Virus record (IMG/VR): IMGVR_UViG_3300037245_004196
DNA: 64,000 nt
Reading direction: 5' to 3' (one strand)
From: an uncultured virus (IMG/VR IMGVR_UViG_3300037245_004196)
Taxonomy: Duplodnaviria > Heunggongvirae > Uroviricota > Caudoviricetes
In this document: positions 1-64,000 of the stretch, one piece after another
Layout: the number at the start of each line of letters is the position of its first letter
Position numbering within the stretch: position 1 is the stretch's first letter
Translations under genes and position numbers: made by a program
The notes under the pieces: generated by a model
The model's input: only the letters and a program-made list of their open reading frames with translations
What the model was told of the DNA's origin: nothing
Databases searched by the model: none

Positions 1-3000
1 TTAAATTGTTTTTTTCTCATTTTCATTTTTCACCCTTTTTAATTGACTTAGTTTTGTATAAGAGTAACGTGGATATGTTTTTCCATTATATCCTTCATAT
101 TTCTCATCTGTTTTATTCCTTTGTTTTGCTATTTCATTAAATTCAGCGATTGTCTCAACATATCCAATCACTTCAGAGATCCAAGCCGCTCTTACATTAT
201 TTTCAAAAAAATCAAAATCGTGTTTGGTTATAATATATATTTCTTTGTTTGGGTTTTCACTCAATATCTTAACCTCCGAGCACTTTTCTTATTTCGTTTG
301 ACTTTATACACCGCATTAAATGGTCCGAATGGAGGTAATCGTTTTCCATGTCCATTAATTTTCCATCTCTGCACGAGTTGAGTGAGTTGTCTTTCTTTTA
401 TTTCAGCATATATCTCATCAATTGTTCTTTCTATTTCACCTGTAACAGAGATCATTATACAATCTTGAGTTGCATCATCTGAATTTGTGGAACTCCGAAG
501 TTCTGAATTATAATATCCTGCATCAGCCATGTTTTTCACTTTCCCATTTTTCTTTCTCTTCTTCAAAACTTCCTATAATACTTTTGGAAAATTCATCCAT
601 TATCATACAATCCTTCGAACAATAAGGATAGAAAATAACTCCTTCATCAAATTCCGTTCCACACCGTTTGCATTCTCTCATTTTATCAATTCCAAAATAA
701 TTGCTCCAACTATAATTCCTAATCCTGCTCCTATCATAATACAAGCTAACCAATTTGATTCAGCATCATTCATGTTTCATCGTCTCCATCAAATTAAACA
801 CATCAATATGGTCGCTTACTCGTCTCGTTTCATCCATTTTCTTCTCCAATTGCACCCACAGTTGTTTGTATTTCTTCAACTCACGAATAATATCAGCCAA
901 TTCACAAATTTTTTTGTTTAGAGGGGTCCTATTTTCTCCTTGAAATAGTTCAACAATTTCATCTAATTTAGTGTTGATAGTATACCAATCACTTTCTTCT
1001 TTAAATTTCTCCCGCCTCTTTTCAGATTCTTCCCATTTTCGCTTGTATTCCTCTCCTTCATCTATCCATTCCTCTAAACAATCATGGCAAAGAACTTGTT
1101 TCTTAAATGGATATCGTCGCCAATATTCGAAAGTGGCTCCACATTTTTCACATTTTTCTATTTTATTATTTTCCTTCATTTTTTCCTTTAATCGTTTAAG
1201 TAAGAGATGAATAAATGTGTGTTTTAAAGCATCATTATATGAGCCATCTAAAGTATATTTCCAACTTGGCTCAAATTCACCCCAAGCTTGCTTTAAATAA
1301 TATTCAACATTTTCAATTAAAAGTTCATTTGAATATAAAGGAATATATAAATTTCTTTCATAAGAATTCATTCTTTCCGGCACATCCTCTTTATTAAATC
1401 GCTTTCCAGCCTTTTCATAATTATTAATCTGCTCTAAAATTTCTTTTCTCACATTTTTAAAATATTCTGTTTTATGTTTTTTAAGATTGTTTTTCCATAT
1501 ATCACTCATTTTTTTTCACCTTTTTGTAAATCCAAATTAACCCTTTCTTTAATGATTGAAGAAGTGTTTTGATTGGTTCCATCAACACTAACCCTACATT
1601 AATTAAAGGTTCAAGTAGTGCAATTATTATTTCCTTCATTTTTCATCAACTTGAAATTTTGTTGTCTACTACTAAAAATAACTAAATCTCCCGAATCAGA
1701 GTCATCTTCAAAATCATCAATATACGGATTTGGGAGAGATATTTCAATACCCATCTCTTTAAGCCATGTCATATATCTTCCACTCATTATTTTTTCACCT
1801 TTGGAATAATCGTCACATTTTCCTTTCCATATTTTTTAATTAGTTCGTCAAATTCTTCTTTTACGTATCCTGTTTGATGAATCGTGATTTTAACATGTTT
1901 TCCCTTTTTCTTTTTCGCTTTTGCAATTGAAAGACTATATTCGTCAAAATCATAGGAATCATCAAAATAATCTCGGATTGCATCCCCATACATATCTAAT
2001 TTTATTACTTTCCATCCCAGATTCATATCATTAAAGATTTTAGCTGCGACAGCTTGATGGTTGCCATAATTACACCAATGATCATCCCTTTGCACATCTT
2101 CAATTGCAAGATGTTCATTTGTATCTTCCGCATATTCCCATTGTGTTCCCCGGTCAAAAATCCCATGAAAGATTTTTTCCGCTTCTGCAAATTCTAATTG
2201 TGTTTGTTTTTTCATTTTTTTCACTCTTTTGAAATTTTAACTTTTTCCCACATAAAACCACATCGTCTACAAATTCCTGTTATTTGTTGCCCTTTTGTGA
2301 GATTGGTCTTACATTGTGGACATTGGTGTGTTTTCCAATATTTACAATCAGCTGCATCTAATCGCTTTCCACGTAAATAAAGAATCTTACGCGGGACGTA
2401 GACTAAATGATTAATATGTCCCCTATATTTTGAAAAACGCCCTGTTCTAAGGATTTGAACGCAAACTAAATCTTTTTCAACATCTTTCATTATTTGAACT
2501 TTGGTTTTTGATCCCCCTAAATACCGGTTATCTCCAGCTTTTAATTGTTGTCGTTTGTGTGTTTTGTTATACATTTTCTTTTTCTCCTAAAAAATTAAAT
2601 AATGTTTTCTTTCCTAAATTTTTATTTTTTTTCCACCCTGAGCATGTACCACATTCTTCCACTTTGTCTTTATTTGAATAAGGTAAAGAATACCATTGAC
2701 ATCCCTTACAATTGGGGTGCATTTGAGTCAGCATCGTGCGATTATCTTTCATTTTTTAATACACCAAAAAAATATTTAATTCGGGATTATAGGTCCCAGG
2801 TATTTCAAAAAATTCCTGCTTTTTTTGTTCCCTTATTTTTCCCCATATATCTCGGTTTTCCATTAGACAAGTTAAGAGCCTTAAAGACAGATCTTTATAT
2901 GATTTAGAATTTTCTAATTTTTCAAGATATTTTTCTTGAAGAAAATTATCATTAAAATAATTTTTTAGTTCTTGCCTTGCTTCTCTCATTTCAGTCTTAC

Positions 3001-5507
3001 GTTGTTCAATTTTACTTAAAATGAACTGCAAATGTTGTAAATCATCACATTTATAACAACTTACGAAATACCATCGCAATTTTCTTCGTTTGTCCCGAAG
3101 TTTTATATGTAATTTGATTTCCGGATGGTTTTTACATTTATAAATGATACGTGGTTTTTTACATCGTTTTTTGGTCATCTTTTATTTTCTCACAATCTTG
3201 AATTGATCTCCCTTTAAATCATCCGCATATACCTTATTTATTTCAAAATCATCACATGTAAAATATTCAGTGTGTACGTTTCCAAATTTATCATTATCAT
3301 TTGTGATTACCCCATATTTACTACAATCAAGGGTATGATCTAATATATCAGCAATTCCACAAAATTCACAATACTCACATTGATTTGTTCTCCGAAAATT
3401 AGGAGGGAGTGTTAGTTTGGGTTGTTCAATCCAATAATGGGTAGATTGAATGCACTCCAGACATCTGAGGAGAGGATGGGCATAGGACCGTTCTGTATAG
3501 AAAGAGCAATTAATCCGGATGTCGTAGTATTTACATTTTTTCTTTCTTCGGACAAATTCTCCGGGCATTCCTGGATATTTACTACAACCATATTCACCAC
3601 CCCATCGACAATTGGAACAGAGAAACCCTTGGTCCCAAAAATACTCTTCATAGAAACATGCATCTTCATACTCTTCCATGTTATTTATCTTCCAACAATA
3701 GATCTATTTGCAAATGTAATTCTTTCGTGGTATATTCTGCAAGAGGCATTTTAAGATTTAAATTAAATAAAAATTGTCTAAAATATCGCATCTCCTTCAG
3801 AATTGTAAGATAATCCCACACATCAATTTCAGTAGCCATATCTATTTCTCCATTTTTCTTTGATTCTCTTAATAAAAGATTTCCTTTCCTTCATTTTCAC
3901 CATTTTTCCATTTTCGTTTTTATAGACTTTTCCATTACAAAATAGATAGTTTATTTCATAATATCCAGAAAAATCCCAGATTGCAATTGGAGGAGGATAC
4001 ATCAAATCAAGATATTTTTTGATCCAACGTTGAAGTTGCTTAATCCTAAAAACATCTGTAAATACATGACTTCTATGATTGAAATTACCTCGTAATAAAC
4101 GTATTTGGAATAGATAGAAATTTAAATTCATTTTTTTCTTTCTTCTTTCTTCTCCCTCTTTGATTAATTTTTCCAATTTCTCTTGGTTGTCTGTAATCAA
4201 TTGTATAAGTGGAGTTAATGCTTCAGCAAGGACTCCAAATAATGGTGTAATGGCAGATACTAATGCGTCAACTGTTTTTTTCGCGACTTGTTCAATTAAT
4301 TCTTTCTGTTCTAATTTCTCATCATAACCTGGAAGCTTTTTCATTTCTGTTCTACATTTCTCACAGATTTTTCCGGTGTTTTTTGCGGGATCCGTCCCAC
4401 AGAATATACAATTTTCACTCATGTTTTATCGTCCTCTGTTTGTCCATATAATATCTTTAAAAAAGAATCTCGTGTAGTGCTTTGTTTTAATTTCTCAAAT
4501 TGTTCATAAGATAGATGTATATCTGGAAGATCTGTTTTTTTAGAAGTCAAATGAGCAATTACTTCTCCAGAAGGAGAAAAGACTTTTCCTTTACTTTCAC
4601 TCATCTTTAATCCAAATCCCTTTTAATCGTGGAAGAGGAACACAAACATCATGTGCTGTATGTCCGCTTGGTGCAACCATATCTTTTCCTTGTATCTTTT
4701 TTCCACAAAAAAAACACCAACCCACCCAATCCCGCTGGTCTTCACTCATGTATAATCATCCAAATATTTGTCAATGACCCTTTTTCGTAATATAATGATG
4801 CGGTACATGATGGATGTTTGCCAACGACTTACTTCTTTTGTTGCTTCGTTGCGGTGAAAGCCATTAGGAAGAGAATCTCTATAATCCTTTGCCAATTCCC
4901 GCTGAATAATGAAATCATTAATTTCGTCTTCATAGCTCATAAGAATTTCTCCAAAGTTCCCTGAACAATTGGTTTGTCTTTGCATTGAGGACAGGCGCGC
5001 TGTTCTTGAGGTTTTTTTGTTGCGGTATATTTCCATTTAGGTGGTGCGTAATAAAACCAATCGCCAGTACAGCGAGGGCAGTGATAAATTAATTTTTCTA
5101 TTTCCTTCTCAGAATAACCTCCATCAAGAGGATCTTCATTTTCCTTGTGGGTGATAAGGGTTTTGTATGCATTACTCATGCCGAGTCCTCCGCAGTTCTT
5201 TTGTGAACAGTTAACCAACACCAAAAACATAATCCGCATGGCGTTGTAATTCGCAACCCGCAACCTTTACAGAATTTAATCATGTTGATTTCTCCACACA
5301 TTCTTTACAGATCACTGCGGTAAATTCAACGCCTCGAAATTTAAAATTATATGGTAATCCATTAACCGTTCTAATTAATTGGCCACAATGAGGGCAATAA
5401 TCGTAGGATTTTAACGGTGGATCTATCCTGTTTCGAGGGATTCCTGTCGCATGGGAAATATCTTTAATTATCTGATCTTTGAGAGTTTGTTTTGGATGTG
5501 AGTTCAT
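1..5507 (-). other. Co-directional cluster of small hypothetical genes, many with CxxC zinc fingers
   Basis: Abutting minus-strand ORFs (1-264, 261-566, 523-753, 766-1509, 1787-2224, 2221-2574, 2567-2752, 2756-3178, 3182-3679, 3829-4422, 4419-4604, 4746-5036, 4937-5263, 5280-5507), several with ATGA overlaps or GGTGA RBS. Confidence 0.8.
4597..4749 (-). CDS. Small zinc-finger protein, 50 aa (not in ORF track)
   Basis: MSEDQRDWVGWCFFCGKKIQGKDMVAPSGHTAHDVC...; CxxC...HxxC; overlaps neighbours at both ends. Confidence 0.65.
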   Translation of the reverse strand: MSEDQRDWVGWCFFCGKKIQGKDMVAPSGHTAHDVCVPLPRLKGIWIKDE

Positions 5508-5974
5508 TGTTTTATTTCCTCCAAGATGTCATATTCATCTGGTTCTGGTTCTTGAAGGGATGCAATTTGGCGACAAATAATTTTTTCAGGGGCTTGCCGT
5601 TTTCGGTCTTTATTTCGTTGTAATACAACCATTGCAGGAATACGAAAAAGCACCATCTTAATTTCATATTTAAAATGATAAGCAATATTAACATATACTT
5701 GTCTGCGTATTTTCGTGAGATTTGTGCAATCTAAATAAATATCATCTTTCCTTTGAATTGCTCTCATAAATAGACTCATGAGACATTTCCAGACCATATC
5801 TTCAAATTCTGGATCAAATCCATCCTCATCATAATAATAATAATTATTTCTAATTTTATCCGCAGAAATTCGGGATACATAGTTTTTTTGAACGGGTAAT
5901 TTATAAAAATAATATGTTTTTCCACATCCAGCAGGACCAATAGGAATAATGAGACGTGGTCTGCGCGTGATCAT
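5504..5974 (-). CDS. AAA_33 / polynucleotide-kinase-like P-loop kinase
   Basis: Walker A GPAGCGKT, ISADKIR, LDCTNLT..RR, RNKDR motifs typical of PNK-like kinases. Confidence 0.85.
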   Translation of the reverse strand: MITRRPRLIIPIGPAGCGKTYYFYKLPVQKNYVSRISADKIRNNYYYYDEDGFDPEFEDMVWKCLMSLFMRAIQRKDDIYLDCTNLTKIRRQVYVNIAYHFKYEIKMVLFRIPAMVVLQRNKDRKRQAPEKIICRQIASLQEPEPDEYDILEEIKQ

Positions 5975-6092
5975 TATCTATTCCTCCGAAAATACCATTC
6001 TAATAAATGTCCAGTTGTGTCCCGGTTTTCAGAATCAGCGTTTAAGAATTCCTCGGCAAAATCAAGAAATATTTCTTTATCTTTTTTATCCA

Positions 6093-6605
6093 TTAGTCAT
6101 CTTCCTCATCGACATTATAACTAAGAGAATGTAATCTATGAACATTACAACAATCATAAATTAACCGGATGGCCATTGCTGCCACGTGGATTGCTTCATT
6201 TGCAATTAATCTTTCTCGATGAGAATCTGTTTGTTTTAATTTTACATTTTTCCAAAGTTCATCAACTTCTTCTAAAAGCACCGCATAACCTTCATGGGCA
6301 GTATGAAATGGGCCATATTTATTAGTGGTGCGTATGAATTCATCGGTGATTGAATTGACGATAATTCGAAGTTTTTCATCTTCATCTGGAATGTCGTCTA
6401 TCATTAATTCCAGATTTCTCGTGATATAATTATACAATACACCATTTCCTTTTGGGAGACTATCTTTCAAGAATTCGAAGATAGTTATCCAGGTCTGTTT
6501 TTGTTGATATAATTTTAATTCCGCTTTTCCTAACATCTCTTCTAACTTTTGGATTTTGGCGAGATGCTCAAATTCCTGCTTGGCATAATCTACTTCTTTA
6601 TTCAT
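6093..6605 (-). CDS. MazG-like all-alpha NTP pyrophosphohydrolase with N-terminal coiled coil
   Basis: HEGYAVLLEEVDELW...EAIHVAAMAIR motif. Confidence 0.7.
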   Translation of the reverse strand: MNKEVDYAKQEFEHLAKIQKLEEMLGKAELKLYQQKQTWITIFEFLKDSLPKGNGVLYNYITRNLELMIDDIPDEDEKLRIIVNSITDEFIRTTNKYGPFHTAHEGYAVLLEEVDELWKNVKLKQTDSHRERLIANEAIHVAAMAIRLIYDCCNVHRLHSLSYNVDEEDD

Positions 6606-8106
6606 GTTCCTTCATCTCCAAATTAAATGTAGGTCCTTCTTCGCCTAATTCAAACATTTCTAATGCTTCCATGAATTGGTCCTCTGCTTGGGTAAGAGAT
6701 TTTATACATTCATTTAATTTCCCCCATAATTGCAACACAGTTATCCCTTGTCCATTTAAATATTCATTTAATTGTTTAATTGATACTTTAGCTGTGCCAA
6801 TACGGTGAAGCATATAAATTAGACTGGCGTGTTTGGTATCTTCTTCTATTCTTTTTATTTTTTTATTCATGTTTTTTTTTCCTCCATTTCTTTTTCCATC
6901 CGTTTCATCTCTTTTTCTAATGTACCATCATAGGGAAAATTATGTTGTTTTGCTGTTTCTTTTAAACCTTCCCACAATAGTGTGTGCTTTTCTCCTTCTC
7001 TTAACAACCCCTCAATCAATGGAGAAACATAAATTCTGAAATCGAGTAATTTATGGATGGTATGTCGGGTCATATTTTTTATATTAGGACTTTCACTCAT
7101 CTTTCATCAGCTCCGGGCGACAAATGTCTTTTAACGGACATTCAAAACACTTGTCAGAAATAGGATTCAACAATTCATCATTGGGAATTTCGTTCATTAT
7201 CATGTGCCTCCAATTTCTTTTTAAATTCTTTTTCGGGATACGTCGATTTATGACGGATTAAATTACAACGACCACATAAAATCTCATAGACTTTCAATCC
7301 CGTATCTTTTTCTACTTTATCTCTGATTTCTTTATCGAAAGACTTCTCAACTTTCCCACAATCTACGCATTTAATTTCACTCATGTGTATCCATTCTCCT
7401 TAGATAAGAATTCCTTTACATATTTCAAAACATCTTCAATAGTTTCAAAACAGATTTTGACCATTGGTTGATTATTGAAATTCAATCCTTTCACTAAATG
7501 ATTAGAGCTGTGGTCCTTTGCTATTTTCCCATTACTCCATTCTTGAGGTGCATAAGTAAAAACATATATATAATTTGGTTTTTTGCCATAACAATCCCAC
7601 GTTATATTTATTTCTAATTCCCAATCAAATTGAGGTATGTTTTTTTGAATTTCATTCATAATACTATCTAAAATCATGATTTCATCAACTCCTTTAAATC
7701 ATTTAGTTCTTCTGGTGTAAAATTTAAAAAATCTAAGAGATGTTGATAACCATGTGTTAAGGCAATTTTTCCTAATTCAGTATGAAAATATCCTCGATCC
7801 GCATTGAGAGAGTTGATTACATAATCTTTTTCCTTAATTATCCTTATCAGGTCAGTTTTAGTGGGCATTTTCTTTTCCCTTCTTTAGTTTTTTGATTCCC
7901 TGTTCGATTTCTTTGATTATTAATTCATACTTACCTTCATTTTCCACGACGTTAATTTGCCCTTGGAATGTGGGGCGTTTAAAGATAATGGGAAGAATGT
8001 CAAAATCCAACTGAATAAAAATTTCATTGGCTGCCAATCCTGGAGGATTTTTGGTCATGCGTTCCACGCGGTTTTCGCTAATTATAAGATAAATCCGGTC
8101 CTTCAT
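6598..8106 (-). other. Cluster of small hypothetical genes
   Basis: Abutting ORFs 6598-6870, 6867-7100, 7178-7384, 7381-7677, 7674-7868, 7858-8106. Confidence 0.7.
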
Positions 8107-8107
8107 T

Positions 8108-8338
8108 TTAACGATCTCCAGTTGGATATAAATTTCGACGGGACATACGCACTATTTCACCGACATGGTGTTTGGCGTTTGGTCCCACCGTGAGATATTT
8201 TACTCTAATTTGCATGGCATTAGGATTAGCCATGATTTCGACTTTGGTTGAAGCATAGCCCGATGCAAAACGGACATCTCCAATTTTTAAAACATATCTG
8301 GGATGGTTTCGTTTTTTTCTCATTTCATCGTCCTCCAT
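8108..8338 (-). CDS. Small SH3/KOW-like beta protein (paralog of 8325-8555)
   Basis: VLKIGD...KVEI...NPN..Q..VKYLT...SR..LYP shared with neighbour. Confidence 0.6.
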   Translation of the reverse strand: MEDDEMRKKRNHPRYVLKIGDVRFASGYASTKVEIMANPNAMQIRVKYLTVGPNAKHHVGEIVRMSRRNLYPTGDR

Positions 8339-8555
8339 TAGGATACAAACACTGGCGGCTGATTAGGCGCGTAGTTCCTTTTAGGTGTGGTTTATAGATT
8401 GGAGCAGTTAAATATTTAATGTTCACTTGCTTCTCATTGGGATTTCCAACGATCTCGACTTTGCTTGATCGATAACCGAAGACATACATTATATCTCCGA
8501 TTTTCAAGACCTGACGTTCTTTATGTGCTTTTACTCGCATGTTTTCATTTATCAT
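8325..8555 (-). CDS. Small SH3/KOW-like beta protein (paralog of 8108-8338)
   Basis: Same motif pattern as adjacent ORF. Confidence 0.6.
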   Translation of the reverse strand: MINENMRVKAHKERQVLKIGDIMYVFGYRSSKVEIVGNPNEKQVNIKYLTAPIYKPHLKGTTRLISRQCLYPNGGR

Positions 8556-8564
8556 TTAAAACCC

Positions 8565-9822
8565 TCATTTCATTAATTGTATAATATGATCCGCGCCATC
8601 TTTGGAAAAAGACTCTTCACCAAATAATTTTAAAATACGGGCCGTCAGACAGGCATTATGAATTACATTCGCTTCGATGGTGCGTAGTTGACCGATAATG
8701 GCTTGTCTTACGTTTTCTGTTTTATTTAATTCTTCTGTCATTATTTTCAATCCTCTTTAATTTATTATCACAAATGTCAATTATATTAAAATTGAAACAA
8801 TATTCTAAGAATTGGATAAAGCCTTGTAAACTACTATCAATTACGCCCTTTAGCACACCAGAAATATCAATACTAACACATCTATAATGAATGTGCTCTT
8901 TTTTTTCATAATCATATCTTGAATTGTCCCATCTACTGATTTTTAATATTACTTTTGTTGAGTAAAATTGAAGAAAGGCAAAATGTACTGTATTATGATA
9001 TTCTCTCGGTCTTAATGTAAGATTTGATAAGACATAATCAGTTCCGGCATGTTTAAAGATAATTTTATGCTTTGATAATAATTCTGGACAGGGGTTTGTA
9101 TCTTCTGCGGAACGTCTTCCTATTAACGTTGTTCCAGCAAGTTTACATCCAGATGGCGCAATTCCATGTTGTGGTCGATAATTCACACATTTTAGGCATT
9201 CTTCTTCGACTAACCATTGTTCTATTTTATTTTCACTCATTTTAGATTTCCTCAATTGGTCGTTTACATATTAATTCCAATAATGAACATTCACACATTC
9301 TATATTTTGCTTTTTCCAATTCATTTCCACATTGATTACAGTGTTTACGATACGTAGTTTGAGATTTATGACAATGATCACAAATTTTAAATGGTCTTAA
9401 CTTTGTCATTTCAGAATCGCATTTAGTACAATACCTCTTATCACCGAGAGTCATACATTTCAAACAAGCCCATTCATAACAATAATTATTCTTTGATACC
9501 ATAGAACTCCACATTATTCCAATCTTCCTAATTATTGGAATTTGTTTAATTCGATTGAATTTTCTTTTTCTCATTTTAGTTCATTCCCACAAACACATTT
9601 TGTAAATTTCTTTCTAATCCAACTGCCGCAATTATAGCATTTCTTATAATTCTCTTTTTTGTTTTTCTCTACCTCTTTATCGGCAGCATAATCTATCCAT
9701 CGCCGTAAATCCCAAGCAAATCCTTTGATTAAAGCATATACTTGCTTGTGGTTAAATTTGATACATTGTTTTTGAATTTCAATAACTTCCAATGATTCTT
9801 CTGAGTTCATTCCATCAAACAT
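8565..9822 (-). other. Hypothetical and zinc-ribbon genes
   Basis: ORFs 8565-8750, 8722-9255, 9242-9574 (double zinc ribbon), 9571-9822 (C-terminal CxxC..CxC). Confidence 0.7.
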
Positions 9823-9919
9823 TTTTTTTCACTTTTTTAAGATTTGTGCTATACTAATTAACGTTCCAATCAAAAAACATAATGATCCTAACCCGTACCA
9901 AATTGACGGAATTATTGTT

Positions 9920-10102
9920 TCATCCATTGTTTATTCCATCTCCTAATTTTTTATTTATTGGACAACAAAGATAATGATAACTAAGGGTTGACATGGTACA
10001 ATTGGACTTGAAATTCAGTAATCGACATTTTCCCGCTGCGAAATGAGCGCACCCTCTTCTTTTGGGGCTACATGTGCATTTAAGTTTAGTCATTTTTTTC
10101 AC
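9920..10102 (-). CDS. Cys-rich small protein, paralog of 47472-47687
   Basis: KCTCSPKRRGCAHFAAGKCRL...SYHYLCC...KLG. Confidence 0.75.
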   Translation of the reverse strand: MKKMTKLKCTCSPKRRGCAHFAAGKCRLLNFKSNCTMSTLSYHYLCCPINKKLGDGINNG

Positions 10103-10807
10103 CTAAAGTATATTTAAAAAATCTTCTATCTTTTTATTTCTAAATTTTTCTTTTATCCAACGTTCGTGTTTCTCAGCTGGAGTCTTAGGCCGTCTTTGGA
10201 AATGATGATTTATTTTAGTATGGCAAGTATGGCAAAGGCAGATCAGATTTGATTTATCCCAGATTAAGAAAAGGTTCTTTTTAGTTAAAGTATGAACTGG
10301 GGTTATATGATGGACTTCAGGTGTTCGAGTTAAACTGCCACACTTTTCACACATACTATAATTACAATAAACATTTTGATCACCGTAAGATCGGATAACA
10401 ACATCAATTCCTTGATCCATTCCTGTTAAAATAATTGCAATCCAATTTTTTTCTATATTGTCCTCAATAATTTCATTTCTAATATAGCTCCAATTATATT
10501 TTAAAATCGCAGCATAATCTCCGGCATGTTTTTTACACTGTCGCTTTTGCCAACTATATTTTCCATCTTTTTTCAATAAGCGCACTCCACACACGCGACA
10601 CACTCTTTCATATTTATGAGAATAATTTTCCAAGGGATAATCTGTGTCAAATACATCGAAATATTCAGCAAGAATATTTCTACTTGACTTAATTATATTT
10701 ACCATGTGTGATTCAAGATGGAAAATACATTTTGGGCAATAAGGAATATAGCTCATTAGTTCAGCTGGATAGTATTTCTTACACGCGCGACATTGTTTGA
10801 CAATCAT
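10103..10807 (-). CDS. HNH endonuclease with zinc fingers
   Basis: CEKCG...EVHHITPV...NLICLCHTCHTKINH. Confidence 0.85.
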   Translation of the reverse strand: MIVKQCRACKKYYPAELMSYIPYCPKCIFHLESHMVNIIKSSRNILAEYFDVFDTDYPLENYSHKYERVCRVCGVRLLKKDGKYSWQKRQCKKHAGDYAAILKYNWSYIRNEIIEDNIEKNWIAIILTGMDQGIDVVIRSYGDQNVYCNYSMCEKCGSLTRTPEVHHITPVHTLTKKNLFLIWDKSNLICLCHTCHTKINHHFQRRPKTPAEKHERWIKEKFRNKKIEDFLNIL

Positions 10808-11163
10808 TTTTCATTTTCTTCCAGGAATTTTAATGCAAATTCTAAACATGTTTTACAAACCCATGTAGTCACCCATGAATCGTTTGGATTTCTCCATTCA
10901 ATAACAGGTTTCTTCTTTTCACAAAGATCGCAAGGCATTTTTTGTTCTATTTTAAATTTCTCTTTTATTTTTTTATATAGAGCATTTGGAATTTTTTTCC
11001 CATCTTCTATATGGTTCCTCAGGAGTTTACGCATCAGCATACTAAAATTAACCCCCTTTTTTACAATATATTTTTCCTGATACGGATGAATCATACACGA
11101 CTTCCTAACCTTCCCTACTGCAAAATCATCATGTTTTTTAACATACTCTCTTTTTTTAGCCAT
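10804..11163 (-). CDS. Ribbon-helix-helix regulator with C-terminal zinc finger
   Basis: VNFSMLMRKLLRNHI helix; CxxC..CxxC; first gene of leftward arm, just downstream of a TATA box. Confidence 0.55.
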   Translation of the reverse strand: MAKKREYVKKHDDFAVGKVRKSCMIHPYQEKYIVKKGVNFSMLMRKLLRNHIEDGKKIPNALYKKIKEKFKIEQKMPCDLCEKKKPVIEWRNPNDSWVTTWVCKTCLEFALKFLEENEK

Positions 11164-11182
11164 GATAATAATTAGTAATAAA

Positions 11183-11196
11183 TTTAAATATTTAAA
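11183..11196. promoter_or_regulatory. Palindromic TATA element TTTAAATATTTAAA; drives leftward arm
   Basis: Minus-strand TTTAAATA begins at 11196, 33 nt upstream of ATG at 11163. Confidence 0.75.
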
Positions 11197-11285
11197 AGTA
11201 TGTAATCAGAGAATTAATAGAAGAATTTTAATAGATGAAATCTTAAAAAATAATTATACTCACCATTTTATCACATATACCCCCT

Positions 11286-11327
11286 GGGAAGGGTAAGGTT
11301 TTACCTCCATATTTCCTTATCCTTCCC
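11286..11327. other. 13-bp stem-loop
   Basis: GGGAAGGGTAAGG / CCTTATCCTTCCC with 16-nt loop. Confidence 0.7.
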
Positions 11328-11328
11328 T

Positions 11329-11481
11329 TTATTTCTTATACGTTTTCGCTAATTTTTCTCTTTCTGCTTTTTCCTCATATTCTCTAACTGATTTAAGGTC
11401 GTCATATTCACCAATAGACAAAAGGACTTTCCAACCTAATTTAAGAAGACCACCAACAGCTAATGCATGTAATAATCCCAT
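11329..11481 (-). CDS. 50-aa peptide with hydrophobic N-terminus and charged C-terminus (not in ORF track)
   Basis: MGLLHALAVGGLLKLGWKVLLSIGEYDDLKSVREYEEKAEREKLAKTYKK; GGAGGT RBS and TATA upstream. Confidence 0.7.
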   Translation of the reverse strand: MGLLHALAVGGLLKLGWKVLLSIGEYDDLKSVREYEEKAEREKLAKTYKK

Positions 11482-11512
11482 ATTTTATTACCTCCTAATA
11501 TAATAAGATAAG

Positions 11513-11526
11513 TTTAAATATTTAAA
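11513..11526. promoter_or_regulatory. Bidirectional palindromic TATA element TTTAAATATTTAAA
   Basis: Sits at the strand switch; predicted starts about 11543 (+) and 11496 (-). Confidence 0.75.
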
Positions 11527-11542
11527 TTTATTCTATTATTAT

Positions 11543-11678
11543 GGAGAAGTGGCTTGATTATTTATTTTGTCTTTTTGGATACGAGTTTTTGGGTGAGACC
11601 ATGACTCGTTTGATTTACCTCGGTTTCCGCCGAGGTCTTGTTTTCGGGTTCTTTTTGAACTCTATCGGGCCATTCTCC
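11543..11678 (+). ncRNA. Putative four-way-junction structured RNA or 5' leader
   Basis: 15-bp closing stem (11543-11558 with 11664-11678, one bulge) enclosing three hairpins; begins at predicted TSS. Confidence 0.6.
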
Positions 11679-11701
11679 CTTGTTTAAGGATGTGAGCAAA
11701 T

Positions 11702-12010
11702 ATGGAATTTGAAATCGTATTTAATAAAATAAGAAATATTGGCGGTATTGCTTATAGAGAGAGTTGGAATCGAGATGAATATATACATTTGGTTATACCG
11801 GACAGACCACTTACTGTTGTCAATGTAAGATTGATGGAGATGAAAAAACCCACGAAGCTGCTTGATTTTGAATTTATACCAAATCAAAACGTAAAAACAG
11901 AATCACACATGGTATTGCCTTATTTTGATAAAATTACAACAGGTTTTATCGAACGAGGATGGAATCCCACCACTCAAGATATGATGGCTAAAGATTGGGA
12001 GACTTCATAA
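11702..12010 (+). CDS. DUF2829 / Tad2-like (Thoeris anti-defence) protein
   Basis: AYRESWN..YIHLV N-terminus and WNPTTQDMMAKDW C-terminal signature. Confidence 0.75.
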   Translation: MEFEIVFNKIRNIGGIAYRESWNRDEYIHLVIPDRPLTVVNVRLMEMKKPTKLLDFEFIPNQNVKTESHMVLPYFDKITTGFIERGWNPTTQDMMAKDWETS

Positions 12011-12280
12011 GATATGAATAAGAAATATTGGAAAAATTTTAAAATATTTTGTTGGAAAATATTTCATTTTTTTTATAAGCCAAATTGTGAATTTTTAGAA
12101 TCCAATCATCTGTGTGCATTCGATTCATTCGCCAACACAGCCCCCTTACACTGCGATACTTCTTATCGAAATAAGTGTATATATCGCGAAAGTGGAAAAG
12201 ATTAATAGAATCGTTTTTTGTCTCATTATTGGCCGCTGAATCAAATTATTTATATGTATTAAAGTTAATACAGTTAATAC

Positions 12281-12442
12281 ATGTCGTCTAAAACTAAAAG
12301 AGAAGGGATTTCATCTATTTCTTTAGATGAGGAAACTCGTCAAATTCTAAAAGAAAGAGAAAAAGTGGAGATCGAAAAGAATGGAGCTTTTAATAAATCA
12401 GCATATTTACGAAAACTGATTAAAAATGATAATGGAAAATGA
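12281..12442 (+). CDS. Small RHH regulator, 53 aa (not in ORF track)
   Basis: ISSISLDEETRQIL...FNKSAYLRKLIKND; TTTATATG box 32 nt upstream; AGTTAATAC tandem repeat at 12263-12280. Confidence 0.7.
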   Translation: MSSKTKREGISSISLDEETRQILKEREKVEIEKNGAFNKSAYLRKLIKNDNGK

Positions 12443-12457
12443 TAGGAGGACATTATT

Positions 12458-14197
12458 TTGGTTAAAGCAAAACAATATACTCTTAAGTATTTCTTAGATT
12501 TGAGTAAGAAGAATAAAGCAATTTATTTTAGGGCGGCCAAAAACACTCACTTCTTTCTTTATAATCAAGGGATCATTCAATTTTTAATAAAAGTGGATGG
12601 AACTGAAGATTGGAAAGAAGTTTATACTTGGAACAATTTTAAATTTACCGGGAGATATCTTCAAAATCACGCGGATAAACCGGAATATTATGTAAATTTT
12701 GATCTGGATGGATTACACTATTATAATTTTTCAATTAAGGACCTAAAGAAAATCTTGTTTGAACATCATCTTAATTTTGGGACAGGAAAATATGCTTTAA
12801 ACAAGTTAATAGCATTAACTTTTAAAAAGGTAAAAATAAAAGAAATTGAAGTAAGGGAAGTAATGGGATTTACAGACAAATGGACTCTTCCAACTGATTA
12901 TTATTTTGACATGTTAAATTTTAGAAGAGAAGCGCGTGAAAATTTTAAAGCAGTTTGTACGATGAAAATTGATGCTGAAGATATCGTTAAAAAATATCGA
13001 GCTCTTTTTAATGCGACAACGATCGAGCATCGAGATCTGGTCTACGCTTATGGTGAAGTTGCACCTTTTTTATATGCTTTTAGAGATAAAATTGGTTTAT
13101 TACCCATACTTGGGCTTAATGGGCCAGCGCAATTAGGAAAAACATGGTTAGCGAAAATTCATACGGTAAAGAAATGGCATACATTTGATACGGTAATTGG
13201 GCCAACAAGTATTCGAACAACAGCTCGTGGTGATTCAATATTTACGCATGGAACACTTCCTGTTTGTATTGATGATGCGGAAAAATTACGTGATGATTTT
13301 TGCGGAATCATAAAAACTTATACTGCAACAGAGGATCGAGCGCGTAAATTAACAGCAGACCGAGGGATTGGAATGAATGCGATTTATTGTACCCCTTTAA
13401 TTTTAACTCATAATGTTTATCCAGAAATGTATGCCGACCCTAATTTTAGACAGAGAGTTGTGATCTTACCAATTAGAACTGTATCTAAATCAGAAGGGTG
13501 GTTAGATCTCTATGATGCAATCCCAGATGGCGCGGTAGGAAAATATGTTATGACACAAACAAAGGATATGACATTTGAAGACATATATTCAAAATATAAA
13601 TCCTTAGATTTAAAAAAAGATTATGATGAAAATCAGATTTCTGTATTCAAAGGTGACAATCGCGCTAATGCGATTCTTAGATTGTTTGCATTAGGAAAAT
13701 ATTTGGCTAAATGGCTTTATAATATTGATTTAAACATTTCATTATTGCCTTCTTTTATCACTTCTTCACGTATAGCTGGTTCTGAAGATTATTATACTCT
13801 TATTGAAAACATGATTAAAATAAGTAATAATTGGAATTGGAAACCTGAAAAAGCAAAAGATTATAGGGCGCATTATTGGGTTAAATCAGAAGTGGAAGAT
13901 GGGGAATTTAAAGACGAATATGGTTATTTTATTAATACTCAAAATCGTAAAGATTTAATGAAATTTATGGGGTTGAAAAAACTTTCTGCGGAAGATTTAG
14001 CGCAGCAGCTAATGGTTAAATGGCCCAAAATTCATAAAGGGAATCATTATATTTCTGGATATAGTATTTTCATACCATTGGAATATTTACAATCTCAATT
14101 ACCTCCCGAAATAGAATCAACAGAAAATGATGAGGAAGAAGAAGAAAATGATACATTAGAAGATGAGATTGCAGGTTTGTTCACTAATGCAGATTGA
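12458..14197 (+). CDS. DUF927-like P-loop replicative helicase/ATPase
   Basis: Walker A GPAQLGKT, Walker B VCIDDAE, sensor LILTHN, FRQRVVIL; acidic tail. Confidence 0.7.
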   Translation: MVKAKQYTLKYFLDLSKKNKAIYFRAAKNTHFFLYNQGIIQFLIKVDGTEDWKEVYTWNNFKFTGRYLQNHADKPEYYVNFDLDGLHYYNFSIKDLKKILFEHHLNFGTGKYALNKLIALTFKKVKIKEIEVREVMGFTDKWTLPTDYYFDMLNFRREARENFKAVCTMKIDAEDIVKKYRALFNATTIEHRDLVYAYGEVAPFLYAFRDKIGLLPILGLNGPAQLGKTWLAKIHTVKKWHTFDTVIGPTSIRTTARGDSIFTHGTLPVCIDDAEKLRDDFCGIIKTYTATEDRARKLTADRGIGMNAIYCTPLILTHNVYPEMYADPNFRQRVVILPIRTVSKSEGWLDLYDAIPDGAVGKYVMTQTKDMTFEDIYSKYKSLDLKKDYDENQISVFKGDNRANAILRLFALGKYLAKWLYNIDLNISLLPSFITSSRIAGSEDYYTLIENMIKISNNWNWKPEKAKDYRAHYWVKSEVEDGEFKDEYGYFINTQNRKDLMKFMGLKKLSAEDLAQQLMVKWPKIHKGNHYISGYSIFIPLEYLQSQLPPEIESTENDEEEEENDTLEDEIAGLFTNAD

Positions 14198-14819
14198 CAA
14201 AGAAGGAGAGAAATCTGCAAGTGAAATTATTTCTATCCCTGAAAAAATACCATCCCAGATTGTTATTGACGATAAATTAACCATTACCCGTCTTGGACAC
14301 ATGCGAAATAAATTGATAAATCTAAGAGGCGGATCTACATGGAATCAAGTGATTTTTTATCTCCTGGAACAAGAGATAAAAGTGGTGGCTTTTGAATCGA
14401 AAATCCAATCTTTAAAAGGGAAAGTTAAACAAACAAAAGAAATTCATCATGAAGAGACAAAAGAATATTTACGTTTGTCTTTGACTCGTCCAGCTGCACA
14501 GATGATGGCATTGGCACAAGCCAATTCTGGGAGTTCTTTGTCTCCTCCCCCTCCTCCGCCTCCTCCATTTTTAAAGAAAAAATATCGCGCTCCAAATACT
14601 AAGAATTTAAGAAAGGATTATGTTATTGAAGTTCAATCTGTTTTTACCGGTCAACCCCGTAAACCAACAGATATAATCCAACAAACTCAACCAAAATTTG
14701 CCGAGCAAGAACTTATTGAAATAGATGATGATTTTGAGATACCTAAGCTTGATATTATTTCAATTTTGGATGTCGAAGTAGAAATTGTTGCAATGAAAAC
14801 AAAAAAGATTAAGCATTAG
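14163..14819 (+). CDS. RHH-like/coiled-coil protein with P8 polyproline tract (start probably 14187)
   Basis: SQIVIDDK..TWNQVIFYLLE, coiled coil, SPPPPPPPPF, acidic C-terminal segment. Confidence 0.7.
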   Translation: MRLQVCSLMQIDKEGEKSASEIISIPEKIPSQIVIDDKLTITRLGHMRNKLINLRGGSTWNQVIFYLLEQEIKVVAFESKIQSLKGKVKQTKEIHHEETKEYLRLSLTRPAAQMMALAQANSGSSLSPPPPPPPPFLKKKYRAPNTKNLRKDYVIEVQSVFTGQPRKPTDIIQQTQPKFAEQELIEIDDDFEIPKLDIISILDVEVEIVAMKTKKIKH

Positions 14820-15180
14820 AATGAGCTAATATTTCAAATACCCCACTTGCAATAATTTTTGGTTCATCAGCAGATATTTCTAATTTGACACTATAATAAT
14901 AAATATCACGAATCAATTCTTTTGTATTAGATGGAACTAATGATACTTGATATTTACCATCTATTCCATCAGTTGTAAAAACAATTTCGGTCGATTCTTC
15001 ACCTTTTGCGGCAGTATTCTCTCTTTTAATTATTGGAATTTCATCAAGATCTTCTTTTACACTTTTAACTGAAAAAGTTAATTTGCCAGATGATATATCT
15101 TTAACCGCACCATCTGAAACCGTTGTTGCAATAGCTTCCCATTGTTTGTACATACCTCTATATATTTGTATTTTTGTCAT
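14809..15180 (-). CDS. BppU-N (DUF2479)-like Ig-fold protein
   Basis: IYRG...DISSGKLTFSVK...GKYQVSLVPSNTKEL...YYYSVKL...IIASGVFEI pattern. Confidence 0.65.
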   Translation of the reverse strand: MTKIQIYRGMYKQWEAIATTVSDGAVKDISSGKLTFSVKSVKEDLDEIPIIKRENTAAKGEESTEIVFTTDGIDGKYQVSLVPSNTKELIRDIYYYSVKLEISADEPKIIASGVFEILAHSNA

Positions 15181-15302
15181 TCAAGATCACTACTTATTTC
15201 ATTAATTGCATAAAGAGTAGAAGTAATTTCATTAATTGAAGTAAGTTCAGAAATAACTTCATTTATTTCATAAAGAGTGGATGTTATTATTTCATCTCCC
15301 AT
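15177..15302 (-). CDS. 41-aa peptide with 10-aa repeats (not in ORF track)
   Basis: MGDEIITSTLYEINEVISELTSINEITSTLYAINEISSDLE; ATGA overlap with 14809-15180. Confidence 0.6.
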   Translation of the reverse strand: MGDEIITSTLYEINEVISELTSINEITSTLYAINEISSDLE

Positions 15303-15452
15303 TTTTCTTTCTTAACCCTTTTATTAGTTTAATATCTATAAAAATTACAATACTCAAATATAATAAATATTCCTACAATTGGTTTAATATTTATGAGTTA
15401 ATATATCCATAAGATAAGATTTAAATTTACTACTACTACTACTTGTCTTAGA

Positions 15453-15581
15453 ATGGATGTTAAAGGAAATGAACAACAATGTCCAAAATGTAATTATGTC
15501 TGGAAAACGAAAGCAAAAATGATGTATATTACATGTCCTAATTGTCAAAGAAAATTTAAAAGAGAAGATAAAAATGAATAA
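15453..15581 (+). CDS. 42-aa zinc-ribbon protein (not in ORF track)
   Basis: CPKCNYVWKTKAKMMYITCPNC; TTTAAATT box 33 nt upstream. Confidence 0.75.
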   Translation: MDVKGNEQQCPKCNYVWKTKAKMMYITCPNCQRKFKREDKNE

Positions 15582-17120
15582 AGAGCAAATTAAATTTGAG
15601 CTTAGACAGCCTCCGAAACCACAACTAAGTAGATTAGAACAAGTGCGTAAAGCGAGAAAGGAAATATTGGCAAGGGTGATGATTCGTTCAGACGGTAAAA
15701 TCGCTAAACAATTAACTCAAATTATGAGAAATCAAGTCTCAATTGTTTCTCAACAAACAGAGAATTCTCAAATTTTGGTGTATCTTAGAGATCTTCTAAC
15801 CATAAATGCAAATTTTATAGAGAAATTAGCTCAACAATTAATTGACAAAGACATTATTGATGAGATGGCCGGTATTAAAAAAACAGTAAAAAAAGAAGTG
15901 AAAAAGAAAAATGAAAAGAAGTAGAAAAAAAATAGAAGAGTCTGACAATCACGTATTAGACCTAATAGAACATGAAATATTTCTCAAGCTTACAGTAGAG
16001 AAAACAGAAAAAGTAGATATAGCATCAATTATTCAATTACGAACATATCATCATCAGATTACATTGATGAAAGATACAGAAGATAATCTAATTGAATTTA
16101 AAGAAGAGCATAGGTTAGAAAAACCAAGAGAAAAAGAAGTGGAAGAGCACTTAAAAATATTGGTCAATTCATGTGAAGTAGATACTCATTGTTGTGAATG
16201 TACGCCAGGGCCTCATTTTGAGCGACATGCGTTTCATATTCAATATCCTAAAGGAGACTGTAAATGTAAAAAAGAGGATTATGTGAAACCGACAAATGAA
16301 ATAGGTTGAAAATAGATGAGTGAAAAACCAATAGATATTACAAAAATAATCTTTGATTATAGAATCCAATTTGTCTACTCAGATCGTGGGTGGGCATGGG
16401 TCTTATATGATGAAAAGAATGCGGTCGAATATATAAAAGGAGATCTACATGAAATCAACCAACAGATTCAGGCTTTAATCTTGAGAAAGATTAAAATAAA
16501 TGAAGTTGAAGATAAAAATGAGCCTCGCAAAAAAGTTAGGAACAAATCACAAAGCTGAATATAAAATTGGTGATTTAGTCTTTGTTTTTGGATCATGGAA
16601 AGGAACCGTCATTGGTATTCAAAAAGGGCGGATGGGGATAACAAAACAAGGGAATATAAGAGTCAAAACAAATACCTTTTTTTATAAAATAAGATATACC
16701 CATGAATGGATGGGAAAAATTAAAGAAGTTGTCGGATTAAAAGAAAGCTTCTGCCTTAGAAGGAGAAAATGAAAGATGGGCTTAATAAAGAAAATTAGAG
16801 AAAGAAAAGAAAAGAAAGTAGAAAAGTGGATTGAAGATTATGAGAAATTACCCTTTTATGCTTTTTCTCCAATTTTAGGAATGAGAGGAAGAGTTTGTCC
16901 GACTTGTTTTAAACGGTATAGAAGTTCTTATCGAATGTATAATAATAAAAATGAATTTTGTACTGGTTGTGGGACAAAGATTATTGCTATAAGAAATCAT
17001 ACATATTGTTTGAATTGTGGAAAATGTCTTTCCCATAGGGTTTGTTTTTGTGAAAGGTGTGGAACAAAAGTAGAAGAAAAAGCAATTGAAGAAGGTTCAG
17101 GAATCAAAGAAGAAAAATAA
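15574..17120 (+). other. Hypothetical, SH3-like and double zinc-ribbon genes
   Basis: ORFs 15574-15924, 15911-16309, 16316-16558, 16500-16772, 16776-17120. Confidence 0.7.
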
Positions 17121-17192
17121 GGGAAAATAGTCGAGTGGTCAGACGATCCGGCTCGCCCCGGATGGACGAGGATTCAACTTCCTCTTTTCCCG
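17121..17192 (+). tRNA. Non-canonical tRNA-like element or pseudo-tRNA
   Basis: 7-bp acceptor GGGAAAA/TTTTCCC, TA at 8-9, D arm GTC-GAGTGGTCA-GAC, ATCCGG-CTCGCC-CCGGAT, T arm GAGGA-TTCAACT-TCCTC. Confidence 0.65.
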
Positions 17193-17782
17193 TACTAACC
17201 TTTAGAGGTAAAAATTATGGACAGACATAAAAAATATTGGATGGATAAAACAACTCTTTTATACCATATTAAAAGTCTAATCAAATATGATGTAGGAGAT
17301 AAAGTGTTTGTATTTGAAGGATTTAGTAGTAGTAGAAGCATTCCTCGCGTGGGAACAATTAAAGGAATTAATATTGGTTATTCATATTCCGTTGATTCTC
17401 CAAGTCCTTATAATGTTGACTATCAAATGGAAGAAACTGAAAATAGAGTCTCCCAAGATAATTGTCGGAAATATGATGAGGAAATTGCTAATATGGTTGA
17501 TCAATACCATGCTTTTTTTGATGCGTTGAAGAAAGGAGAAGGATCGTAATTAAAAATGGCAAAAAAGCCGCAAACTTATATCACCTTTGAACTTTTCAAA
17601 GAGTTACCAAAAACGAAAGTCTTCCACATCTTAACCCGCTTAGATGAGAAGATCGGGACGATAAAGTGGGATGGCCCTTTTAGAAAATATTGTTTTTTTC
17701 CCGATCCTGAGACGGTTTGGGATGCCGGGTGTCTGAATAAAGTGACTGCTTTTTTAACCAAATTAATGGATGAGAGAAAAAC

Positions 17783-18406
17783 ATGAGTGAAGAAATCGAA
17801 CGAATGAAAAAGAGAGGGATATTGTTGGTCTTGGATATAGAGACAACGAATTTCTTTAATAAAGGCGGTAAGATTGTCGAGATTGGAATTGCTTCTTTAA
17901 ATCTTAAGACATTTGATATGTTATTAATTTTTAATGAAGTAGTTAAAGAAGAAGGATTTAATATAGCGGATTCTCAATATCCTAATGGATGGATATTTGA
18001 AAATTCCACACTAACTTTTGAGGAATGTCTAAAAGCACCAGCTCTGGGGTATCATATCTTTTTATTAAACGCGTTATTTAAACAATATCCGGTTACTGCT
18101 TTTAATAAACAATTTGATTTTCAATTCCTTAGAGATCGTGATATAAAAATTCCGTATGAATGTCCAGATCCTATGATTTGTTCCACAGATTATTTTAAAT
18201 TACCTCCAACTCAGAAAATGGTTTACGCAGGCCACGGTGATAGTTATAAATGGCCAAGCGTTCAGGAAGCATGGGATAAATTAATGGTGTCGAGTGTTAA
18301 AGAACCCCATCGTGGAGGTAAGGATTGTTTAATGGAAGCTAAGATTATTTCTAAATTATATCAAAAAGGGATCTTTAAATTTGACATTTCAAAACGAAAA
18401 ACTTAG
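17783..18406 (+). CDS. DEDDh 3'-5' exonuclease (DnaQ-like)
   Basis: LDIETT, AFNKQFDFQFL, HRGGKDC motifs. Confidence 0.9.
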   Translation: MSEEIERMKKRGILLVLDIETTNFFNKGGKIVEIGIASLNLKTFDMLLIFNEVVKEEGFNIADSQYPNGWIFENSTLTFEECLKAPALGYHIFLLNALFKQYPVTAFNKQFDFQFLRDRDIKIPYECPDPMICSTDYFKLPPTQKMVYAGHGDSYKWPSVQEAWDKLMVSSVKEPHRGGKDCLMEAKIISKLYQKGIFKFDISKRKT

Positions 18407-18758
18407 AGAAATATTTGATATTCCATTGGAAACATATTTATCACCTCAGAATAGGAATGCTGCATATCTATTGTGGAAAACCACCATGCTTACCAATATA
18501 AATAGTTTTTCCATCGAGTTATTTAATAAGAAGTTTGAAGAATTTTTTAGAAAATATGCCAAAAAATATTTTGATAATCTAAAAGACGACCTGGTGGATT
18601 TAATCGAATCACAATTTATGAAATTAAGAGAGGAGTTATTGAAGAAATGAAATGTGAATGTGGACATATCATTGAAGAGGGGTTGAAAATCTGTGAGACT
18701 TGTGGGAGAAAAGTTCCAATAATTAAGAAGGATCATGATCTTCAAAGAATAAGTATTT

Positions 18759-19106
18759 ATGCTGATAATAGGAAATCTCGAATACCATTGGAAATGCGGA
18801 GAGGGTATTAATATGGCTGTAAAGAAAGAAACATTATATGACCAAATACAAAATATGTCCACCAAAATCCTTGCTCTCTTGGAAAAACATGGACCTCTCA
18901 CAAGTGATGAAATATGTAATTGGTTAGATTATGAGAAAACTTCATGGGGATATAAGGGCCAATCAACTCTTTTACTCAGATTAAAAACACTAATAAGGGA
19001 CAGTAAAATAGTTCGTTTTTTAGCTGATGGAAATAACGTTGGTCGCCCCCCTGTTTTTTATAAATTACAAGAAAAATATGATTGGAATGGTGATGAAGAT
19101 GAGTGA
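18759..19106 (+). CDS. Winged-helix DNA-binding protein (start probably MAVKK)
   Basis: ILALLEKHGPLTSDEIC...RLKTLIRDSKIVR...GRPPVFYKL. Confidence 0.75.
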   Translation: MLIIGNLEYHWKCGEGINMAVKKETLYDQIQNMSTKILALLEKHGPLTSDEICNWLDYEKTSWGYKGQSTLLLRLKTLIRDSKIVRFLADGNNVGRPPVFYKLQEKYDWNGDEDE

Positions 19107-19302
19107 AAAACCAAAAGATTTTGATGAAGTATGGGATAAATTAAGGATCCCAAAGCGGATTACATTTGATTTAGAAGAATTTAAAACGTTTATTACAAGC
19201 TTGAAGACATTTGGAATAACGTTTACTCTTGATATGAAAGAGAATAAATTAAGATGTCAGTTTGGTGAAAATGTTGAATTTGAGATTTATGATGGGGGAT
19301 AA

Positions 19303-19884
19303 ATGATGCTGATCAAAAAAGAAGAAGTAGATTGGATTCAAGCAATAAAAGACGGTCATGTATTATGTGGATTGTGTAAGAAAATATTTGAAGAGAAGCA
19401 AGACCATGATTGTATAGATTATAGTCGTTCACAAAATCATGTCAAAAAAGAAGATGTGAGTTGGTGTGGTTTTATGGGATCTTTGAAAGTGATATGTCAT
19501 ATTTGTGGACAATCTTTTGAAGAAAAACAAGACCATGATTGTATCACGCCCTTGTTGTCTGCTAATTCTAAAGTACCAGATTTCCTATGTAGAAAATGTG
19601 GTGCGTTCAAGAAATTGAATGGTGTTGAACATGAATGTATTCCGATTAAAGACCAGGTAAATTTAGCCACGACAAAAAAGAATGAAATAGAGAAAAAGAT
19701 TATTGCATTATTGACTGAAGTTGAATTGGACCATCCTGGATGGGCAATTGAACGAGTTAAATTTGAATTAATAGAGATTGAACGTATGATGTTTGAGAAA
19801 ATATTAACATCAAAATGGGATGTGATTCATGGAAAACCGGTTGGAGGAATAATAATAGATGGGAAGAAGGAATTAAAATACTGA
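19303..19884 (+). CDS. Protein with three CxxC...HxC zinc fingers
   Basis: FEEKQDHDCI occurs twice; third copy HECI. Confidence 0.7.
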   Translation: MMLIKKEEVDWIQAIKDGHVLCGLCKKIFEEKQDHDCIDYSRSQNHVKKEDVSWCGFMGSLKVICHICGQSFEEKQDHDCITPLLSANSKVPDFLCRKCGAFKKLNGVEHECIPIKDQVNLATTKKNEIEKKIIALLTEVELDHPGWAIERVKFELIEIERMMFEKILTSKWDVIHGKPVGGIIIDGKKELKY

Positions 19885-20058
19885 TGTTGTATAAATGTGA
19901 GTGTTATTATAGGGTATTATTAGACGGGCATCTATTTTGCAAGAAATGTAGAGAATTATATAGAAGATTATTTCCAGATAAATTATTTAAAGAAAAAATA
20001 AAAAAAAGGGACATGGACAATTAAGCTTTAATCAAATTATCTATAAAAAAATACGTAT

Positions 20059-20361
20059 TTAATCCGCGTATTCTAATCCTATTTTTTCCCTTCTTTTTCG
20101 TTGGATTTTATCTTTAATCGGATCATATATTAACATCTTAACAAAATAATATACTAATATAAGAATCAAAGCAGCAAGGACAATCCCAATAAATAAAGCA
20201 AACAAACCCCAAAGAGGAACGGTCACCCACCATCCAGACCAAGTAATTAACCCGGTCAATCTTAATACAAGAAAAATATAAAAGAAGATTAGTAGTTGTT
20301 GTCCGAAATATCTTAAAGCTTTTGTTTGTTCATCTGTTAAAACTTTTTTTTCATTTCCCAT
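20059..20361 (-). CDS. Two-TM membrane protein (phage transmembrane Fragile-X-F-like family)
   Basis: LVLRLTGLITWSGWWVTVPLWG signature. Confidence 0.65.
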   Translation of the reverse strand: MGNEKKVLTDEQTKALRYFGQQLLIFFYIFLVLRLTGLITWSGWWVTVPLWGLFALFIGIVLAALILILVYYFVKMLIYDPIKDKIQRKRREKIGLEYAD

Positions 20362-20375
20362 TCAATCATCCCTTA

Positions 20376-20681
20376 TTATTTCTTAAGTATCTTATCCAGC
20401 AATATCTTAAAGAGCCTATATAGATATTGCCAAATCCATTGGAAGTCCTCTGCCCATTCTGCATTATATTCTTCTAATGCTTTTTTACCCGCGAGTAATA
20501 AATCCACGATAAACATAAAAAGCAAGACAAGAAGTTCACTATCCAGGGTTACTGATTTAAATTGAAGGAATTCAATAAGAATGATTAACCCAAATAGTAG
20601 AAGGGAAAAGAAGAAGTGTTTTAAGAAGTTATTAACCACGACCCTCTTATCCGCATCCCAGACTTTTACGATTGAAGCCAT
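20376..20681 (-). CDS. Small membrane protein, holin-like
   Basis: Two hydrophobic helices; TTTAAATG box begins exactly 30 nt upstream of ATG. Confidence 0.55.
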   Translation of the reverse strand: MASIVKVWDADKRVVVNNFLKHFFFSLLLFGLIILIEFLQFKSVTLDSELLVLLFMFIVDLLLAGKKALEEYNAEWAEDFQWIWQYLYRLFKILLDKILKK

Positions 20682-20727
20682 AAATATATTAATAGATTAC
20701 ATACATTTAAATATTATAACTTTCTTA

Positions 20728-20764
20728 GTTATATTAGTATAACTTAAAATTATACAAATATAAC
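20728..20764. promoter_or_regulatory. Pair of RTTATA-N4-TATAAY palindromes, 21-bp spacing
   Basis: GTTATATTAGTATAAC (20728) and ATTATACAAATATAAC (20749). Confidence 0.65.
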
Positions 20765-20932
20765 TTAGTGAAAAAATATGGTTGAATATGAAATAGAAGA
20801 TTGTGAGATTGCAACAACGAAGAATAAAGTATATGAATTTGTTGCACTCGTTGCTCATGAATGTGGCCTTGACCTCAATATTTCGGAAAAAGAAATAAGT
20901 GAAATATGTGAGGATAATTGGCACGATTTTAA

Positions 20933-21211
20933 ATGGTGAAAAAAATGGAGAAACCAAAGAAAAGAGATAAGCAAATCGTCTTCAAACTTTATGAAGAAGA
21001 GTATGAAGAGATAGAAGAGAAGCGAGGGAATTTCTCGCGCTCATTCTATATCCGGAACAAAGTATTTAATTCTGGATTAGATGATGAAACGAAGAAAGTA
21101 ATGAAGCTAATATTTGATGAAGCATGGGATAATCTTTCTGCTTCAAAACAAAAGATGTTAGTCCATAAATATGGAAGTGAAATCAAAACAGTACTGGAGG
21201 TACTTGTATAA
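20933..21211 (+). CDS. RHH-type DNA-binding protein
   Basis: KQIVFKLYEEEYEEIEEKRGNFSRSFYIRNKV. Confidence 0.65.
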   Translation: MVKKMEKPKKRDKQIVFKLYEEEYEEIEEKRGNFSRSFYIRNKVFNSGLDDETKKVMKLIFDEAWDNLSASKQKMLVHKYGSEIKTVLEVLV

Positions 21212-21495
21212 TGGGATTAGGAGAGGTAAAACAAGAAGCAGCAAAAGAATTTTTAGAAGATGCGATGTTTAGCGAAAATTTACCACGCATAAGAAAAAAG
21301 AAGGCAAAATTAAGTAAAGATGATATACTCCACTTACTTAAAGAAAAAGGGCCAACATCTATTGACCCGGACCATCAACATTTGGCAGAATATCTTTTCC
21401 CACCAAAAGATACCAAGAATCATCGGTATTTAAGACGTAATATTTTGGCTTCATGGGATTTTATCTTAGCTCATTGTGATCTCTTTTTAAAATAA
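21211..21495 (+). CDS. Hypothetical protein, candidate terminase small subunit
   Basis: Position immediately upstream of TerL only. Confidence 0.35.
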   Translation: MGLGEVKQEAAKEFLEDAMFSENLPRIRKKKAKLSKDDILHLLKEKGPTSIDPDHQHLAEYLFPPKDTKNHRYLRRNILASWDFILAHCDLFLK

Positions 21496-21527
21496 GTTTT
21501 TTTTACTTTGTTTTTTATAAGTTAGTT

Positions 21528-23480
21528 ATGGGTTCGGAATTAAGTGAATATTTAGAATCACTTCAAAACACTCCTGAAATTATAGAAAAGAAAACTAAAT
21601 TTGAAGAACTAAATGAACAATTAGTGTCTTCTCAAGATATTGAATTAGATAGTGAGAAACCCTCTCCTACATATTATGATTCTCAAATTGGATTAATAGA
21701 GATTCAAGGACAGATTTATTTTGATGGAGATATTGGGCCAGATGGAGAACTTGTTGAAGCTCCAATTTTAGGTATAAAAGAATGGGCCTATAAATATGAA
21801 GAATTTCCACAAAAAATCATGATTCAAAATCCGCGTAATCGGAAATATTATCAGAAAGAAATAATGCGACCGGCAGAAATAAATGATTTGGAGGTTCGGT
21901 TTCATGAAGAGATGATGGTTCATGATCGAATTTTATTACTTGCGTTTAGGGGTGCGCGTAAATCTACTGCGGGAATGCGTTTTGGTAAAAAGGCAGTCTT
22001 AGATAAAGGCGTAACTCTCGCGTATTTTTCATCCAGTGCAAGCTTAGTTACAGATTATTCAGAAGAAATTAAATCTCAATTTACTTATAATAAACGAATT
22101 CTGAAAGATTATGGTTATATAATTGACGAGAAAAAGACTAAAAGAAAAGATCAAATGTATTGGATGAAACAAAGAAGAAGTGCTGCGCGTGAACCAGGGC
22201 TTGCAGTGGGGTCATCTCCAGGATCTGGAAAAGGGAAAAGTCGTATTGGAGGTCATCCTAATATTTTAATTATTGATGATCCAATCGGAGAAGAACAAGA
22301 AGGTAGTGCGCTCTTACGAAAGAAAGTAGCTCGGTGGTTTTGGAAACAAGTATGGCCTATGCTTACCAGTGATACTCAACTAATCATTATTGGAACTATG
22401 AAACACCCTCAAGATCTTTATAATGAAATTATTGAAAAAGAGATTATGGAAGTCATAAAAATTCGTGCTATTGAAGAATGGCCTAATAATGGGCAAACTG
22501 AAGCATTTTATGAAGTAAAAGAAGGTAAGTGGTATTATACTCGATTTAAAAAACCAAGTGAAAGGAAGGCAAAAATAAGAGGGGTTGCTGGAATTGTTGG
22601 TGGGCGCGCAGGGTTTGATGGATATTTTGAATCTCATTGGAACGATCCTGGGCGCGTACAATATTTTCTTGATGATGATAGTTCACTTGGAATTGATAGA
22701 AATCGAATGGCCCTTCAAGAATTTCTTATTAAACGACATGAAGTTAGTCCGGTTAATTTCGAATATGAATATCAATTAAATGCAATTCCAGTTGAAGCAG
22801 GATACCTGGCCTGGGATAGAATGACTTCTTTTGATTATGAAGATGAGGGCATTCCATCCAAAGAAGAACTCCATTTCAACTGTCAAGCCTTTTTTGACCA
22901 ATCGTTTGGACAATCAAATCGCGCAGATTATTGTGCAATTGCGATAGTAAGTCGAGTAGAAGATGAAATGGAAATTAATCATTATTATCTTCTCGACCTT
23001 AAAGTATGGCGCGGAGGGGGAGTTGGAAAGAAAGAACAAATGATGGCTGCTTTAGCTGAGAAACATCCTTATGTTGAACATTGGGGTATTGAGGCAGACG
23101 TTATAAATTCAGCAGATGCAATCTATTTAAAACAACATTTACCGGAATTAGATATTATTCCAGTATATCAACGCGCTAAGAAAAATGATGAAGAAGAAGG
23201 GGTTGAAAGAACAAAGGTAGTTTATAAATTACCAGATGATATTAAATCAAATAAGAGAGCGAAAATTATCCGTATTTTAAATCAATTAGATGTTCCAATG
23301 TCTATGGGAAGAATCCATCTCTATAAAGGAATCGATCCGGAAGACATGGTTAAATTTAATGCTTGTCGGAATTTTCCAAAGTGTGAGAAATTTGATCCCC
23401 TTGATGCAAAAGGGTCTGCAATGGAAATGTGCGATAATAACCAATCATTTAAAGATTGTTTTTGGGACCACAATAATTAA
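21528..23480 (+). CDS. terL: Terminase large subunit
   Basis: Walker A AFRGARKST, Walker B ILIIDDP, IIIGT motif, EYQL, RNase H-like FFDQSFG...DYCAI, terminal D..DA. Confidence 0.92.
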   Translation: MGSELSEYLESLQNTPEIIEKKTKFEELNEQLVSSQDIELDSEKPSPTYYDSQIGLIEIQGQIYFDGDIGPDGELVEAPILGIKEWAYKYEEFPQKIMIQNPRNRKYYQKEIMRPAEINDLEVRFHEEMMVHDRILLLAFRGARKSTAGMRFGKKAVLDKGVTLAYFSSSASLVTDYSEEIKSQFTYNKRILKDYGYIIDEKKTKRKDQMYWMKQRRSAAREPGLAVGSSPGSGKGKSRIGGHPNILIIDDPIGEEQEGSALLRKKVARWFWKQVWPMLTSDTQLIIIGTMKHPQDLYNEIIEKEIMEVIKIRAIEEWPNNGQTEAFYEVKEGKWYYTRFKKPSERKAKIRGVAGIVGGRAGFDGYFESHWNDPGRVQYFLDDDSSLGIDRNRMALQEFLIKRHEVSPVNFEYEYQLNAIPVEAGYLAWDRMTSFDYEDEGIPSKEELHFNCQAFFDQSFGQSNRADYCAIAIVSRVEDEMEINHYYLLDLKVWRGGGVGKKEQMMAALAEKHPYVEHWGIEADVINSADAIYLKQHLPELDIIPVYQRAKKNDEEEGVERTKVVYKLPDDIKSNKRAKIIRILNQLDVPMSMGRIHLYKGIDPEDMVKFNACRNFPKCEKFDPLDAKGSAMEMCDNNQSFKDCFWDHNN

Positions 23481-23481
23481 G

Positions 23482-23495
23482 TTTAAATATTTAAA
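23482..23495 (+). promoter_or_regulatory. Palindromic TATA element TTTAAATATTTAAA
   Basis: 33 nt upstream of ATG at 23515. Confidence 0.7.
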
Positions 23496-23514
23496 GTTAT
23501 TATAATTATATATT

Positions 23515-23700
23515 ATGGTTTATTATTGTAGAGACTGTCATCAAAACTGGGAAGATGCTGTTGCAATATTTGAATGGCGTTATGTCAAAAAAATCCCATT
23601 AAAAAAATGTCCTAAATGTGTATTAAATGAAAGGGATAGAAAACAACTTGGAAGTCACCCCGAGATAACAATTATTGACGACCCCATAGGAGATGAATGA
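23515..23700 (+). CDS. Small zinc-finger protein ending in a TerL Walker-B-like peptide
   Basis: CRDC...CPKC then GSHPEITIIDDPIGDE. Confidence 0.7.
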   Translation: MVYYCRDCHQNWEDAVAIFEWRYVKKIPLKKCPKCVLNERDRKQLGSHPEITIIDDPIGDE

Positions 23701-24027
23701 ATATAACAAAATATTACGTCATATTCCACCCCGGACAATCATATAGTAGATGGAATCTCAGTTTCGATATCCTCATTAAAAACACGTGGTTCAACCGGAA
23801 ATTTCAAAAAAGAATACTCCAACGCTTTGAAATGTCGTTATATGGGAGTTGTCCTACTGCTCAAGGTTATGCCGCCAAACATGGATTTCTCGTGCTTGGG
23901 GGCCAAGATTTTAATCATAATAAGTCTACTAATATCTGCCAGATGAAGGAGATTAAATCCATCATGCCCTTAAAGCGGCGCATATTTTTAAAATAATTTT
24001 TTTATCACCAAAAACAAGGAAATTAAA

Positions 24028-25038
24028 ATGAAAACAAAAACATGTAATCTCTGTAAGATGCCCATACGTGTAGAAGGCGCGTACTGTGAGCATTGTGGAA
24101 GTGATAAATTTGTAAAAAAGATTAAAACTTCCGTTGTCGGTAAGGCGGCAAAAAGTCGAAAAATGAAAGCGATGGTGATGATGATGATGGTTCTATTCAC
24201 CGGTGTGGCAACTGGGGCGTATATCTATAGCAGAATTAATCCCCAAGGTATGGAATTGTATAATCCAAATTACGATACCGAACATCTAACTATGGTTGAT
24301 ATTATGGATAGTCCAGGCATTCTTAAAGAGGGTTTATTCGAGAATGTTAAATTGGGCAAAAATACAATTACAGATACAATAATGATTGATTTAAGACATG
24401 GTAAAAGTGATAGATTTTTTAATATAACTATCCAATATAATCCAGATTTATTTGAAATGACAATTGATTTTTCCCAACCGACAAACTATTTCGTTGTGAA
24501 ATATATTGACTATGGCAGTTATAAGTCAATATTACTTCAAGGATTTGATGATGGTAGTTCCCCATTTGAAGGTGGGCAAGGTTGGTTTCATTTAGAAACA
24601 ACTGATGAAGATGCCTATTTTGATATATATTGTGAGAGTTTTTACAGACCATTTGAGAACAGCACAACAATAAACACAGCCTTTAATTTAGACTATTTGA
24701 TGAATGATACAGTCAAACTAAGAAATATTGGTTATTCAGAAGCACCAGATTTGGCTGGAGAATATTCCCCGTGGATAAACGAAGTATATTTCACATTTAA
24801 TGTCAGTGAAATAAGTGATTTTATAACTTACATACAGTGGGGAGGGACTTGGATTGGTAATGCTGGTGAATTCTCACTATACAATAGTAATTTTGATAAA
24901 CAAACTAATTATAATTTCGTTTTTGGATTTAATGATAATAAAATAGAGTTTCTTAATCTAATACCAGACAGATATTATGTTTGTTTCCAAGGAATTTCAC
25001 ATATTACTGGGCTTGGTGTGGATTTCACGCTATCGTGA
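24028..25038 (+). CDS. Zinc ribbon + single TM + beta-rich, probably extracellular domain
   Basis: CNLC..CEHC, basic stretch, AMVMMMMVLFTGVATGAYIY helix, several NxT/S sequons. Confidence 0.7.
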   Translation: MKTKTCNLCKMPIRVEGAYCEHCGSDKFVKKIKTSVVGKAAKSRKMKAMVMMMMVLFTGVATGAYIYSRINPQGMELYNPNYDTEHLTMVDIMDSPGILKEGLFENVKLGKNTITDTIMIDLRHGKSDRFFNITIQYNPDLFEMTIDFSQPTNYFVVKYIDYGSYKSILLQGFDDGSSPFEGGQGWFHLETTDEDAYFDIYCESFYRPFENSTTINTAFNLDYLMNDTVKLRNIGYSEAPDLAGEYSPWINEVYFTFNVSEISDFITYIQWGGTWIGNAGEFSLYNSNFDKQTNYNFVFGFNDNKIEFLNLIPDRYYVCFQGISHITGLGVDFTLS

Positions 25039-25547
25039 ACCTTTTTTCTTTTTTACCACCAAATATGAGATGAATAAAAATGTCAGAAACTAAACGAACC
25101 CCACAAGAATTTCAGAAGGATGTCTTTCTCTCCAATATCTTAGATGTTTTATGGAGACACGACATTAAAATGAAAGAATCCCACCAGATGTCCAAGGAGA
25201 TCATGGCTAATCTACAAGAATGTTTTTATTTTCTTCATAAGGTGTATTAAATTATGATTCAACTAAAACTAACTGAAATGAATTTGTGTCCTTTTCTCTT
25301 GGACCGAATCAGTTCTACTATTATTGAATGTTCAGTGGCCGGATTTATTGATGAAGTAGATTGTAAGGCCTGTGAATTAAAACAAGATTTATTAAAAAAT
25401 AAGGAGGGAAAATAATGCAAGAAGAAGAATATAAAATGCGAATTCAATGTCCACATTGTGAAAAATTTATTTGGGTATTATTAAAGAAAGAAGTGCAAAA
25501 AGAAGAATAAGTTAATTTTTAAATAGTAATATTGTATTTATTATCTT

Positions 25548-25720
25548 GGTAGTCCATACTTAGCGGCATCGAGTCATATCCACTCGGTTATCTCTTGGAG
25601 TTCAGTCCGAGAGTTTTTTTCTTATGATCGCACCAGAAGATTTCCCTATTCCAAACGTTGACCTCGGAGGATGCGCCCTTTAGGGGACCGATAGATGAGC
25701 AAGGCGGGGGGAATCGAATT
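25548..25720 (+). ncRNA. Putative structured RNA upstream of portal
   Basis: GC-rich island; TTTAAATA at 25518; hairpins ATCGAGT/ACTCGGT and CTCTTGGA/TCCGAGAG; further stem 25639-25715; T-runs. Confidence 0.5.
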
Positions 25721-25808
25721 ATTTTTTTCCTAATTTTAACCAATCTTTTTATTTTTAAAGTAGATATAATATAAGTATAACTAAGTAATATTTTTAGGAA
25801 TTTAAAAA

Positions 25809-27581
25809 ATGTCAAGTGCAGCTACAGAATTTTATAATTCATTACGCGCCCATACTCATTTCGAATCTCTTGGATCTTTTTCTGATAATGCACCATTTTA
25901 TAGTGCAACTCAATTTGGAAAAGGTGGTAAACCAGAGTTTTATTATCTTAACAATCCTACAATGTGGGAGTTATACCGAACCGCACGGAATACTGAAATA
26001 GGATTTAGATTGACTTATGGATTTGCGGGTCATGTTTGGAACAATGATTTTGGGCTTGTATTTCCTCGTGGAACCTTAAATGAAGAGGAGGTAAAAGAGA
26101 AGAATATCTTAATCAGGAAACATTTGAAAAAAATCAAATTTTATTCGGAGTTTGAAAAAGCAACCGGATTTGACTTTGAGCAAGGCGAATCATTAGCTTT
26201 GATATATAGAGAAGGGGATGGATTAGAAGCCACTACGAAAATGCTTCGAAAACCTAATTTTAAAAAGAAAGTCATTCGTGTAGAAGCAATAAATAGACAA
26301 GATTATACTATTCCATTACAAGGGGCATTCGGTGCGCCAAGTGAATATTTAATTCGATTTTATAAAATGGGTGAAGGAATGCCTCAATATACCGTTCATA
26401 GAGAAAGAGCGATAAGAATTAAAACCCAAGATATAAATTACAATCAATTCAAAGGACAAGCAATTTTACGATCTTGTTTTTCATCCATTCAGATTTTGCT
26501 TAATATTAACCAAGCAGCTTCTTATGCTGCTTCGCGCTGGGGTACAGGTAGACCAACTATTTTTACTAAAAACGTAAAGAAGAAAGATTTACCTGAGATG
26601 AAAGCATTAATTGGAAATCCTTTAAATGATTTCTGGTCAATTTTGCCGAGTGAATTTATTCAAAAAATTGAAATGTTGGGAATTGGACAAGGCGCGATGT
26701 TAGATTTAAACGGTCTTTCAGATCTTTTAATAAATCAAATAGTTGCAGCAAGTGAAATTCCACGACCAATTTTAATGGGAGAAGTCTCTGGAATTGTTGG
26801 AGCGGGAGAAGTAAATGAAAGAAGTTATTATGCCGCGCTTGATAAAAAGCATTCTCAATTAGAGAAGTTTATCTATGAATTTTTTGAAATCGATCCGGAA
26901 ATTAAAGAAATTTTAGGCGATCTTTATTATGAGATTGATTGGGGTTTACGACAAGTAATGACTAAGCTTGAGAAAGCAGAATATAATATGAAGATATACC
27001 AAAATGCTATCTCGGCCATGAATTATGCAACCTTAGATGAATGCAGAATTATCGCGGAATTACCAAAATTAGAAACCATAATGGATGATGAGGCAGCTAA
27101 ATATTTTTATGGTGAAGAAATGACTGCTAAAATGATTGGACAATTAATTCCAAGCTTAGGGCAATGGCGGCAACCAACTGTGCGTGAAGTGTTAGAAACG
27201 CCTGAAGAGCGTGAAGCAAAATTATTGGAAGAAAATGAAACAGAACAATTAGTTGAACTTAACCAAAAGAAGAATACTCCAAATGCTCAAGTACAAAAAC
27301 CTAAGAACGCATTACATGATCCAGGGAAAGAACTTAAAAGAAGGGAATTAAAAACTGCGCGTTCTCAAGCGATGGCAGATAAAGATAAAATACGGAGAAA
27401 AATTTTATCTGATGTTAAAAATATGACGATTAATGAAATGTATAATGAAATCGTTATGTTGAGAAAAGAGAGTTCTATGGAAAAAATAGCCGGAGAGATA
27501 AATGTTTCAAAAACAACATTGAATTCTTTATTCAACAATCTTAAAATCCTAAAAGAGAAATGGGTCCAAGGTGTCAAATAA
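25809..27581 (+). CDS. Portal protein (DUF1073-like) with C-terminal extension
   Basis: VHRERAIRI, GQAIL, IVAASEIPRPILMGE, YY, TLDECR motifs; position after TerL. Confidence 0.88.
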   Translation: MSSAATEFYNSLRAHTHFESLGSFSDNAPFYSATQFGKGGKPEFYYLNNPTMWELYRTARNTEIGFRLTYGFAGHVWNNDFGLVFPRGTLNEEEVKEKNILIRKHLKKIKFYSEFEKATGFDFEQGESLALIYREGDGLEATTKMLRKPNFKKKVIRVEAINRQDYTIPLQGAFGAPSEYLIRFYKMGEGMPQYTVHRERAIRIKTQDINYNQFKGQAILRSCFSSIQILLNINQAASYAASRWGTGRPTIFTKNVKKKDLPEMKALIGNPLNDFWSILPSEFIQKIEMLGIGQGAMLDLNGLSDLLINQIVAASEIPRPILMGEVSGIVGAGEVNERSYYAALDKKHSQLEKFIYEFFEIDPEIKEILGDLYYEIDWGLRQVMTKLEKAEYNMKIYQNAISAMNYATLDECRIIAELPKLETIMDDEAAKYFYGEEMTAKMIGQLIPSLGQWRQPTVREVLETPEEREAKLLEENETEQLVELNQKKNTPNAQVQKPKNALHDPGKELKRRELKTARSQAMADKDKIRRKILSDVKNMTINEMYNEIVMLRKESSMEKIAGEINVSKTTLNSLFNNLKILKEKWVQGVK

Positions 27582-29113
27582 TGGTAATTAGATGTGAATG
27601 GTGTAAGAAATGGTTTAAATGGAATAACGATAAAACTAATAGAATATGCCCAGAATGTGAAGGACGTAAAAAATCACTGAAGGACAATAGTAAAAAAGTT
27701 CATTTATTTAAAGATGCTCAAGTGATAATCGAGGAAACTAAAATGTCGGAATCGTACGGAAAACTATCAATTCAAAGGGATTTTTCTACATCAGCAGGAA
27801 AACCATCTGTCTTAAAAAACGTAATTAAAATTCCTGTGGTGTTAGCTGCGGAAATGGTTCAATGGTATCTTGTAAGCGAATTACCACAGTGGTTACAAGA
27901 TCAATATCCAAAAGACAAGATGTATATTGCCATTTTTAAACCATTTGAAGAATTAGAAAAGGCAATCGACTCCCCGCATAAAATTCCCGCGTGTATTAAT
28001 CATCCAAAAGGGACTTTTCTAAAAGATCAGAATCCTTACGATTTTGAAATGAATAATTATGTGAAAGAAGAAGAAGTAATTGCTTGGATTAAAGATTTCT
28101 GGGCCGATCCAACCTCGCGCTCTATTAAGGGATTTGCATATATTACCATTTCAAAAGCTCCAGATAATCTCTTAGAAAGATTGTTGAGAGGGGATATTAT
28201 TGATGTTAGTATTGGATTTGGTGCTACATTTGGAAGTGGAGGTGAATATATTAATCCAGAAGGATGGGGTGAATTATATGAGCTTAAACAAGAGAATATT
28301 AAATTAGGTCATTTAGCCATATTATTAAATGATGAAGGGAAATGCACGATAGATAAGTGTGGACTTAATCATGATCATAAAATTTTGATTGAAAAAGATA
28401 AAAAACCTCATTTCCAAAAAGATGGCTCAGTAATGGGACACATTGTTGATTTTGTCGATAGTAAAGTTCAAGTGAAATTTAAAATCAATCAAACTGACCA
28501 AGCAGTTGTACTTAATACTGAGAAGGACATTCAATTAGATAATACTCCCAATATAGCGGATATTGAAAAAATTGGAAATGATCTAATGACTAAAACTGAA
28601 CTCGAACTTTTGAAAGAAAAATATGCTGAACTTGCAGATACCAATAAGAAATTAGCAAAATCCATCTCTCAAATGAAGACGACAGAATTATCCACACAAT
28701 TAAAAGACACAAATGATGAGTTAAAAATAACTGCATCAGCCCTCAAAAAATCAAAAGCAGATTTGGAAGAGTTAAATACCAAACATGAAGCTCAATCAAT
28801 ACTTTTTGATAAAAGGAATAGCGAAGACAAAACCAAGCTTATTGAAAAAATTGCTAATCTAAAAATTGATGGTTATTCTGCGGAAGAATTAAAAGATGAA
28901 ACTCTTTGTGATTTAAAGAAAATTGAAAGAATTGCAGATAAAGTCTATAGTAATAATGCGGATAAAAATCTGGCGGCAAATGGTCTTAGGAAACCATCAG
29001 AAGCAGACTACGAAGCGAATCATAGCGGGGAAAACAAGGATGAAAAGAAATTGCCATCCACTTCCTTTAATATGAACGATCTTCGTAAAAAGAGAAAGGA
29101 GAAGAAAGAATAA
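27560..29113 (+). CDS. DUF2213-like prohead protease/scaffold with N-terminal zinc ribbon
   Basis: NHP, DVSIGF, QENIKLGHLAIL...GKC...CG; C-terminal coiled coil. Confidence 0.82.
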   Translation: MGPRCQIMVIRCEWCKKWFKWNNDKTNRICPECEGRKKSLKDNSKKVHLFKDAQVIIEETKMSESYGKLSIQRDFSTSAGKPSVLKNVIKIPVVLAAEMVQWYLVSELPQWLQDQYPKDKMYIAIFKPFEELEKAIDSPHKIPACINHPKGTFLKDQNPYDFEMNNYVKEEEVIAWIKDFWADPTSRSIKGFAYITISKAPDNLLERLLRGDIIDVSIGFGATFGSGGEYINPEGWGELYELKQENIKLGHLAILLNDEGKCTIDKCGLNHDHKILIEKDKKPHFQKDGSVMGHIVDFVDSKVQVKFKINQTDQAVVLNTEKDIQLDNTPNIADIEKIGNDLMTKTELELLKEKYAELADTNKKLAKSISQMKTTELSTQLKDTNDELKITASALKKSKADLEELNTKHEAQSILFDKRNSEDKTKLIEKIANLKIDGYSAEELKDETLCDLKKIERIADKVYSNNADKNLAANGLRKPSEADYEANHSGENKDEKKLPSTSFNMNDLRKKRKEKKE

Positions 29114-29589
29114 TGGCCGATGAAACTTATATTGGAAAAAAGATAGGTAATGTATTTGCCGGAGGAAATTCTTCTACAGAAGGTGGTGTTAAAGTGGGTG
29201 ACGCTTTTGGTCCTGGGGATTGTATTAGAATTGTCGCGGGAGTTGCATATATTACAGCTTCTGGCGATGCTTTATTAACGGGTGTTGCTGCCTCTAAAGC
29301 CGGTCATGCTGATGATGTTGTTTTTACAGTAGGAGAGATTGTTGAATATTATCCGATCGGACAAGATACCAATGTCCACATGAAATTAAAGGGTGCTTCA
29401 GGGCCAATTGCGGTTGAAGAAGGTGAAATAGCTTCGTTATCCGCAACAGACGGTCAAATCCAAAAATTTGCCTATACTGATGCAACAAAAGAAACAGACA
29501 CCTTATATTTGAAAGTCGGTCGCTTCGCAGAAGCAGACGCAGGACATGCCACGGAAATGCGCATAGTCGAAGTTAGTTTAGCAGGTTAA
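29113..29589 (+). CDS. Capsid decoration/cement protein
   Basis: Gly/Ala beta-rich 158 aa between protease and MCP. Confidence 0.7.
   Translation: MADETYIGKKIGNVFAGGNSSTEGGVKVGDAFGPGDCIRIVAGVAYITASGDALLTGVAASKAGHADDVVFTVGEIVEYYPIGQDTNVHMKLKGASGPIAVEEGEIASLSATDGQIQKFAYTDATKETDTLYLKVGRFAEADAGHATEMRIVEVSLAG
29182..29300 (+). repeat. 119-bp exact direct repeat (second copy 30833-30951)
   Basis: Identical nucleotides inside the two decoration genes. Confidence 0.95.
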
Positions 29590-29594
29590 TCAAA

Positions 29595-30722
29595 ATGTCA
29601 TCCGAAGCATATAAACAACCAGTCCTTTTTAATGACGTTCTCCATCAAAGTGTTGGAGAAGCTGCAGTTTCTAATTTTCGTGATTTCTTAACTGATACTA
29701 TTGACCGAGACGGTAAAGTCATTAAGACAGCAGCAGAAAAATACAATGATCAAGCAATGGCACGCTTCAATGATGCCTCTTATGCTTTAACCCCTGAAGA
29801 AATTACCACAATTCAAAGTACCATTTTGGAAGTGTTAATGTGGAAACCCAAGGCAGATGGCGTGATGCAAACTGATCAATTAGGAATGGGTGCAACCAAA
29901 CATAAATTTTATAAATGGAATAGAGTACCCGCCCCTCGTGAAACAATGACGTTTGAAGGGGGAAGAAATGTAATTGCTACTAAACAAGAAGTGGAAGTTG
30001 AATTACTTGGGTTAGATTATGATTTTCATTTTTCAAAAACAGCAATTGATGCTGCCCGAAATCGAGTCGGATATGTTCAATTCAACAAAACAATTGACGT
30101 AGGAACCGTTTCAATATTAACTGAATTTTTAGTAGAATATCGAGACAAATATTTATTCTTAGGTTCTACGGGAGCTGGTTTAACATCTGGGCTTGCAAAA
30201 ACAGGCTTATTAAATGATGCTAACTTAACCGATCCGGGTGCAGTAGGAAATGCAGATAGTTTAGTGGCAGCAGGAAATGTATTAACAGCTGGAACTGACT
30301 TGGCTAATTTCTTAATCGGAAATAAATTTGAACCTCCATTTGTTTTAGATTTAAGTCCAGGTGTTATGATGCAAGCTTTGAAAAACAAAAATGCAACTAC
30401 ATTTATTAGTGACTATAAATACCTAAAAGATTTAGAAGCTCCACAAGAATTTGGAACAAGTAGTATGTTTGCAGACATTCGCATCAATCCGTATATGATT
30501 GATTCAGACACAGAAGTAAATGCCACCGGAGCAATGGCTTGTTATAAGACTGGATTCCAGAATTTCCATATTGGTGAAGGCTATCCAATTGGATATTATC
30601 CTAAAGTGCCACAAGGACTTGGGATCGATGGAAAAATCTTATGGATGGGTCAAACAATTCTTCAACGACCTCTTTCTGTTGCATTTGCAAATGCATTGAC
30701 AACTGATGTTCATGCCGCATAA
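29595..30722 (+). CDS. Major capsid protein (HK97 fold, encapsulin/DUF2184-like)
   Basis: 375 aa; EEITTIQSTILEV, DKYLFLG...TGLLN, PFVLDLSP; synteny. Confidence 0.82.
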   Translation: MSSEAYKQPVLFNDVLHQSVGEAAVSNFRDFLTDTIDRDGKVIKTAAEKYNDQAMARFNDASYALTPEEITTIQSTILEVLMWKPKADGVMQTDQLGMGATKHKFYKWNRVPAPRETMTFEGGRNVIATKQEVEVELLGLDYDFHFSKTAIDAARNRVGYVQFNKTIDVGTVSILTEFLVEYRDKYLFLGSTGAGLTSGLAKTGLLNDANLTDPGAVGNADSLVAAGNVLTAGTDLANFLIGNKFEPPFVLDLSPGVMMQALKNKNATTFISDYKYLKDLEAPQEFGTSSMFADIRINPYMIDSDTEVNATGAMACYKTGFQNFHIGEGYPIGYYPKVPQGLGIDGKILWMGQTILQRPLSVAFANALTTDVHAA

Positions 30723-30763
30723 AAATGCACCTTTCTTTTTTTAATTTTATTTGAGGGAAAAAA

Positions 30764-31579
30764 ATGACTGATCAAACTTATTTATTGAAACGTATAGGTA
30801 ATGTATTTGCCGGAGGAAAATCTTCCACAGTTGGTGGTGTTAAAGTGGGTGACGCTTTTGGTCCTGGGGATTGTATTAGAATTGTCGCGGGAGTTGCATA
30901 TATTACAGCTTCTGGCGATGCTTTATTAACGGGTGTTGCTGCCTCTAAAGCTGGTCATGCTGATGATGCAGATTTTGATGTCGGTGATATTATTGAATAT
31001 TATCCAATTGGACAAAAAACTAAAGTTCACATGAAATTAGCACCAATTGGTGTTCGTGGTCATCAAGAATGTGGACTTTCTGCAAAAACCGGAGCAACTG
31101 AAACTGGATTATCAACCACCACTCAATATTATTTTAAGATAAATATTGATGGAGGTGGGGTAACTGAATACGATATAACAACTGCAAGTGATTCCACTTA
31201 TGCTGCTGTTATTATTTTAATGAATGCAGAAATCACCGGTGCTGAATTCGCAATAGTTGGTGGTGATTTACGTTGTTCATCTATTACATATGGAGATGAT
31301 TCAGTAATTGCATTGACTGCTGGATCAACTGGAACTGATTTATTTGCAACATTAACTAATTTCTCTTCTTTTGATACCGCTGTAGATGGAGATGATTATG
31401 CTGTCAAAGAAGGCGAGATTGCTTCATTATCAGCAATAGACGGTCAAGTGAAATTATTTGAATATGCTAATTCAGCAGTTGCAACGGATACATTATTGCT
31501 TAAAGTCGGACGGTTTGTACAAGCAGATATAAGTCATGATACAGATATGCATATTGTTACAGTGAATTTGGGTGGTTAA
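30764..31579 (+). CDS. Second decoration protein with about 110-aa inserted domain
   Basis: N- and C-termini align to 29113-29589; central Thr/Gly-rich insertion. Confidence 0.8.
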   Translation: MTDQTYLLKRIGNVFAGGKSSTVGGVKVGDAFGPGDCIRIVAGVAYITASGDALLTGVAASKAGHADDADFDVGDIIEYYPIGQKTKVHMKLAPIGVRGHQECGLSAKTGATETGLSTTTQYYFKINIDGGGVTEYDITTASDSTYAAVIILMNAEITGAEFAIVGGDLRCSSITYGDDSVIALTAGSTGTDLFATLTNFSSFDTAVDGDDYAVKEGEIASLSAIDGQVKLFEYANSAVATDTLLLKVGRFVQADISHDTDMHIVTVNLGG

Positions 31580-31645
31580 TCTAATTTTTTTTTTCAATTT
31601 TATACTAAATTTTTATAAATATATTATATCTTAAATATAATTAAG

Positions 31646-32074
31646 GTGAATTTATTGGCTGAAGAAACAGAAGAAGAAATTAAAATCACACCACCTCGAA
31701 GAGGGCGACCTCCAAAGGTGGGCCCAAAAGCGGAAGAAGAAAGTAAAGAAATAGAAAAACTCAAAGCTGAAGTGGTAAAAAGCGCAGATGAGTTAAAAGA
31801 AGAAATTATAATAGCTCAAAAGGAAATTGAAGATGCGACCAAAGACATTACGAAACTTGAAAAAGCTAAAGGTGTTCCAGATGATTTGAGGGAGTGTATC
31901 AAGAAAATTAAAATATATAAAAGCAAATATGAAAGCTTAAATAAAGAATATATTCCAGAAAATCATAAGAAATACGCAATAAGAATAGAATATAAACGTC
32001 TTTGGGACTCCCAAGAAAAAAAACGAAAGGATCTAATACTGAAATATGGTCGTTCAAGAGCAATCGTTAATTAG
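31646..32074 (+). CDS. Coiled-coil protein with AT-hook-like RRGRPPK
   Basis: ORF translation; head-module position. Confidence 0.55.
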   Translation: MNLLAEETEEEIKITPPRRGRPPKVGPKAEEESKEIEKLKAEVVKSADELKEEIIIAQKEIEDATKDITKLEKAKGVPDDLRECIKKIKIYKSKYESLNKEYIPENHKKYAIRIEYKRLWDSQEKKRKDLILKYGRSRAIVN

Positions 32075-32085
32075 GAGGGTTTTTT

Positions 32086-32409
32086 TTGGACACTTTTTCA
32101 ACCTCTAAAGAATGTGGTAAATACGCGGGGATGAGAGTTGTAGATACGAGTAGTTTTCCAGAGATTGAAGCTATTGATTTGTATCGTGAGACAGCATTTA
32201 CAATGATTTATGAAGTGACTGATTCCTTTACAGACAATCAGCGAAAATCTGCAAGAGGTGTGGAATTGTTTTTAGTTAAAATAATGATTGATAATGTGAG
32301 ATATAAACGCGCAATTGTTCCAGAAATTCCAGAATCAATGGTAGCAACATTAACATCGGCTACCGGACAACTTGCAATTGATACTTTTCAACCAAATCAG
32401 GATGGTTGA
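32086..32409 (+). CDS. Putative head-tail adaptor
   Basis: Size and synteny; GGAGG RBS before TTG. Confidence 0.5.
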   Translation: MDTFSTSKECGKYAGMRVVDTSSFPEIEAIDLYRETAFTMIYEVTDSFTDNQRKSARGVELFLVKIMIDNVRYKRAIVPEIPESMVATLTSATGQLAIDTFQPNQDG

Positions 32410-33308
32410 TCGTGCCATTAAAAACTTTGAAGAAAACACTCACACCATTAAAGAGAGTTTTACCTCAATTTCAAACAATTGCAGCTGCAACAGCATCGGC
32501 CTTGCAAAGAAAGCAAAGAAAGAAAGCCTTAGATCAGACTAAAGCAATTATTGAAACTCATGGGTATGTTAAGGGAACGGCATATCCTCATCCTCAACCT
32601 TTTCGCGTTGCAGAAGTAGCCTTTCCAAATACCGCTCCGGAATTTGCAGAACTTGGTTCAACTGCGACCTTGCCCAATACTGTTTTATTTGAATTGAATG
32701 TATCTCCTTTTTTCTGGCAAAATCTAACTTCTTCTGATAGTAATAATCCATTACAAAATGTTCAATTGAGGGATTTACTACACATCTGGCAAAGAGTTTT
32801 CTATAAACCATTTATCACTTATATGAACAGTGAAATAGGAATAACTGGAGCCGTTCATGGGTTAGTTCCTTCTCGTTCTGATACTTTGAGAAAGGCCCTT
32901 AAAGAATCCTTAACAACTAAAGGTGGTTCTAACACGGAAAGCTTTCCAATTATGATTGTCGTAAATGCTGGAGGGTTAGAATATGCGCGACCTGTTAATG
33001 CAATGCCTTCTAAAAGTTTACGACACATGGGAGAAATGGGACGGACTGGTCAAAAACCCTATAAAACTGTGTTCATGTTTGATCCTCGCGCAACAAAAGG
33101 ATGGTGGGGCTTAATCCAAGAAAATGGACGTAAAAAAATTAGAAAATTGTTTGTAGCATTTCTTCAAGAAGTCGCGAAAATAGATTATGTGAAAAAAATG
33201 GCCAAGTACCAAATGGCCTTAAATCAATTAAGAGGAATTATGAAAAGAGTCACTGCCTATAATGTCGCGCAGATGATGTTTATTTCAGGAGGATTTAAGA
33301 AGAAATGA
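32406..33308 (+). CDS. Putative neck/tail-completion protein
   Basis: VPSRSDTLRKAL...LEYA resembles HK97 gp10-like proteins; basic; synteny. Confidence 0.45.
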   Translation: MIVPLKTLKKTLTPLKRVLPQFQTIAAATASALQRKQRKKALDQTKAIIETHGYVKGTAYPHPQPFRVAEVAFPNTAPEFAELGSTATLPNTVLFELNVSPFFWQNLTSSDSNNPLQNVQLRDLLHIWQRVFYKPFITYMNSEIGITGAVHGLVPSRSDTLRKALKESLTTKGGSNTESFPIMIVVNAGGLEYARPVNAMPSKSLRHMGEMGRTGQKPYKTVFMFDPRATKGWWGLIQENGRKKIRKLFVAFLQEVAKIDYVKKMAKYQMALNQLRGIMKRVTAYNVAQMMFISGGFKKK

Positions 33309-33724
33309 AAGAATCATTTATTGTTACTACTGTTAAAGCTAATTGGGATGAAGATATTTGTAAAATGGGAACGATTGGAGATGAAGAACGAGGATTCCGA
33401 ATTGAAGATATTGGCTATGGGATGACTTTTGAAAAGTTAAGCTTTGGATATGATCATTTAGGGTTTTCAAGAAAAATTGTTGATGATATGTCGGGTGATG
33501 TTTATCAAGTGAGAATCTCAGGAAGGAATGATGATGAAATAAAACCACAGCTTAAAGCATTTTTAAAAATCTGTAAATATTTTTCTGGAATAGTAAACAC
33601 AGATGAATTTGTAAAGTTTATACCTAATACTGCGGTATTAAAAACAGAAGGAATACAAGAAACGAAACGAGAATCCATCTTTGGGTGTTTAGCTGGAAGA
33701 AGTGGAGAGTCTTTATTCTCATAA
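33305..33724 (+). CDS. Putative tail terminator
   Basis: Size and position just before tail tube. Confidence 0.45.
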   Translation: MKESFIVTTVKANWDEDICKMGTIGDEERGFRIEDIGYGMTFEKLSFGYDHLGFSRKIVDDMSGDVYQVRISGRNDDEIKPQLKAFLKICKYFSGIVNTDEFVKFIPNTAVLKTEGIQETKRESIFGCLAGRSGESLFS

Positions 33725-33796
33725 ATAAATAAGGATGTTTTTTATTGGTAAAACAAATATAATTTAATTATACAAATATATTAGAAGGAAAAAAAA

Positions 33797-35194
33797 ATGT
33801 CAATCATGTTTAAATCGGATAATACTGTATTTGGTGTTTCTAAAGAAGCATCTCTTAGAAAAACTTCAGCGACTTTAGATGCACCAATTACTGCTATTTA
33901 TGCTATTGATGAACCTACTGCAGAGTTAACCTTTCCTGTGCCAGAATTAACCAAAGAAAATGTTGATCGGATTGGTGATGGACGACTTGGAGGGAAAACT
34001 CAAGATACGGGTTATGATTTAGCTGACGAAACTAATGAATTTGCCTTTCAAACGGGATATTTCTTAGATTATGTATTGGGAGATACGACCACACTCCAAA
34101 TAAATGACGATGGGGTCGATTATGATGCTTTTACTCCAACAGCAGTTGTTTATGCTGTTAGTTCAATTGCAGATACAAGAATGGTTTATGTTTGTGGTGA
34201 AGATGTGGACGGCAAATTACAAGTTGAACCCATACAGCTTGATGGTGATACTCCCGTTGCAGGACAAATTACCTTTGTCGCGGGGAAATTATATGGTTGT
34301 TTTGTATTAACTTCAGATGCCGTCGCAGTAATTACAATTCAAGATGTCACACCAAGTGTTGAATATTTATCTATTCTTGTGGATGTGTTTACTTCTGCTG
34401 GTACATTAACAGATAAATATTTCCATAGGATTATTCCAGCAAATGATTTACCTTCTCATGGAATTCATGCAGAATGGAGAAATGAAACAGGTGCAAACGA
34501 TAAAATTAATGATTTTGTAGGTATTCAAGCCAAATCTTTAGAGATTGTAACGGAAATTAAGTCAAAAACCAAACAAAATGTCGGGTGGTCATGTTGTAGA
34601 ATGATTGATAGTGACGCTCAACAAGATGATGATCCTACATTAAATCCGATTGATCAACCTGCTGGACTTGATGTAAGAGAGTTGGGTTGGGATGATTTAA
34701 AGATTTTAGAATTAAAATATAATAATGCGGATATAATCACTAATTTTGAAGATTTTGTCAAATCAATTGGAGTTTCTTTTACAAATGAATATGTAGTCGA
34801 TCAAGTTATGGGTAATGAATGGCCGAAAAAATATCATGCAAGCTCGCTTGATGTAACAATTGCATTATCATATTATCCCACTATAATGACTTTATTTAAT
34901 CTAAAAGAAACCCATTCAAAAGATTATCTCTTTGCAGATACTACTTGTTTGCAATTGTTTTTGCAATGGCAGAGATATGTATCTGAGACTTTTACCGACA
35001 AATATCAAATCGAAGTCAAGAGATTGAAAGTTAACACTCATGATAAGATCCAGAAACCACCTGGCGAAACAATAGATTTAATTGCAGAATGTGAATTAGG
35101 TAAATTTGGAAAAAATGATAGTGGAATAAGGTATCGAGCAAAAATAGAAGTTTTAATTATTGATGATAAGGATGAAAATTTCTATTCAAATTAA
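33797..35194 (+). CDS. Major tail tube protein with inserted domain
   Basis: Acidic, beta-rich; FLDYVLG...HRIIPANDLPS; precedes chaperones and tape measure. Confidence 0.72.
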   Translation: MSIMFKSDNTVFGVSKEASLRKTSATLDAPITAIYAIDEPTAELTFPVPELTKENVDRIGDGRLGGKTQDTGYDLADETNEFAFQTGYFLDYVLGDTTTLQINDDGVDYDAFTPTAVVYAVSSIADTRMVYVCGEDVDGKLQVEPIQLDGDTPVAGQITFVAGKLYGCFVLTSDAVAVITIQDVTPSVEYLSILVDVFTSAGTLTDKYFHRIIPANDLPSHGIHAEWRNETGANDKINDFVGIQAKSLEIVTEIKSKTKQNVGWSCCRMIDSDAQQDDDPTLNPIDQPAGLDVRELGWDDLKILELKYNNADIITNFEDFVKSIGVSFTNEYVVDQVMGNEWPKKYHASSLDVTIALSYYPTIMTLFNLKETHSKDYLFADTTCLQLFLQWQRYVSETFTDKYQIEVKRLKVNTHDKIQKPPGETIDLIAECELGKFGKNDSGIRYRAKIEVLIIDDKDENFYSN

Positions 35195-35209
35195 AGGAGA
35201 ATAAAAATA

Positions 35210-35569
35210 ATGGCAATCACTGATAAAGAAATCAAAGATGAAGTTTTAAAACGGGAAAAGAAAGCATTACCTATTGTCAAATATTTAATGCCGGAAGCGA
35301 TTGGTGGGCGCGAAGTTCACATCTTAAAAAAGCAGATCCCTTCTAAATTATATAAACTGATCGAATCTGCGGAAGAGACAGCGGATTTTGAACTATTTGA
35401 ATCTATAATTCCTGGATGGCTTGTAAAACCAGAAGTGACTAAAGAAAATCTTTATGAGATTTTGGAAGATTTTGGAGAACTTACACTAATATTAGCGTTA
35501 ATTGTAGAAGAAAACACGATTAGTGGAGAACGAATTCAAGAGTTAAGAAAAAAAGTAAAGAAGCTGTAG
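35210..35569 (+). CDS. Tail assembly chaperone (gpG-like)
   Basis: Between tail tube and tape measure; slippery A-AAA-AAA near 3' end. Confidence 0.75.
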   Translation: MAITDKEIKDEVLKREKKALPIVKYLMPEAIGGREVHILKKQIPSKLYKLIESAEETADFELFESIIPGWLVKPEVTKENLYEILEDFGELTLILALIVEENTISGERIQELRKKVKKL

Positions 35570-35790
35570 TGTTGAAAACGTCCGGAGGTCGCGCTGCAGC
35601 TTTAAGGGATAAAAGACCATTAGGAAAATGGTCTAACAATTTAGCTTTAATGGAAAAGTGGCCTTCATTCACAACAGCTTTTTTAGAGGATTTGGAGCGA
35701 ACTGATCCTGAACATTATTTTTTTATGATTATGACTCTTCAAGCAATACATGAAAAAGAACAAAGAGAATTGGATAAAATTAAAAAATAA
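35569..35790 (+). CDS. Tail assembly chaperone frameshift extension (gpT-like)
   Basis: In -1 frame relative to 35210-35569 and open from the slippery site. Confidence 0.7.
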   Translation: MLKTSGGRAAALRDKRPLGKWSNNLALMEKWPSFTTAFLEDLERTDPEHYFFMIMTLQAIHEKEQRELDKIKK

Positions 35791-35845
35791 GACGAAGTGA
35801 TAAAAAATAGTAAAAGCTCTTGGAATTGGTGGAATCGTAAAAGAT

Positions 35846-37555
35846 ATGGATCTTTTTAAGAATACACTACGTAAGTCTACCAAGAATCTTAAAGAAGTCG
35901 CGAAATTTTTTAATGAAATTTATGGGATGAGAGGTGGATATAAAAGATTAAGAAATAAACAAACTGGTGAAGCAATAGGAGGTGCTTATTTACCAGGGTT
36001 AAAGGCTGGCAGAAAAAGAGGGGGAAAAAAAGCACGTATTAGTGAAACTGAATTTTTAGCATTAGATCGAGACAAAATGCTCAAAAGACTTTGGACTGGA
36101 TCACCAGTACAAGCTTTTTGGAAAGATTATACTGCCGGAGTTAAAAAATATTATATTGACCCGCTTAAAGCAACATTTAAAGTACCTCAAGTTATTGGAG
36201 GTAAAGCTCACCAACAAAAAAAAAGGTCTTATACTGGTTTTCTTCAAAAAGGAGTAAGTAAAGTACTTGATTATCAAAAGATCACATCTGGAATAGGAAG
36301 GGCTGGAAAAAAGACCTTTCGTAGAGCATCCTCAATAAGAGATAGGATGGAAAAATCAAAAGTATCTCTCTTTACTGGAAAAAATGCAGCATTTAAAGTT
36401 GGATATAAAGATGTATCAAGAAAGGAAATTGCACGTCGCGCCGAGAGAAGATTTCATTCAAAAAAAACCGATCCTTGGATGACTGATTCACAAGATAGGG
36501 CAGCACGAAGAAAACAGAGAAGATTTAAAACGGTCGCATCAGTTGGAAGAGGTGTTGGAACTGTTACGGGAAGAAAACCATTAAAAGATTTAAAAAAAAC
36601 AGCAAAAGCATTTGGAAAGATAGCAAAAGGGGGTGCTAAATTAGCGTTAATGGGGGGATTAGCTGGTTTATTAGCAACATTAGCAGATGCAATTAATCCT
36701 TTTAAACCATTAATTGCCGCGCTTTCTACGATTTTTACCATTTTTGGAACTATTTTAAGCCAAGCATTTATGCCCCTAATTCAAACGTTATTTGATGTAA
36801 TGTTAAGTCCACAAGCATTAGGGTTATTTGAAATGTTAGCGGTTTTAATGGCTGCAATAATTGAACCATTATTACCGATAGTTGAAGCTTTATTCCCTGC
36901 ATTATTTTCAATATTAGAAGTCGTCGTTGGGGTTTTAATGATCCTTGTACCTATCCTTGATTTATTCTTACTTCCATTACAAATGCTCATTCCATTATTT
37001 GGATTATTAGAGATCGTTATGACCCTTCTCTCTGTCCCATTACAAATATTAGGCAAAATTATGATGGTTCTTGTGGGTATTGTTATGGATTTTGCTAAAG
37101 TATTATGGGATTATTTTGGGGGTATTATTGATTTTCTTATAGGTTGGATTAATGGAATTAAACTTATTTTTACTGGTGGTTTTGATTCTGTCGCGGATGG
37201 ATTTAAATATTTTATTAATTTATTAATCGGTTTTGTAAATCAATCTTTAATTGGATCAATTAATAGTGTAATTGGTTTAATTAATAAAATACCCGGAGTT
37301 AATTTAGGTCGGATACCTTCTATTCCATTAATGGCAGAAGGAGGGATCATTACACGTCCAACACTTGTCATGGCTGGTGAACGTGGTCGAGAGGCAATTA
37401 TTCCTTTAGATCAATATAATGGTGGAGATGGAGGTAGATCGGAACAAATTGTAATTAATGTGTATATTGAAAATGTCGCGGACGATTCCATGATTGAAAA
37501 AATTACCAGAAGAATTACGGAAGAATTAGAACGACAAAAATATTGGACGGGATAA
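35846..37555 (+). CDS. Tape measure protein
   Basis: Amphipathic repeats; C-terminal MAEGGIITRPTLVMAGERGREAIIPL signature. Confidence 0.85.
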   Translation: MDLFKNTLRKSTKNLKEVAKFFNEIYGMRGGYKRLRNKQTGEAIGGAYLPGLKAGRKRGGKKARISETEFLALDRDKMLKRLWTGSPVQAFWKDYTAGVKKYYIDPLKATFKVPQVIGGKAHQQKKRSYTGFLQKGVSKVLDYQKITSGIGRAGKKTFRRASSIRDRMEKSKVSLFTGKNAAFKVGYKDVSRKEIARRAERRFHSKKTDPWMTDSQDRAARRKQRRFKTVASVGRGVGTVTGRKPLKDLKKTAKAFGKIAKGGAKLALMGGLAGLLATLADAINPFKPLIAALSTIFTIFGTILSQAFMPLIQTLFDVMLSPQALGLFEMLAVLMAAIIEPLLPIVEALFPALFSILEVVVGVLMILVPILDLFLLPLQMLIPLFGLLEIVMTLLSVPLQILGKIMMVLVGIVMDFAKVLWDYFGGIIDFLIGWINGIKLIFTGGFDSVADGFKYFINLLIGFVNQSLIGSINSVIGLINKIPGVNLGRIPSIPLMAEGGIITRPTLVMAGERGREAIIPLDQYNGGDGGRSEQIVINVYIENVADDSMIEKITRRITEELERQKYWTG

Positions 37556-37558
37556 AAA

Positions 37559-38065
37559 ATGGGAATTGATATTTATTTATTGAGACCGAATGTGTCGGTT
37601 CCAAGTTCATGGGGGGACCTTACTGGCGCGGGAGAATGGAGTTCTAATCCAACGGAAGTAGAATATATCCATTTTGAAGTCAAAGCGGGCAAGGAAGCCA
37701 TCAATCATAAATGGCAAAGACAATTAATTTTAAAGGGTAAGGTCATCGATGTGTTTTTGAAAGAATTTGATGTTCCGCGTTCTTTTCAAAACTTAATTTT
37801 AGGCGATCTTTCTGAGAGTGAAGTATGGAAGACAGTTAAAGCAATCAGATATCTTGTTCCTGCTTGGCCTAAAATCTCCGGGAAATATTCTCAACTTGTC
37901 TTATGGGATAATATAGCAAACGTGCAAGTACATCATGATCAAATTTATTTTGATTCAACTTGGTATGATTATAAAGGGGTCATTAAATCAATCGCAATCA
38001 ACCATGTATTTCCAAATTATATTGAAATTGCCAGTATTATTTTAGAATGGGGTGGATTAGTATAA
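37559..38065 (+). CDS. Putative distal tail protein
   Basis: 168 aa immediately after tape measure. Confidence 0.5.
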   Translation: MGIDIYLLRPNVSVPSSWGDLTGAGEWSSNPTEVEYIHFEVKAGKEAINHKWQRQLILKGKVIDVFLKEFDVPRSFQNLILGDLSESEVWKTVKAIRYLVPAWPKISGKYSQLVLWDNIANVQVHHDQIYFDSTWYDYKGVIKSIAINHVFPNYIEIASIILEWGGLV

Positions 38066-38161
38066 TTTTTATTTTTAACATTTTTGCAACATATTTAATA
38101 ATTAGCGTGGCCATAATTATTATGAGAAGTTTAAATATTATAATTTCTCAGGTGAAAAATA

Positions 38162-41100
38162 ATGGGAAAAAATTGTTGTATATGGGTGATTGGAATTATT
38201 ATGTTAATTTTAATTCCAGTTCCAGTTGCACCTCCAATAGTTCCTCCTGGAGGCGATGATATGAAAATTGGACAATTTGAAACGTTGGATGGTGTTAGTA
38301 GTTTATTAACAACAAATCAAAATATCAGAAACGTTGGTCAAGTAGATGCAAAAACCTATTGGAGTAGGATAGTAGATTCTCCGAATAGATACCAAGTTCA
38401 CTCTGTAGTATCCTTAACTGACACACCTACGGAAGAATTTTCGGGCCTTTTTGCTGCCATTGATATTGCCAATGTGAACATGGTTTTACGGTCTTTTGGG
38501 GCAACAATCACAGCAGTTATGGCATACCCTGAAGCTAATGGTGTTTGGTTGTATTGGGTGTATTCTGACGATGGTGAGTCGTGGCCGACTTTCCTAAGAA
38601 TCATAACAGAAGTTGTGGATATTTATAACGTTCGAATTGTCGATGTGTATAAGACTGGATCGACACATTATGCTGTTTATAGTTATGAAATAGAAGATGG
38701 TGGGGGTTCGGCTCACAGATATGCTATTTATTCACTCACATCAAGTACAAGATATGTATATGGAACTGATCTTACATCTTATCAATCTATCTACGGAGGA
38801 AAAGTTCTTTCAAATGGTGATTATGAATTAATTCTTTATAATGAATCTGGTGATTTTGAAAAAGTATTGTTTAATGAATCAGCAAAAACTTTTTCATCAG
38901 AAGTAGTTACGGGATTAATAGCACCATCTAATTGGGATGTAGAACATCAACAATATTGGAGACAAGGTAAAACAGAAATTATTATGGATGAAGACCATTT
39001 ATATTCTCGTCTTATTGGAGGGGAGTGGACATCTTATTCCGATACGGGTACGACCACGAATGGAATTGTGTGGGGTTATGATGGTGATGGGAATTATGTT
39101 ATTAAATTCATCATTTGGAAAGATTCAATTTATGTAATTGCGGGAGGAGGAAAACTTGGAAAATTACAAACATTTACAGACGGTGCTTATGTAGGAATTG
39201 ATGATTGGTTTTCCAATGGGGTAGATAAAATCTATCAATTAATACCCACTAATGAAAAAGATGGGGAAATAATTACTTTTACAAAAGGAAACGTAATTAC
39301 TGCCAATTATAAAGCTCCTTCTGGATCATTTAGTAGTGAAAGTGAAAATGCGATTTGGAATGAAAGAGATATTGTAATGATTTATGATGATGCATTCACA
39401 GTCAATGATGATTTGGTATTGGTTGGTTCAATTACAGTTCCAGAAGGGTTTGAAGGAGATGTAAATGAAATTAAAGTAACAAATTTCATTGATGAAGATT
39501 TAGCGCGAAAAGTGGATATTTTTTTTCCTTCTGGAACTTACCCTCATGAAATAATTGAAATGGTCATTCCCACATATTGTGGGTCATTATCTTTGGGAAT
39601 AATTAATCAAACAGATTCAGCTATAACATTTGATATTGCATTTAAAAAAGATGTTAAAGATGTTTTATCATTTTGTGATGAATACGCAAAATTACAAGGA
39701 AGAATTAATCCTGATTGGTCTTATGATTGGGATAATGGAGAAGCTGCAACTGGGATTGTTTTAACAGACAATAATAATATAAATCTCGTACCGAAACCAG
39801 ATAAGGTAAAGGTTACCGCTGTAAATGTTGTTGGAGGTATAAATATAAGTACTGGTAAAAGAGTAAATATAACTGTTACTGATGATACTGAGATGGCAGG
39901 TATTTCAATAACCAAGTATAATACCTCTTTAGTAACGGATGCTGCGGCTATTGCTTTTGGTAATAATATTTTAGGTTCTTTAACTTATACGATTCAAAAT
40001 TATAAATCGAATGCGTGGGATATTGAAATACCCCAAGTTGGTTTACGTTTATCAATGGCCTCAGCTCAAAGAGGTCTTTCAGCAGCAAATTATCATATAA
40101 ATTATTGTAAAAGAGATTTAATTAATGGAAAAAATCATTTAATCTATTCAAATGTAAGACAATATTTAATCGATCCAGATGAAGAACGACCAAGTGCATC
40201 GATAGAAAATGAACAGATGATTGAAGATAATGCGATTGAAACAGATGTAGCTAAATTTGGACCTGCGGGATTTGTAAATAGAACAGATTCTACAATATCT
40301 ATGTCTACATCAACCTTTCAAATTACAGGAACATATATTGTATATTGTAATAATGTAAGATATGAAAAAACGGGAGATTCGGTGGATATGTCCGCCTTTG
40401 CAGACGGGTTATGGTTCTTCTATTATAATGCATCTGAGGGGGTGATTACCTATTCACAAACACCGTGGGTGATTACCGCTGGATATGCTCTTATTGCCAC
40501 AGTATATAAAAATAGCAATTCATATTTATTATTAGCTGAAGAACGACATGTAACCCCTCGAGATTTATGGTGGCATCGGTGGGCGCATGATACAATAAGA
40601 GCGAGATATGAAAATGATGGAGGATTAGCGGCAGTATTTGATGTTGATGATGCAGAAATAACTTCGGGGACAATTCATGATGAAGATATAGAGATTGAAA
40701 TTACGGGAGCCGATCCATATCAATTCAGTGTTTTTTATCGGAATGGAACTTTAAAATGGGTCTGGACTGCTGCACAATCAGCATATTATCATGATGTATC
40801 AAATATCGTTCAATGGGATGATTCGGGAACCCTTACAGATGTTAATAATGCCTCTCATGTAGCCTATTGGATTTATGCCACGAATCATTTAAACACCCCA
40901 CAAATTATCTCCGTTATGGGTCAACGCCAAGATACTACCCTTGCAAATGCCAAGATAAATAATACACCTCAGGGTCTCGCTTTGGGTGATTTACCCTCAG
41001 CAGAATGGGTTTTATTATATCGAGTTATTTTGAAACGAGTTGGAACTTCCGTATCTGTAGAAGATACTCTTGATCTTCGAACTAAAGGATTTACTGGAAC

Positions 41101-41659
41101 GGGGTCATCAACACTCACGAATCACGGGGCTTTGAGTGGACTTCAAAATGATGATCATTTTGAAATATATTATAATAAAACAGATATTGATGCTTTATGG
41201 GCAATTGGGTCTGGGAATGCCGTTTGGATTAATTGTCCATTCTTTGGTGTAACAGATATTGCTGCTTATAGTTCTTCAGTTACAATGTTTAGAAATACTG
41301 GTGCAACAGACTACAGCGTAGAGGCACAAATTCCGGGGCCTTATAATAAAAATGGTTTGTCATTAAGAGTAAATAGAATAAGGATAGGAGTTGCTGATTC
41401 AGACTCGTCTGATTATTTAGATTTGGTGAGAGTATTTATTTATTCTGACCATGATTCATCTACCACCCCAATTTCAGTTGACCATAATGTCGTTAATGGC
41501 ACTGGTATAGGAACGTTTATCTATGATTCAGGAGACGATGGTAGTTTTCCAGTTGATTTGTCAGGAATCCATAATGCTATAATCTATCTAAATTTAGTGT
41601 GTACGAGTTTAAATCAAATCGAAATTGCTTGGGTTGAAGTAGAGGTGTATTACGCATGA
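38162..41659 (+). CDS. Tail tip/hub-adhesin fusion protein
   Basis: 1165 aa beta-rich; central hub-like region; HGALSGLQNDDH fibre-type motif; N-terminal hydrophobic segment. Confidence 0.72.
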   Translation: MGKNCCIWVIGIIMLILIPVPVAPPIVPPGGDDMKIGQFETLDGVSSLLTTNQNIRNVGQVDAKTYWSRIVDSPNRYQVHSVVSLTDTPTEEFSGLFAAIDIANVNMVLRSFGATITAVMAYPEANGVWLYWVYSDDGESWPTFLRIITEVVDIYNVRIVDVYKTGSTHYAVYSYEIEDGGGSAHRYAIYSLTSSTRYVYGTDLTSYQSIYGGKVLSNGDYELILYNESGDFEKVLFNESAKTFSSEVVTGLIAPSNWDVEHQQYWRQGKTEIIMDEDHLYSRLIGGEWTSYSDTGTTTNGIVWGYDGDGNYVIKFIIWKDSIYVIAGGGKLGKLQTFTDGAYVGIDDWFSNGVDKIYQLIPTNEKDGEIITFTKGNVITANYKAPSGSFSSESENAIWNERDIVMIYDDAFTVNDDLVLVGSITVPEGFEGDVNEIKVTNFIDEDLARKVDIFFPSGTYPHEIIEMVIPTYCGSLSLGIINQTDSAITFDIAFKKDVKDVLSFCDEYAKLQGRINPDWSYDWDNGEAATGIVLTDNNNINLVPKPDKVKVTAVNVVGGINISTGKRVNITVTDDTEMAGISITKYNTSLVTDAAAIAFGNNILGSLTYTIQNYKSNAWDIEIPQVGLRLSMASAQRGLSAANYHINYCKRDLINGKNHLIYSNVRQYLIDPDEERPSASIENEQMIEDNAIETDVAKFGPAGFVNRTDSTISMSTSTFQITGTYIVYCNNVRYEKTGDSVDMSAFADGLWFFYYNASEGVITYSQTPWVITAGYALIATVYKNSNSYLLLAEERHVTPRDLWWHRWAHDTIRARYENDGGLAAVFDVDDAEITSGTIHDEDIEIEITGADPYQFSVFYRNGTLKWVWTAAQSAYYHDVSNIVQWDDSGTLTDVNNASHVAYWIYATNHLNTPQIISVMGQRQDTTLANAKINNTPQGLALGDLPSAEWVLLYRVILKRVGTSVSVEDTLDLRTKGFTGTGSSTLTNHGALSGLQNDDHFEIYYNKTDIDALWAIGSGNAVWINCPFFGVTDIAAYSSSVTMFRNTGATDYSVEAQIPGPYNKNGLSLRVNRIRIGVADSDSSDYLDLVRVFIYSDHDSSTTPISVDHNVVNGTGIGTFIYDSGDDGSFPVDLSGIHNAIIYLNLVCTSLNQIEIAWVEVEVYYA

Positions 41660-41886
41660 AGATATGTGAAAAATGTAAAAAAGAATTGAGAGGCAAAAGA
41701 ATGAATTATGATATACGTAATGAGATTTTTGAGTTTTTTTGCCAAAACAAAGAGTGCTCTGAGTTTGAAGTCAGAGTAGACCCAAAGAATGAAATAGAAG
41801 TATTGATGTTAGAGAATGCTGAACTTAAAGAACGCTTACGGGTAATAGAAGATCGGCTTTTAGTCATGGAAAAGAGTGTGGGGTAA
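41656..41886 (+). CDS. Zinc ribbon + coiled-coil protein
   Basis: CEKC..CQNKEC; LENAELKERLRVIE. Confidence 0.65.
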   Translation: MKICEKCKKELRGKRMNYDIRNEIFEFFCQNKECSEFEVRVDPKNEIEVLMLENAELKERLRVIEDRLLVMEKSVG

Positions 41887-41892
41887 AAAACA

Positions 41893-42303
41893 ATGGTTAT
41901 AACAGAATTATCGATTAAGGAACGGCTTGTCTATTTGGAAGGAGTAAAATCCGACATATTTGAAAAAATTCCATGTTTGATTGGAGGAAAATGTGAGCTT
42001 CATCAAGAAATCATAAATTATTTAAAGATAATTGAAGCTATGTTAAATAGTAATCGAGGGGAATTAGAAGATTTACGGCAAGGGGTAGCAATAATCCTGG
42101 AAGAACATGGAATACCTTGTGATGAAATAAAAGGATGGGATATTAACAAATATAGGGAGTTAAAAAATGTTCGAGGAAAAGGAGTACAAAATACCCAAGA
42201 CAATAACGCGGGCGATCATAACGGAAAAAGCAATTTTATTAAGCGAAAAAAACAGGAAAGAAAAAGAAAAAAAGCAAGAAGAGGAAAAAAAAATGTCAAT
42301 TAA
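41893..42303 (+). CDS. Hypothetical protein with basic C-terminus
   Basis: ORF abutting neighbours. Confidence 0.6.
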   Translation: MVITELSIKERLVYLEGVKSDIFEKIPCLIGGKCELHQEIINYLKIIEAMLNSNRGELEDLRQGVAIILEEHGIPCDEIKGWDINKYRELKNVRGKGVQNTQDNNAGDHNGKSNFIKRKKQERKRKKARRGKKNVN

Positions 42304-42859
42304 CCCAAACCCAAACCCAACACCTCCAGGAATTGCCAATCCAGGATCGCCAGAACAGATCCTAAATACATTGGATGGTCTTAAAAAAAATGCCAACTTA
42401 GATCATAAAAAGAGTATGACGGGATATGGAATTTTGTACGCAGCCATTACAATGCCCAAATTTTTTGCATTGTTAATATCACTGATACTCTCCGTCTATG
42501 CTACGGTTGTAGGGATCCAAGGAGTAATCACTAAAGATTTAAATATTACTGCATTTATTGTTTCTGTCAGTATAGTTATCTTTTTTGTGATTATGTACAT
42601 AATCTGGGCAAGATCCGGAAAAGCTCATGTAGAATCTATTAAGGCAATTAAGGATGATCGAGATGAGATTGATAAAGGCAAAGATGAGTATATTCATTCC
42701 CTGGAAAGGGAACTTCGTTCTTCAGAGCGAAGAGAAATGGCATGGAGAACGGTGGCCACAATGTATAAATTTGCGTTTGATTATGCTAAAGAACAACTTC
42801 CAGCTTTAAAAGTACCCGACATAACTAAAACAATGGAAGAAATTAGAAATGAAATATAA
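42293..42859 (+). CDS. Two-TM membrane protein with coiled coil, lysis candidate
   Basis: Two hydrophobic helices; end of late operon; start reassigned to MSINPN. Confidence 0.6.
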   Translation: MSINPNPNPTPPGIANPGSPEQILNTLDGLKKNANLDHKKSMTGYGILYAAITMPKFFALLISLILSVYATVVGIQGVITKDLNITAFIVSVSIVIFFVIMYIIWARSGKAHVESIKAIKDDRDEIDKGKDEYIHSLERELRSSERREMAWRTVATMYKFAFDYAKEQLPALKVPDITKTMEEIRNEI

Positions 42860-42862
42860 ACA

Positions 42863-42876
42863 TTTAAATATTTAAA
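42863..42876 (+). promoter_or_regulatory. Palindromic TATA element TTTAAATATTTAAA
   Basis: Fourth exact copy; no long ORF follows. Confidence 0.65.
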
Positions 42877-43158
42877 TTTCTATAATTTATTTACACAAGG
42901 TTGGGAAGAACCCAATCTTCAAATTTTTTTCAGGAAATACCCCTAAAAAATCGGAATGCTCCCAATGTGAAAACTTGTCCTTTTGTCCTACAACCGGAAA
43001 AACCACCCCCTTTTTTTCTCTATTTTTAACTCCCTTATTTTTTCTCTTCATTATTTCATAAATTAAAAACCAATACTTTTAAATATTCTAATTTCCTACA
43101 TTTAAATATTATAATTTATTTATGATCTCAATAAATTATGATAAGGTGATTTTAAAAA

Positions 43159-43365
43159 ATGGGAACTCAAAAATATCAAATGACTGCCTACTTAAATGCA
43201 AAAATTGAAAAAGAATTTGCAGGTGCTACCCGGTCCTTTAATGCTGCTGCATATATCAGGCAATTAATTAAGCTTGATTTAAAAAAGGCAAAGAAAGACC
43301 AAGTATTTACCAAATTTAATGATGGCACAGCTAAACGCGTTTATGGAAAAGATGAAGAGGATTAG
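43159..43365 (+). CDS. RHH regulator
   Basis: YQMTAYL...FNAAAYIRQLIKLDL; GGTGA RBS; TATA at 43101. Confidence 0.65.
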   Translation: MGTQKYQMTAYLNAKIEKEFAGATRSFNAAAYIRQLIKLDLKKAKKDQVFTKFNDGTAKRVYGKDEED

Positions 43366-43368
43366 ACA

Positions 43369-44310
43369 ATGGCAGGAAAAGGCTTAGGGACATGGAAAAC
43401 AGTTTTAAAAGGGAGAGATTTTAAAGAAGGGCCAGATGAGAGTCTGCCTCCCTTTATTTTACGGACGGAGGAATTTAAAGATGGTACAAAAGTTTTCAGG
43501 GATAAATTATACCCTTATCTCGCAGGTATTTATCCAGATGAAGCATTAATTCAGAATGGGTTCATGGATCTTGATCTATTATATCAAAATACTGATGATG
43601 TAAATATTAAAAACACCTATAAAAAAGAACGAGAAGGTGGTTCTTTATTTGACCAATTTCCAACACCATTATGTGGAAGAAAAGTATTCATCATTAAATT
43701 TAACGTTCGAGATGGTCGATTTGTCCAATGGGAATATGATAAGAAGAAATTTATCTATTCTACTAAAACAACAAAAACAGGTGATTTTTTTAAAACTAAA
43801 GCGCAATATGCAACCGGATTAAATAAGAAAATTGGATATGCTGAACAAAAGAAGGCAGAAAAATCTTCTTCAACAAGTATGTTTGAAGACGCATTTGCTG
43901 GTGATGAACCAGAAGAGGAAGAAGAGGGAGAAGAAGAACCTAACTTTCAAATGAATTATCAAAGTGTAAATGTTTATTTCGCAGAGTATCTTGAAGAAAG
44001 ATTGGCCCAATCAATTAAAGCTTTAAGTGAAAGTGTCAAACCCAATTTTAAACAAGATGCCACTGCTGAATTAGCAGCTAATGGTTTTGAGCCTCACGAT
44101 GATAATTTTAGTAAATCTTTGGCCATAGAAATAGATAAACAGAAATTGAAATGGGAAAAAACAGCAGAAATTATTCATTTATTCTGTATTTCAGATATGC
44201 CAACGAAACAAAAGTCCATAATTAATAAAGAGCCTATAACATGGTGGTCCATCTATGTGTATGATACATTTTTTCTTGAGGACCCAGACGATGAGTCAGA
44301 AGATGTTTAA
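43369..44310 (+). CDS. Hypothetical protein, acidic C-terminus
   Basis: 313-aa ORF in recombination module. Confidence 0.6.
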   Translation: MAGKGLGTWKTVLKGRDFKEGPDESLPPFILRTEEFKDGTKVFRDKLYPYLAGIYPDEALIQNGFMDLDLLYQNTDDVNIKNTYKKEREGGSLFDQFPTPLCGRKVFIIKFNVRDGRFVQWEYDKKKFIYSTKTTKTGDFFKTKAQYATGLNKKIGYAEQKKAEKSSSTSMFEDAFAGDEPEEEEEGEEEPNFQMNYQSVNVYFAEYLEERLAQSIKALSESVKPNFKQDATAELAANGFEPHDDNFSKSLAIEIDKQKLKWEKTAEIIHLFCISDMPTKQKSIINKEPITWWSIYVYDTFFLEDPDDESEDV

Positions 44311-44660
44311 TCTTAATTTTTTTGTTCTGAAATTACAAGATTATACTTATGGAGATGATTGGCGATGATTTTAAGGGAAAAGGAATTAAAATATCTACTT
44401 CATGGAGCTATACAATTTGGCTCGCAATTAATGAAAGAAATTTATGACGGTGGTATTAGTACAGCAAAAAAACCAAAAGAATGGGTTGACGAGATTATAA
44501 AAAAATTAAGAGATGATCAAATGAGCAAAATACGATATACTATTATGACGCATACACTAAATGAAATGGGGGACCCTATTGATATGGAACGAATTTCTAC
44601 TGCTGATTTTAATGAAGCGCGGGATTTTTTTGATAAACGAAAACCAAAGAGTGAGGAAAA

Positions 44661-46364
44661 ATGAGTGACAAAAAAAGCACAGCATTAAAATTAGTTCAAT
44701 CTGGAGGATATGTTTCTGTTGTCCATAAAAACGTTGATCTTGAATTATTTAAAAAAATTCATGATAGATTACAAATATATCCAGAACTCGGTGAATGTTC
44801 CTTTATCTTAGGAAAATTATACTTCACTGCAAAAGGGGCTAAAAGAATAGCTCATGCACAGAAAATGAAGGGTGTTAAATTTGAATATGTTAATCCTGAA
44901 GAGTTTGCAAAGAAAGTTCCTTGGTTAAGACAAGAAAAGCTTAATAATAAAAAAGAAAAAACAGGGCATTATTTGTGGGAACAAATGATAATTGTCAAAG
45001 CGTTTGTCCAAAATAAAGAGGATGGTTGGGTTCAAGGGATGGGGATTGTAGACATAGAAGTTGAATTAGCAAAACGAAGGAATAAAAAAACAAAAGAAGC
45101 ATCAAAATGGGGAATAAAAGAATTATGTTATTTTACGGAAACAAAGTCGATTACTCGTGCAATTGGCAACGCTTATTCTATTGAAATTTTTGATGATTTA
45201 CCCAATAAAATGAAAAAAGAAGCCATTGATGTTAGAACTGCAATAGAAAAGAAATATCCAAATGTAATTACGGTAGAAGCTACAGAGGATGAAATTGCTT
45301 TAAACATTGATAATTTTGAGATGAAACCTCAGAAGAAAACGAAAAAACCGAAAACGAAAAAGTCTACTAAGAAGAAAATAATCGAACTAAAAGCAGAACC
45401 CTCTTCTAAATTCCAATTTACAACTGATGCAGAAGGAGTAGTCGAAAAAGAGATTGCGACCGATTTAGAAAAAGTAGTAATTGAAGAGGTAAATAAAACC
45501 CGTAAATTAAAAGAAGAAGTAAAGACGGGTAAAAAACTTGATGAGAAAATGAAGAATTTGACAGATGATCTGGATAAAGTCAAATACCTCCGGAATCAAC
45601 AAAAACAAGCAGAGAAGAAGGACCCCAAGAAAGAAGCGGAAGCTTTTTTCAGTGAAGAAGGGCCAACCGATACTAAAAAAAGTAAAAAAACCCTTTTACG
45701 TGCAACTAATTTCTTTGACTCTTTTTCATTAAAAGAAAAACCGAAACCTGCAGCTCCAACGAAAACGGAAGCTTCACCAAAAATACCTAAGAAGAAATCC
45801 ACTAAAAAGAAGAAAAAAGTCATAACAGAGATTTCTAAAAAAAAGAAATCTTCTAAAAAGAAAAAGGGCGAGGACGATTTAACTACTGGAACGGTCTTCA
45901 TAAAACTGCAAGATCAAGGTGAAAAAGAATATGATTATTACAGCTCAACCAAAGGTGGGGCAAGTGAAGATATTCCATACTCCATTTATCTTCAGATCAT
46001 TAAAGCGGGAATAGAACATTATAAAATTGAAGATCCAGAGTTGAGTGATTTGTTAAATCTTAATTTGAGCACAAAAAATGAAGAGGAAACATATCTTTCT
46101 ATTTTAAAAATGACCTATGAAGATTCACACGCGTTTGATACTGTAAAAGACATTACATCAAAGTTTAAGAAACAAATGAAAAAAATAATTAAAGAAATCC
46201 TGGATAAAGCATCTAAAATATCTAAAACGACACCCAACGATTTTATGCTTGAAATCGGCAAAGCCATGAAATATACAGAACAAGAGACCTTATGGTTGGC
46301 CAAATTTTTAGCTGGAAATAAATTAGTGGAATTTAATCCAAAAGGAGTCGTTTATTATTTTTAG
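44661..46364 (+). CDS. RecT/Rad52-like single-strand annealing protein with long Lys-rich linker
   Basis: LYFTAKGAKRIAH...VKAFV...GMG...ETKSITRAIGNAY. Confidence 0.6.
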   Translation: MSDKKSTALKLVQSGGYVSVVHKNVDLELFKKIHDRLQIYPELGECSFILGKLYFTAKGAKRIAHAQKMKGVKFEYVNPEEFAKKVPWLRQEKLNNKKEKTGHYLWEQMIIVKAFVQNKEDGWVQGMGIVDIEVELAKRRNKKTKEASKWGIKELCYFTETKSITRAIGNAYSIEIFDDLPNKMKKEAIDVRTAIEKKYPNVITVEATEDEIALNIDNFEMKPQKKTKKPKTKKSTKKKIIELKAEPSSKFQFTTDAEGVVEKEIATDLEKVVIEEVNKTRKLKEEVKTGKKLDEKMKNLTDDLDKVKYLRNQQKQAEKKDPKKEAEAFFSEEGPTDTKKSKKTLLRATNFFDSFSLKEKPKPAAPTKTEASPKIPKKKSTKKKKKVITEISKKKKSSKKKKGEDDLTTGTVFIKLQDQGEKEYDYYSSTKGGASEDIPYSIYLQIIKAGIEHYKIEDPELSDLLNLNLSTKNEEETYLSILKMTYEDSHAFDTVKDITSKFKKQMKKIIKEILDKASKISKTTPNDFMLEIGKAMKYTEQETLWLAKFLAGNKLVEFNPKGVVYYF

Positions 46365-46650
46365 GTGATTAAAATGGGAAAAACGGAAATAGTTCAATCA
46401 GTTATTTTAAAAAAATGGTATCTTGCGCGGACTAATAAAGATGGGATAATGTCCTCAGATAAACGGGAAATTCCAGAACAAACATTAATGAGAATTGTTC
46501 TGGATTGGTTTGGAAAAAAAATAGAAGAGAATTCAGCAGTTCATGTTGGGCTTAAGGATGAGAATGGACTTATTTATGACATAATTATCGCTAAACCAAA
46601 TTCATTAGATAAAATCAAAAAAGTAATAAAAAAAATGGAGGGTAATTAAA

Positions 46651-47280
46651 ATGGTGAAAAAAATTGAATCGTTAGAGACAATAACTTATGGAAAAATGCT
46701 TAAAAAATGGAAAACGTCTGACGAGAGAAACCAGATAGTTGACAAGGTGTTGGAATTATTGACATCAATTGGGATGGAGGAATTACATGAATTTTTAGAT
46801 GAAGGAGGATACTTTGAAGCACCAGCAAGTACGGCCTTTCATGGATCAAAAATAGGGGGATTAGCTGAACATTGTTTAGAAGTTTATTCTTTATTTAATA
46901 ATCTTGTCAAATTTAAAAATTTAGACGTTCCAGATGAAACAATTATTAAATGTTCGTTATTGCATGATTTCTGTAAGTTAAAGTTGTATGAACCCAAAAT
47001 ATTTAAATCTGGGCCAAGGAAAGGAAAACTTGGATATGAAACAAACGACCAATTTCCAGCTGGACATGGAGCAAAATCAGTAATTCTTCTTCAACAAATA
47101 GGTGTTTCATTAAACCCGAAAGAAGTGTTAATGATTCAATGGCACATGATGCTTGACAATCGTGAATTCCAAAGATACCGAGACAAAATTAAAAAACTCT
47201 GTCCGGAAGCGATTCTGTTTGGTTGTTGTGATCATATTTCCAGTGTAATTGAGGAGATGAAAGTAGATGCAGACGTATAA
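46651..47280 (+). CDS. HD-domain phosphohydrolase
   Basis: APAS..FH...GGLAEH, LLHDFCK, GHG, WHM, D. Confidence 0.9.
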   Translation: MVKKIESLETITYGKMLKKWKTSDERNQIVDKVLELLTSIGMEELHEFLDEGGYFEAPASTAFHGSKIGGLAEHCLEVYSLFNNLVKFKNLDVPDETIIKCSLLHDFCKLKLYEPKIFKSGPRKGKLGYETNDQFPAGHGAKSVILLQQIGVSLNPKEVLMIQWHMMLDNREFQRYRDKIKKLCPEAILFGCCDHISSVIEEMKVDADV

Positions 47281-47471
47281 ATACCGATGTCCTCATTGTA
47301 AGGAATGGGTCATATATAAACCACGAAAAATTCCTCAATTATATTATAGTAAACATGGAGGTTTAACTGGCCCAATGACAAGACATAAGGGATTCGCAGT
47401 AAATCTAATAAATGTCCCACATGAACCAAAATTTCCCTTTGAAGAAGATAATTAAAAATTGGTGAAAAAAC

Positions 47472-47687
47472 ATGGGAAAAATTAAATGTACTTGTAATCC
47501 AAAACGACGAGGATGCTCTCATTATTCCGCGGGAAAATGTAGATTAACTGGAAATTCTTCTAATTTTTATTTAGCACCTTGTATTATGAAATCAAATAGT
47601 TATCATTATGCTTGTTGTATAGTATATTTGAAATTGGGAAAAGAATGGGAAAGAAGGAGAAAAGAAGAACGTGCAAATCGTCATTGA
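47472..47687 (+). CDS. Cys-rich small protein, paralog of 9920-10102
   Basis: KCTCNPKRRGCSHYSAGKCRL...SYHYACC...KLG. Confidence 0.75.
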   Translation: MGKIKCTCNPKRRGCSHYSAGKCRLTGNSSNFYLAPCIMKSNSYHYACCIVYLKLGKEWERRRKEERANRH

Positions 47688-48375
47688 TGATCTGGAAACC
47701 AAGCTAATTGAAGCTTTCATAAGAAGAAAGATTGAACATCGCGTAGAACACCTTCATATCGGAGATGCTCATGTCAGCGCAGAATTACCCGTAGAGATAA
47801 AACGCATTTTTTATAATGATTCAGGGGTGTTTAATGACGTTAAAGCTTCTCTCGAAGATAGTAGGTATAGGAAACAATCAGAAGAGAGGAGAGATACCTT
47901 TAAACGAAATGCGATAATCGTTCAAATTGAAATTGATTGGAAGGATTTATATAATGAAGGATTTACTTACAATGAATTTATGGGATTTATTGTCTCTGTG
48001 CAATGGCGATACAATGGGATGTTTTATTTAACGGGTAATGTTGATGAAACAATTGACATCTTACTTTTACTTCATAAAAGAGAAATTGAAGCAGGAAGAG
48101 CGGAATCAATCAATAGACCCCCACGACCTAAATCATTACCGCAAAGACAAAGATATTTCGTCAAGGGATTTATCGGATGTGGTGACAAGATGACTGATGA
48201 TTTATTACTTTTTTATAAAACAATTATTAATATCATCGCGGCCCTATTAAACGGTCATATATTAACAAGAAAGGGGTTTGGTAAGTTATTTAAAGCAAAA
48301 AATATGGAATTATTAGAAACAGAATATAAAAAAGAGGAGAAAAAAGTATGGGGCGAATCAGTCGAAAACCAATGA
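47671..48375 (+). CDS. ERCC4/XPF-Mus81 family nuclease with HhH tail
   Basis: IVIDDLE, LHIGD, VEIKR, ASLEDSRYRKQ, GCG/GFG HhH motifs. Confidence 0.85.
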   Translation: MQIVIDDLETKLIEAFIRRKIEHRVEHLHIGDAHVSAELPVEIKRIFYNDSGVFNDVKASLEDSRYRKQSEERRDTFKRNAIIVQIEIDWKDLYNEGFTYNEFMGFIVSVQWRYNGMFYLTGNVDETIDILLLLHKREIEAGRAESINRPPRPKSLPQRQRYFVKGFIGCGDKMTDDLLLFYKTIINIIAALLNGHILTRKGFGKLFKAKNMELLETEYKKEEKKVWGESVENQ

Positions 48376-48545
48376 AAGTGGTCACGATCAACTTTCCTAA
48401 TCAATACATGGATAAGATTAAACAAATTCAAGATCGAAAGGGAGAACCTCATAATAATTCAGAGGGTGTTCGTCAAGCTCTTTATGATTTTTTGAAGAAT
48501 GAACCAAAATTAATGGAGGAATTGAGTTGCGTATCATTACAGTAA
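48348..48545 (+). CDS. CopG/Arc RHH regulator
   Basis: MKVVTINFPNQYMDKI...NNSEGVRQALYDFL. Confidence 0.8.
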   Translation: MGRISRKPMKVVTINFPNQYMDKIKQIQDRKGEPHNNSEGVRQALYDFLKNEPKLMEELSCVSLQ

Positions 48546-48802
48546 ATATTCCAAGACAGATTCTTAAGACTATAGATCTATTGACGGGGGTAAAGGGATT
48601 ATATCCAAGTCGAAGTGAACTTATTCGGGTTGCCGTACGCGATTGGCTTATCAAGGAAATTCAAAATGCCAAGGCTTTTGAAAAGGTAATTGGTAATCCT
48701 AAACCGCCTAAACCAATCCAAAAATCCAATAACATCTGTTTTGATGATGGAACGATTGTAACTCTTAAACAACCACAGAGGCTTGTAAATGGACAGAATT
48801 GA
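48527..48802 (+). CDS. CopG/Arc RHH regulator
   Basis: RIITVNIP...GLYPSRSELIRVAVRDWL. Confidence 0.85.
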   Translation: MRIITVNIPRQILKTIDLLTGVKGLYPSRSELIRVAVRDWLIKEIQNAKAFEKVIGNPKPPKPIQKSNNICFDDGTIVTLKQPQRLVNGQN

Positions 48803-49535
48803 TGGAAATTTTTCACAATGTATTATTGAAGATGCGCTTGAATATATGAAACGTCTCCCCAATAAAATATTTGATCTTTCCATAACTGATTTTCCTTGGG
48901 GATCTGACTTTGACGCATCAAAGAAAAGAGGTTTCAGGGGTAAAAAAGGGAGTAAAACTCAAATAAATTATTATGATAAATGGAGACCGGAATGGAATCT
49001 TATAATGATTAAGGAATTACAGCGCGTAAGTAAACAAATTATTATGGCCATTTCTAAAAAGAGATTAAAATGGTGGATCAGAAATACCGATCCCGTTGGG
49101 ATAATCATAGTGGCATATCCAAATGGTTATAGTTCAAGTAAAATCTCGCGTCGTGATTCTTGGACTCCTTATCTTTGTTATGGAAATTTTAAACCAAAAG
49201 AAAATAAAATTCACAATAATGTTGAAGGAATTATCATGAGTGTTGGGTTTATGAAGGGAAAAAGAAATAAACGAGATTCTAAAAGAGAATATATTAACCC
49301 TTCTCCAAAAGATCACACACTTTGGGAGATATGGGTGAAAGATTTAAAGCCCAGAATTATGTATGATCCCACTGCCGGTTCAGGATGCCTATGTGAAGTG
49401 GGAGAAAGATTAGGTATTGAAACTTATTCCACAGAAATAAATCTTGATTATATTCCAGATATTAAAATGAGAATAAGAGAAGGTATTCGCGCTTATAATC
49501 CACGCGCAATAACATATCAACAAAAACTGGGATGA
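48789..49535 (+). CDS. Beta-class N4/N6 DNA methyltransferase
   Basis: DALEYM, ITDFPW (variant DPPY), PSPK, YDPTAGSG, EIN. Confidence 0.8.
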   Translation: MDRIDGNFSQCIIEDALEYMKRLPNKIFDLSITDFPWGSDFDASKKRGFRGKKGSKTQINYYDKWRPEWNLIMIKELQRVSKQIIMAISKKRLKWWIRNTDPVGIIIVAYPNGYSSSKISRRDSWTPYLCYGNFKPKENKIHNNVEGIIMSVGFMKGKRNKRDSKREYINPSPKDHTLWEIWVKDLKPRIMYDPTAGSGCLCEVGERLGIETYSTEINLDYIPDIKMRIREGIRAYNPRAITYQQKLG

Positions 49536-50011
49536 AAAATGGAAAAAAAGCCCATAAATTTATGTGATTCATGTACTAAAATACAAAAATGCGCCTTTAG
49601 AAAAAATGCCAAAATAAAAAGAGTAGAAGCATGTGTGTCTCATGATAAAGATCCATGGAACGAATTAGCGGAAGAAGAAAAGAAACAGGTGAAACAAAAT
49701 GGGTAATAAAAAATTTAATTTCTTAGAGACTTTAATTGAGCGCAACGGGAGCGTTGAATCAAATATTGAATGGTTCATGTCATGGGGATTTGATCGATCA
49801 TGGAATGAACAATTACCGTATCTCTTTAAACTCATGAATAATTTAGCGGAATATCGAGAGAGATTTTTATGGATGGGAACAGCATGAATCTTGAAATGAA
49901 TCTTCGGTCTACTCTAACATTTTTTAATAAGATGCTTCTCATTGTGTATGCCACAGGAGATGTTTATCTATATGATGGAAAGAAAGGGTATTTGGTAATG
50001 GAGGTTAAATT

Positions 50012-50689
50012 ATGAAAAAAAAAATGAGATATTATATTGCAGGACCAATTCAAGGGTTTCTGCGGAAAACATGGAATTTTAAGAATTATACAGAAAAACA
50101 AATTCTCTTTATGAATTGGGATGCCGCGTTAAAATGGGGCCATGAAATGGTCTTGAAATTACATCAAATGGGAATAGATAATGTGTTTAGTCCTCAAATT
50201 TATACTATTCAATTAGCGAAAGCGGCCTATGATAAAATTGGGAATGATCGAGAGTATTGGCTTAAACTGGATTTAGGTTTTATCGCGGATTTTATGAAAG
50301 GGGACGCACATATGGCATATGTTGAATGTTGTAAAAACTGCGACACCCCACATAAATTAGATGGTTATTATCAATCCGTTCCTAATTGTGAATGTAAAAC
50401 AACATCATGGATAGTCCAACGTCAAATCTATGATTCGGGCATCACGATCTTGATGAGTAAAATCGCTTATGAAGATCAATATCTTTGTTTACATTGTAAT
50501 ATTCCACTTACAGATATTAAAAAAGAGGAGGGGTATTGTGTTGCATGTACGTCAAATGAATTACTTAATATTCCACATAGAGAATGGCGTTCAAAAGGAT
50601 GTGAAATTGAATATAATTACGCCAAGAAGAATCATATCCAAGTGTTAGATTTAGATTCTTTTTTGGAAAGGAGGGAAGTTGAAGTATGA
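50012..50689 (+). CDS. Nucleoside 2-deoxyribosyltransferase-like (DUF1937/DUF4406) protein with zinc-finger inserts
   Basis: YYIAGP, FSPQ, WLKLD, SKGCEIEYNYAKK. Confidence 0.65.
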   Translation: MKKKMRYYIAGPIQGFLRKTWNFKNYTEKQILFMNWDAALKWGHEMVLKLHQMGIDNVFSPQIYTIQLAKAAYDKIGNDREYWLKLDLGFIADFMKGDAHMAYVECCKNCDTPHKLDGYYQSVPNCECKTTSWIVQRQIYDSGITILMSKIAYEDQYLCLHCNIPLTDIKKEEGYCVACTSNELLNIPHREWRSKGCEIEYNYAKKNHIQVLDLDSFLERREVEV

Positions 50690-53263
50690 ACGATATTGAG
50701 AAAATTGTAGATTTAATTCGCAGAAATTATTCTAATGATGTGGAAACACAAGACAATCATGATGGCACGGTCCTTATCCATTTTAAAAGGACCCAATTAA
50801 CATGGTGGGATTTAAAATCATTTTTTACATATCATAAATTGGATCAAGAGAAATTGTTGAAGGAATGGAGAGTTGAAGCGGTTTCACGATATAATGTTAG
50901 AGTGATGTTGTGGATTAGAAAATTAGAGGATAAAAAAACATGAGTGAAAATGAGATAACAATTGTCGGACCGGGATTGGAAGCAATCCTTGTAAAAGAAG
51001 AAAAATCCAAAGATCCTTGTGAAGGTTGTGGATTTAAAGATGTCTGTAAACCGTGGGACCCAAAGGAGGTCTCAGTATGAGTAAAGAGAAGATGCGTGTT
51101 TTTTGGATGAAAATATTTGATTTAATTGCCCATCTATTAATTAGAATTTATAAAAAACATGAAAATGGACATGCTTGGGATGTCATGTACAAAGACATTC
51201 ACGTAGATATTAGGAGAGAAGTAGATGCAACCTTTCCTAAAGAGGCGAAGAGCTTGATGAATAAATATCAGAAACGATATCTTGAAGGGGCAAAAAAAGA
51301 AATTCCCGAAATAATCAAAATGTTGGATGATGAGGTTAAAAGAAGGGAGAGTCCATATGCAGATGGTCTTAGGATTCGATTAGGACAGACAATTGTATTA
51401 TTAAAACATTATGGAGGAGATCTTGAATGGAATTAAAATATTTGGTCTTAAAATTATCGAATCGGGTTGATATTGTAGTAATTCGGGATGAACTCAATAA
51501 GATAATAGGAAAAAGAAAACCATTTGCTTATATGTTAAAATGGAAAGATATTGCAGATATTCTTATAAATTCGGAGGATAAATCATGACCAAAGAATGTT
51601 CAACATGTCGATGTTCCCATAAGGAGGGTTATAACTGATGGGTATCCCAGATATTACATGTCCACTTTGTAAGAATCTTATTGATACAGATTGTTGCATA
51701 AAAGAAGTGGGCTATGTGGCCATCAGTTTTAAAATTGGGATTATTGCAGAAATTATTGTTAAATGTAATTCTTGTTTTAAGAAATTTAAAATAATATTTG
51801 AGGGAGGACATATTGCATGAGTAAAATACCTTTTATTATTTGTAGTATTTGTGGGACTGAACTCCCCATGAAAAAATATGGAGATATGTGGTATCATGCA
51901 GGAAAATGTCCCCATTATAAGAAGGTTCCAAAGCCAAAAGTTCTTCCCCTCATGTTAAAAGAATCGTGGGCTTTATTAGAAATGATACTTCCAACCATCG
52001 CGAAGAAGGCAATTTATATTAGATTTACTGGTAGACATGGGGAGTCTATGGAAGAATCCGTACGAATGTTGGAGTTTGCCCAAGAATATGTTAAATGGTA
52101 TGAGGGGTTAAAATCATGAAAACGAGATATTTTGTAGAATATTATGATAAAGCGGGGATGCGACAAGAATGGACTAATGTTGCTGATTCGTTTGGGCATA
52201 TGGCCTATCTTTTTATGTATGCCTTGATTAACGGAAAAATGTATGAAGAAAAAGATATATTAAAAATCACAAGAGGAAGCCATTCTCGGAAAGAAGCAAA
52301 GGGTAAAAAACCAACCCCCGTCTATTTATACTCTATTGGTTATGTTAGATGTGGAGTATGTGGAACGTTTTATCTTGAGGCAGATCATAAACATTGTCCT
52401 ACATGCCGATATATTGAATTATCCAATATTTTAAAAAGAATAGTTAATGGAGAGGATGAATAATGAGTTGTCCCAAATGTAGTAGTGATGATGTGTGGGA
52501 TATGGGGACCTATTGTGAATGTGGGGAATGTGGCCATGAATGGAGTATCCTTACAACAATATTAGGATGGCCATTAAAAAAATTGAAGGAGATGAATCCA
52601 TGAGCAAAGAACAAGCAGAAAATATAAAACAATTAACTCAGAAATATGATCAATTAATTGAAGGATTGGATAAATACGATAAGATTTATTCTGATATATG
52701 TCAACAAAGCATAGAAGCAAATAGAGGGTGTTTTGGCTTTTTAGAGGATGACCCTAAATTAAAATATGGATGGTTTCTAAAACAAATGCTTGAATCCGCG
52801 CTATTTTCCCTTCATCTTGTTATAGATGGTAAACAAGATACGAATGGAGAATGTAGTAAAAAATGTCTTGGCTGTTCTGGTGGACATTATGATAATACAT
52901 CAAAAAGCTGGTCATGTCAAATGATCTGTGAGTGTAAATAATATGAAGATTAAAAAAAAGAAATTTTTATTCCGATCCGAGGTAAAAGCGCGTTATCTTG
53001 AAGCTTTTCTTAGGGATATAAAAACAAAACCCGAGGAAGTATTTGATTATATGAGTAAATATATATATACAGAACATTCCCGTAATTATGAATTTGAAGG
53101 AGAATTGAACGGTCTTTTTGATGGTGTAATTCATGTAATTAAGGAATTATGTCCATTTGATGGGCTTTTTTGTTCATTTGGACGTTACAATATTGAAGAT
53201 GGTATTTGTAAATATTATCAATATTTTAGAGATAACCCAAAATGGAAGGAGGAATTTTCTTAA
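50686..53263 (+). other. Cluster of small hypothetical and zinc-finger genes
   Basis: ORFs 50686-50943, 51053-51436, 51638-51820, 51817-52119, 52116-52463, 52540-52941, 52928-53263. Confidence 0.7.
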
Positions 53264-53622
53264 TGTTGCTCTTTATTCCCGAACATGTTCCAATGATCCT
53301 GGATGGAACGAAAACACAAACCCGTAGGATTTGGAAACGCAAACGATGTAATGTTGGGGCGATTCACCTTGCAAAAACTATGATGTTGTCGAAAGAATAT
53401 TTTGCTAAATTGAATATTTTACGGGTATGGCAAGAGCCATTAGGCGATATATCAAGAGCTGATGCAATCGCAGAAGGTTATAAAGATGGAAATGATTATC
53501 TCAATGCTTTTTTCACAATCAATAAAATAGGCCCATTCTTTCATAATAGGATTTCTTATTTGGAAGGATTGGTTTGGTGTGTGGAGTTTAAACTTGTAGA
53601 AGGTGGGGGAGTAAATGAATAA
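53242..53622 (+). CDS. ASCH (PUA-like) domain protein
   Basis: ILDGTKTQTRR...LGDISRADAIAEG...VWCVEF. Confidence 0.88.
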   Translation: MEGGIFLMLLFIPEHVPMILDGTKTQTRRIWKRKRCNVGAIHLAKTMMLSKEYFAKLNILRVWQEPLGDISRADAIAEGYKDGNDYLNAFFTINKIGPFFHNRISYLEGLVWCVEFKLVEGGGVNE

Positions 53623-55028
53623 AAAGAAGACACAATACCGCTTTGGGGTTATGATAGAGGAATTTGTCAATGATGATCATTTTGAAATCGTCCATAATTA
53701 TACTACCACTAAAATAATGGATTTTGAAACAGCTAATATTATTTTTAATGCCTTGAAAAAAGATATGGTGAAATTAATATGAAACACAAGAATAAAAAAT
53801 GGATTTACATTAATAAATGCCCGTTTCGAACAGGAAGCAGTATTGCTCAATGTATTCATCCCACCAATGTTCACGAAGGAAAACCACACGATTGTTTATT
53901 GGCCCCTTGCCCCTTTTATCGTACTGGACATTATATTTTAATCGAACAATTCGCAAAGGGAGAGAAGATTTGGGTATGGCAAGCGCGAATGCGAAAAGAG
54001 GCAGGACCGGTGGACATTCATCCAACCAAAGTTGTTATTGATGATACACCATCAAAATGGGAGGGTTCTTAATGGAACATCGTTGTGTGAAATTTACGAC
54101 AAGAAATATAGAAATTTTATTTAATGATTTGTGGAAGGAATGGGAATGTATTACTCCTTGTGTGAGGTTTCAAATTAATGCTTGTCCCTTTTGTGAATTA
54201 CATCTGGAAATTGAGCCATCAAAAGATTGGATCAAAAAGAATTGTTGGATTGAAGAAGAGGTGAAAATAACTAATGGACAAAACAGAAAAATTATTGATT
54301 TCAATTGACAAATCGTTGAAAGCCTTATTGAAAATAAAGAAAGATCAAATAAGAGAAAAGAAAGAATGGAGGAAGAGAGATGACCCTAAAAGTAATATTT
54401 GATTATCATGATGGATTGTTCCAAGATTTTATTATTGTATTGCAAGAGTTATTTAAAGGGCCAAAATGTGTAATAAATAAAATCCTCATTCCAATTACTA
54501 AATTTGATGAATCTCCATTTCTTTATGATGAAATAGATATGTGGTTAGAAGAAATTTATGAGAATTGTCCTGATCAAGATATTCCGGAAGAATATCTGGA
54601 ACTTGATGATTATTATAAAAATCCGGATGATCCTAAGATGACCAAAAATACTAAGAAACATGAATTTTGTGGATTGAAAAATAATACTGATGATTATTCA
54701 TGTAGTTTTGATGAATGTCCAAAAAGGAATTGAAGATAAATGACAACCAAATGCCCTAAAGAATTGAAAATTAAAATAGAGGAATATATTCATGGAGAGT
54801 ATCATTTTGATGATAAGAAATGGAATGATGATTTGTTTGTAATTATTGATAAATATTATGAGGAACATCCAATCTCTAATGAGTGTGAATGGTCCAATTG
54901 TCATAATAAGCGTAAACAACATGCTGTGAATGGAGCGGGAGATATAGTATATTCTCTTTGTGAAGAACATCTTAAATGGTATAAAAAACATGTAAAAAGT
55001 TTTCAGCTTTTATAAAAAGGGGATCTTA

Positions 55029-55925
55029 ATGAAAATTGGATTAATCAATGTAGATAGTAAAATCCCGAATTTGGCCCTCATGAAAATATCTGGATATTTT
55101 AAAGCACGCAATCATCAAGTCGAATGGTTCAAACCTCTCTATGCTTCTTCTTTTGATAAGGTTTTTGCGTCTAAAATATTTACATTTACCCCTGATTATG
55201 GTTATTATCCCGTCAATGTGATTAAAGGTGGATCCGGTTATGATCTAAATAAAGTTCTTCATCGTGATGTTGAACACCAATTTCCAGATTATACCCTTTA
55301 TGATATGGATTATGCAATGGGCTATTTAACCAGAGGATGTTATAACAAATGCCCTTTTTGTATTGTGCCTCAAAAAGAAGGGAGACTTCATAAACATGCG
55401 GATCTGGATGAATTTTGGGATGAGCAAAATAAGATCATGTTATTGGATAATTCCTTAACTGATTTTATAGAGGCAGAATCGTTATTGACGCAAATAAAAG
55501 ATTTAGGTCTTAGATTAAATTTATCTCAAGGGTTTAATGTGCGAACTATTCAACCTAAAATAGCGAAAATTCTTTCAGAAATTAAATTATGGCCTACTAA
55601 ACAATGGCATATTGCTTGGGATAATATCAACGAAAAAGATAAAGTATTGAAAGGAATTAGGACATTGAATAATGCAGGGATTAAGAATTGGAAGATTATG
55701 TGTTATGTTTTAGTTGGATTTAATACCTCACAAAAACAAGACCTTCATAGGATAAATCTTTTAGAAAAATTAGGGGTAGACCCTTTCGTAATGACTTATG
55801 TTAAAAACAAGTACACGCGCACATTGTCTAAATGGTGTAATCGCAAACCAATCTTCAAGACTAATCCGGATTTTTTACAATACACTAAATTATTAAAAAA
55901 TTATGGAGTAAAAGATAATGGCTAA
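55029..55925 (+). CDS. Radical SAM protein
   Basis: TRGCYNKCPFC; N-terminal PNLALMKISGY; YVLVGF. Confidence 0.88.
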   Translation: MKIGLINVDSKIPNLALMKISGYFKARNHQVEWFKPLYASSFDKVFASKIFTFTPDYGYYPVNVIKGGSGYDLNKVLHRDVEHQFPDYTLYDMDYAMGYLTRGCYNKCPFCIVPQKEGRLHKHADLDEFWDEQNKIMLLDNSLTDFIEAESLLTQIKDLGLRLNLSQGFNVRTIQPKIAKILSEIKLWPTKQWHIAWDNINEKDKVLKGIRTLNNAGIKNWKIMCYVLVGFNTSQKQDLHRINLLEKLGVDPFVMTYVKNKYTRTLSKWCNRKPIFKTNPDFLQYTKLLKNYGVKDNG

Positions 55926-56054
55926 AACCTTAACTGAATTATTGGAAGAAGAACAAAAAACAAGATTAGCACATGCAAAATCTTTCATGAACAAAATACT
56001 GAAAGAATTCTTTGACAAAGAATGTCCAGAATTTAAAGGCAAATATGAGATTGT

Positions 56055-56720
56055 ATGGAGAGATATAGAATGAAAATCTTAAATCTGTTTGCAGGAATCG
56101 GAGGTAACCGGACCCTTTGGGGTGACCAACATGAAATCACCGCGGTAGAATATGATTCAGAAATTGCACAAATTTACCAGGAAAGATTTCCCGGAGACAC
56201 TATGATTATAGGTGATGCTTTAGAATATGTGCGTGACCATCTTGATGAATATGATTTGATATGGGCATCTCCCTCATGTGTCACCCATTCTCGCCTGAAT
56301 ATACCAACCTCTGCCCAACATGGGTGTTTACCTCCCATTCCTGATGACCGAACATTATATGGTTTAATTCGATGGTTAAAAAAATTCCATAGGGGAATGT
56401 GGGTTGTGGAAAATACTATGGATTACCTGGGTTTTTTGATTCAACCAACATGTAAATATGGAAGACATTATTTTTGGGCCAATTTTAATATTCCACAAAA
56501 AATATTTGCACCACTTCATGATATGGATCACAAATCATGGAGACAATTATGTGTCTTTCATCAAATAGATCCAGAGACCATTCCTTATATGAAATGGAAA
56601 AGAAATAATGATAAAAGAAGAACAGTTCTCCGGAATTGTGTTGATTATCATATCGGAAAATATATTCTGGATTGTGCCATTAAACCTAAACAAAAAACCA
56701 TGATAGAATTTTTTCAATAA
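56055..56720 (+). CDS. C5-cytosine DNA methyltransferase with C-terminal PIP box
   Basis: LNLFAGIGG, WASPSC, VVEN, RNCV; ends QKTMIEFF. Confidence 0.85.
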   Translation: MERYRMKILNLFAGIGGNRTLWGDQHEITAVEYDSEIAQIYQERFPGDTMIIGDALEYVRDHLDEYDLIWASPSCVTHSRLNIPTSAQHGCLPPIPDDRTLYGLIRWLKKFHRGMWVVENTMDYLGFLIQPTCKYGRHYFWANFNIPQKIFAPLHDMDHKSWRQLCVFHQIDPETIPYMKWKRNNDKRRTVLRNCVDYHIGKYILDCAIKPKQKTMIEFFQ

Positions 56721-56756
56721 AAAGAAAAAAAACGCGCCCAAGAGACCTGAGCGCGC
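56719..56756 (-). terminator. Hairpin plus T-run at convergent junction
   Basis: GCGCGCTCA/TGGGCGCGT followed by TTTTTTTCTTTT on the minus strand. Confidence 0.6.
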
Positions 56757-56812
56757 CAAAAAATGAAAAATTATAAATAAGCATAAAATATCCATATTAA
56801 AAAAAAGAAAGC

Positions 56813-56923
56813 CTAAAATGATGATACTTTGCGAGCTTTCGTAATTACTTTCCTGGGTTTTTTTGATGATTTTCGATTTTTAGAAGTCCGCGCTTTTTTT
56901 CCTGTTGATCCTTTTTTGGCCAT
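56813..56923 (-). CDS. 36-aa basic peptide resembling the histone H3 tail (not in ORF track)
   Basis: MAKKGSTGKKARTSKNRKSSKKPRKVITKARKVSSF; TAATG overlap with upstream gene. Confidence 0.6.
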   Translation of the reverse strand: MAKKGSTGKKARTSKNRKSSKKPRKVITKARKVSSF

Positions 56924-57788
56924 TATTTTTCTTCTCCAAATATTAAATTCATTGCATTTGCGATATTAAGATATGAATCCTTATACTTTAATCCACATAA
57001 AAAACCACACTTATTACAGTTTAACCGCCAATATTTTACGTCTTCATTCAAAGAGACATAAACAGTATGTCCGCATGTAGGACAAAAACTTGTTATAGTT
57101 AAGCAAAAATCCATTTCACTCATCTTTTTTCTTTTCTCCATTTGTATTTTTCTTTTTATATTTGAGACATTTAGCACAATCATTATAACCAAGTTCACAG
57201 AAATATACTGGTTCAAGATAGGTTCGTCCTATATTATCTTTAAGATGAATACAAGTTGTATCAATCATTCTTTTCACCATTCATTTCTTTTTTAAATTTT
57301 AAATCTAATTCCTTCACAACTAAAACTAATCTTCTCAGATTAAATTTAGCATTGAAACCATCATCAAATTCAGAATAACTATCTAAATCTTTCAGAATTT
57401 CTTCAATATTTTGCTGAATTGTTTTTGGATTACATTCTTTTTGATGTTTCTCTTTTAACTCTGAAAAAAGGGAATGTGAGAAAGCTTGAACCAAGGTTCG
57501 ACATTTATCACAAGTCCAATTATACGCGCTTGAATGTTTATTCCAATTCATGTTTTTCACCAATTTTCATTATATTCATTTCTTTAAAACTAATTTCCCC
57601 TTCTCTTATTGCTTCATGAATATCTGCTATATCTGAATAATTAAAATAAACTACAGCCTTTTTTTTAGCTTTATGTAAAGTTGTAGCTCTAATTATAACT
57701 AATGGCCCTTCTTCATATTCTGATAATAGAAAGTATTTAGTTTTTATTTTTCCCATTGTTTTCACCATTCTTTTTTATTAAAAAAAGA

Positions 57789-59000
57789 TTAGACATTGAC
57801 CATAATGAATTGTTGTTCAAGATAATAGATGTTGACCTTAAGATCATACACGTCATCAATTTGATTATCAATATCTTGATTCAATTTTCGCATTGCTTCA
57901 ATCGTTTTATTCGCTTTTTCCCAATCTCCCTTTGAAACCTGTTTTTGAGCGCGCTTTTTACTTTTCGTTAATTTATTTCTTTTACCCGTAATTAATTTGT
58001 TTCTTTCAATCAGAAGATCAGAAAAATCTTTCATTTCGATTTCAATTCCCTCAAGTTCAAGCTCTTTCTTTTCCATTTCTTCATTAAATTCAAGATCATT
58101 ACTGATTTCCCGATCTATTTTGGTTATTTCGTCTTCTTCTTTTGGACGGCCATAATCATCATAATCATCGTCTTCTTCCTCGTCTTCTTCAACCCTTGGA
58201 GCCAAGAAATAATTTAAATGGGATTGACCAAACAACTTAACTTCAATTTTTAAGGGAACATCAGTTCTTAGAGATAAATCAACACTCGCGGATTTATATG
58301 CTTTTGAATTAGGTGTCCCAAAAATTAAACCAGATTTAAGAACCTGATTTAGAAATGAGAGTGCAAAGACACCCTGAGAATCATTACATACATCAAAATT
58401 ATTCAATTGATCGCTTTTCATTACATTTTTATATTTTCCCATAGTTCCATTATTTGAGAAGATAACACTTTCGTCTTTTACTTCAATTTCTAATACGTCC
58501 GCGACAACGTCTGCGTCCCCCACTATTTCTTTAAGATCCACAAAATTCATATTAAGGGAATTATCAAATTCCATCTCTATTAGGCCATTCATTTCTAAAT
58601 CTTCTTCTTCTACTTCAATATGACCCAAACTAAAATTTCGCGATTTTTTCCGGCTTTCATTCTTAAAGATAATATTCAAATATTTATTTTGAGAAAAATC
58701 AAAAACCAAAGTATCATCTATTTTCCCGCGCTTTAAAAATTTGTTCAAATCACTTATGTTAATACCAACTTCAAGATCTTTCATATATCCGAAGGAATCC
58801 ATATCTTCCTTTGCAATAAAAAGATCTACTAAACAAATGTGGGAAAGATCTAAAGTAGTGAGTTTTAATCCTTCTTCTGTTAATTTCAAAATACATTCTT
58901 CTTTGATAGAACCTACTGCATTGAATAAGGCTTGAATTTGTTTCATCCTTCCACCAATTGCAATTATTCCATTTTCTGTAATCAAACTAAGTTTTTCCAT
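57789..59000 (-). CDS. pcna: PCNA sliding clamp with C-terminal acidic linker and coiled coil
   Basis: EGLKLTTLDLSHICLVDL, GINISDLNKFLKRG, DVPLKIE, YFLAPRVE. Confidence 0.93.
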   Translation of the reverse strand: MEKLSLITENGIIAIGGRMKQIQALFNAVGSIKEECILKLTEEGLKLTTLDLSHICLVDLFIAKEDMDSFGYMKDLEVGINISDLNKFLKRGKIDDTLVFDFSQNKYLNIIFKNESRKKSRNFSLGHIEVEEEDLEMNGLIEMEFDNSLNMNFVDLKEIVGDADVVADVLEIEVKDESVIFSNNGTMGKYKNVMKSDQLNNFDVCNDSQGVFALSFLNQVLKSGLIFGTPNSKAYKSASVDLSLRTDVPLKIEVKLFGQSHLNYFLAPRVEEDEEEDDDYDDYGRPKEEDEITKIDREISNDLEFNEEMEKKELELEGIEIEMKDFSDLLIERNKLITGKRNKLTKSKKRAQKQVSKGDWEKANKTIEAMRKLNQDIDNQIDDVYDLKVNIYYLEQQFIMVNV

Positions 59001-59076
59001 TTTTTTTATTCTCCAATTTTTTAAAAAAAAAAGTTAATTCTTATCTAAATAGAGAAAGTTATACTATTTAAAGTTA

Positions 59077-59113
59077 ATTATATTTGTATAATTTTTTGTT
59101 ATATTTGTATAAC
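59077..59113. promoter_or_regulatory. Pair of RTTATA-N4-TATAAY palindromes, 21-bp spacing, upstream of PCNA TATA box
   Basis: ATTATATTTGTATAAT (59077) and GTTATATTTGTATAAC (59098). Confidence 0.65.
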
Positions 59114-59115
59114 TT

Positions 59116-59595
59116 TTACCAATATTGAGCATAATTATATTTTTTCTGAAAGGCCACATCTAAATGAGGGTGATTTGTATAAAGCTCCCATTTGTGTCTT
59201 CGTAACCAATAAATCTTATATTTGATCATTATTGGAAGTAAACGATTAAGGTGTAAGGTCCTTAAGATATTTCGAAGGGAAGCTGTAGTTGATTTCGCAA
59301 TTTTACAAGCTTTCCATTGTGTTAAATTGCATGAGAAATATAATGCAAGGGCCACAATAGCTTTATTTCTCGCGGTTCTACATATTTTATAGAAACGTTT
59401 TTCAATATCTATAATAATTTTCCTGGTAAAAATCTCTTTCAGATTTAATTCAGGATTCTCTTTGAAAATATCAGTTAAAATTTGTTGGGAAATATCACAT
59501 GATAAGACCTTACAAATTTTCCCAGGATTTGTTTCATGATTTTGTTTGAGTTTAAGAATTCCTTCTCGTCTTCTCATTAATATTGATTTAGTCAT
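59116..59595 (-). CDS. TFB/TFIIB C-terminal cyclin-repeat-like protein
   Basis: RNKAIVALALYFSCNLTQWKACKIAKSTTASLRN resembles TFB AAAALY...TQ.EIA..A..T..TIRN. Confidence 0.6.
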   Translation of the reverse strand: MTKSILMRRREGILKLKQNHETNPGKICKVLSCDISQQILTDIFKENPELNLKEIFTRKIIIDIEKRFYKICRTARNKAIVALALYFSCNLTQWKACKIAKSTTASLRNILRTLHLNRLLPIMIKYKIYWLRRHKWELYTNHPHLDVAFQKKYNYAQYW

Positions 59596-59863
59596 CGTTT
59601 AATCACTCCTATCCCTTGATATTTATAACCAAATTCTAAAGGTATTACAATAATAGATTGATATTTATTTACAGCTTCTTTCATCCATTGTAGTTCTCCA
59701 CTACAAAAGCGAGGCCATCTTTCTTTTAATTCAAATGATGCAGAATAATAATCACCATAAGAATATTTTCGACCATTTTTATCTGTTCTTGTTCTTCGAA
59801 CTAATACATGGCCTTTAAAGATAATCGCAGAAATTCCGGACCATTTAGGCGTTTCTAAAACTA

Positions 59864-60217
59864 TCATATTTTAACCTCCTTTTCTTTTTTCTTTTCAAAA
59901 TTAATCAAATAACCCTCGTCATCAAACACTTGCTCATAATTTCCCAGGTCGATCCCGTCCGGAATTTTAGAAATATTTAATTCTAAAATTAATTGGAATA
60001 TTTTCTTTTTATTTTTCCTCGCAATTTTCTTTTTGTAAAAACCATTAATTAACTCAATAATTAATGAATTGCGCGTTTCTATTTGGTCATCTGTAAATAT
60101 ATTCATTTTCTGATTTTCGGTTAAAATACCAGAATCTATTAGATTTTTAGAGATAGAAAGATAATATTGTTTGATTTTTGTTCCATGTGTTAAGATTTTT
60201 TTTTCCATTTTATTCAC
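59864..60217 (-). CDS. AbrB-like swapped-hairpin protein
   Basis: KQYYLSISKNLIDSGILTENQ. Confidence 0.45.
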   Translation of the reverse strand: MNKMEKKILTHGTKIKQYYLSISKNLIDSGILTENQKMNIFTDDQIETRNSLIIELINGFYKKKIARKNKKKIFQLILELNISKIPDGIDLGNYEQVFDDEGYLINFEKKKEKEVKI

Positions 60218-60237
60218 TATTTTTAGTTTTAAAAAAA

Positions 60238-63136
60238 TTAAATATTGTGATGGTTCGCTAATTTTTCAAGGCCAAGCTCCCACATTTTTCTATGGGCCAT
60301 AAAAACCACTTCCTCTTTGAAGAGAAAAGTATCTCCTTTTTTAAGAGAAATCAACCTTTGAGGCATTGGTGATTGAGTAAAATCTAAAGTTGTGGTTATT
60401 TTTGACAATAGTTGGTACTCAATATTATGCGTTTTCCATTTTTCTAAGATTTTTTCATAATATTTTTCATCTGAAAGATCAAGGTTATTATGACAAAAAT
60501 TAAAAATTTCGCGTTCTACATACAATATTGCATCAAAATCATCAAATTTTAATGAAGCTTCACCGAAAGAAAAAATCTGAAACATTCTTTCTGAATTATT
60601 AGTAAATATTATTTCTATATTTGAATATTCTTTCATTATTTCAGTTTTTAAAAGATCATAATTAAAAAATTTGGCTTTATGACCAATAAAAGAAGGATCT
60701 TTAGAAATTTGGAGGGTGATTTTAGTCATTACTTTCCCCTCTTATCTCTTTAATGTATGGATGGGATTCAATTAAGGTTTTAATTTGACCCGCGATTATT
60801 TTTAAATCCCCCCATTCTTCCGCATGTAATCTACAAGCTAAACCATAAGCTTTCGAGATCGTATAAATATCTCTCGTTTTACTTGATTTTGATCGTAATT
60901 TAATAGTATTCCGCATTTCTCGTAAAATTTCTCCGAGAATCGTTCGCCTTTCATCTAATTTAATACCATTTTGAACGATTTGATTCACAATTAACGTTTT
61001 TTGCACCATATTAACCACACACCTTAATTTGTTTGATTTCATTTAGTGGAATATTTCCAGAAGTGATATCGTCTTCAAAATATAGTATTTCTTCTTCTTT
61101 CCAACAATCCACCACTTCCATTAGTGACCCATCAATGAATGTTATGAGAAAGACCATCAAAAAACACCTCCACGTTCATTTAATACCATATCATAAGTGA
61201 TAAGAGATTTATGAACCACAAAATAGTCTTCTTCTTCAATATTTTCCTCGTGATGCATTGGACTAATTGACTCTCCTTCTTCAAGTAAAAACTTAACCTG
61301 TTCTTCCACTTTTGCAATATATGAAAGAGAAGATCGTAATTGTACAGATTTTAAAGGAGAATCTATAACAAAAACAATCATCCCGATTCGTTCAAGAATG
61401 ACCATTAATACCCCCTCCCATAATCACAACATTGACAGTCTTCCCCACCACATCCATCACAAGGATTATATTTTTTTGCTTTTTTCTTAGTTGGTGATCC
61501 TTTATAACAAGGATAACATTCTTTTTTCCACGAACTTTTAGGAATCATTGTTTCGCAACTTGCACATTTCATTTTTACTGACATTTTTTTTCACCATTGA
61601 GTTTTTGTAAAAAAAGAATAATTTGCACGAGAGAACTTTCATAAATCTGAAAATTTACCGTTATTGGTGTTTGAGTTTTTTCCATTTTGATCACTTATTT
61701 GAATCAAAGGGACATTTCATCCAACAAGGTTCCCCTTTATCATTTTCAGATGGTTCGCAGTCACCCATAGGTTCATCTGATAAATCCATAGACCTTCTTG
61801 TTTGAAGACAAGCTAAATCATTATCGCGTTGAATTCCGTTAATATATGATGAGTAAGATTGTGGCATATTTTTTTTCACTTTTTCCGGTTTTGTTATTAA
61901 AAAAAATTAAACATATTGAACTTCAAAATTACCAAATTCGATTTTTTGTGAGTTTAAATAATTCATTACATTTTTTAATACCAAAAAGGCAAATTCGGGA
62001 TCGTTGATTGTCACTACATCGATTTCAACAATCATTTTACAATTACATGCTTTTCCTGTTTTTACAGCTTTAATTGTTTGATAAGAATAAATTCTATCAA
62101 ATTTACTCATTTCAGAAGAATTTTTCCGCAGTTGGATTAAGAAGGGTTGGATGTGGTTTATCATAGTTTTTCACTTGTTTTTTTCATTTTTTAGTTTTAA
62201 AAAATAATTCCGTACGTTCCTCTAAACTTAAATTTTGCATTCTTTTCTCCATTTTTCTAAAAAGAAACATATATTTTTTCTGATAAAATTCTATCAATTT
62301 ATTTAACCTAATTTGTATATTTAATTCCAATTCAGACAGACCTAAATTATCATACAAATATGAATATAAAGAAGGAAATCCTGTTTTAGTTAATTCCTCT
62401 ATATTTGTAGATCTCCGAATATTGCCCTCAGCAATATCTAACATTTTTGTCCACTTCATAATTAACACCTCCACTTCAAATAAGAAATCGGATAAGCATT
62501 TTGCACGATATTAGATTCACTGAGAAAAGCTTGAAGGGTGATTGATTTTTGCTGGTAATCTCCCGTTAATTCGTTCATATAATCTTCTACATCAAGTACG
62601 GACATATTGGATAAGCCTATTGGGATTGGATTAGTTAAAAGGGCTTTTTCTTCTTCCAATTGCTCAAGATTTGATTCATAAAGATCAACTAAATCTTTGA
62701 TGCTATTCATAATTTCGTTCGTTTCAGCACGAGCTCCTTGCTCATATAAATCTTCAATAGTGATTTCATATTGAGCAATTATTTCGTTGATTTCTCTAAG
62801 AGTTTTTACCATTTTTTTCACGGGGTTTTTTTGAGTTTTATTTTATTAAAAAAATTATAATTCATATTGGATAGATTGAGAGAAAGCTGCTAAAAAATCT
62901 CCATAATTCACAAATTTTAAAGTCTTGTTAGAATGGGCTAATTTGAAGAATGCTTTCACGCGCAAAAATGCTTGGCCCTTATTATCTAATTGTGTAGGTG
63001 ATAATTTTACAATCCCTTTATAATTAAGTTCCATACTATGAATTAAATTATTGAATTGTGCGATTCTGAGATATTCGATAGAATCGGAGTTAATTAAGCC
63101 ATGTTTTTTAGTGTTAAGAAAGTGGGATTGTGCCAT
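60238..63136 (-). other. Leftward cluster of hypothetical genes
   Basis: ORFs 60238-60729, 60722-61042, 61157-61405, 61691-61879, 61907-62164, 62184-62474, 62462-62821, 62855-63136; several have GTGAAAAAA upstream of the start. Confidence 0.7.
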
Positions 63137-63550
63137 ATTTTTTCACGAGTTTTTTTTTTGTGCGACAAGTTATAATTGTTTAACTTCTAATCTTATTATC
63201 GTTCGAAAGTATTTAAACTTATGCATAAAATTATCCCTAAAATATTGCATCTATTCCCCATAATTCCACTTTAATCTACTTAAATTCCCACTGTTTTAAT
63301 GGCCCCAAATCCCACTTTTATTCACTCCATATTCAACATTAATTCACTTTTTATTCGCTCTTAATTCGTGCTTAATCTGCCTAAATTCGTTATTTCATTC
63401 AGAATAGAGATCACTTTATGCGCGCAATTTTGAAGTATTTTTGTCGGCATTTTGTCGAAATAAAAGGGGGCGGGGTAACGTAATTATATATATTGGGCGT
63501 GCTTTTAGTTCATTATGTACTTAGATTTGGTGTTTGATATAGAGGAAATC

Positions 63551-64000
63551 ATGAATTTCCCGAATAATATGGGATTAACGGAGAAAGAGCGGAGGCTTAA
63601 CTCTTTTAATTATCGGATGTTAAATAAAGGGATGAAAGGGGAGCAACTTCGAGTTAAGCATGTAGGGCGACGGGTATGCTATCCTGGCACGCCTAAGCAA
63701 CGTAGGGCAATACGAAAGGATTTATCACAATTTTTGGATTATCTCGATTTTCCCAAGACTTTAAGAAATGAGAAATCTAATGTCTATAAAGTGGTGCGTG
63801 CTATGTTTATCTATCAGTATATTGCACGTAAAAATAATTTACTCTTCAAGATTGAGCGAGATAGGATATTAAGAGCGATTGATGAGCAAGCGATTATGAT
63901 TGAGAAGTTTAAGATAGGATTAAGCTTTGAGTATAACTTAATCAATCAAATTATGATGGTGCTCTATAAGGATAAGCAAGCAATAGATGAGCAAAATAAT
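63551..64000 (+). CDS. Hypothetical protein, truncated by window end
   Basis: 150 open codons MNFPNNMGLTEKERR...; GAGG RBS. Confidence 0.7.
   Translation, partial: MNFPNNMGLTEKERRLNSFNYRMLNKGMKGEQLRVKHVGRRVCYPGTPKQRRAIRKDLSQFLDYLDFPKTLRNEKSNVYKVVRAMFIYQYIARKNNLLFKIERDRILRAIDEQAIMIEKFKIGLSFEYNLINQIMMVLYKDKQAIDEQNN

Follow-up and report, generated by a model that had tools for sequence, protein, structure and literature searches.

Several described systems offer points of reference for a structured element at the head of a viral transcript. The 5' stabilisers of bacterial and phage mRNAs, of which the ompA leader is an example, are simple hairpins that act in cis, and the put RNA of the lambdoid phage HK022 is an antitermination signal of two stem-loops on the bacterial polymerase. 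Riboswitch aptamer domains include multi-way junctions closed by a P1 helix, phi29 pRNA has a three-way junction and a pair of loops that are complementary to each other, and tRNA-like structures and the 5' cloverleafs of RNA viruses consist of a closing stem and three hairpins. On the protein side, members of the Tad2 family bind immune signalling nucleotides. The structured non-coding RNAs of archaeal viruses are, to our knowledge, almost unexplored, and a literature search at abstract level found no paper on an archaeal-virus element such as the one described below.

Here we analysed a 64 kb window (the whole stretch of DNA under study, GC 33%) from an uncultured tailed virus, in which an earlier note had pointed to a promoter-driven RNA junction at a strand switch. 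As judged from the sequence, the element is most probably the 5' leader of the mRNA of a Tad2-like gene.

Results

Genome setting and architecture of the element

Besides the genes listed in Table 1, most ORFs in the window have no family match. On the strength of the PCNA hits, the TATA and leaderless pattern described below and the oligo-T runs after non-coding stretches, which point to an archaeal-type host, we infer that the window belongs to an uncultivated tailed virus with archaeal-type signals. ARAGORN found a single tRNA gene (17121-17192), which was also the sole Rfam hit at the gathering threshold across the whole window. All genes up to 11481 are read from the minus strand, those between 11702 and about 56.7 kb from the plus strand, and the element sits inside the 220-nt gap between these divergent gene blocks, at the strand switch where the earlier note had placed it. 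Relatives of the 579-aa neighbour form just one cluster (P0002/P0007, 74% identity), which is encoded on two contigs of 6413 and 5451 bp. PDB sequence searches with two neighbouring proteins gave at best E 0.59, for the Tad2-like protein (a weak match to 8kbi, 'Inhibitor of Type II CRISPR-Cas system'), and E 0.36.

Table 1. Features at the element and elsewhere in the 64 kb window
Feature	Position	Strand	Remarks
119-aa gene	11163	-	called gene, in protein collection
Divergent 50-aa gene	11329-11481	-	other face of palindromic promoter; AGGAGGT-led; in protein collection
Palindromic bidirectional TATA-type promoter motif	11508-11531	both	plus TATA 11513-11520, minus TATA 11526-11519
48-codon ORF	11541-11687	+	overlaps element; probably not translated
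Structured element	11543-11678	+	136 nt, GC 43%
P1, 5' strand	11543-11558	+	pairs with 11664-11678, 15 bp, G11549 bulged
P1a, weak hairpin	11569-11580	+	4 bp, in first U-rich linker; holds T5 run 11572-11576
P2 hairpin	11581-11609	+	7 bp, internal loop, 3-bp tip, 6-nt loop; T5 run 11586-11590
P3 hairpin	11617-11636	+	8 bp, G+C-rich, 4-nt loop, U-rich tract after
P4 hairpin	11646-11662	+	6 bp, U5 loop (T5 run 11652-11656)
P1, 3' strand	11664-11678	+	nt 122-136 of element
Shine-Dalgarno-like sequence and ATG of Tad2-like gene	11686-11704	+	AAGGATGTGAG at 11686-11696
Tad2-like gene, 102 aa	11702-12010	+	Pfam PF11195; called gene in protein collection
T8 run	12067-12074	+	57 nt past Tad2-like stop codon
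53-aa gene	12281	+	called in protein collection
579-aa protein gene	12458-14197	+	GxxxxGKT ATP-binding motif; 780 nt downstream of element
Large terminase			PHROG 38, E 7.8e-32
Portal			E 4.8e-12
PCNA-type clamp			PCNA_N 3.8e-12, PCNA_C 3.4e-8 (Pfam)
HNH endonuclease and 3'-5' exonuclease			also encoded in window

The stem that the earlier note had described, of 15 bp with one bulge and two G-U pairs, is recovered as the closing helix P1, in which the two U-G pairs are consecutive (11554-11668 and 11555-11667). The hairpins and U-rich linkers said to lie within it are likewise located, as P2, P3 and P4 joined by linkers of 7-10 nt, in an element that is 42% T and 15% A. The description as a four-way junction holds for the closing stem and its three strong hairpins; RNAfold adds P1a, which makes the junction formally five-way. 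The 43 predicted pairs comprise 21 G-C, 15 A-U and 7 G-U. Pair probabilities are at least 0.96 for 12 of the 15 pairs of P1 (0.35, 0.68 and 0.79 for the remaining three) and about 0.9 for P1a at 37 C. The predicted architecture is unchanged from 4 to 60 C, and P1a is gone at 80 C. With an ensemble diversity of 7.0 for 136 nt, RNAfold predicts one dominant fold, and no alternative of comparable energy was seen. P3 was flagged as terminator-like in a consensus scan. P1 is not among the 25 pairs listed, out of 122, in an ungapped inverted-repeat scan.

Stability of the predicted fold

The z-score check proposed in the earlier note bore the prediction out: the minimum free energy (MFE) is -53.1 kcal/mol against -31.7 +/- 3.4 for dinucleotide shuffles (z -6.24), none of 200 shuffles being as stable. 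When both strands of the 64 kb were scanned with RNALfold (SVM z-scores, span 160, cut-off z <= -3), 11543-11679 on the plus strand ranked first of 337 local structures on both measures, with z -6.96 and an energy of -53.9; the strongest unrelated loci reached z -5.43 and an energy of -46.0. A grid scan of both strands with 136-nt windows at steps of 15 also placed the locus of the element first, even out of register. The richest 80-nt window of the element has 50% GC, compared with a mean of 33 +/- 6% for the window. Two other promoter-led non-coding stretches, folded at 25548-25730 and 42893-43020, were not unusually stable (z +1.2 and +0.2).

The fold also stands out from what the overlapping 48-codon ORF would impose. 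Synonymous-codon permutations of this ORF fold at -34.9 +/- 3.6 (native z -5.1, 0 of 400 as stable, best -52.6) and recodings with viral codon usage at -25.6 +/- 3.7 (native z -7.4, 0 of 400 as stable); should the ORF be translated after all, the peptide sequence would still not account for the native fold. Taken together, we consider it quite probable that this is a selected nucleic-acid structure, and unlikely that it arose by accident.

Searches for families and relatives

The element is a singleton among all collections searched. A search of the whole window with Rfam 15 (4227 models) at the gathering threshold returned no family for the element, and at E <= 10 the region 11300-11900 matched only MIR2275 (19.7 bits, gathering 60.5, E 0.66) and Histone3 (12.5 bits, E 4.8), both of which are sub-threshold and were judged to be chance; the earlier note had been right to recognise no known family. 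A tRNA or tRNA-like structure was rejected, ARAGORN being silent at 11543-11678 and no tRNA-clan model matching at E <= 10. The self-cleaving ribozyme classes are included in Rfam, and ribozymes were rejected as well, with no match at E <= 10 to a four-way-junction self-cleaving family or to any other ribozyme class in Rfam. A bulge-helix-bulge processing site in P1, a box-type guide RNA and loop-loop kissing were rejected by eye. The other promoter-led stretch at 25548-25730 had no Rfam match either.

With the element as its only sequence, a covariance model scored 170.5 bits on itself and 13.7 bits on its next hit (antisense to a gene), thus revealing no paralog in the window, and in 31 loci from pattern scans the same model found only the seeded hairpin. 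Nothing was returned by blastn of 11300-12100 or by tblastn of TerL and the 579-aa protein against phages, nor by the alignment of the 579-aa protein and P0002 in metagenome or genome contigs. Related loci sought in viral contigs by way of the 579-aa neighbour, the Tad2-like protein and TerL yielded no confirmed relative. A search of sequencing runs listed one carrier of this DNA, a DNA run from a marine sediment metagenome that is possibly its source, and no RNA run; at 80% likeness the DNA run contained a source-like contig and no variants of the region. Among the sequence patterns, an 18-mer of P3 occurred at 4 viral loci, all unrelated on alignment; an 18-mer of P1 occurred at 11 genome loci, with the 3' partner present in 0 of 11; the two P1 strands with a gap matched 0 loci; and a 22-mer of P4 and P1 matched 0 in metagenome contigs. 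The pattern of the promoter palindrome occurred at 16 viral loci, mostly on large or giant-virus contigs.

Promoter and predicted start

Half of the promoter palindrome is TTTAAATA at 11513-11520, and the minus strand reads TTTAAATA at 11526-11519. The palindrome, of 20-24 nt, occurs four times, with near-identical copies at 11177-11196, 23478-23501 and 42862-42879, and the copy at 11196 on the minus strand lies 33 nt ahead of the ATG of a called gene. As the earlier note had stated, the first G of the element (G11543) lies 30 nt from the start of the TATA motif at 11513.

We listed the ATG-started ORFs of at least 40 codons with a TATA-like 8-mer at most 90 nt upstream (n=14), and their TATA-ATG offsets are 25, 28 (the 48-codon ORF), 32, 33, 33, 34, 39, 45, 58, 68, 72, 72, 81 and 81. 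The offsets of 32-33 belong to 38162+ (1165 aa), 23515+ (a 61-aa zinc-ribbon-like ORF) and 11163- (119 aa), and by eye 12281+ (53 aa) lies 32 nt from a one-base TATA variant at 12249; we count these four as leaderless-type genes. No ribosome-binding site (RBS) lies between TATA and ATG of 11163-, 23515+ and 12281+; 38162+ does carry AGGTGA there. Genes with longer offsets have an RBS, AGGAGGT before 11481- and GGTGA before 43159+. The row with offset 25, 10093-, has AGGTGA between motif and ATG and a motif inside the end of the upstream gene, and we regard this TATA-like motif as incidental. Few genes underlie the spacing rule, and 10093- departs from it with an offset of 25 nt.

On the assumption, suggested by these genes, that transcription begins about 30-33 nt from the first base of the TATA motif, the predicted start is at 11543-11546, in the first bases of P1, and the ATG at 11541-11543 would therefore be cut off. 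We thus predict, from this geometry, a promoter-driven plus-strand transcript starting at about G11543. Of the promoter-driven RNA in the earlier note, the promoter (TATA palindrome and 30-nt spacing) fits, and its transcription is a prediction. A start only 2 nt further upstream would include the ATG and permit leaderless translation of the 48-codon ORF.

Probable leader, ribosome-binding site and transcription unit

Downstream of the element, P1 ends 8 nt ahead of the RBS, and the region 11686-11704 mirrors the AGGAGGT-led start of the divergent gene in a 30-nt inverted repeat (73% complementary). That a Tad2-like gene follows the element, as the earlier note had proposed, is confirmed by the PF11195 match of the product (E 5.3e-11, 43.3 bits against a cut-off of 25, residues 1-100). 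Proteins of the Tad2-like family are reported to inhibit several defence systems, and a tailed virus attributed to Asgard archaea carries one of them (PMC13700489).

Accessibility of the RBS was computed from partition-function folds of 11543-11760, in which the element takes the same fold as on its own. Averaged over 11686-11704, the probability of being unpaired is 0.28 with the element and 0.32 without the leader; therefore the element does not mask the RBS. When the 5' strand of P1 was deleted, the accessibility of the GGA core fell from about 0.4-0.5 to about 0.1 as the freed 3' strand paired with the RBS (duplex -7.4 kcal/mol). Judging from these modelled folds, P1 may also lock a competing sequence away from the RBS.

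The next run of at least six T after P1 is the T8 run at 12067, which is the likely end of the transcription unit. T7 runs end other promoter-led non-coding stretches, at 25518-25730 and 42863-43015. The transcription unit is thus likely to consist of the promoter, a 159-nt leader, the Tad2-like gene and the T8 run. Oligo-T runs are archaeal termination signals, and the element itself contains three T5 runs (22 per kb), whereas the sense strand of 29 long genes has 70 such runs in 31,089 nt, or 2.25 per kb, and about 1 run would be expected in the element from its own composition. A host polymerase that stopped at T5 would therefore produce few full-length leaders. Either the host needs longer T runs, as it may because T7-T8 is seen where transcripts probably end, or the RNA is attenuated within its own leader.

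A proposed cis-acting leader module and its alternatives

We tentatively put forward, with the folds as modelled, a leader module that would act in cis, shielding the 5' end of the RNA and tuning Tad2-like expression. Transcription would start at about G11543 from the plus face of the palindromic archaeal-type TATA promoter. The element would fold autonomously, the 15-bp closing stem tying the 5' end to nt 122-136 and enclosing the three strong hairpins, and the RNA would continue through the RBS into the Tad2-like anti-defence gene, probably ending at the T8 run (12067-12074). The product would be a monocistronic transcript of roughly 530 nt with its 159-nt leader. The long helix would hide the 5' end and in this way protect or tune an early anti-defence mRNA; the locked 3' strand of P1, part of which is complementary to the RBS, would leave the RBS open; and the three U5 tracts may add partial early termination. 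Protection alone needs just a simple hairpin, and the elaborate junction is left unaccounted for.

An RNA that acts in trans, either cut from the mRNA or terminated early and serving as a protein-binding platform or decoy co-expressed with the Tad2-like protein, seems to us unlikely, if the foremost of the rivals. In its favour, the module is compact, its 136 nt are tied together exactly at the 5' and 3' ends by the closing helix, and its folding does not depend on the RBS; the junction is more elaborate than 5' protection requires, and U-rich single-stranded linkers with a U5 loop would be typical of protein binding. The promoter-led, T7-closed non-coding stretches elsewhere suggest that small non-coding transcripts may be usual in this virus. 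However, no oligo-T run follows P1 before the T8 run at 12067, inspection of the base of P1 by eye showed no processing motif, and the 94 ORFs scanned against Pfam include no partner protein family (neither a reverse transcriptase nor a Ro-type protein, nor any other evident RNA partner).

It is somewhat less credible still that the fold is a functionless by-product, that is, a compositional island or a relic of earlier sequence that folds by chance. What speaks for this is that only a single example is known, that the z-scores in the window have heavy tails (other loci to -5.4), and that a U-rich and G-rich sequence profits from G-U pairing. Such an origin is at odds with the first rank among 337 local structures by both energy and z and with the failure of every shuffle (0/200), permutation (0/400) and recoding (0/400) to equal the native stability. 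It would also leave the position to coincidence, the element starting 1-2 bases from the predicted +1 and ending 8 nt before the RBS, and GC is raised in the element (0.50 at third codon positions of the overlapping frame, against 0.24).

We regard a signal at the DNA level as improbable. Folded as RNA, the reverse complement is less stable than the plus strand (-37.2, z -5.07) because the 7 G-U pairs turn into C-A mismatches. With DNA parameters, the plus strand folds at -17.5 kcal/mol (z -4.3, 0/200 shuffles as stable, ensemble frequency 0.0002) and the minus strand at -14.3 (z -2.5, 4/200 shuffles as good), with P1 missing from the minus-strand MFE structure. Since the two strands fold unequally as DNA and P1 is missing on the minus strand, a double-stranded cruciform is unlikely, and it was rejected on this ground and on the 7 G-U pairs among 43. 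The preference of the earlier note for plus-strand RNA over a cruciform is thereby upheld by the G-U pairs, by the RNA energies (-53.1 against -37.2) and by the DNA z-scores (-4.3 against -2.5), and in these models plus-strand RNA is most probably the best fit. What could still act as DNA is a single-stranded fold of the plus strand, for priming or initiation of replication beside the 579-aa GxxxxGKT gene, which lies 780 nt downstream. The plus-strand z-score is compatible with this, as is the minimum of the cumulative GC skew, which lies in the 2-kb bin containing the element (10-12 kb), where gene orientation switches; the sequence on either side is rich in A and T. Yet the DNA fold has a low energy and ensemble frequency, its minus-strand counterpart lacks P1, the skew switch coincides with the coding-strand switch and may merely reflect it, and the element lies exactly at the predicted transcript start. 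No iterons or repeat arrays were found in 10800-12600, only two-copy, chance-level repeats and the promoter palindrome.

A riboswitch-like sensor, in which binding of a ligand or protein would alter read-through at the U5 tracts or the balance between P1 and RBS and so switch the Tad2-like sponge on, is very unlikely in our view. A P1-closed multi-way junction directly upstream of an RBS does resemble aptamer domains, and the 3' strand of P1, deprived of its 5' partner, can pair with the RBS as described above. The Tad2-like family is reported to bind immune signalling nucleotides (PMC13700489). Nevertheless, no Rfam riboswitch family matched even at E <= 10, a 15-bp P1 is so stable that switching seems unlikely, and, at an ensemble diversity of 7.0, no comparable-energy alternative to switch to was seen.

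Equally little credit can be given to a small protein translated from a leaderless mRNA, to which the structure would be secondary. The overlapping ORF that the earlier note had named as an alternative reading does exist, with its ATG at 11541 and a frame open to 11687, and the virus has leaderless-type genes and many small proteins; as a gene, the frame is weakened by codon usage, homolog searches and the missing gene call. Its GC by codon position is 0.44/0.33/0.50, compared with 0.45/0.33/0.24 in 29 long genes, and its codon usage yields a log-odds score of 0.018 per codon; in-frame pieces of 48 codons from the same genes give 0.47 +/- 0.18, and none of them scores so low. Some of the virus's accepted small genes score low too, however, such as the one at 9920-10102 (0.013). 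The best 19-residue hydropathy window reaches 1.25, with charged residues within both hydrophobic stretches. In composition-matched shuffles the given frame is open in 12.5% and at least one of the three frames in 36%. A word-based protein search found no homolog, phmmer against 1.84 billion representatives gave 0 hits at E <= 0.001, and the ORF is absent from a collection of 15 billion proteins that contains four neighbours of 50-119 aa, including the Tad2-like protein. The antisense 45-codon ORF has no homolog and is absent from that collection as well. Finally, the ATG lies 28 nt from the TATA start, 4-5 nt closer than in the four leaderless-type genes. A small protein-coding gene was thus rejected on the third-position GC, the codon score and the lack of homologs and of a gene call, and from its sequence the ORF looks non-coding.

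Scarcely more can be said for a bacterial host with a promoter-proximal attenuator, P3 and its U-tract being an intrinsic terminator in the leader: a sigma-70-like pair (TTTAAA, 18 nt, TATTAT) can be read at 11513-11542, and hairpins resembling terminators lie at 11617-11636 and 11630-11647 (2 against 0.5 expected), but the promoter scan finds fewer sites than in shuffles (2 against 4.4), the virus encodes a PCNA-type clamp and has the TATA palindrome 32-33 nt before start codons of RBS-less genes, and such a promoter would start the RNA inside P1, near 11549, and so remove part of this helix.

Discussion

The element described here is a well-supported structural prediction from a single genome, and we consider it a solid but unproven candidate. 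If real, it would be a compact and very stable leader module at the exact start of an early anti-defence transcript, and would open a way to study the control or protection of the first mRNAs made by archaeal viruses. A bolder reading is that the virus encodes here a new kind of RNA with a regulatory or anti-defence role, which either senses a host immune signal or a protein from within the Tad2-like leader or serves as a decoy produced alongside the sponge. This is in our estimate a long shot; were it true, RNA-based sensing or decoying would be coupled to a sponge protein and form an RNA layer in archaeal-virus counter-defence.

Compared with the known systems, the element shares a closing stem and three hairpins with tRNA-like structures and the 5' cloverleafs of RNA viruses, but differs in its 15-bp stem, its 7-10-nt linkers and its extra weak hairpin, and ARAGORN and the tRNA models of Rfam are silent on it. 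Like phi29 pRNA, it would be a viral RNA in the range of about 120-170 nt with its ends paired in a long helix below a multi-helix junction; unlike pRNA, it has by eye no complementary pair of loops and no Rfam match, and it comes from a virus with an ordinary terminase and portal and a genome of at least 64 kb. With HK022 put it has in common a stable structure just after an early promoter and a transcript that crosses oligo-T (T5 three times, and T8). The two stem-loops of put, in contrast, have no sequence or model similarity to the element, and we know of no put-like antitermination mechanism for the archaeal polymerase. The closing helix and three-hairpin junction directly upstream of the RBS recall riboswitch aptamers, from which the element is set apart by the lack of an Rfam match and of an alternative fold and by a P1 far longer than the usual switching helix. 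The ompA-type 5' stabilisers differ in being simple bacterial hairpins, whereas the present element is a 136-nt multi-branched module in an archaeal-type virus whose stabilising effect is putative; the likeness to them lies in a structure that begins at the first transcribed base, would act in cis and is predicted to leave the RBS behind it accessible.

Promoter motifs and predicted small transcripts

The palindromic TATA motif occurs four times in the window. Two of these sites separate divergent genes, which points to either a bidirectional promoter of common design or a site where a regulator binds. The most downstream copy is followed on the plus strand by two short stretches, the first of which (about 42893-42930) forms one clean hairpin with a T7 run at its end, and the second of which (42931-43015) likewise ends in T7. 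No ORF was found across 42862-43015, where the predicted fold had z 0.16, and the two stretches may be further small transcripts.

In the ORF-poor stretch ahead of the portal gene, no plausible ORF was found. A TATA motif lies at 25518, T7 runs lie at 25614-25620 and 25723-25729, and GC content peaks at 56% in 25632-25711; only one other 80-nt peak in the window is higher. The stretch had no match in Rfam and its predicted fold was of ordinary stability (z +1.2). It appears to give rise to one or two short non-coding RNAs under promoter control.

The gap behind the Tad2-like gene includes an AT hairpin with a T8 run (12032-12074), a GC-richer non-coding stretch and, after these, a TATA variant at 12249, which lies 32 nt upstream of the leaderless-type ATG of the 53-aa gene at 12281. 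The gap also contains a 63-codon ORF, which was absent from the collection of 15 billion proteins.

Features of the viral stretch by position
Feature	Position	Strand	Description
AAA_33/polynucleotide-kinase-like protein	5504-5974	-	Pfam 1.1e-17; PHROG 505 'polynucleotide kinase' 7.8e-15
Palindromic promoter motif	11177-11196, 11508-11531, 23478-23501, 42862-42879		~20 nt, two back-to-back TATA boxes
Gap, Tad2-like gene to 53-aa gene	12014-12280	+	Intergenic
579-aa protein	12458-14197	+	GxxxxGKT ATP-binding motif
tRNA	17121-17192	+	Rfam, 47 bits
ORF-poor stretch	25511-25808	+	~300 nt, precedes portal gene
Palindromic motif and two short stretches	42862-43015	+	Stretches follow the motif; T7 run closes each
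PCNA-type clamp	57789-59000	-	403 aa

tRNA and possible replication or repair proteins

In the predicted anticodon arm of the virus-encoded tRNA, the stem is either 6 bp long with a loop of 6 nt or 5 bp long with a loop of 8 nt, so the anticodon loop is non-standard; ARAGORN could not name the anticodon.

The 579-aa protein matched nothing in Pfam, PHROG or PDB, and its relatives formed a single cluster among 5.8 billion clusters. It may serve a very isolated viral lineage as its replication helicase or initiator. In the PCNA-type clamp, the PCNA domains span residues 25-268, and the C-terminal extension of about 135 aa beyond them had no family match. The polynucleotide-kinase-like protein hints at an RNA-repair function in this virus.

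Follow-up and report, generated by a model that had tools for sequence, protein, structure and literature searches.

PCNA genes have been described in several viruses and mobile elements of Asgard archaea. As far as the accessible parts of the reports go, these include Skoll (10.1101/2021.07.29.454249), Opia and Nidhogg (PMC11529989), and the elements 10H_0 and 7H_42 (10.1101/2021.07.29.453957); PCNA has also been found in halovirus genomes (PMC3950731) and in viral genomes that lack a polymerase (PMC3201878). Asgard PCNA itself is treated as mostly single-copy in the available portion of a further report (PMC12680538). In the portions of text available, the Asgard viral PCNAs are described without a C-terminal extension or a host-matched face; this comparison is by description only, and one of them could carry an arm of the kind reported here. 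In the phage collection there was no match to any of these PCNAs.

A plant nuclear paralog, carrot PCNA2, occurs in a long form that is described, in the part of the report available, as having a C-terminal tail of >100 amino acids (PMC2814116). Several giant-virus PCNAs are 400-500 amino acids long (medusavirus 431, Terrestrivirus 402, Homavirus 449). In the eukaryotic 9-1-1 clamp, Rad9 has a C-terminal tail of ~120 amino acids through which partners are recruited outside the PIP pocket; this tail is disordered and phosphorylated, and is present on one subunit of the heterotrimer.

Here we describe P0001, a PCNA with a predicted helical arm, encoded in 64,000 nucleotides of DNA from an uncultured virus (IMG/VR IMGVR_UViG_3300037245_004196; this whole stretch is referred to as the window). 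Going by the available text, P0001 resembles the Asgard viral and element PCNAs listed above in being a host-related PCNA in what is probably an Asgard virus or mobile element, and the window has 2-deoxyribosyltransferase, methyltransferases and nucleases as gene types in common with 10H_0. Cellular Promethearchaeaceae PCNAs (those of Ca. Lokiarchaeum ossiferum and Promethearchaeum syntrophicum, and the sequences P0004-6) share the fold and the acidic C-terminal tail of P0001, but are 261-266 amino acids long and have neither the arm nor the basic insert described below. The likeness to carrot PCNA2 is one of tail length, and the long giant-virus PCNAs also join a viral PCNA fold to extra sequence, but are 16-18% identical or less. 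Unlike the Rad9 tail, that of P0001 is predicted to fold as a hairpin and is presumably borne by every subunit; no homology is implied. Although Asgard viral PCNAs are already known, the architecture of a PCNA with a helical arm was not found in the literature searched: the main texts of mostly non-subscription articles held no description of a hairpin-fused archaeal viral PCNA or of a viral clamp face matched to a host lineage.

The PCNA core and its C-terminal extension

The P0001 gene (57789..59000, minus strand) is a single open frame of 403 amino acids that has a full-length homolog, P0002, and is preceded by a ribosome-binding-like motif, GGAGA, that can be read in the sequence at 59010..59014 (minus strand), 9 nt 5' of the ATG. 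Positions 56500-60500 are reproduced without differences or gaps in one assembled contig from what is probably the source run, although this contig is not independent of the window. This DNA run was the single sequencing run listed for the sequence, with no RNA run among the holders. A sequence-only reading of the window had described a complete PCNA fold up to the motif YFLAPRVE (amino acids 264-271), and this was borne out by Pfam, NCBIfam, PDB and AlphaFold2. In particular, both PCNA domains are present in the core (amino acids 12-271; 58188..58967, minus strand), with Pfam matches to PCNA_N at amino acids 25-131 (E 3.8e-12) and to PCNA_C at amino acids 140-268 (E 3.4e-8), a score slightly above the cut-off for TIGR00590 (NCBIfam), and matches to PDB PCNAs down to E 1e-22. 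The two-domain fold with its interdomain connecting loop (IDCL) was also evident from AlphaFold2, where pLDDT in the core was mostly >90 with a 47-row alignment, and from Foldseek matches to viral PCNAs. The basic inner helices are retained, with 11 Lys/Arg residues in P0001 compared to 10-11 in three host-type PCNAs. A segment at amino acids 224-237 (58290..58331, minus strand) holds a basic insert of ~10 residues (amino acids 228-237) that, among 24 aligned rows, is common to P0001, P0002 and P0003 only. Judged from its sequence, P0001 is quite probably a functional clamp.

Following YFLAPRVE are 132 further residues. The first ~12 of these resemble the acidic tail of cellular Promethearchaeaceae PCNAs, which extends 12-16 residues after LAP in the five records that name a Promethearchaeaceae organism, and thus the newly added part of P0001 amounts to ~120 amino acids. 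It was proposed in the sequence-only reading that the PCNA fold continues through an acidic linker into a long coiled coil. The linker (amino acids 271-290; 58131..58190, minus strand) is indeed acidic and predicted by AlphaFold2 to be disordered, with low pLDDT (block means of 49 and 58), and helices are predicted to follow it; the single long coil, however, gives way to one predicted antiparallel two-helix hairpin (amino acids 291-402). Helix 1 of this arm (amino acids 291-356; 57933..58130, minus strand) is acidic in its first half and has a basic patch near the hairpin tip, and helix 2 (amino acids 360-402; 57795..57923, minus strand) contains the stretch VYDLKVNI, which is identical in P0002. 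AlphaFold2 gave pLDDT values of 91-97 for amino acids 301-400 in the full protein (pTM 0.65 for the full-length model) and the same hairpin, with a mean pLDDT of 94.2, when the tail was folded alone. Because only two rows of the alignment cover the tail, the packing of the arm is to be read as a prediction. Acidic residues outnumber basic ones in the P0001 arm (23 K/R, 28 D/E), the patch at the hairpin tip (tail blocks 51-70) has net charges of +4 and +5 in P0001 and of +2 and +4 in P0002, and no PIP box was found within the arm.

P0002 is a protein of 398 amino acids from another record (Logan, a 2.8-kb contig) that is 48% identical to P0001 over 99% of the length: 127 of 251 residues are identical in the core, 15 of 20 in the linker, and 47 of 106 (44%) in the arm. 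The heptad a positions are hydrophobic in both proteins (6/6 in helix 1 and 6/6 in helix 2), and conserved arm residues away from the a/d seam include L329, L336, Y385 and V389. Since P0002 comes from another record and keeps the arm, the extension is not an assembly error. Moreover, the two refutations foreseen in the sequence-only reading, a stop codon after the acidic tail and an extension that is normal in host PCNAs, were not borne out at the level of assembled sequences: P0002 is divergent and has the same open extension, and the host-type PCNAs that we examined do not have it. The PCNA-arm fusion is almost certainly genuine. P0003 (270 amino acids, from a 53-kb contig) has the basic insert and ends after the acidic tail without an arm; given this armless sister, the arm is an add-on. 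Tyr283 (TAT, 58152-58154) lies at the position where host-type PCNAs end and is one base from a stop codon, which is a weak sign of stop loss because many codons lie one step from a stop; the arm probably originated when the stop codon following a host-like acidic tail was lost. The GC and GC3 contents of the IDCL patch and of the arm were unremarkable.

P0001 and P0002 are the two arm carriers that we found. A profile of the two arms recovered P0002 alone from 1.84 billion representatives, with no plant match, and there was no free-standing arm among proteins of 65-209 amino acids (seven short candidates). None of 400 Asgard genomes had the arm in a search run without a positive control, an Atlas feature search gave no match to it, and Foldseek comparison of the arm model with PDB and viral libraries returned nothing at E 0.001, with no named PCNA among the best 50 rows from the viral structure library. 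PCNA itself was matched in 369 of the 400 Asgard genomes, with open frames of 215-318 amino acids among the matches listed, and the visible tails after LAP in 53 extracted PCNA frames (four of them with a variant motif and one mis-measured) were 5-34 residues long. The premise that archaeal and eukaryotic PCNAs normally end soon after LAP has exceptions, namely carrot PCNA2 and several giant-virus PCNAs. Loci related to the P0001-3 clade were found in none of IMG/VR, JGI metagenomes, GTDB (by alignment) or the phage collection.

Phylogenetic position and the PIP face

To place the PCNA body, we used a tree of 36 rows out of 70 gathered, with tails trimmed, under LG+C20; a 47-row quick tree agreed with it. 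P0001, P0002 and P0003 formed a clade (100/100) that joined three divergent PCNAs (P0007, P0009 and P0024; 95/95), and grouped beside cellular Promethearchaeaceae-type PCNAs (95/90, a 17-row set). The three sequences are long-branched and sister to the cellular Promethearchaeaceae rows rather than nested among them. Thus, the Asgard affinity raised in the sequence-only reading was upheld, with P0001 placed beside the clamps of Promethearchaeaceae (Lokiarchaeia) in a sister position. P0001 is 33-38% identical to PCNAs from named Promethearchaeaceae and 43-46% identical to P0004-6, which are themselves 61-65% identical to the PCNA of Ca. Lokiarchaeum ossiferum and were taken as cellular because of where they fall in the tree, a contig of 528 kb and a cluster of six members. 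The body of P0001 belongs to a small virus-linked clade, in which a viral gene setting was observed for P0001.

The sequence evidence indicates that the host of the virus is probably an Asgard archaeon of Promethearchaeaceae type (Lokiarchaeia). Two contigs of one Asgard genome (G143) encode homologs with 60-68% protein identity to ORFs of the window; these adjoin genes that look ribosomal by eye, and the PCNA of this genome is of Promethearchaeum type. A contig of another genome (G173) contains homologs of the window portal and terminase. Searching 40 of the 64 kb against 154 genomes gave no clear match to CRISPR spacers. The PIP face discussed below would point to a lineage of the Promethearchaeaceae clade that has no close match in the 154 genomes of the order (best 63%).

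The IDCL region of P0001 (amino acids 123-148; 58557..58634, minus strand) is identical at 22 of 26 positions to both P0004 and P0006, whereas 9-11 of 26 are identical to its sisters and 8-12 of 26 to four other PCNAs of the Promethearchaeaceae clade. We then considered a PIP face of 42 columns (amino acids 50-57, 126-145, 245-249 and 264-272 of P0001), taken from the contacts of human PCNA with p21 and mapped onto P0001 through an alignment; note that these columns were picked after the IDCL match had been seen. On this face P0001 is identical to P0006 at 38/42 positions and to P0004 at 37/42, while off the face the identity is 36-37%; overall, the face is 83-90% identical to those of P0004-6 and the PIP-binding surface is intact. 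Face identity to eight other PCNAs of the Promethearchaeaceae clade is 21-27/42, and to the sisters 20-21/42, with 46-51% off the face. Of the lineage-diagnostic residues, P0001 has 9 of the 11 on the face and 6 of the 33 elsewhere (Fisher p 2.8e-4), and the contrasts between face and off-face identity of P0001 with P0004-6 were the top three outliers in 276 pairs. A tree made from the face alone put P0001 inside P0004-6 (93/98) and rejected the P0001-3 clade (AU p 2e-5), whereas a tree of the 211 off-face columns recovered that clade (100/99). Thus, at the level of sequence, four PIP-face segments match one cellular-type lineage almost exactly, a feature that the sequence-only reading had missed.

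With the IDCL left out, P0001 retains a weak face signal (p 0.024-0.029). Of the two full-face comparisons made with P0003 as a control, one likewise reached p 0.025, and when informative sites were scanned in sliding fashion, p was 0.02-0.07. The match may alternatively have come from a single recombination of the IDCL together with mild convergence elsewhere. The face of P0002 leans to Promethearchaeum (29-30/42), with low tree support (62/63), and outside the IDCL it shares 21/22 positions with P. syntrophicum; for P0003 there was no matching host among those sampled. We consider it reasonably likely from these patterns that the face of the viral clamp tracks the host lineage. In fungi, IDCL structure is reported to set cross-species PCNA compatibility, according to the parts of the studies available (PMC8319368; PMC10506467).

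The face of P0007 is nearest to Ca. Lokiarchaeum ossiferum (32/42, with 38% off the face) and could be a third instance of host matching. In another Lokiarchaeia clade, second-copy PCNAs have kept the face better than the remainder, with no match specific to the PCNA of the same genome in the two genomes with both copies. At one locus (L046, G252:C431), two PCNA-like ORFs lie within 8 kb, and one of them, very diverged, shows about 20% identity off the face and 50% on it, with a Cys-rich N-terminal stretch.

Viral gene context and candidate clamp clients

Genes for a terminase large subunit (21528..23480, plus strand; PHROG 38, E 7.8e-32), a portal protein (25809..27581, plus strand; PHROG 146, E 4.8e-12) and a tail tape measure protein (35846..37555, plus strand; PHROG 34082, E 2.1e-19) assign the window to a tailed virus (Caudoviricetes), in keeping with the viral origin assumed for the PCNA from the outset. 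In the search for an HK97-fold capsid, the candidate at 29595-30722 had no family match. A 280-nt repeat (88%; 29109-29388 and 30760-31039) marks two paralogous genes that flank this 375-aa ORF; the ORF is a likely candidate for the capsid gene, and the flanking paralogs are candidate decoration proteins.

The absence of a recognisable polymerase or clamp loader from the window, as stated in the sequence-only reading, stands for the sets of 49, 48 and 20 ORFs scanned, with large ORFs still unannotated; the longest contig with P0001 is 66,782 bases, and at least 2.8 kb of the genome thus lie outside the window. Recognised in their place were only an exonuclease that stands alone and a nuclease of XPF/Hef type, the domain of the latter (47671..48375, plus strand; NCBIfam E 1.3e-16) having no C-terminal PIP box that we could see. 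Two ORFs of 579 and 567 amino acids received no helicase or polymerase assignment, the former also having no family match. By eye, the 579-aa ORF (12458-14197, plus strand) has a Walker-A-like motif; it is a possible replication helicase and a candidate partner of the arm.

Two ORFs end in motifs that make them candidate clients of the clamp. A C5 DNA methyltransferase (56055..56720, plus strand) ends in the canonical PIP box QKTMIEFF (56691-56714), and a small zinc-ribbon-like protein (4937..5263, minus strand) ends in the PIP-like motif QGTLEKFL. A strict C-terminal PIP motif occurs in 2 of 120 non-overlapping ORFs when 0.14 are expected (P 0.0095), and a looser pattern in 4 of 120 (0.47 expected). 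A homolog of the methyltransferase in an Asgard genome (G275) has a PIP-like motif at its end too; the motif was found at the end of none of five homologs in IMG/VR. These PIP-box proteins were likewise missing from the earlier account. Separately, an HNH nuclease (10103-10807, minus strand) has a loose PIP-like C-terminal motif.

Several further features were observed in or around the window. The ORF directly upstream of the PCNA gene (59116-59595, minus strand) has an HTH-like C-terminal half that looks TFB-repeat-like by eye; a TFB identity found no support, with no match in five Asgard genomes and Atlas HTH leads only (0.89). Upstream of the PCNA gene lies an AT-rich stretch (59076-59114) that occurs once more on the source contig and is matched at 79%, in inverted orientation, by 20727-20774; it may possibly represent a shared promoter element. 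A sigma-70 promoter scan was at chance level. At 17121-17192 (plus strand), ARAGORN predicted a tRNA that is atypical and has no defined anticodon. A MazG-like protein (6093-6605, by eye), an HD hydrolase (46651-47280) and a 2-deoxyribosyltransferase-like protein (50012-50689) form a set that resembles that of 10H_0. A radical SAM homolog of window ORF 55029-55925, found at another locus (L108:542-2674), has an in-frame insert of ~417 amino acids that is possibly an intein.

Possible roles of the clamp and its arm

We tentatively favor, at a little below an even chance, a reading of the sequence in which P0001 is a working viral clamp with a host-matched face for host enzymes and an arm that serves as an additional docking site. 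A virus of a Promethearchaeaceae-type (Lokiarchaeia) host would produce its own working PCNA. Because the virus has no recognisable polymerase or loader, we infer that host RFC would load the viral ring and that host polymerase, Fen1 and ligase would use it. If host enzymes load and use the ring, then selection, or repeated patchy gene conversion, would keep the PIP face host-like. The viral methyltransferase could ride the same ring, and the arm would provide a second, PIP-independent docking site for a virus-specific or host partner, steering the viral ring rather than the host ring to viral DNA. The suggestion that the extension tethers partners thus remains the best reading of the arm, at the level of sequence, and the conserved residues away from the hairpin seam are in its favor.

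Those same off-seam hydrophobic residues would also fit self-association, in which hairpins of different rings pair to link clamps at two forks or strands, or build a viral replication hub. With helices of 66 and 43 residues predicted, helix 1 has no partner for its first ~22 residues in the monomer model, and a pTM of 0.65 is what would be expected for a free arm on a rigid core; however, since the C-termini lie on the client face of the ring, three arms bundled above a single ring would leave little room for the DNA path and for the PIP sites that are apparently under selection, and we regard self-association as unlikely. Somewhat less likely still is that P0001 is a decoy or poison whose face absorbs host PIP proteins, or whose subunits enter host rings, as the sequence-only reading had suggested with its mixed rings, where the arm would block loading or sliding and so stop host replication. 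A decoy would need a face nearly identical to that of the host, and the observed face fits this reading equally well; E158, D162, R91 and R121, which we take to be interface ion pairs, are retained as in host PCNAs, and no viral polymerase was recognised in the scanned ORFs. On the other hand, a virus without a recognisable polymerase relies on the host replisome, PIP boxes are present in viral proteins, and the inner helices have kept their basic residues; in addition, the strand formed by amino acids 189-195, presumably part of the subunit interface, is virus-specific and unlike host types, which weakly disfavors mixed rings. Herpesvirus processivity factors grip DNA or load without a loader, and the basic patch at the hairpin tip, the basic insert of the clade and the lack of a recognised loader would accord with an arm and insert that act together in this way; the arm of P0001 is nevertheless net acidic and lies behind an acidic linker, and P0003 has the insert without the arm, making DNA grip or loader-free loading improbable.

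An antiparallel hairpin of similar size is found as the alpha1-alpha2 hairpin of ESCRT-III and PspA and in the regulatory coiled coil of KIF21A; the KIF21A match (E 1.3e-4) was taken as a generic coiled coil. A mimic of the ESCRT-III/PspA core hairpin could tie the clamp to, or poison, host membrane-remodelling filaments. ESCRT-III, Vipp1 and PspA chains accounted for 10 of the best 50 structural rows (Z 10.4-11.8; for Snf7 5fd9, Z 11.8, rmsd 0.9, 86 aligned), a PspA/IM30 cluster ranked first among the Atlas structure rows, although under the naming bar, and Snf7-family genes were present in 26 of 26 genomes drawn from the host order. Yet Z values below 13 are uninformative for helical hairpins, with designed proteins, prefoldin, moesin and SMC tying; against Asgard ESCRT-III profiles of 15 and 12 rows, 125-171 of 200 shuffles scored as high as the arm (hhalign probability 2% and 0.7%); Snf7 and PspA were absent from Pfam matches at E up to 10; and the protein stops after helix 2, without further helices corresponding to what we take to be alpha3-5. 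Because the arm is structurally a generic hairpin and the profiles do not support ESCRT-III ancestry, we did not class it as ESCRT-III; such mimicry is very improbable. About equally so is that the extension reflects neutral read-through or two genes wrongly joined in assembly. Although Tyr283 stands one base from a stop, P0002 keeps the frame open with the arm's heptads intact and no free-standing arm protein was found, and this explanation is largely refuted. A three-part adaptor, with a viral body, a face copied from the infected host lineage and an ESCRT-III-mimicking arm, is likewise very doubtful; if true, it would tie viral DNA replication to the Asgard ESCRT membrane machinery, or jam it. 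That the face alone tracks the host, which we hold to be reasonably likely, is far likelier than any ESCRT link.

Returning to the favored reading of a working clamp with an added docking site, folded extra domains are rare on sliding clamps, and P0001 bears on the question of how archaeal viruses without a polymerase steer host replication enzymes to viral DNA. It also makes a compact system for tests, with an arm that can be detached from the clamp, a sister that naturally lacks it, and named candidate clients. If upheld, the host-matched face would represent interface-level host tracking by a viral clamp, consistent with the yeast work on IDCL compatibility, and the hosts of uncultured Asgard viruses might then be predictable from about 40 residues. 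Read from its sequence, P0001 suggests a clamp tuned to borrow the replication enzymes of its host.
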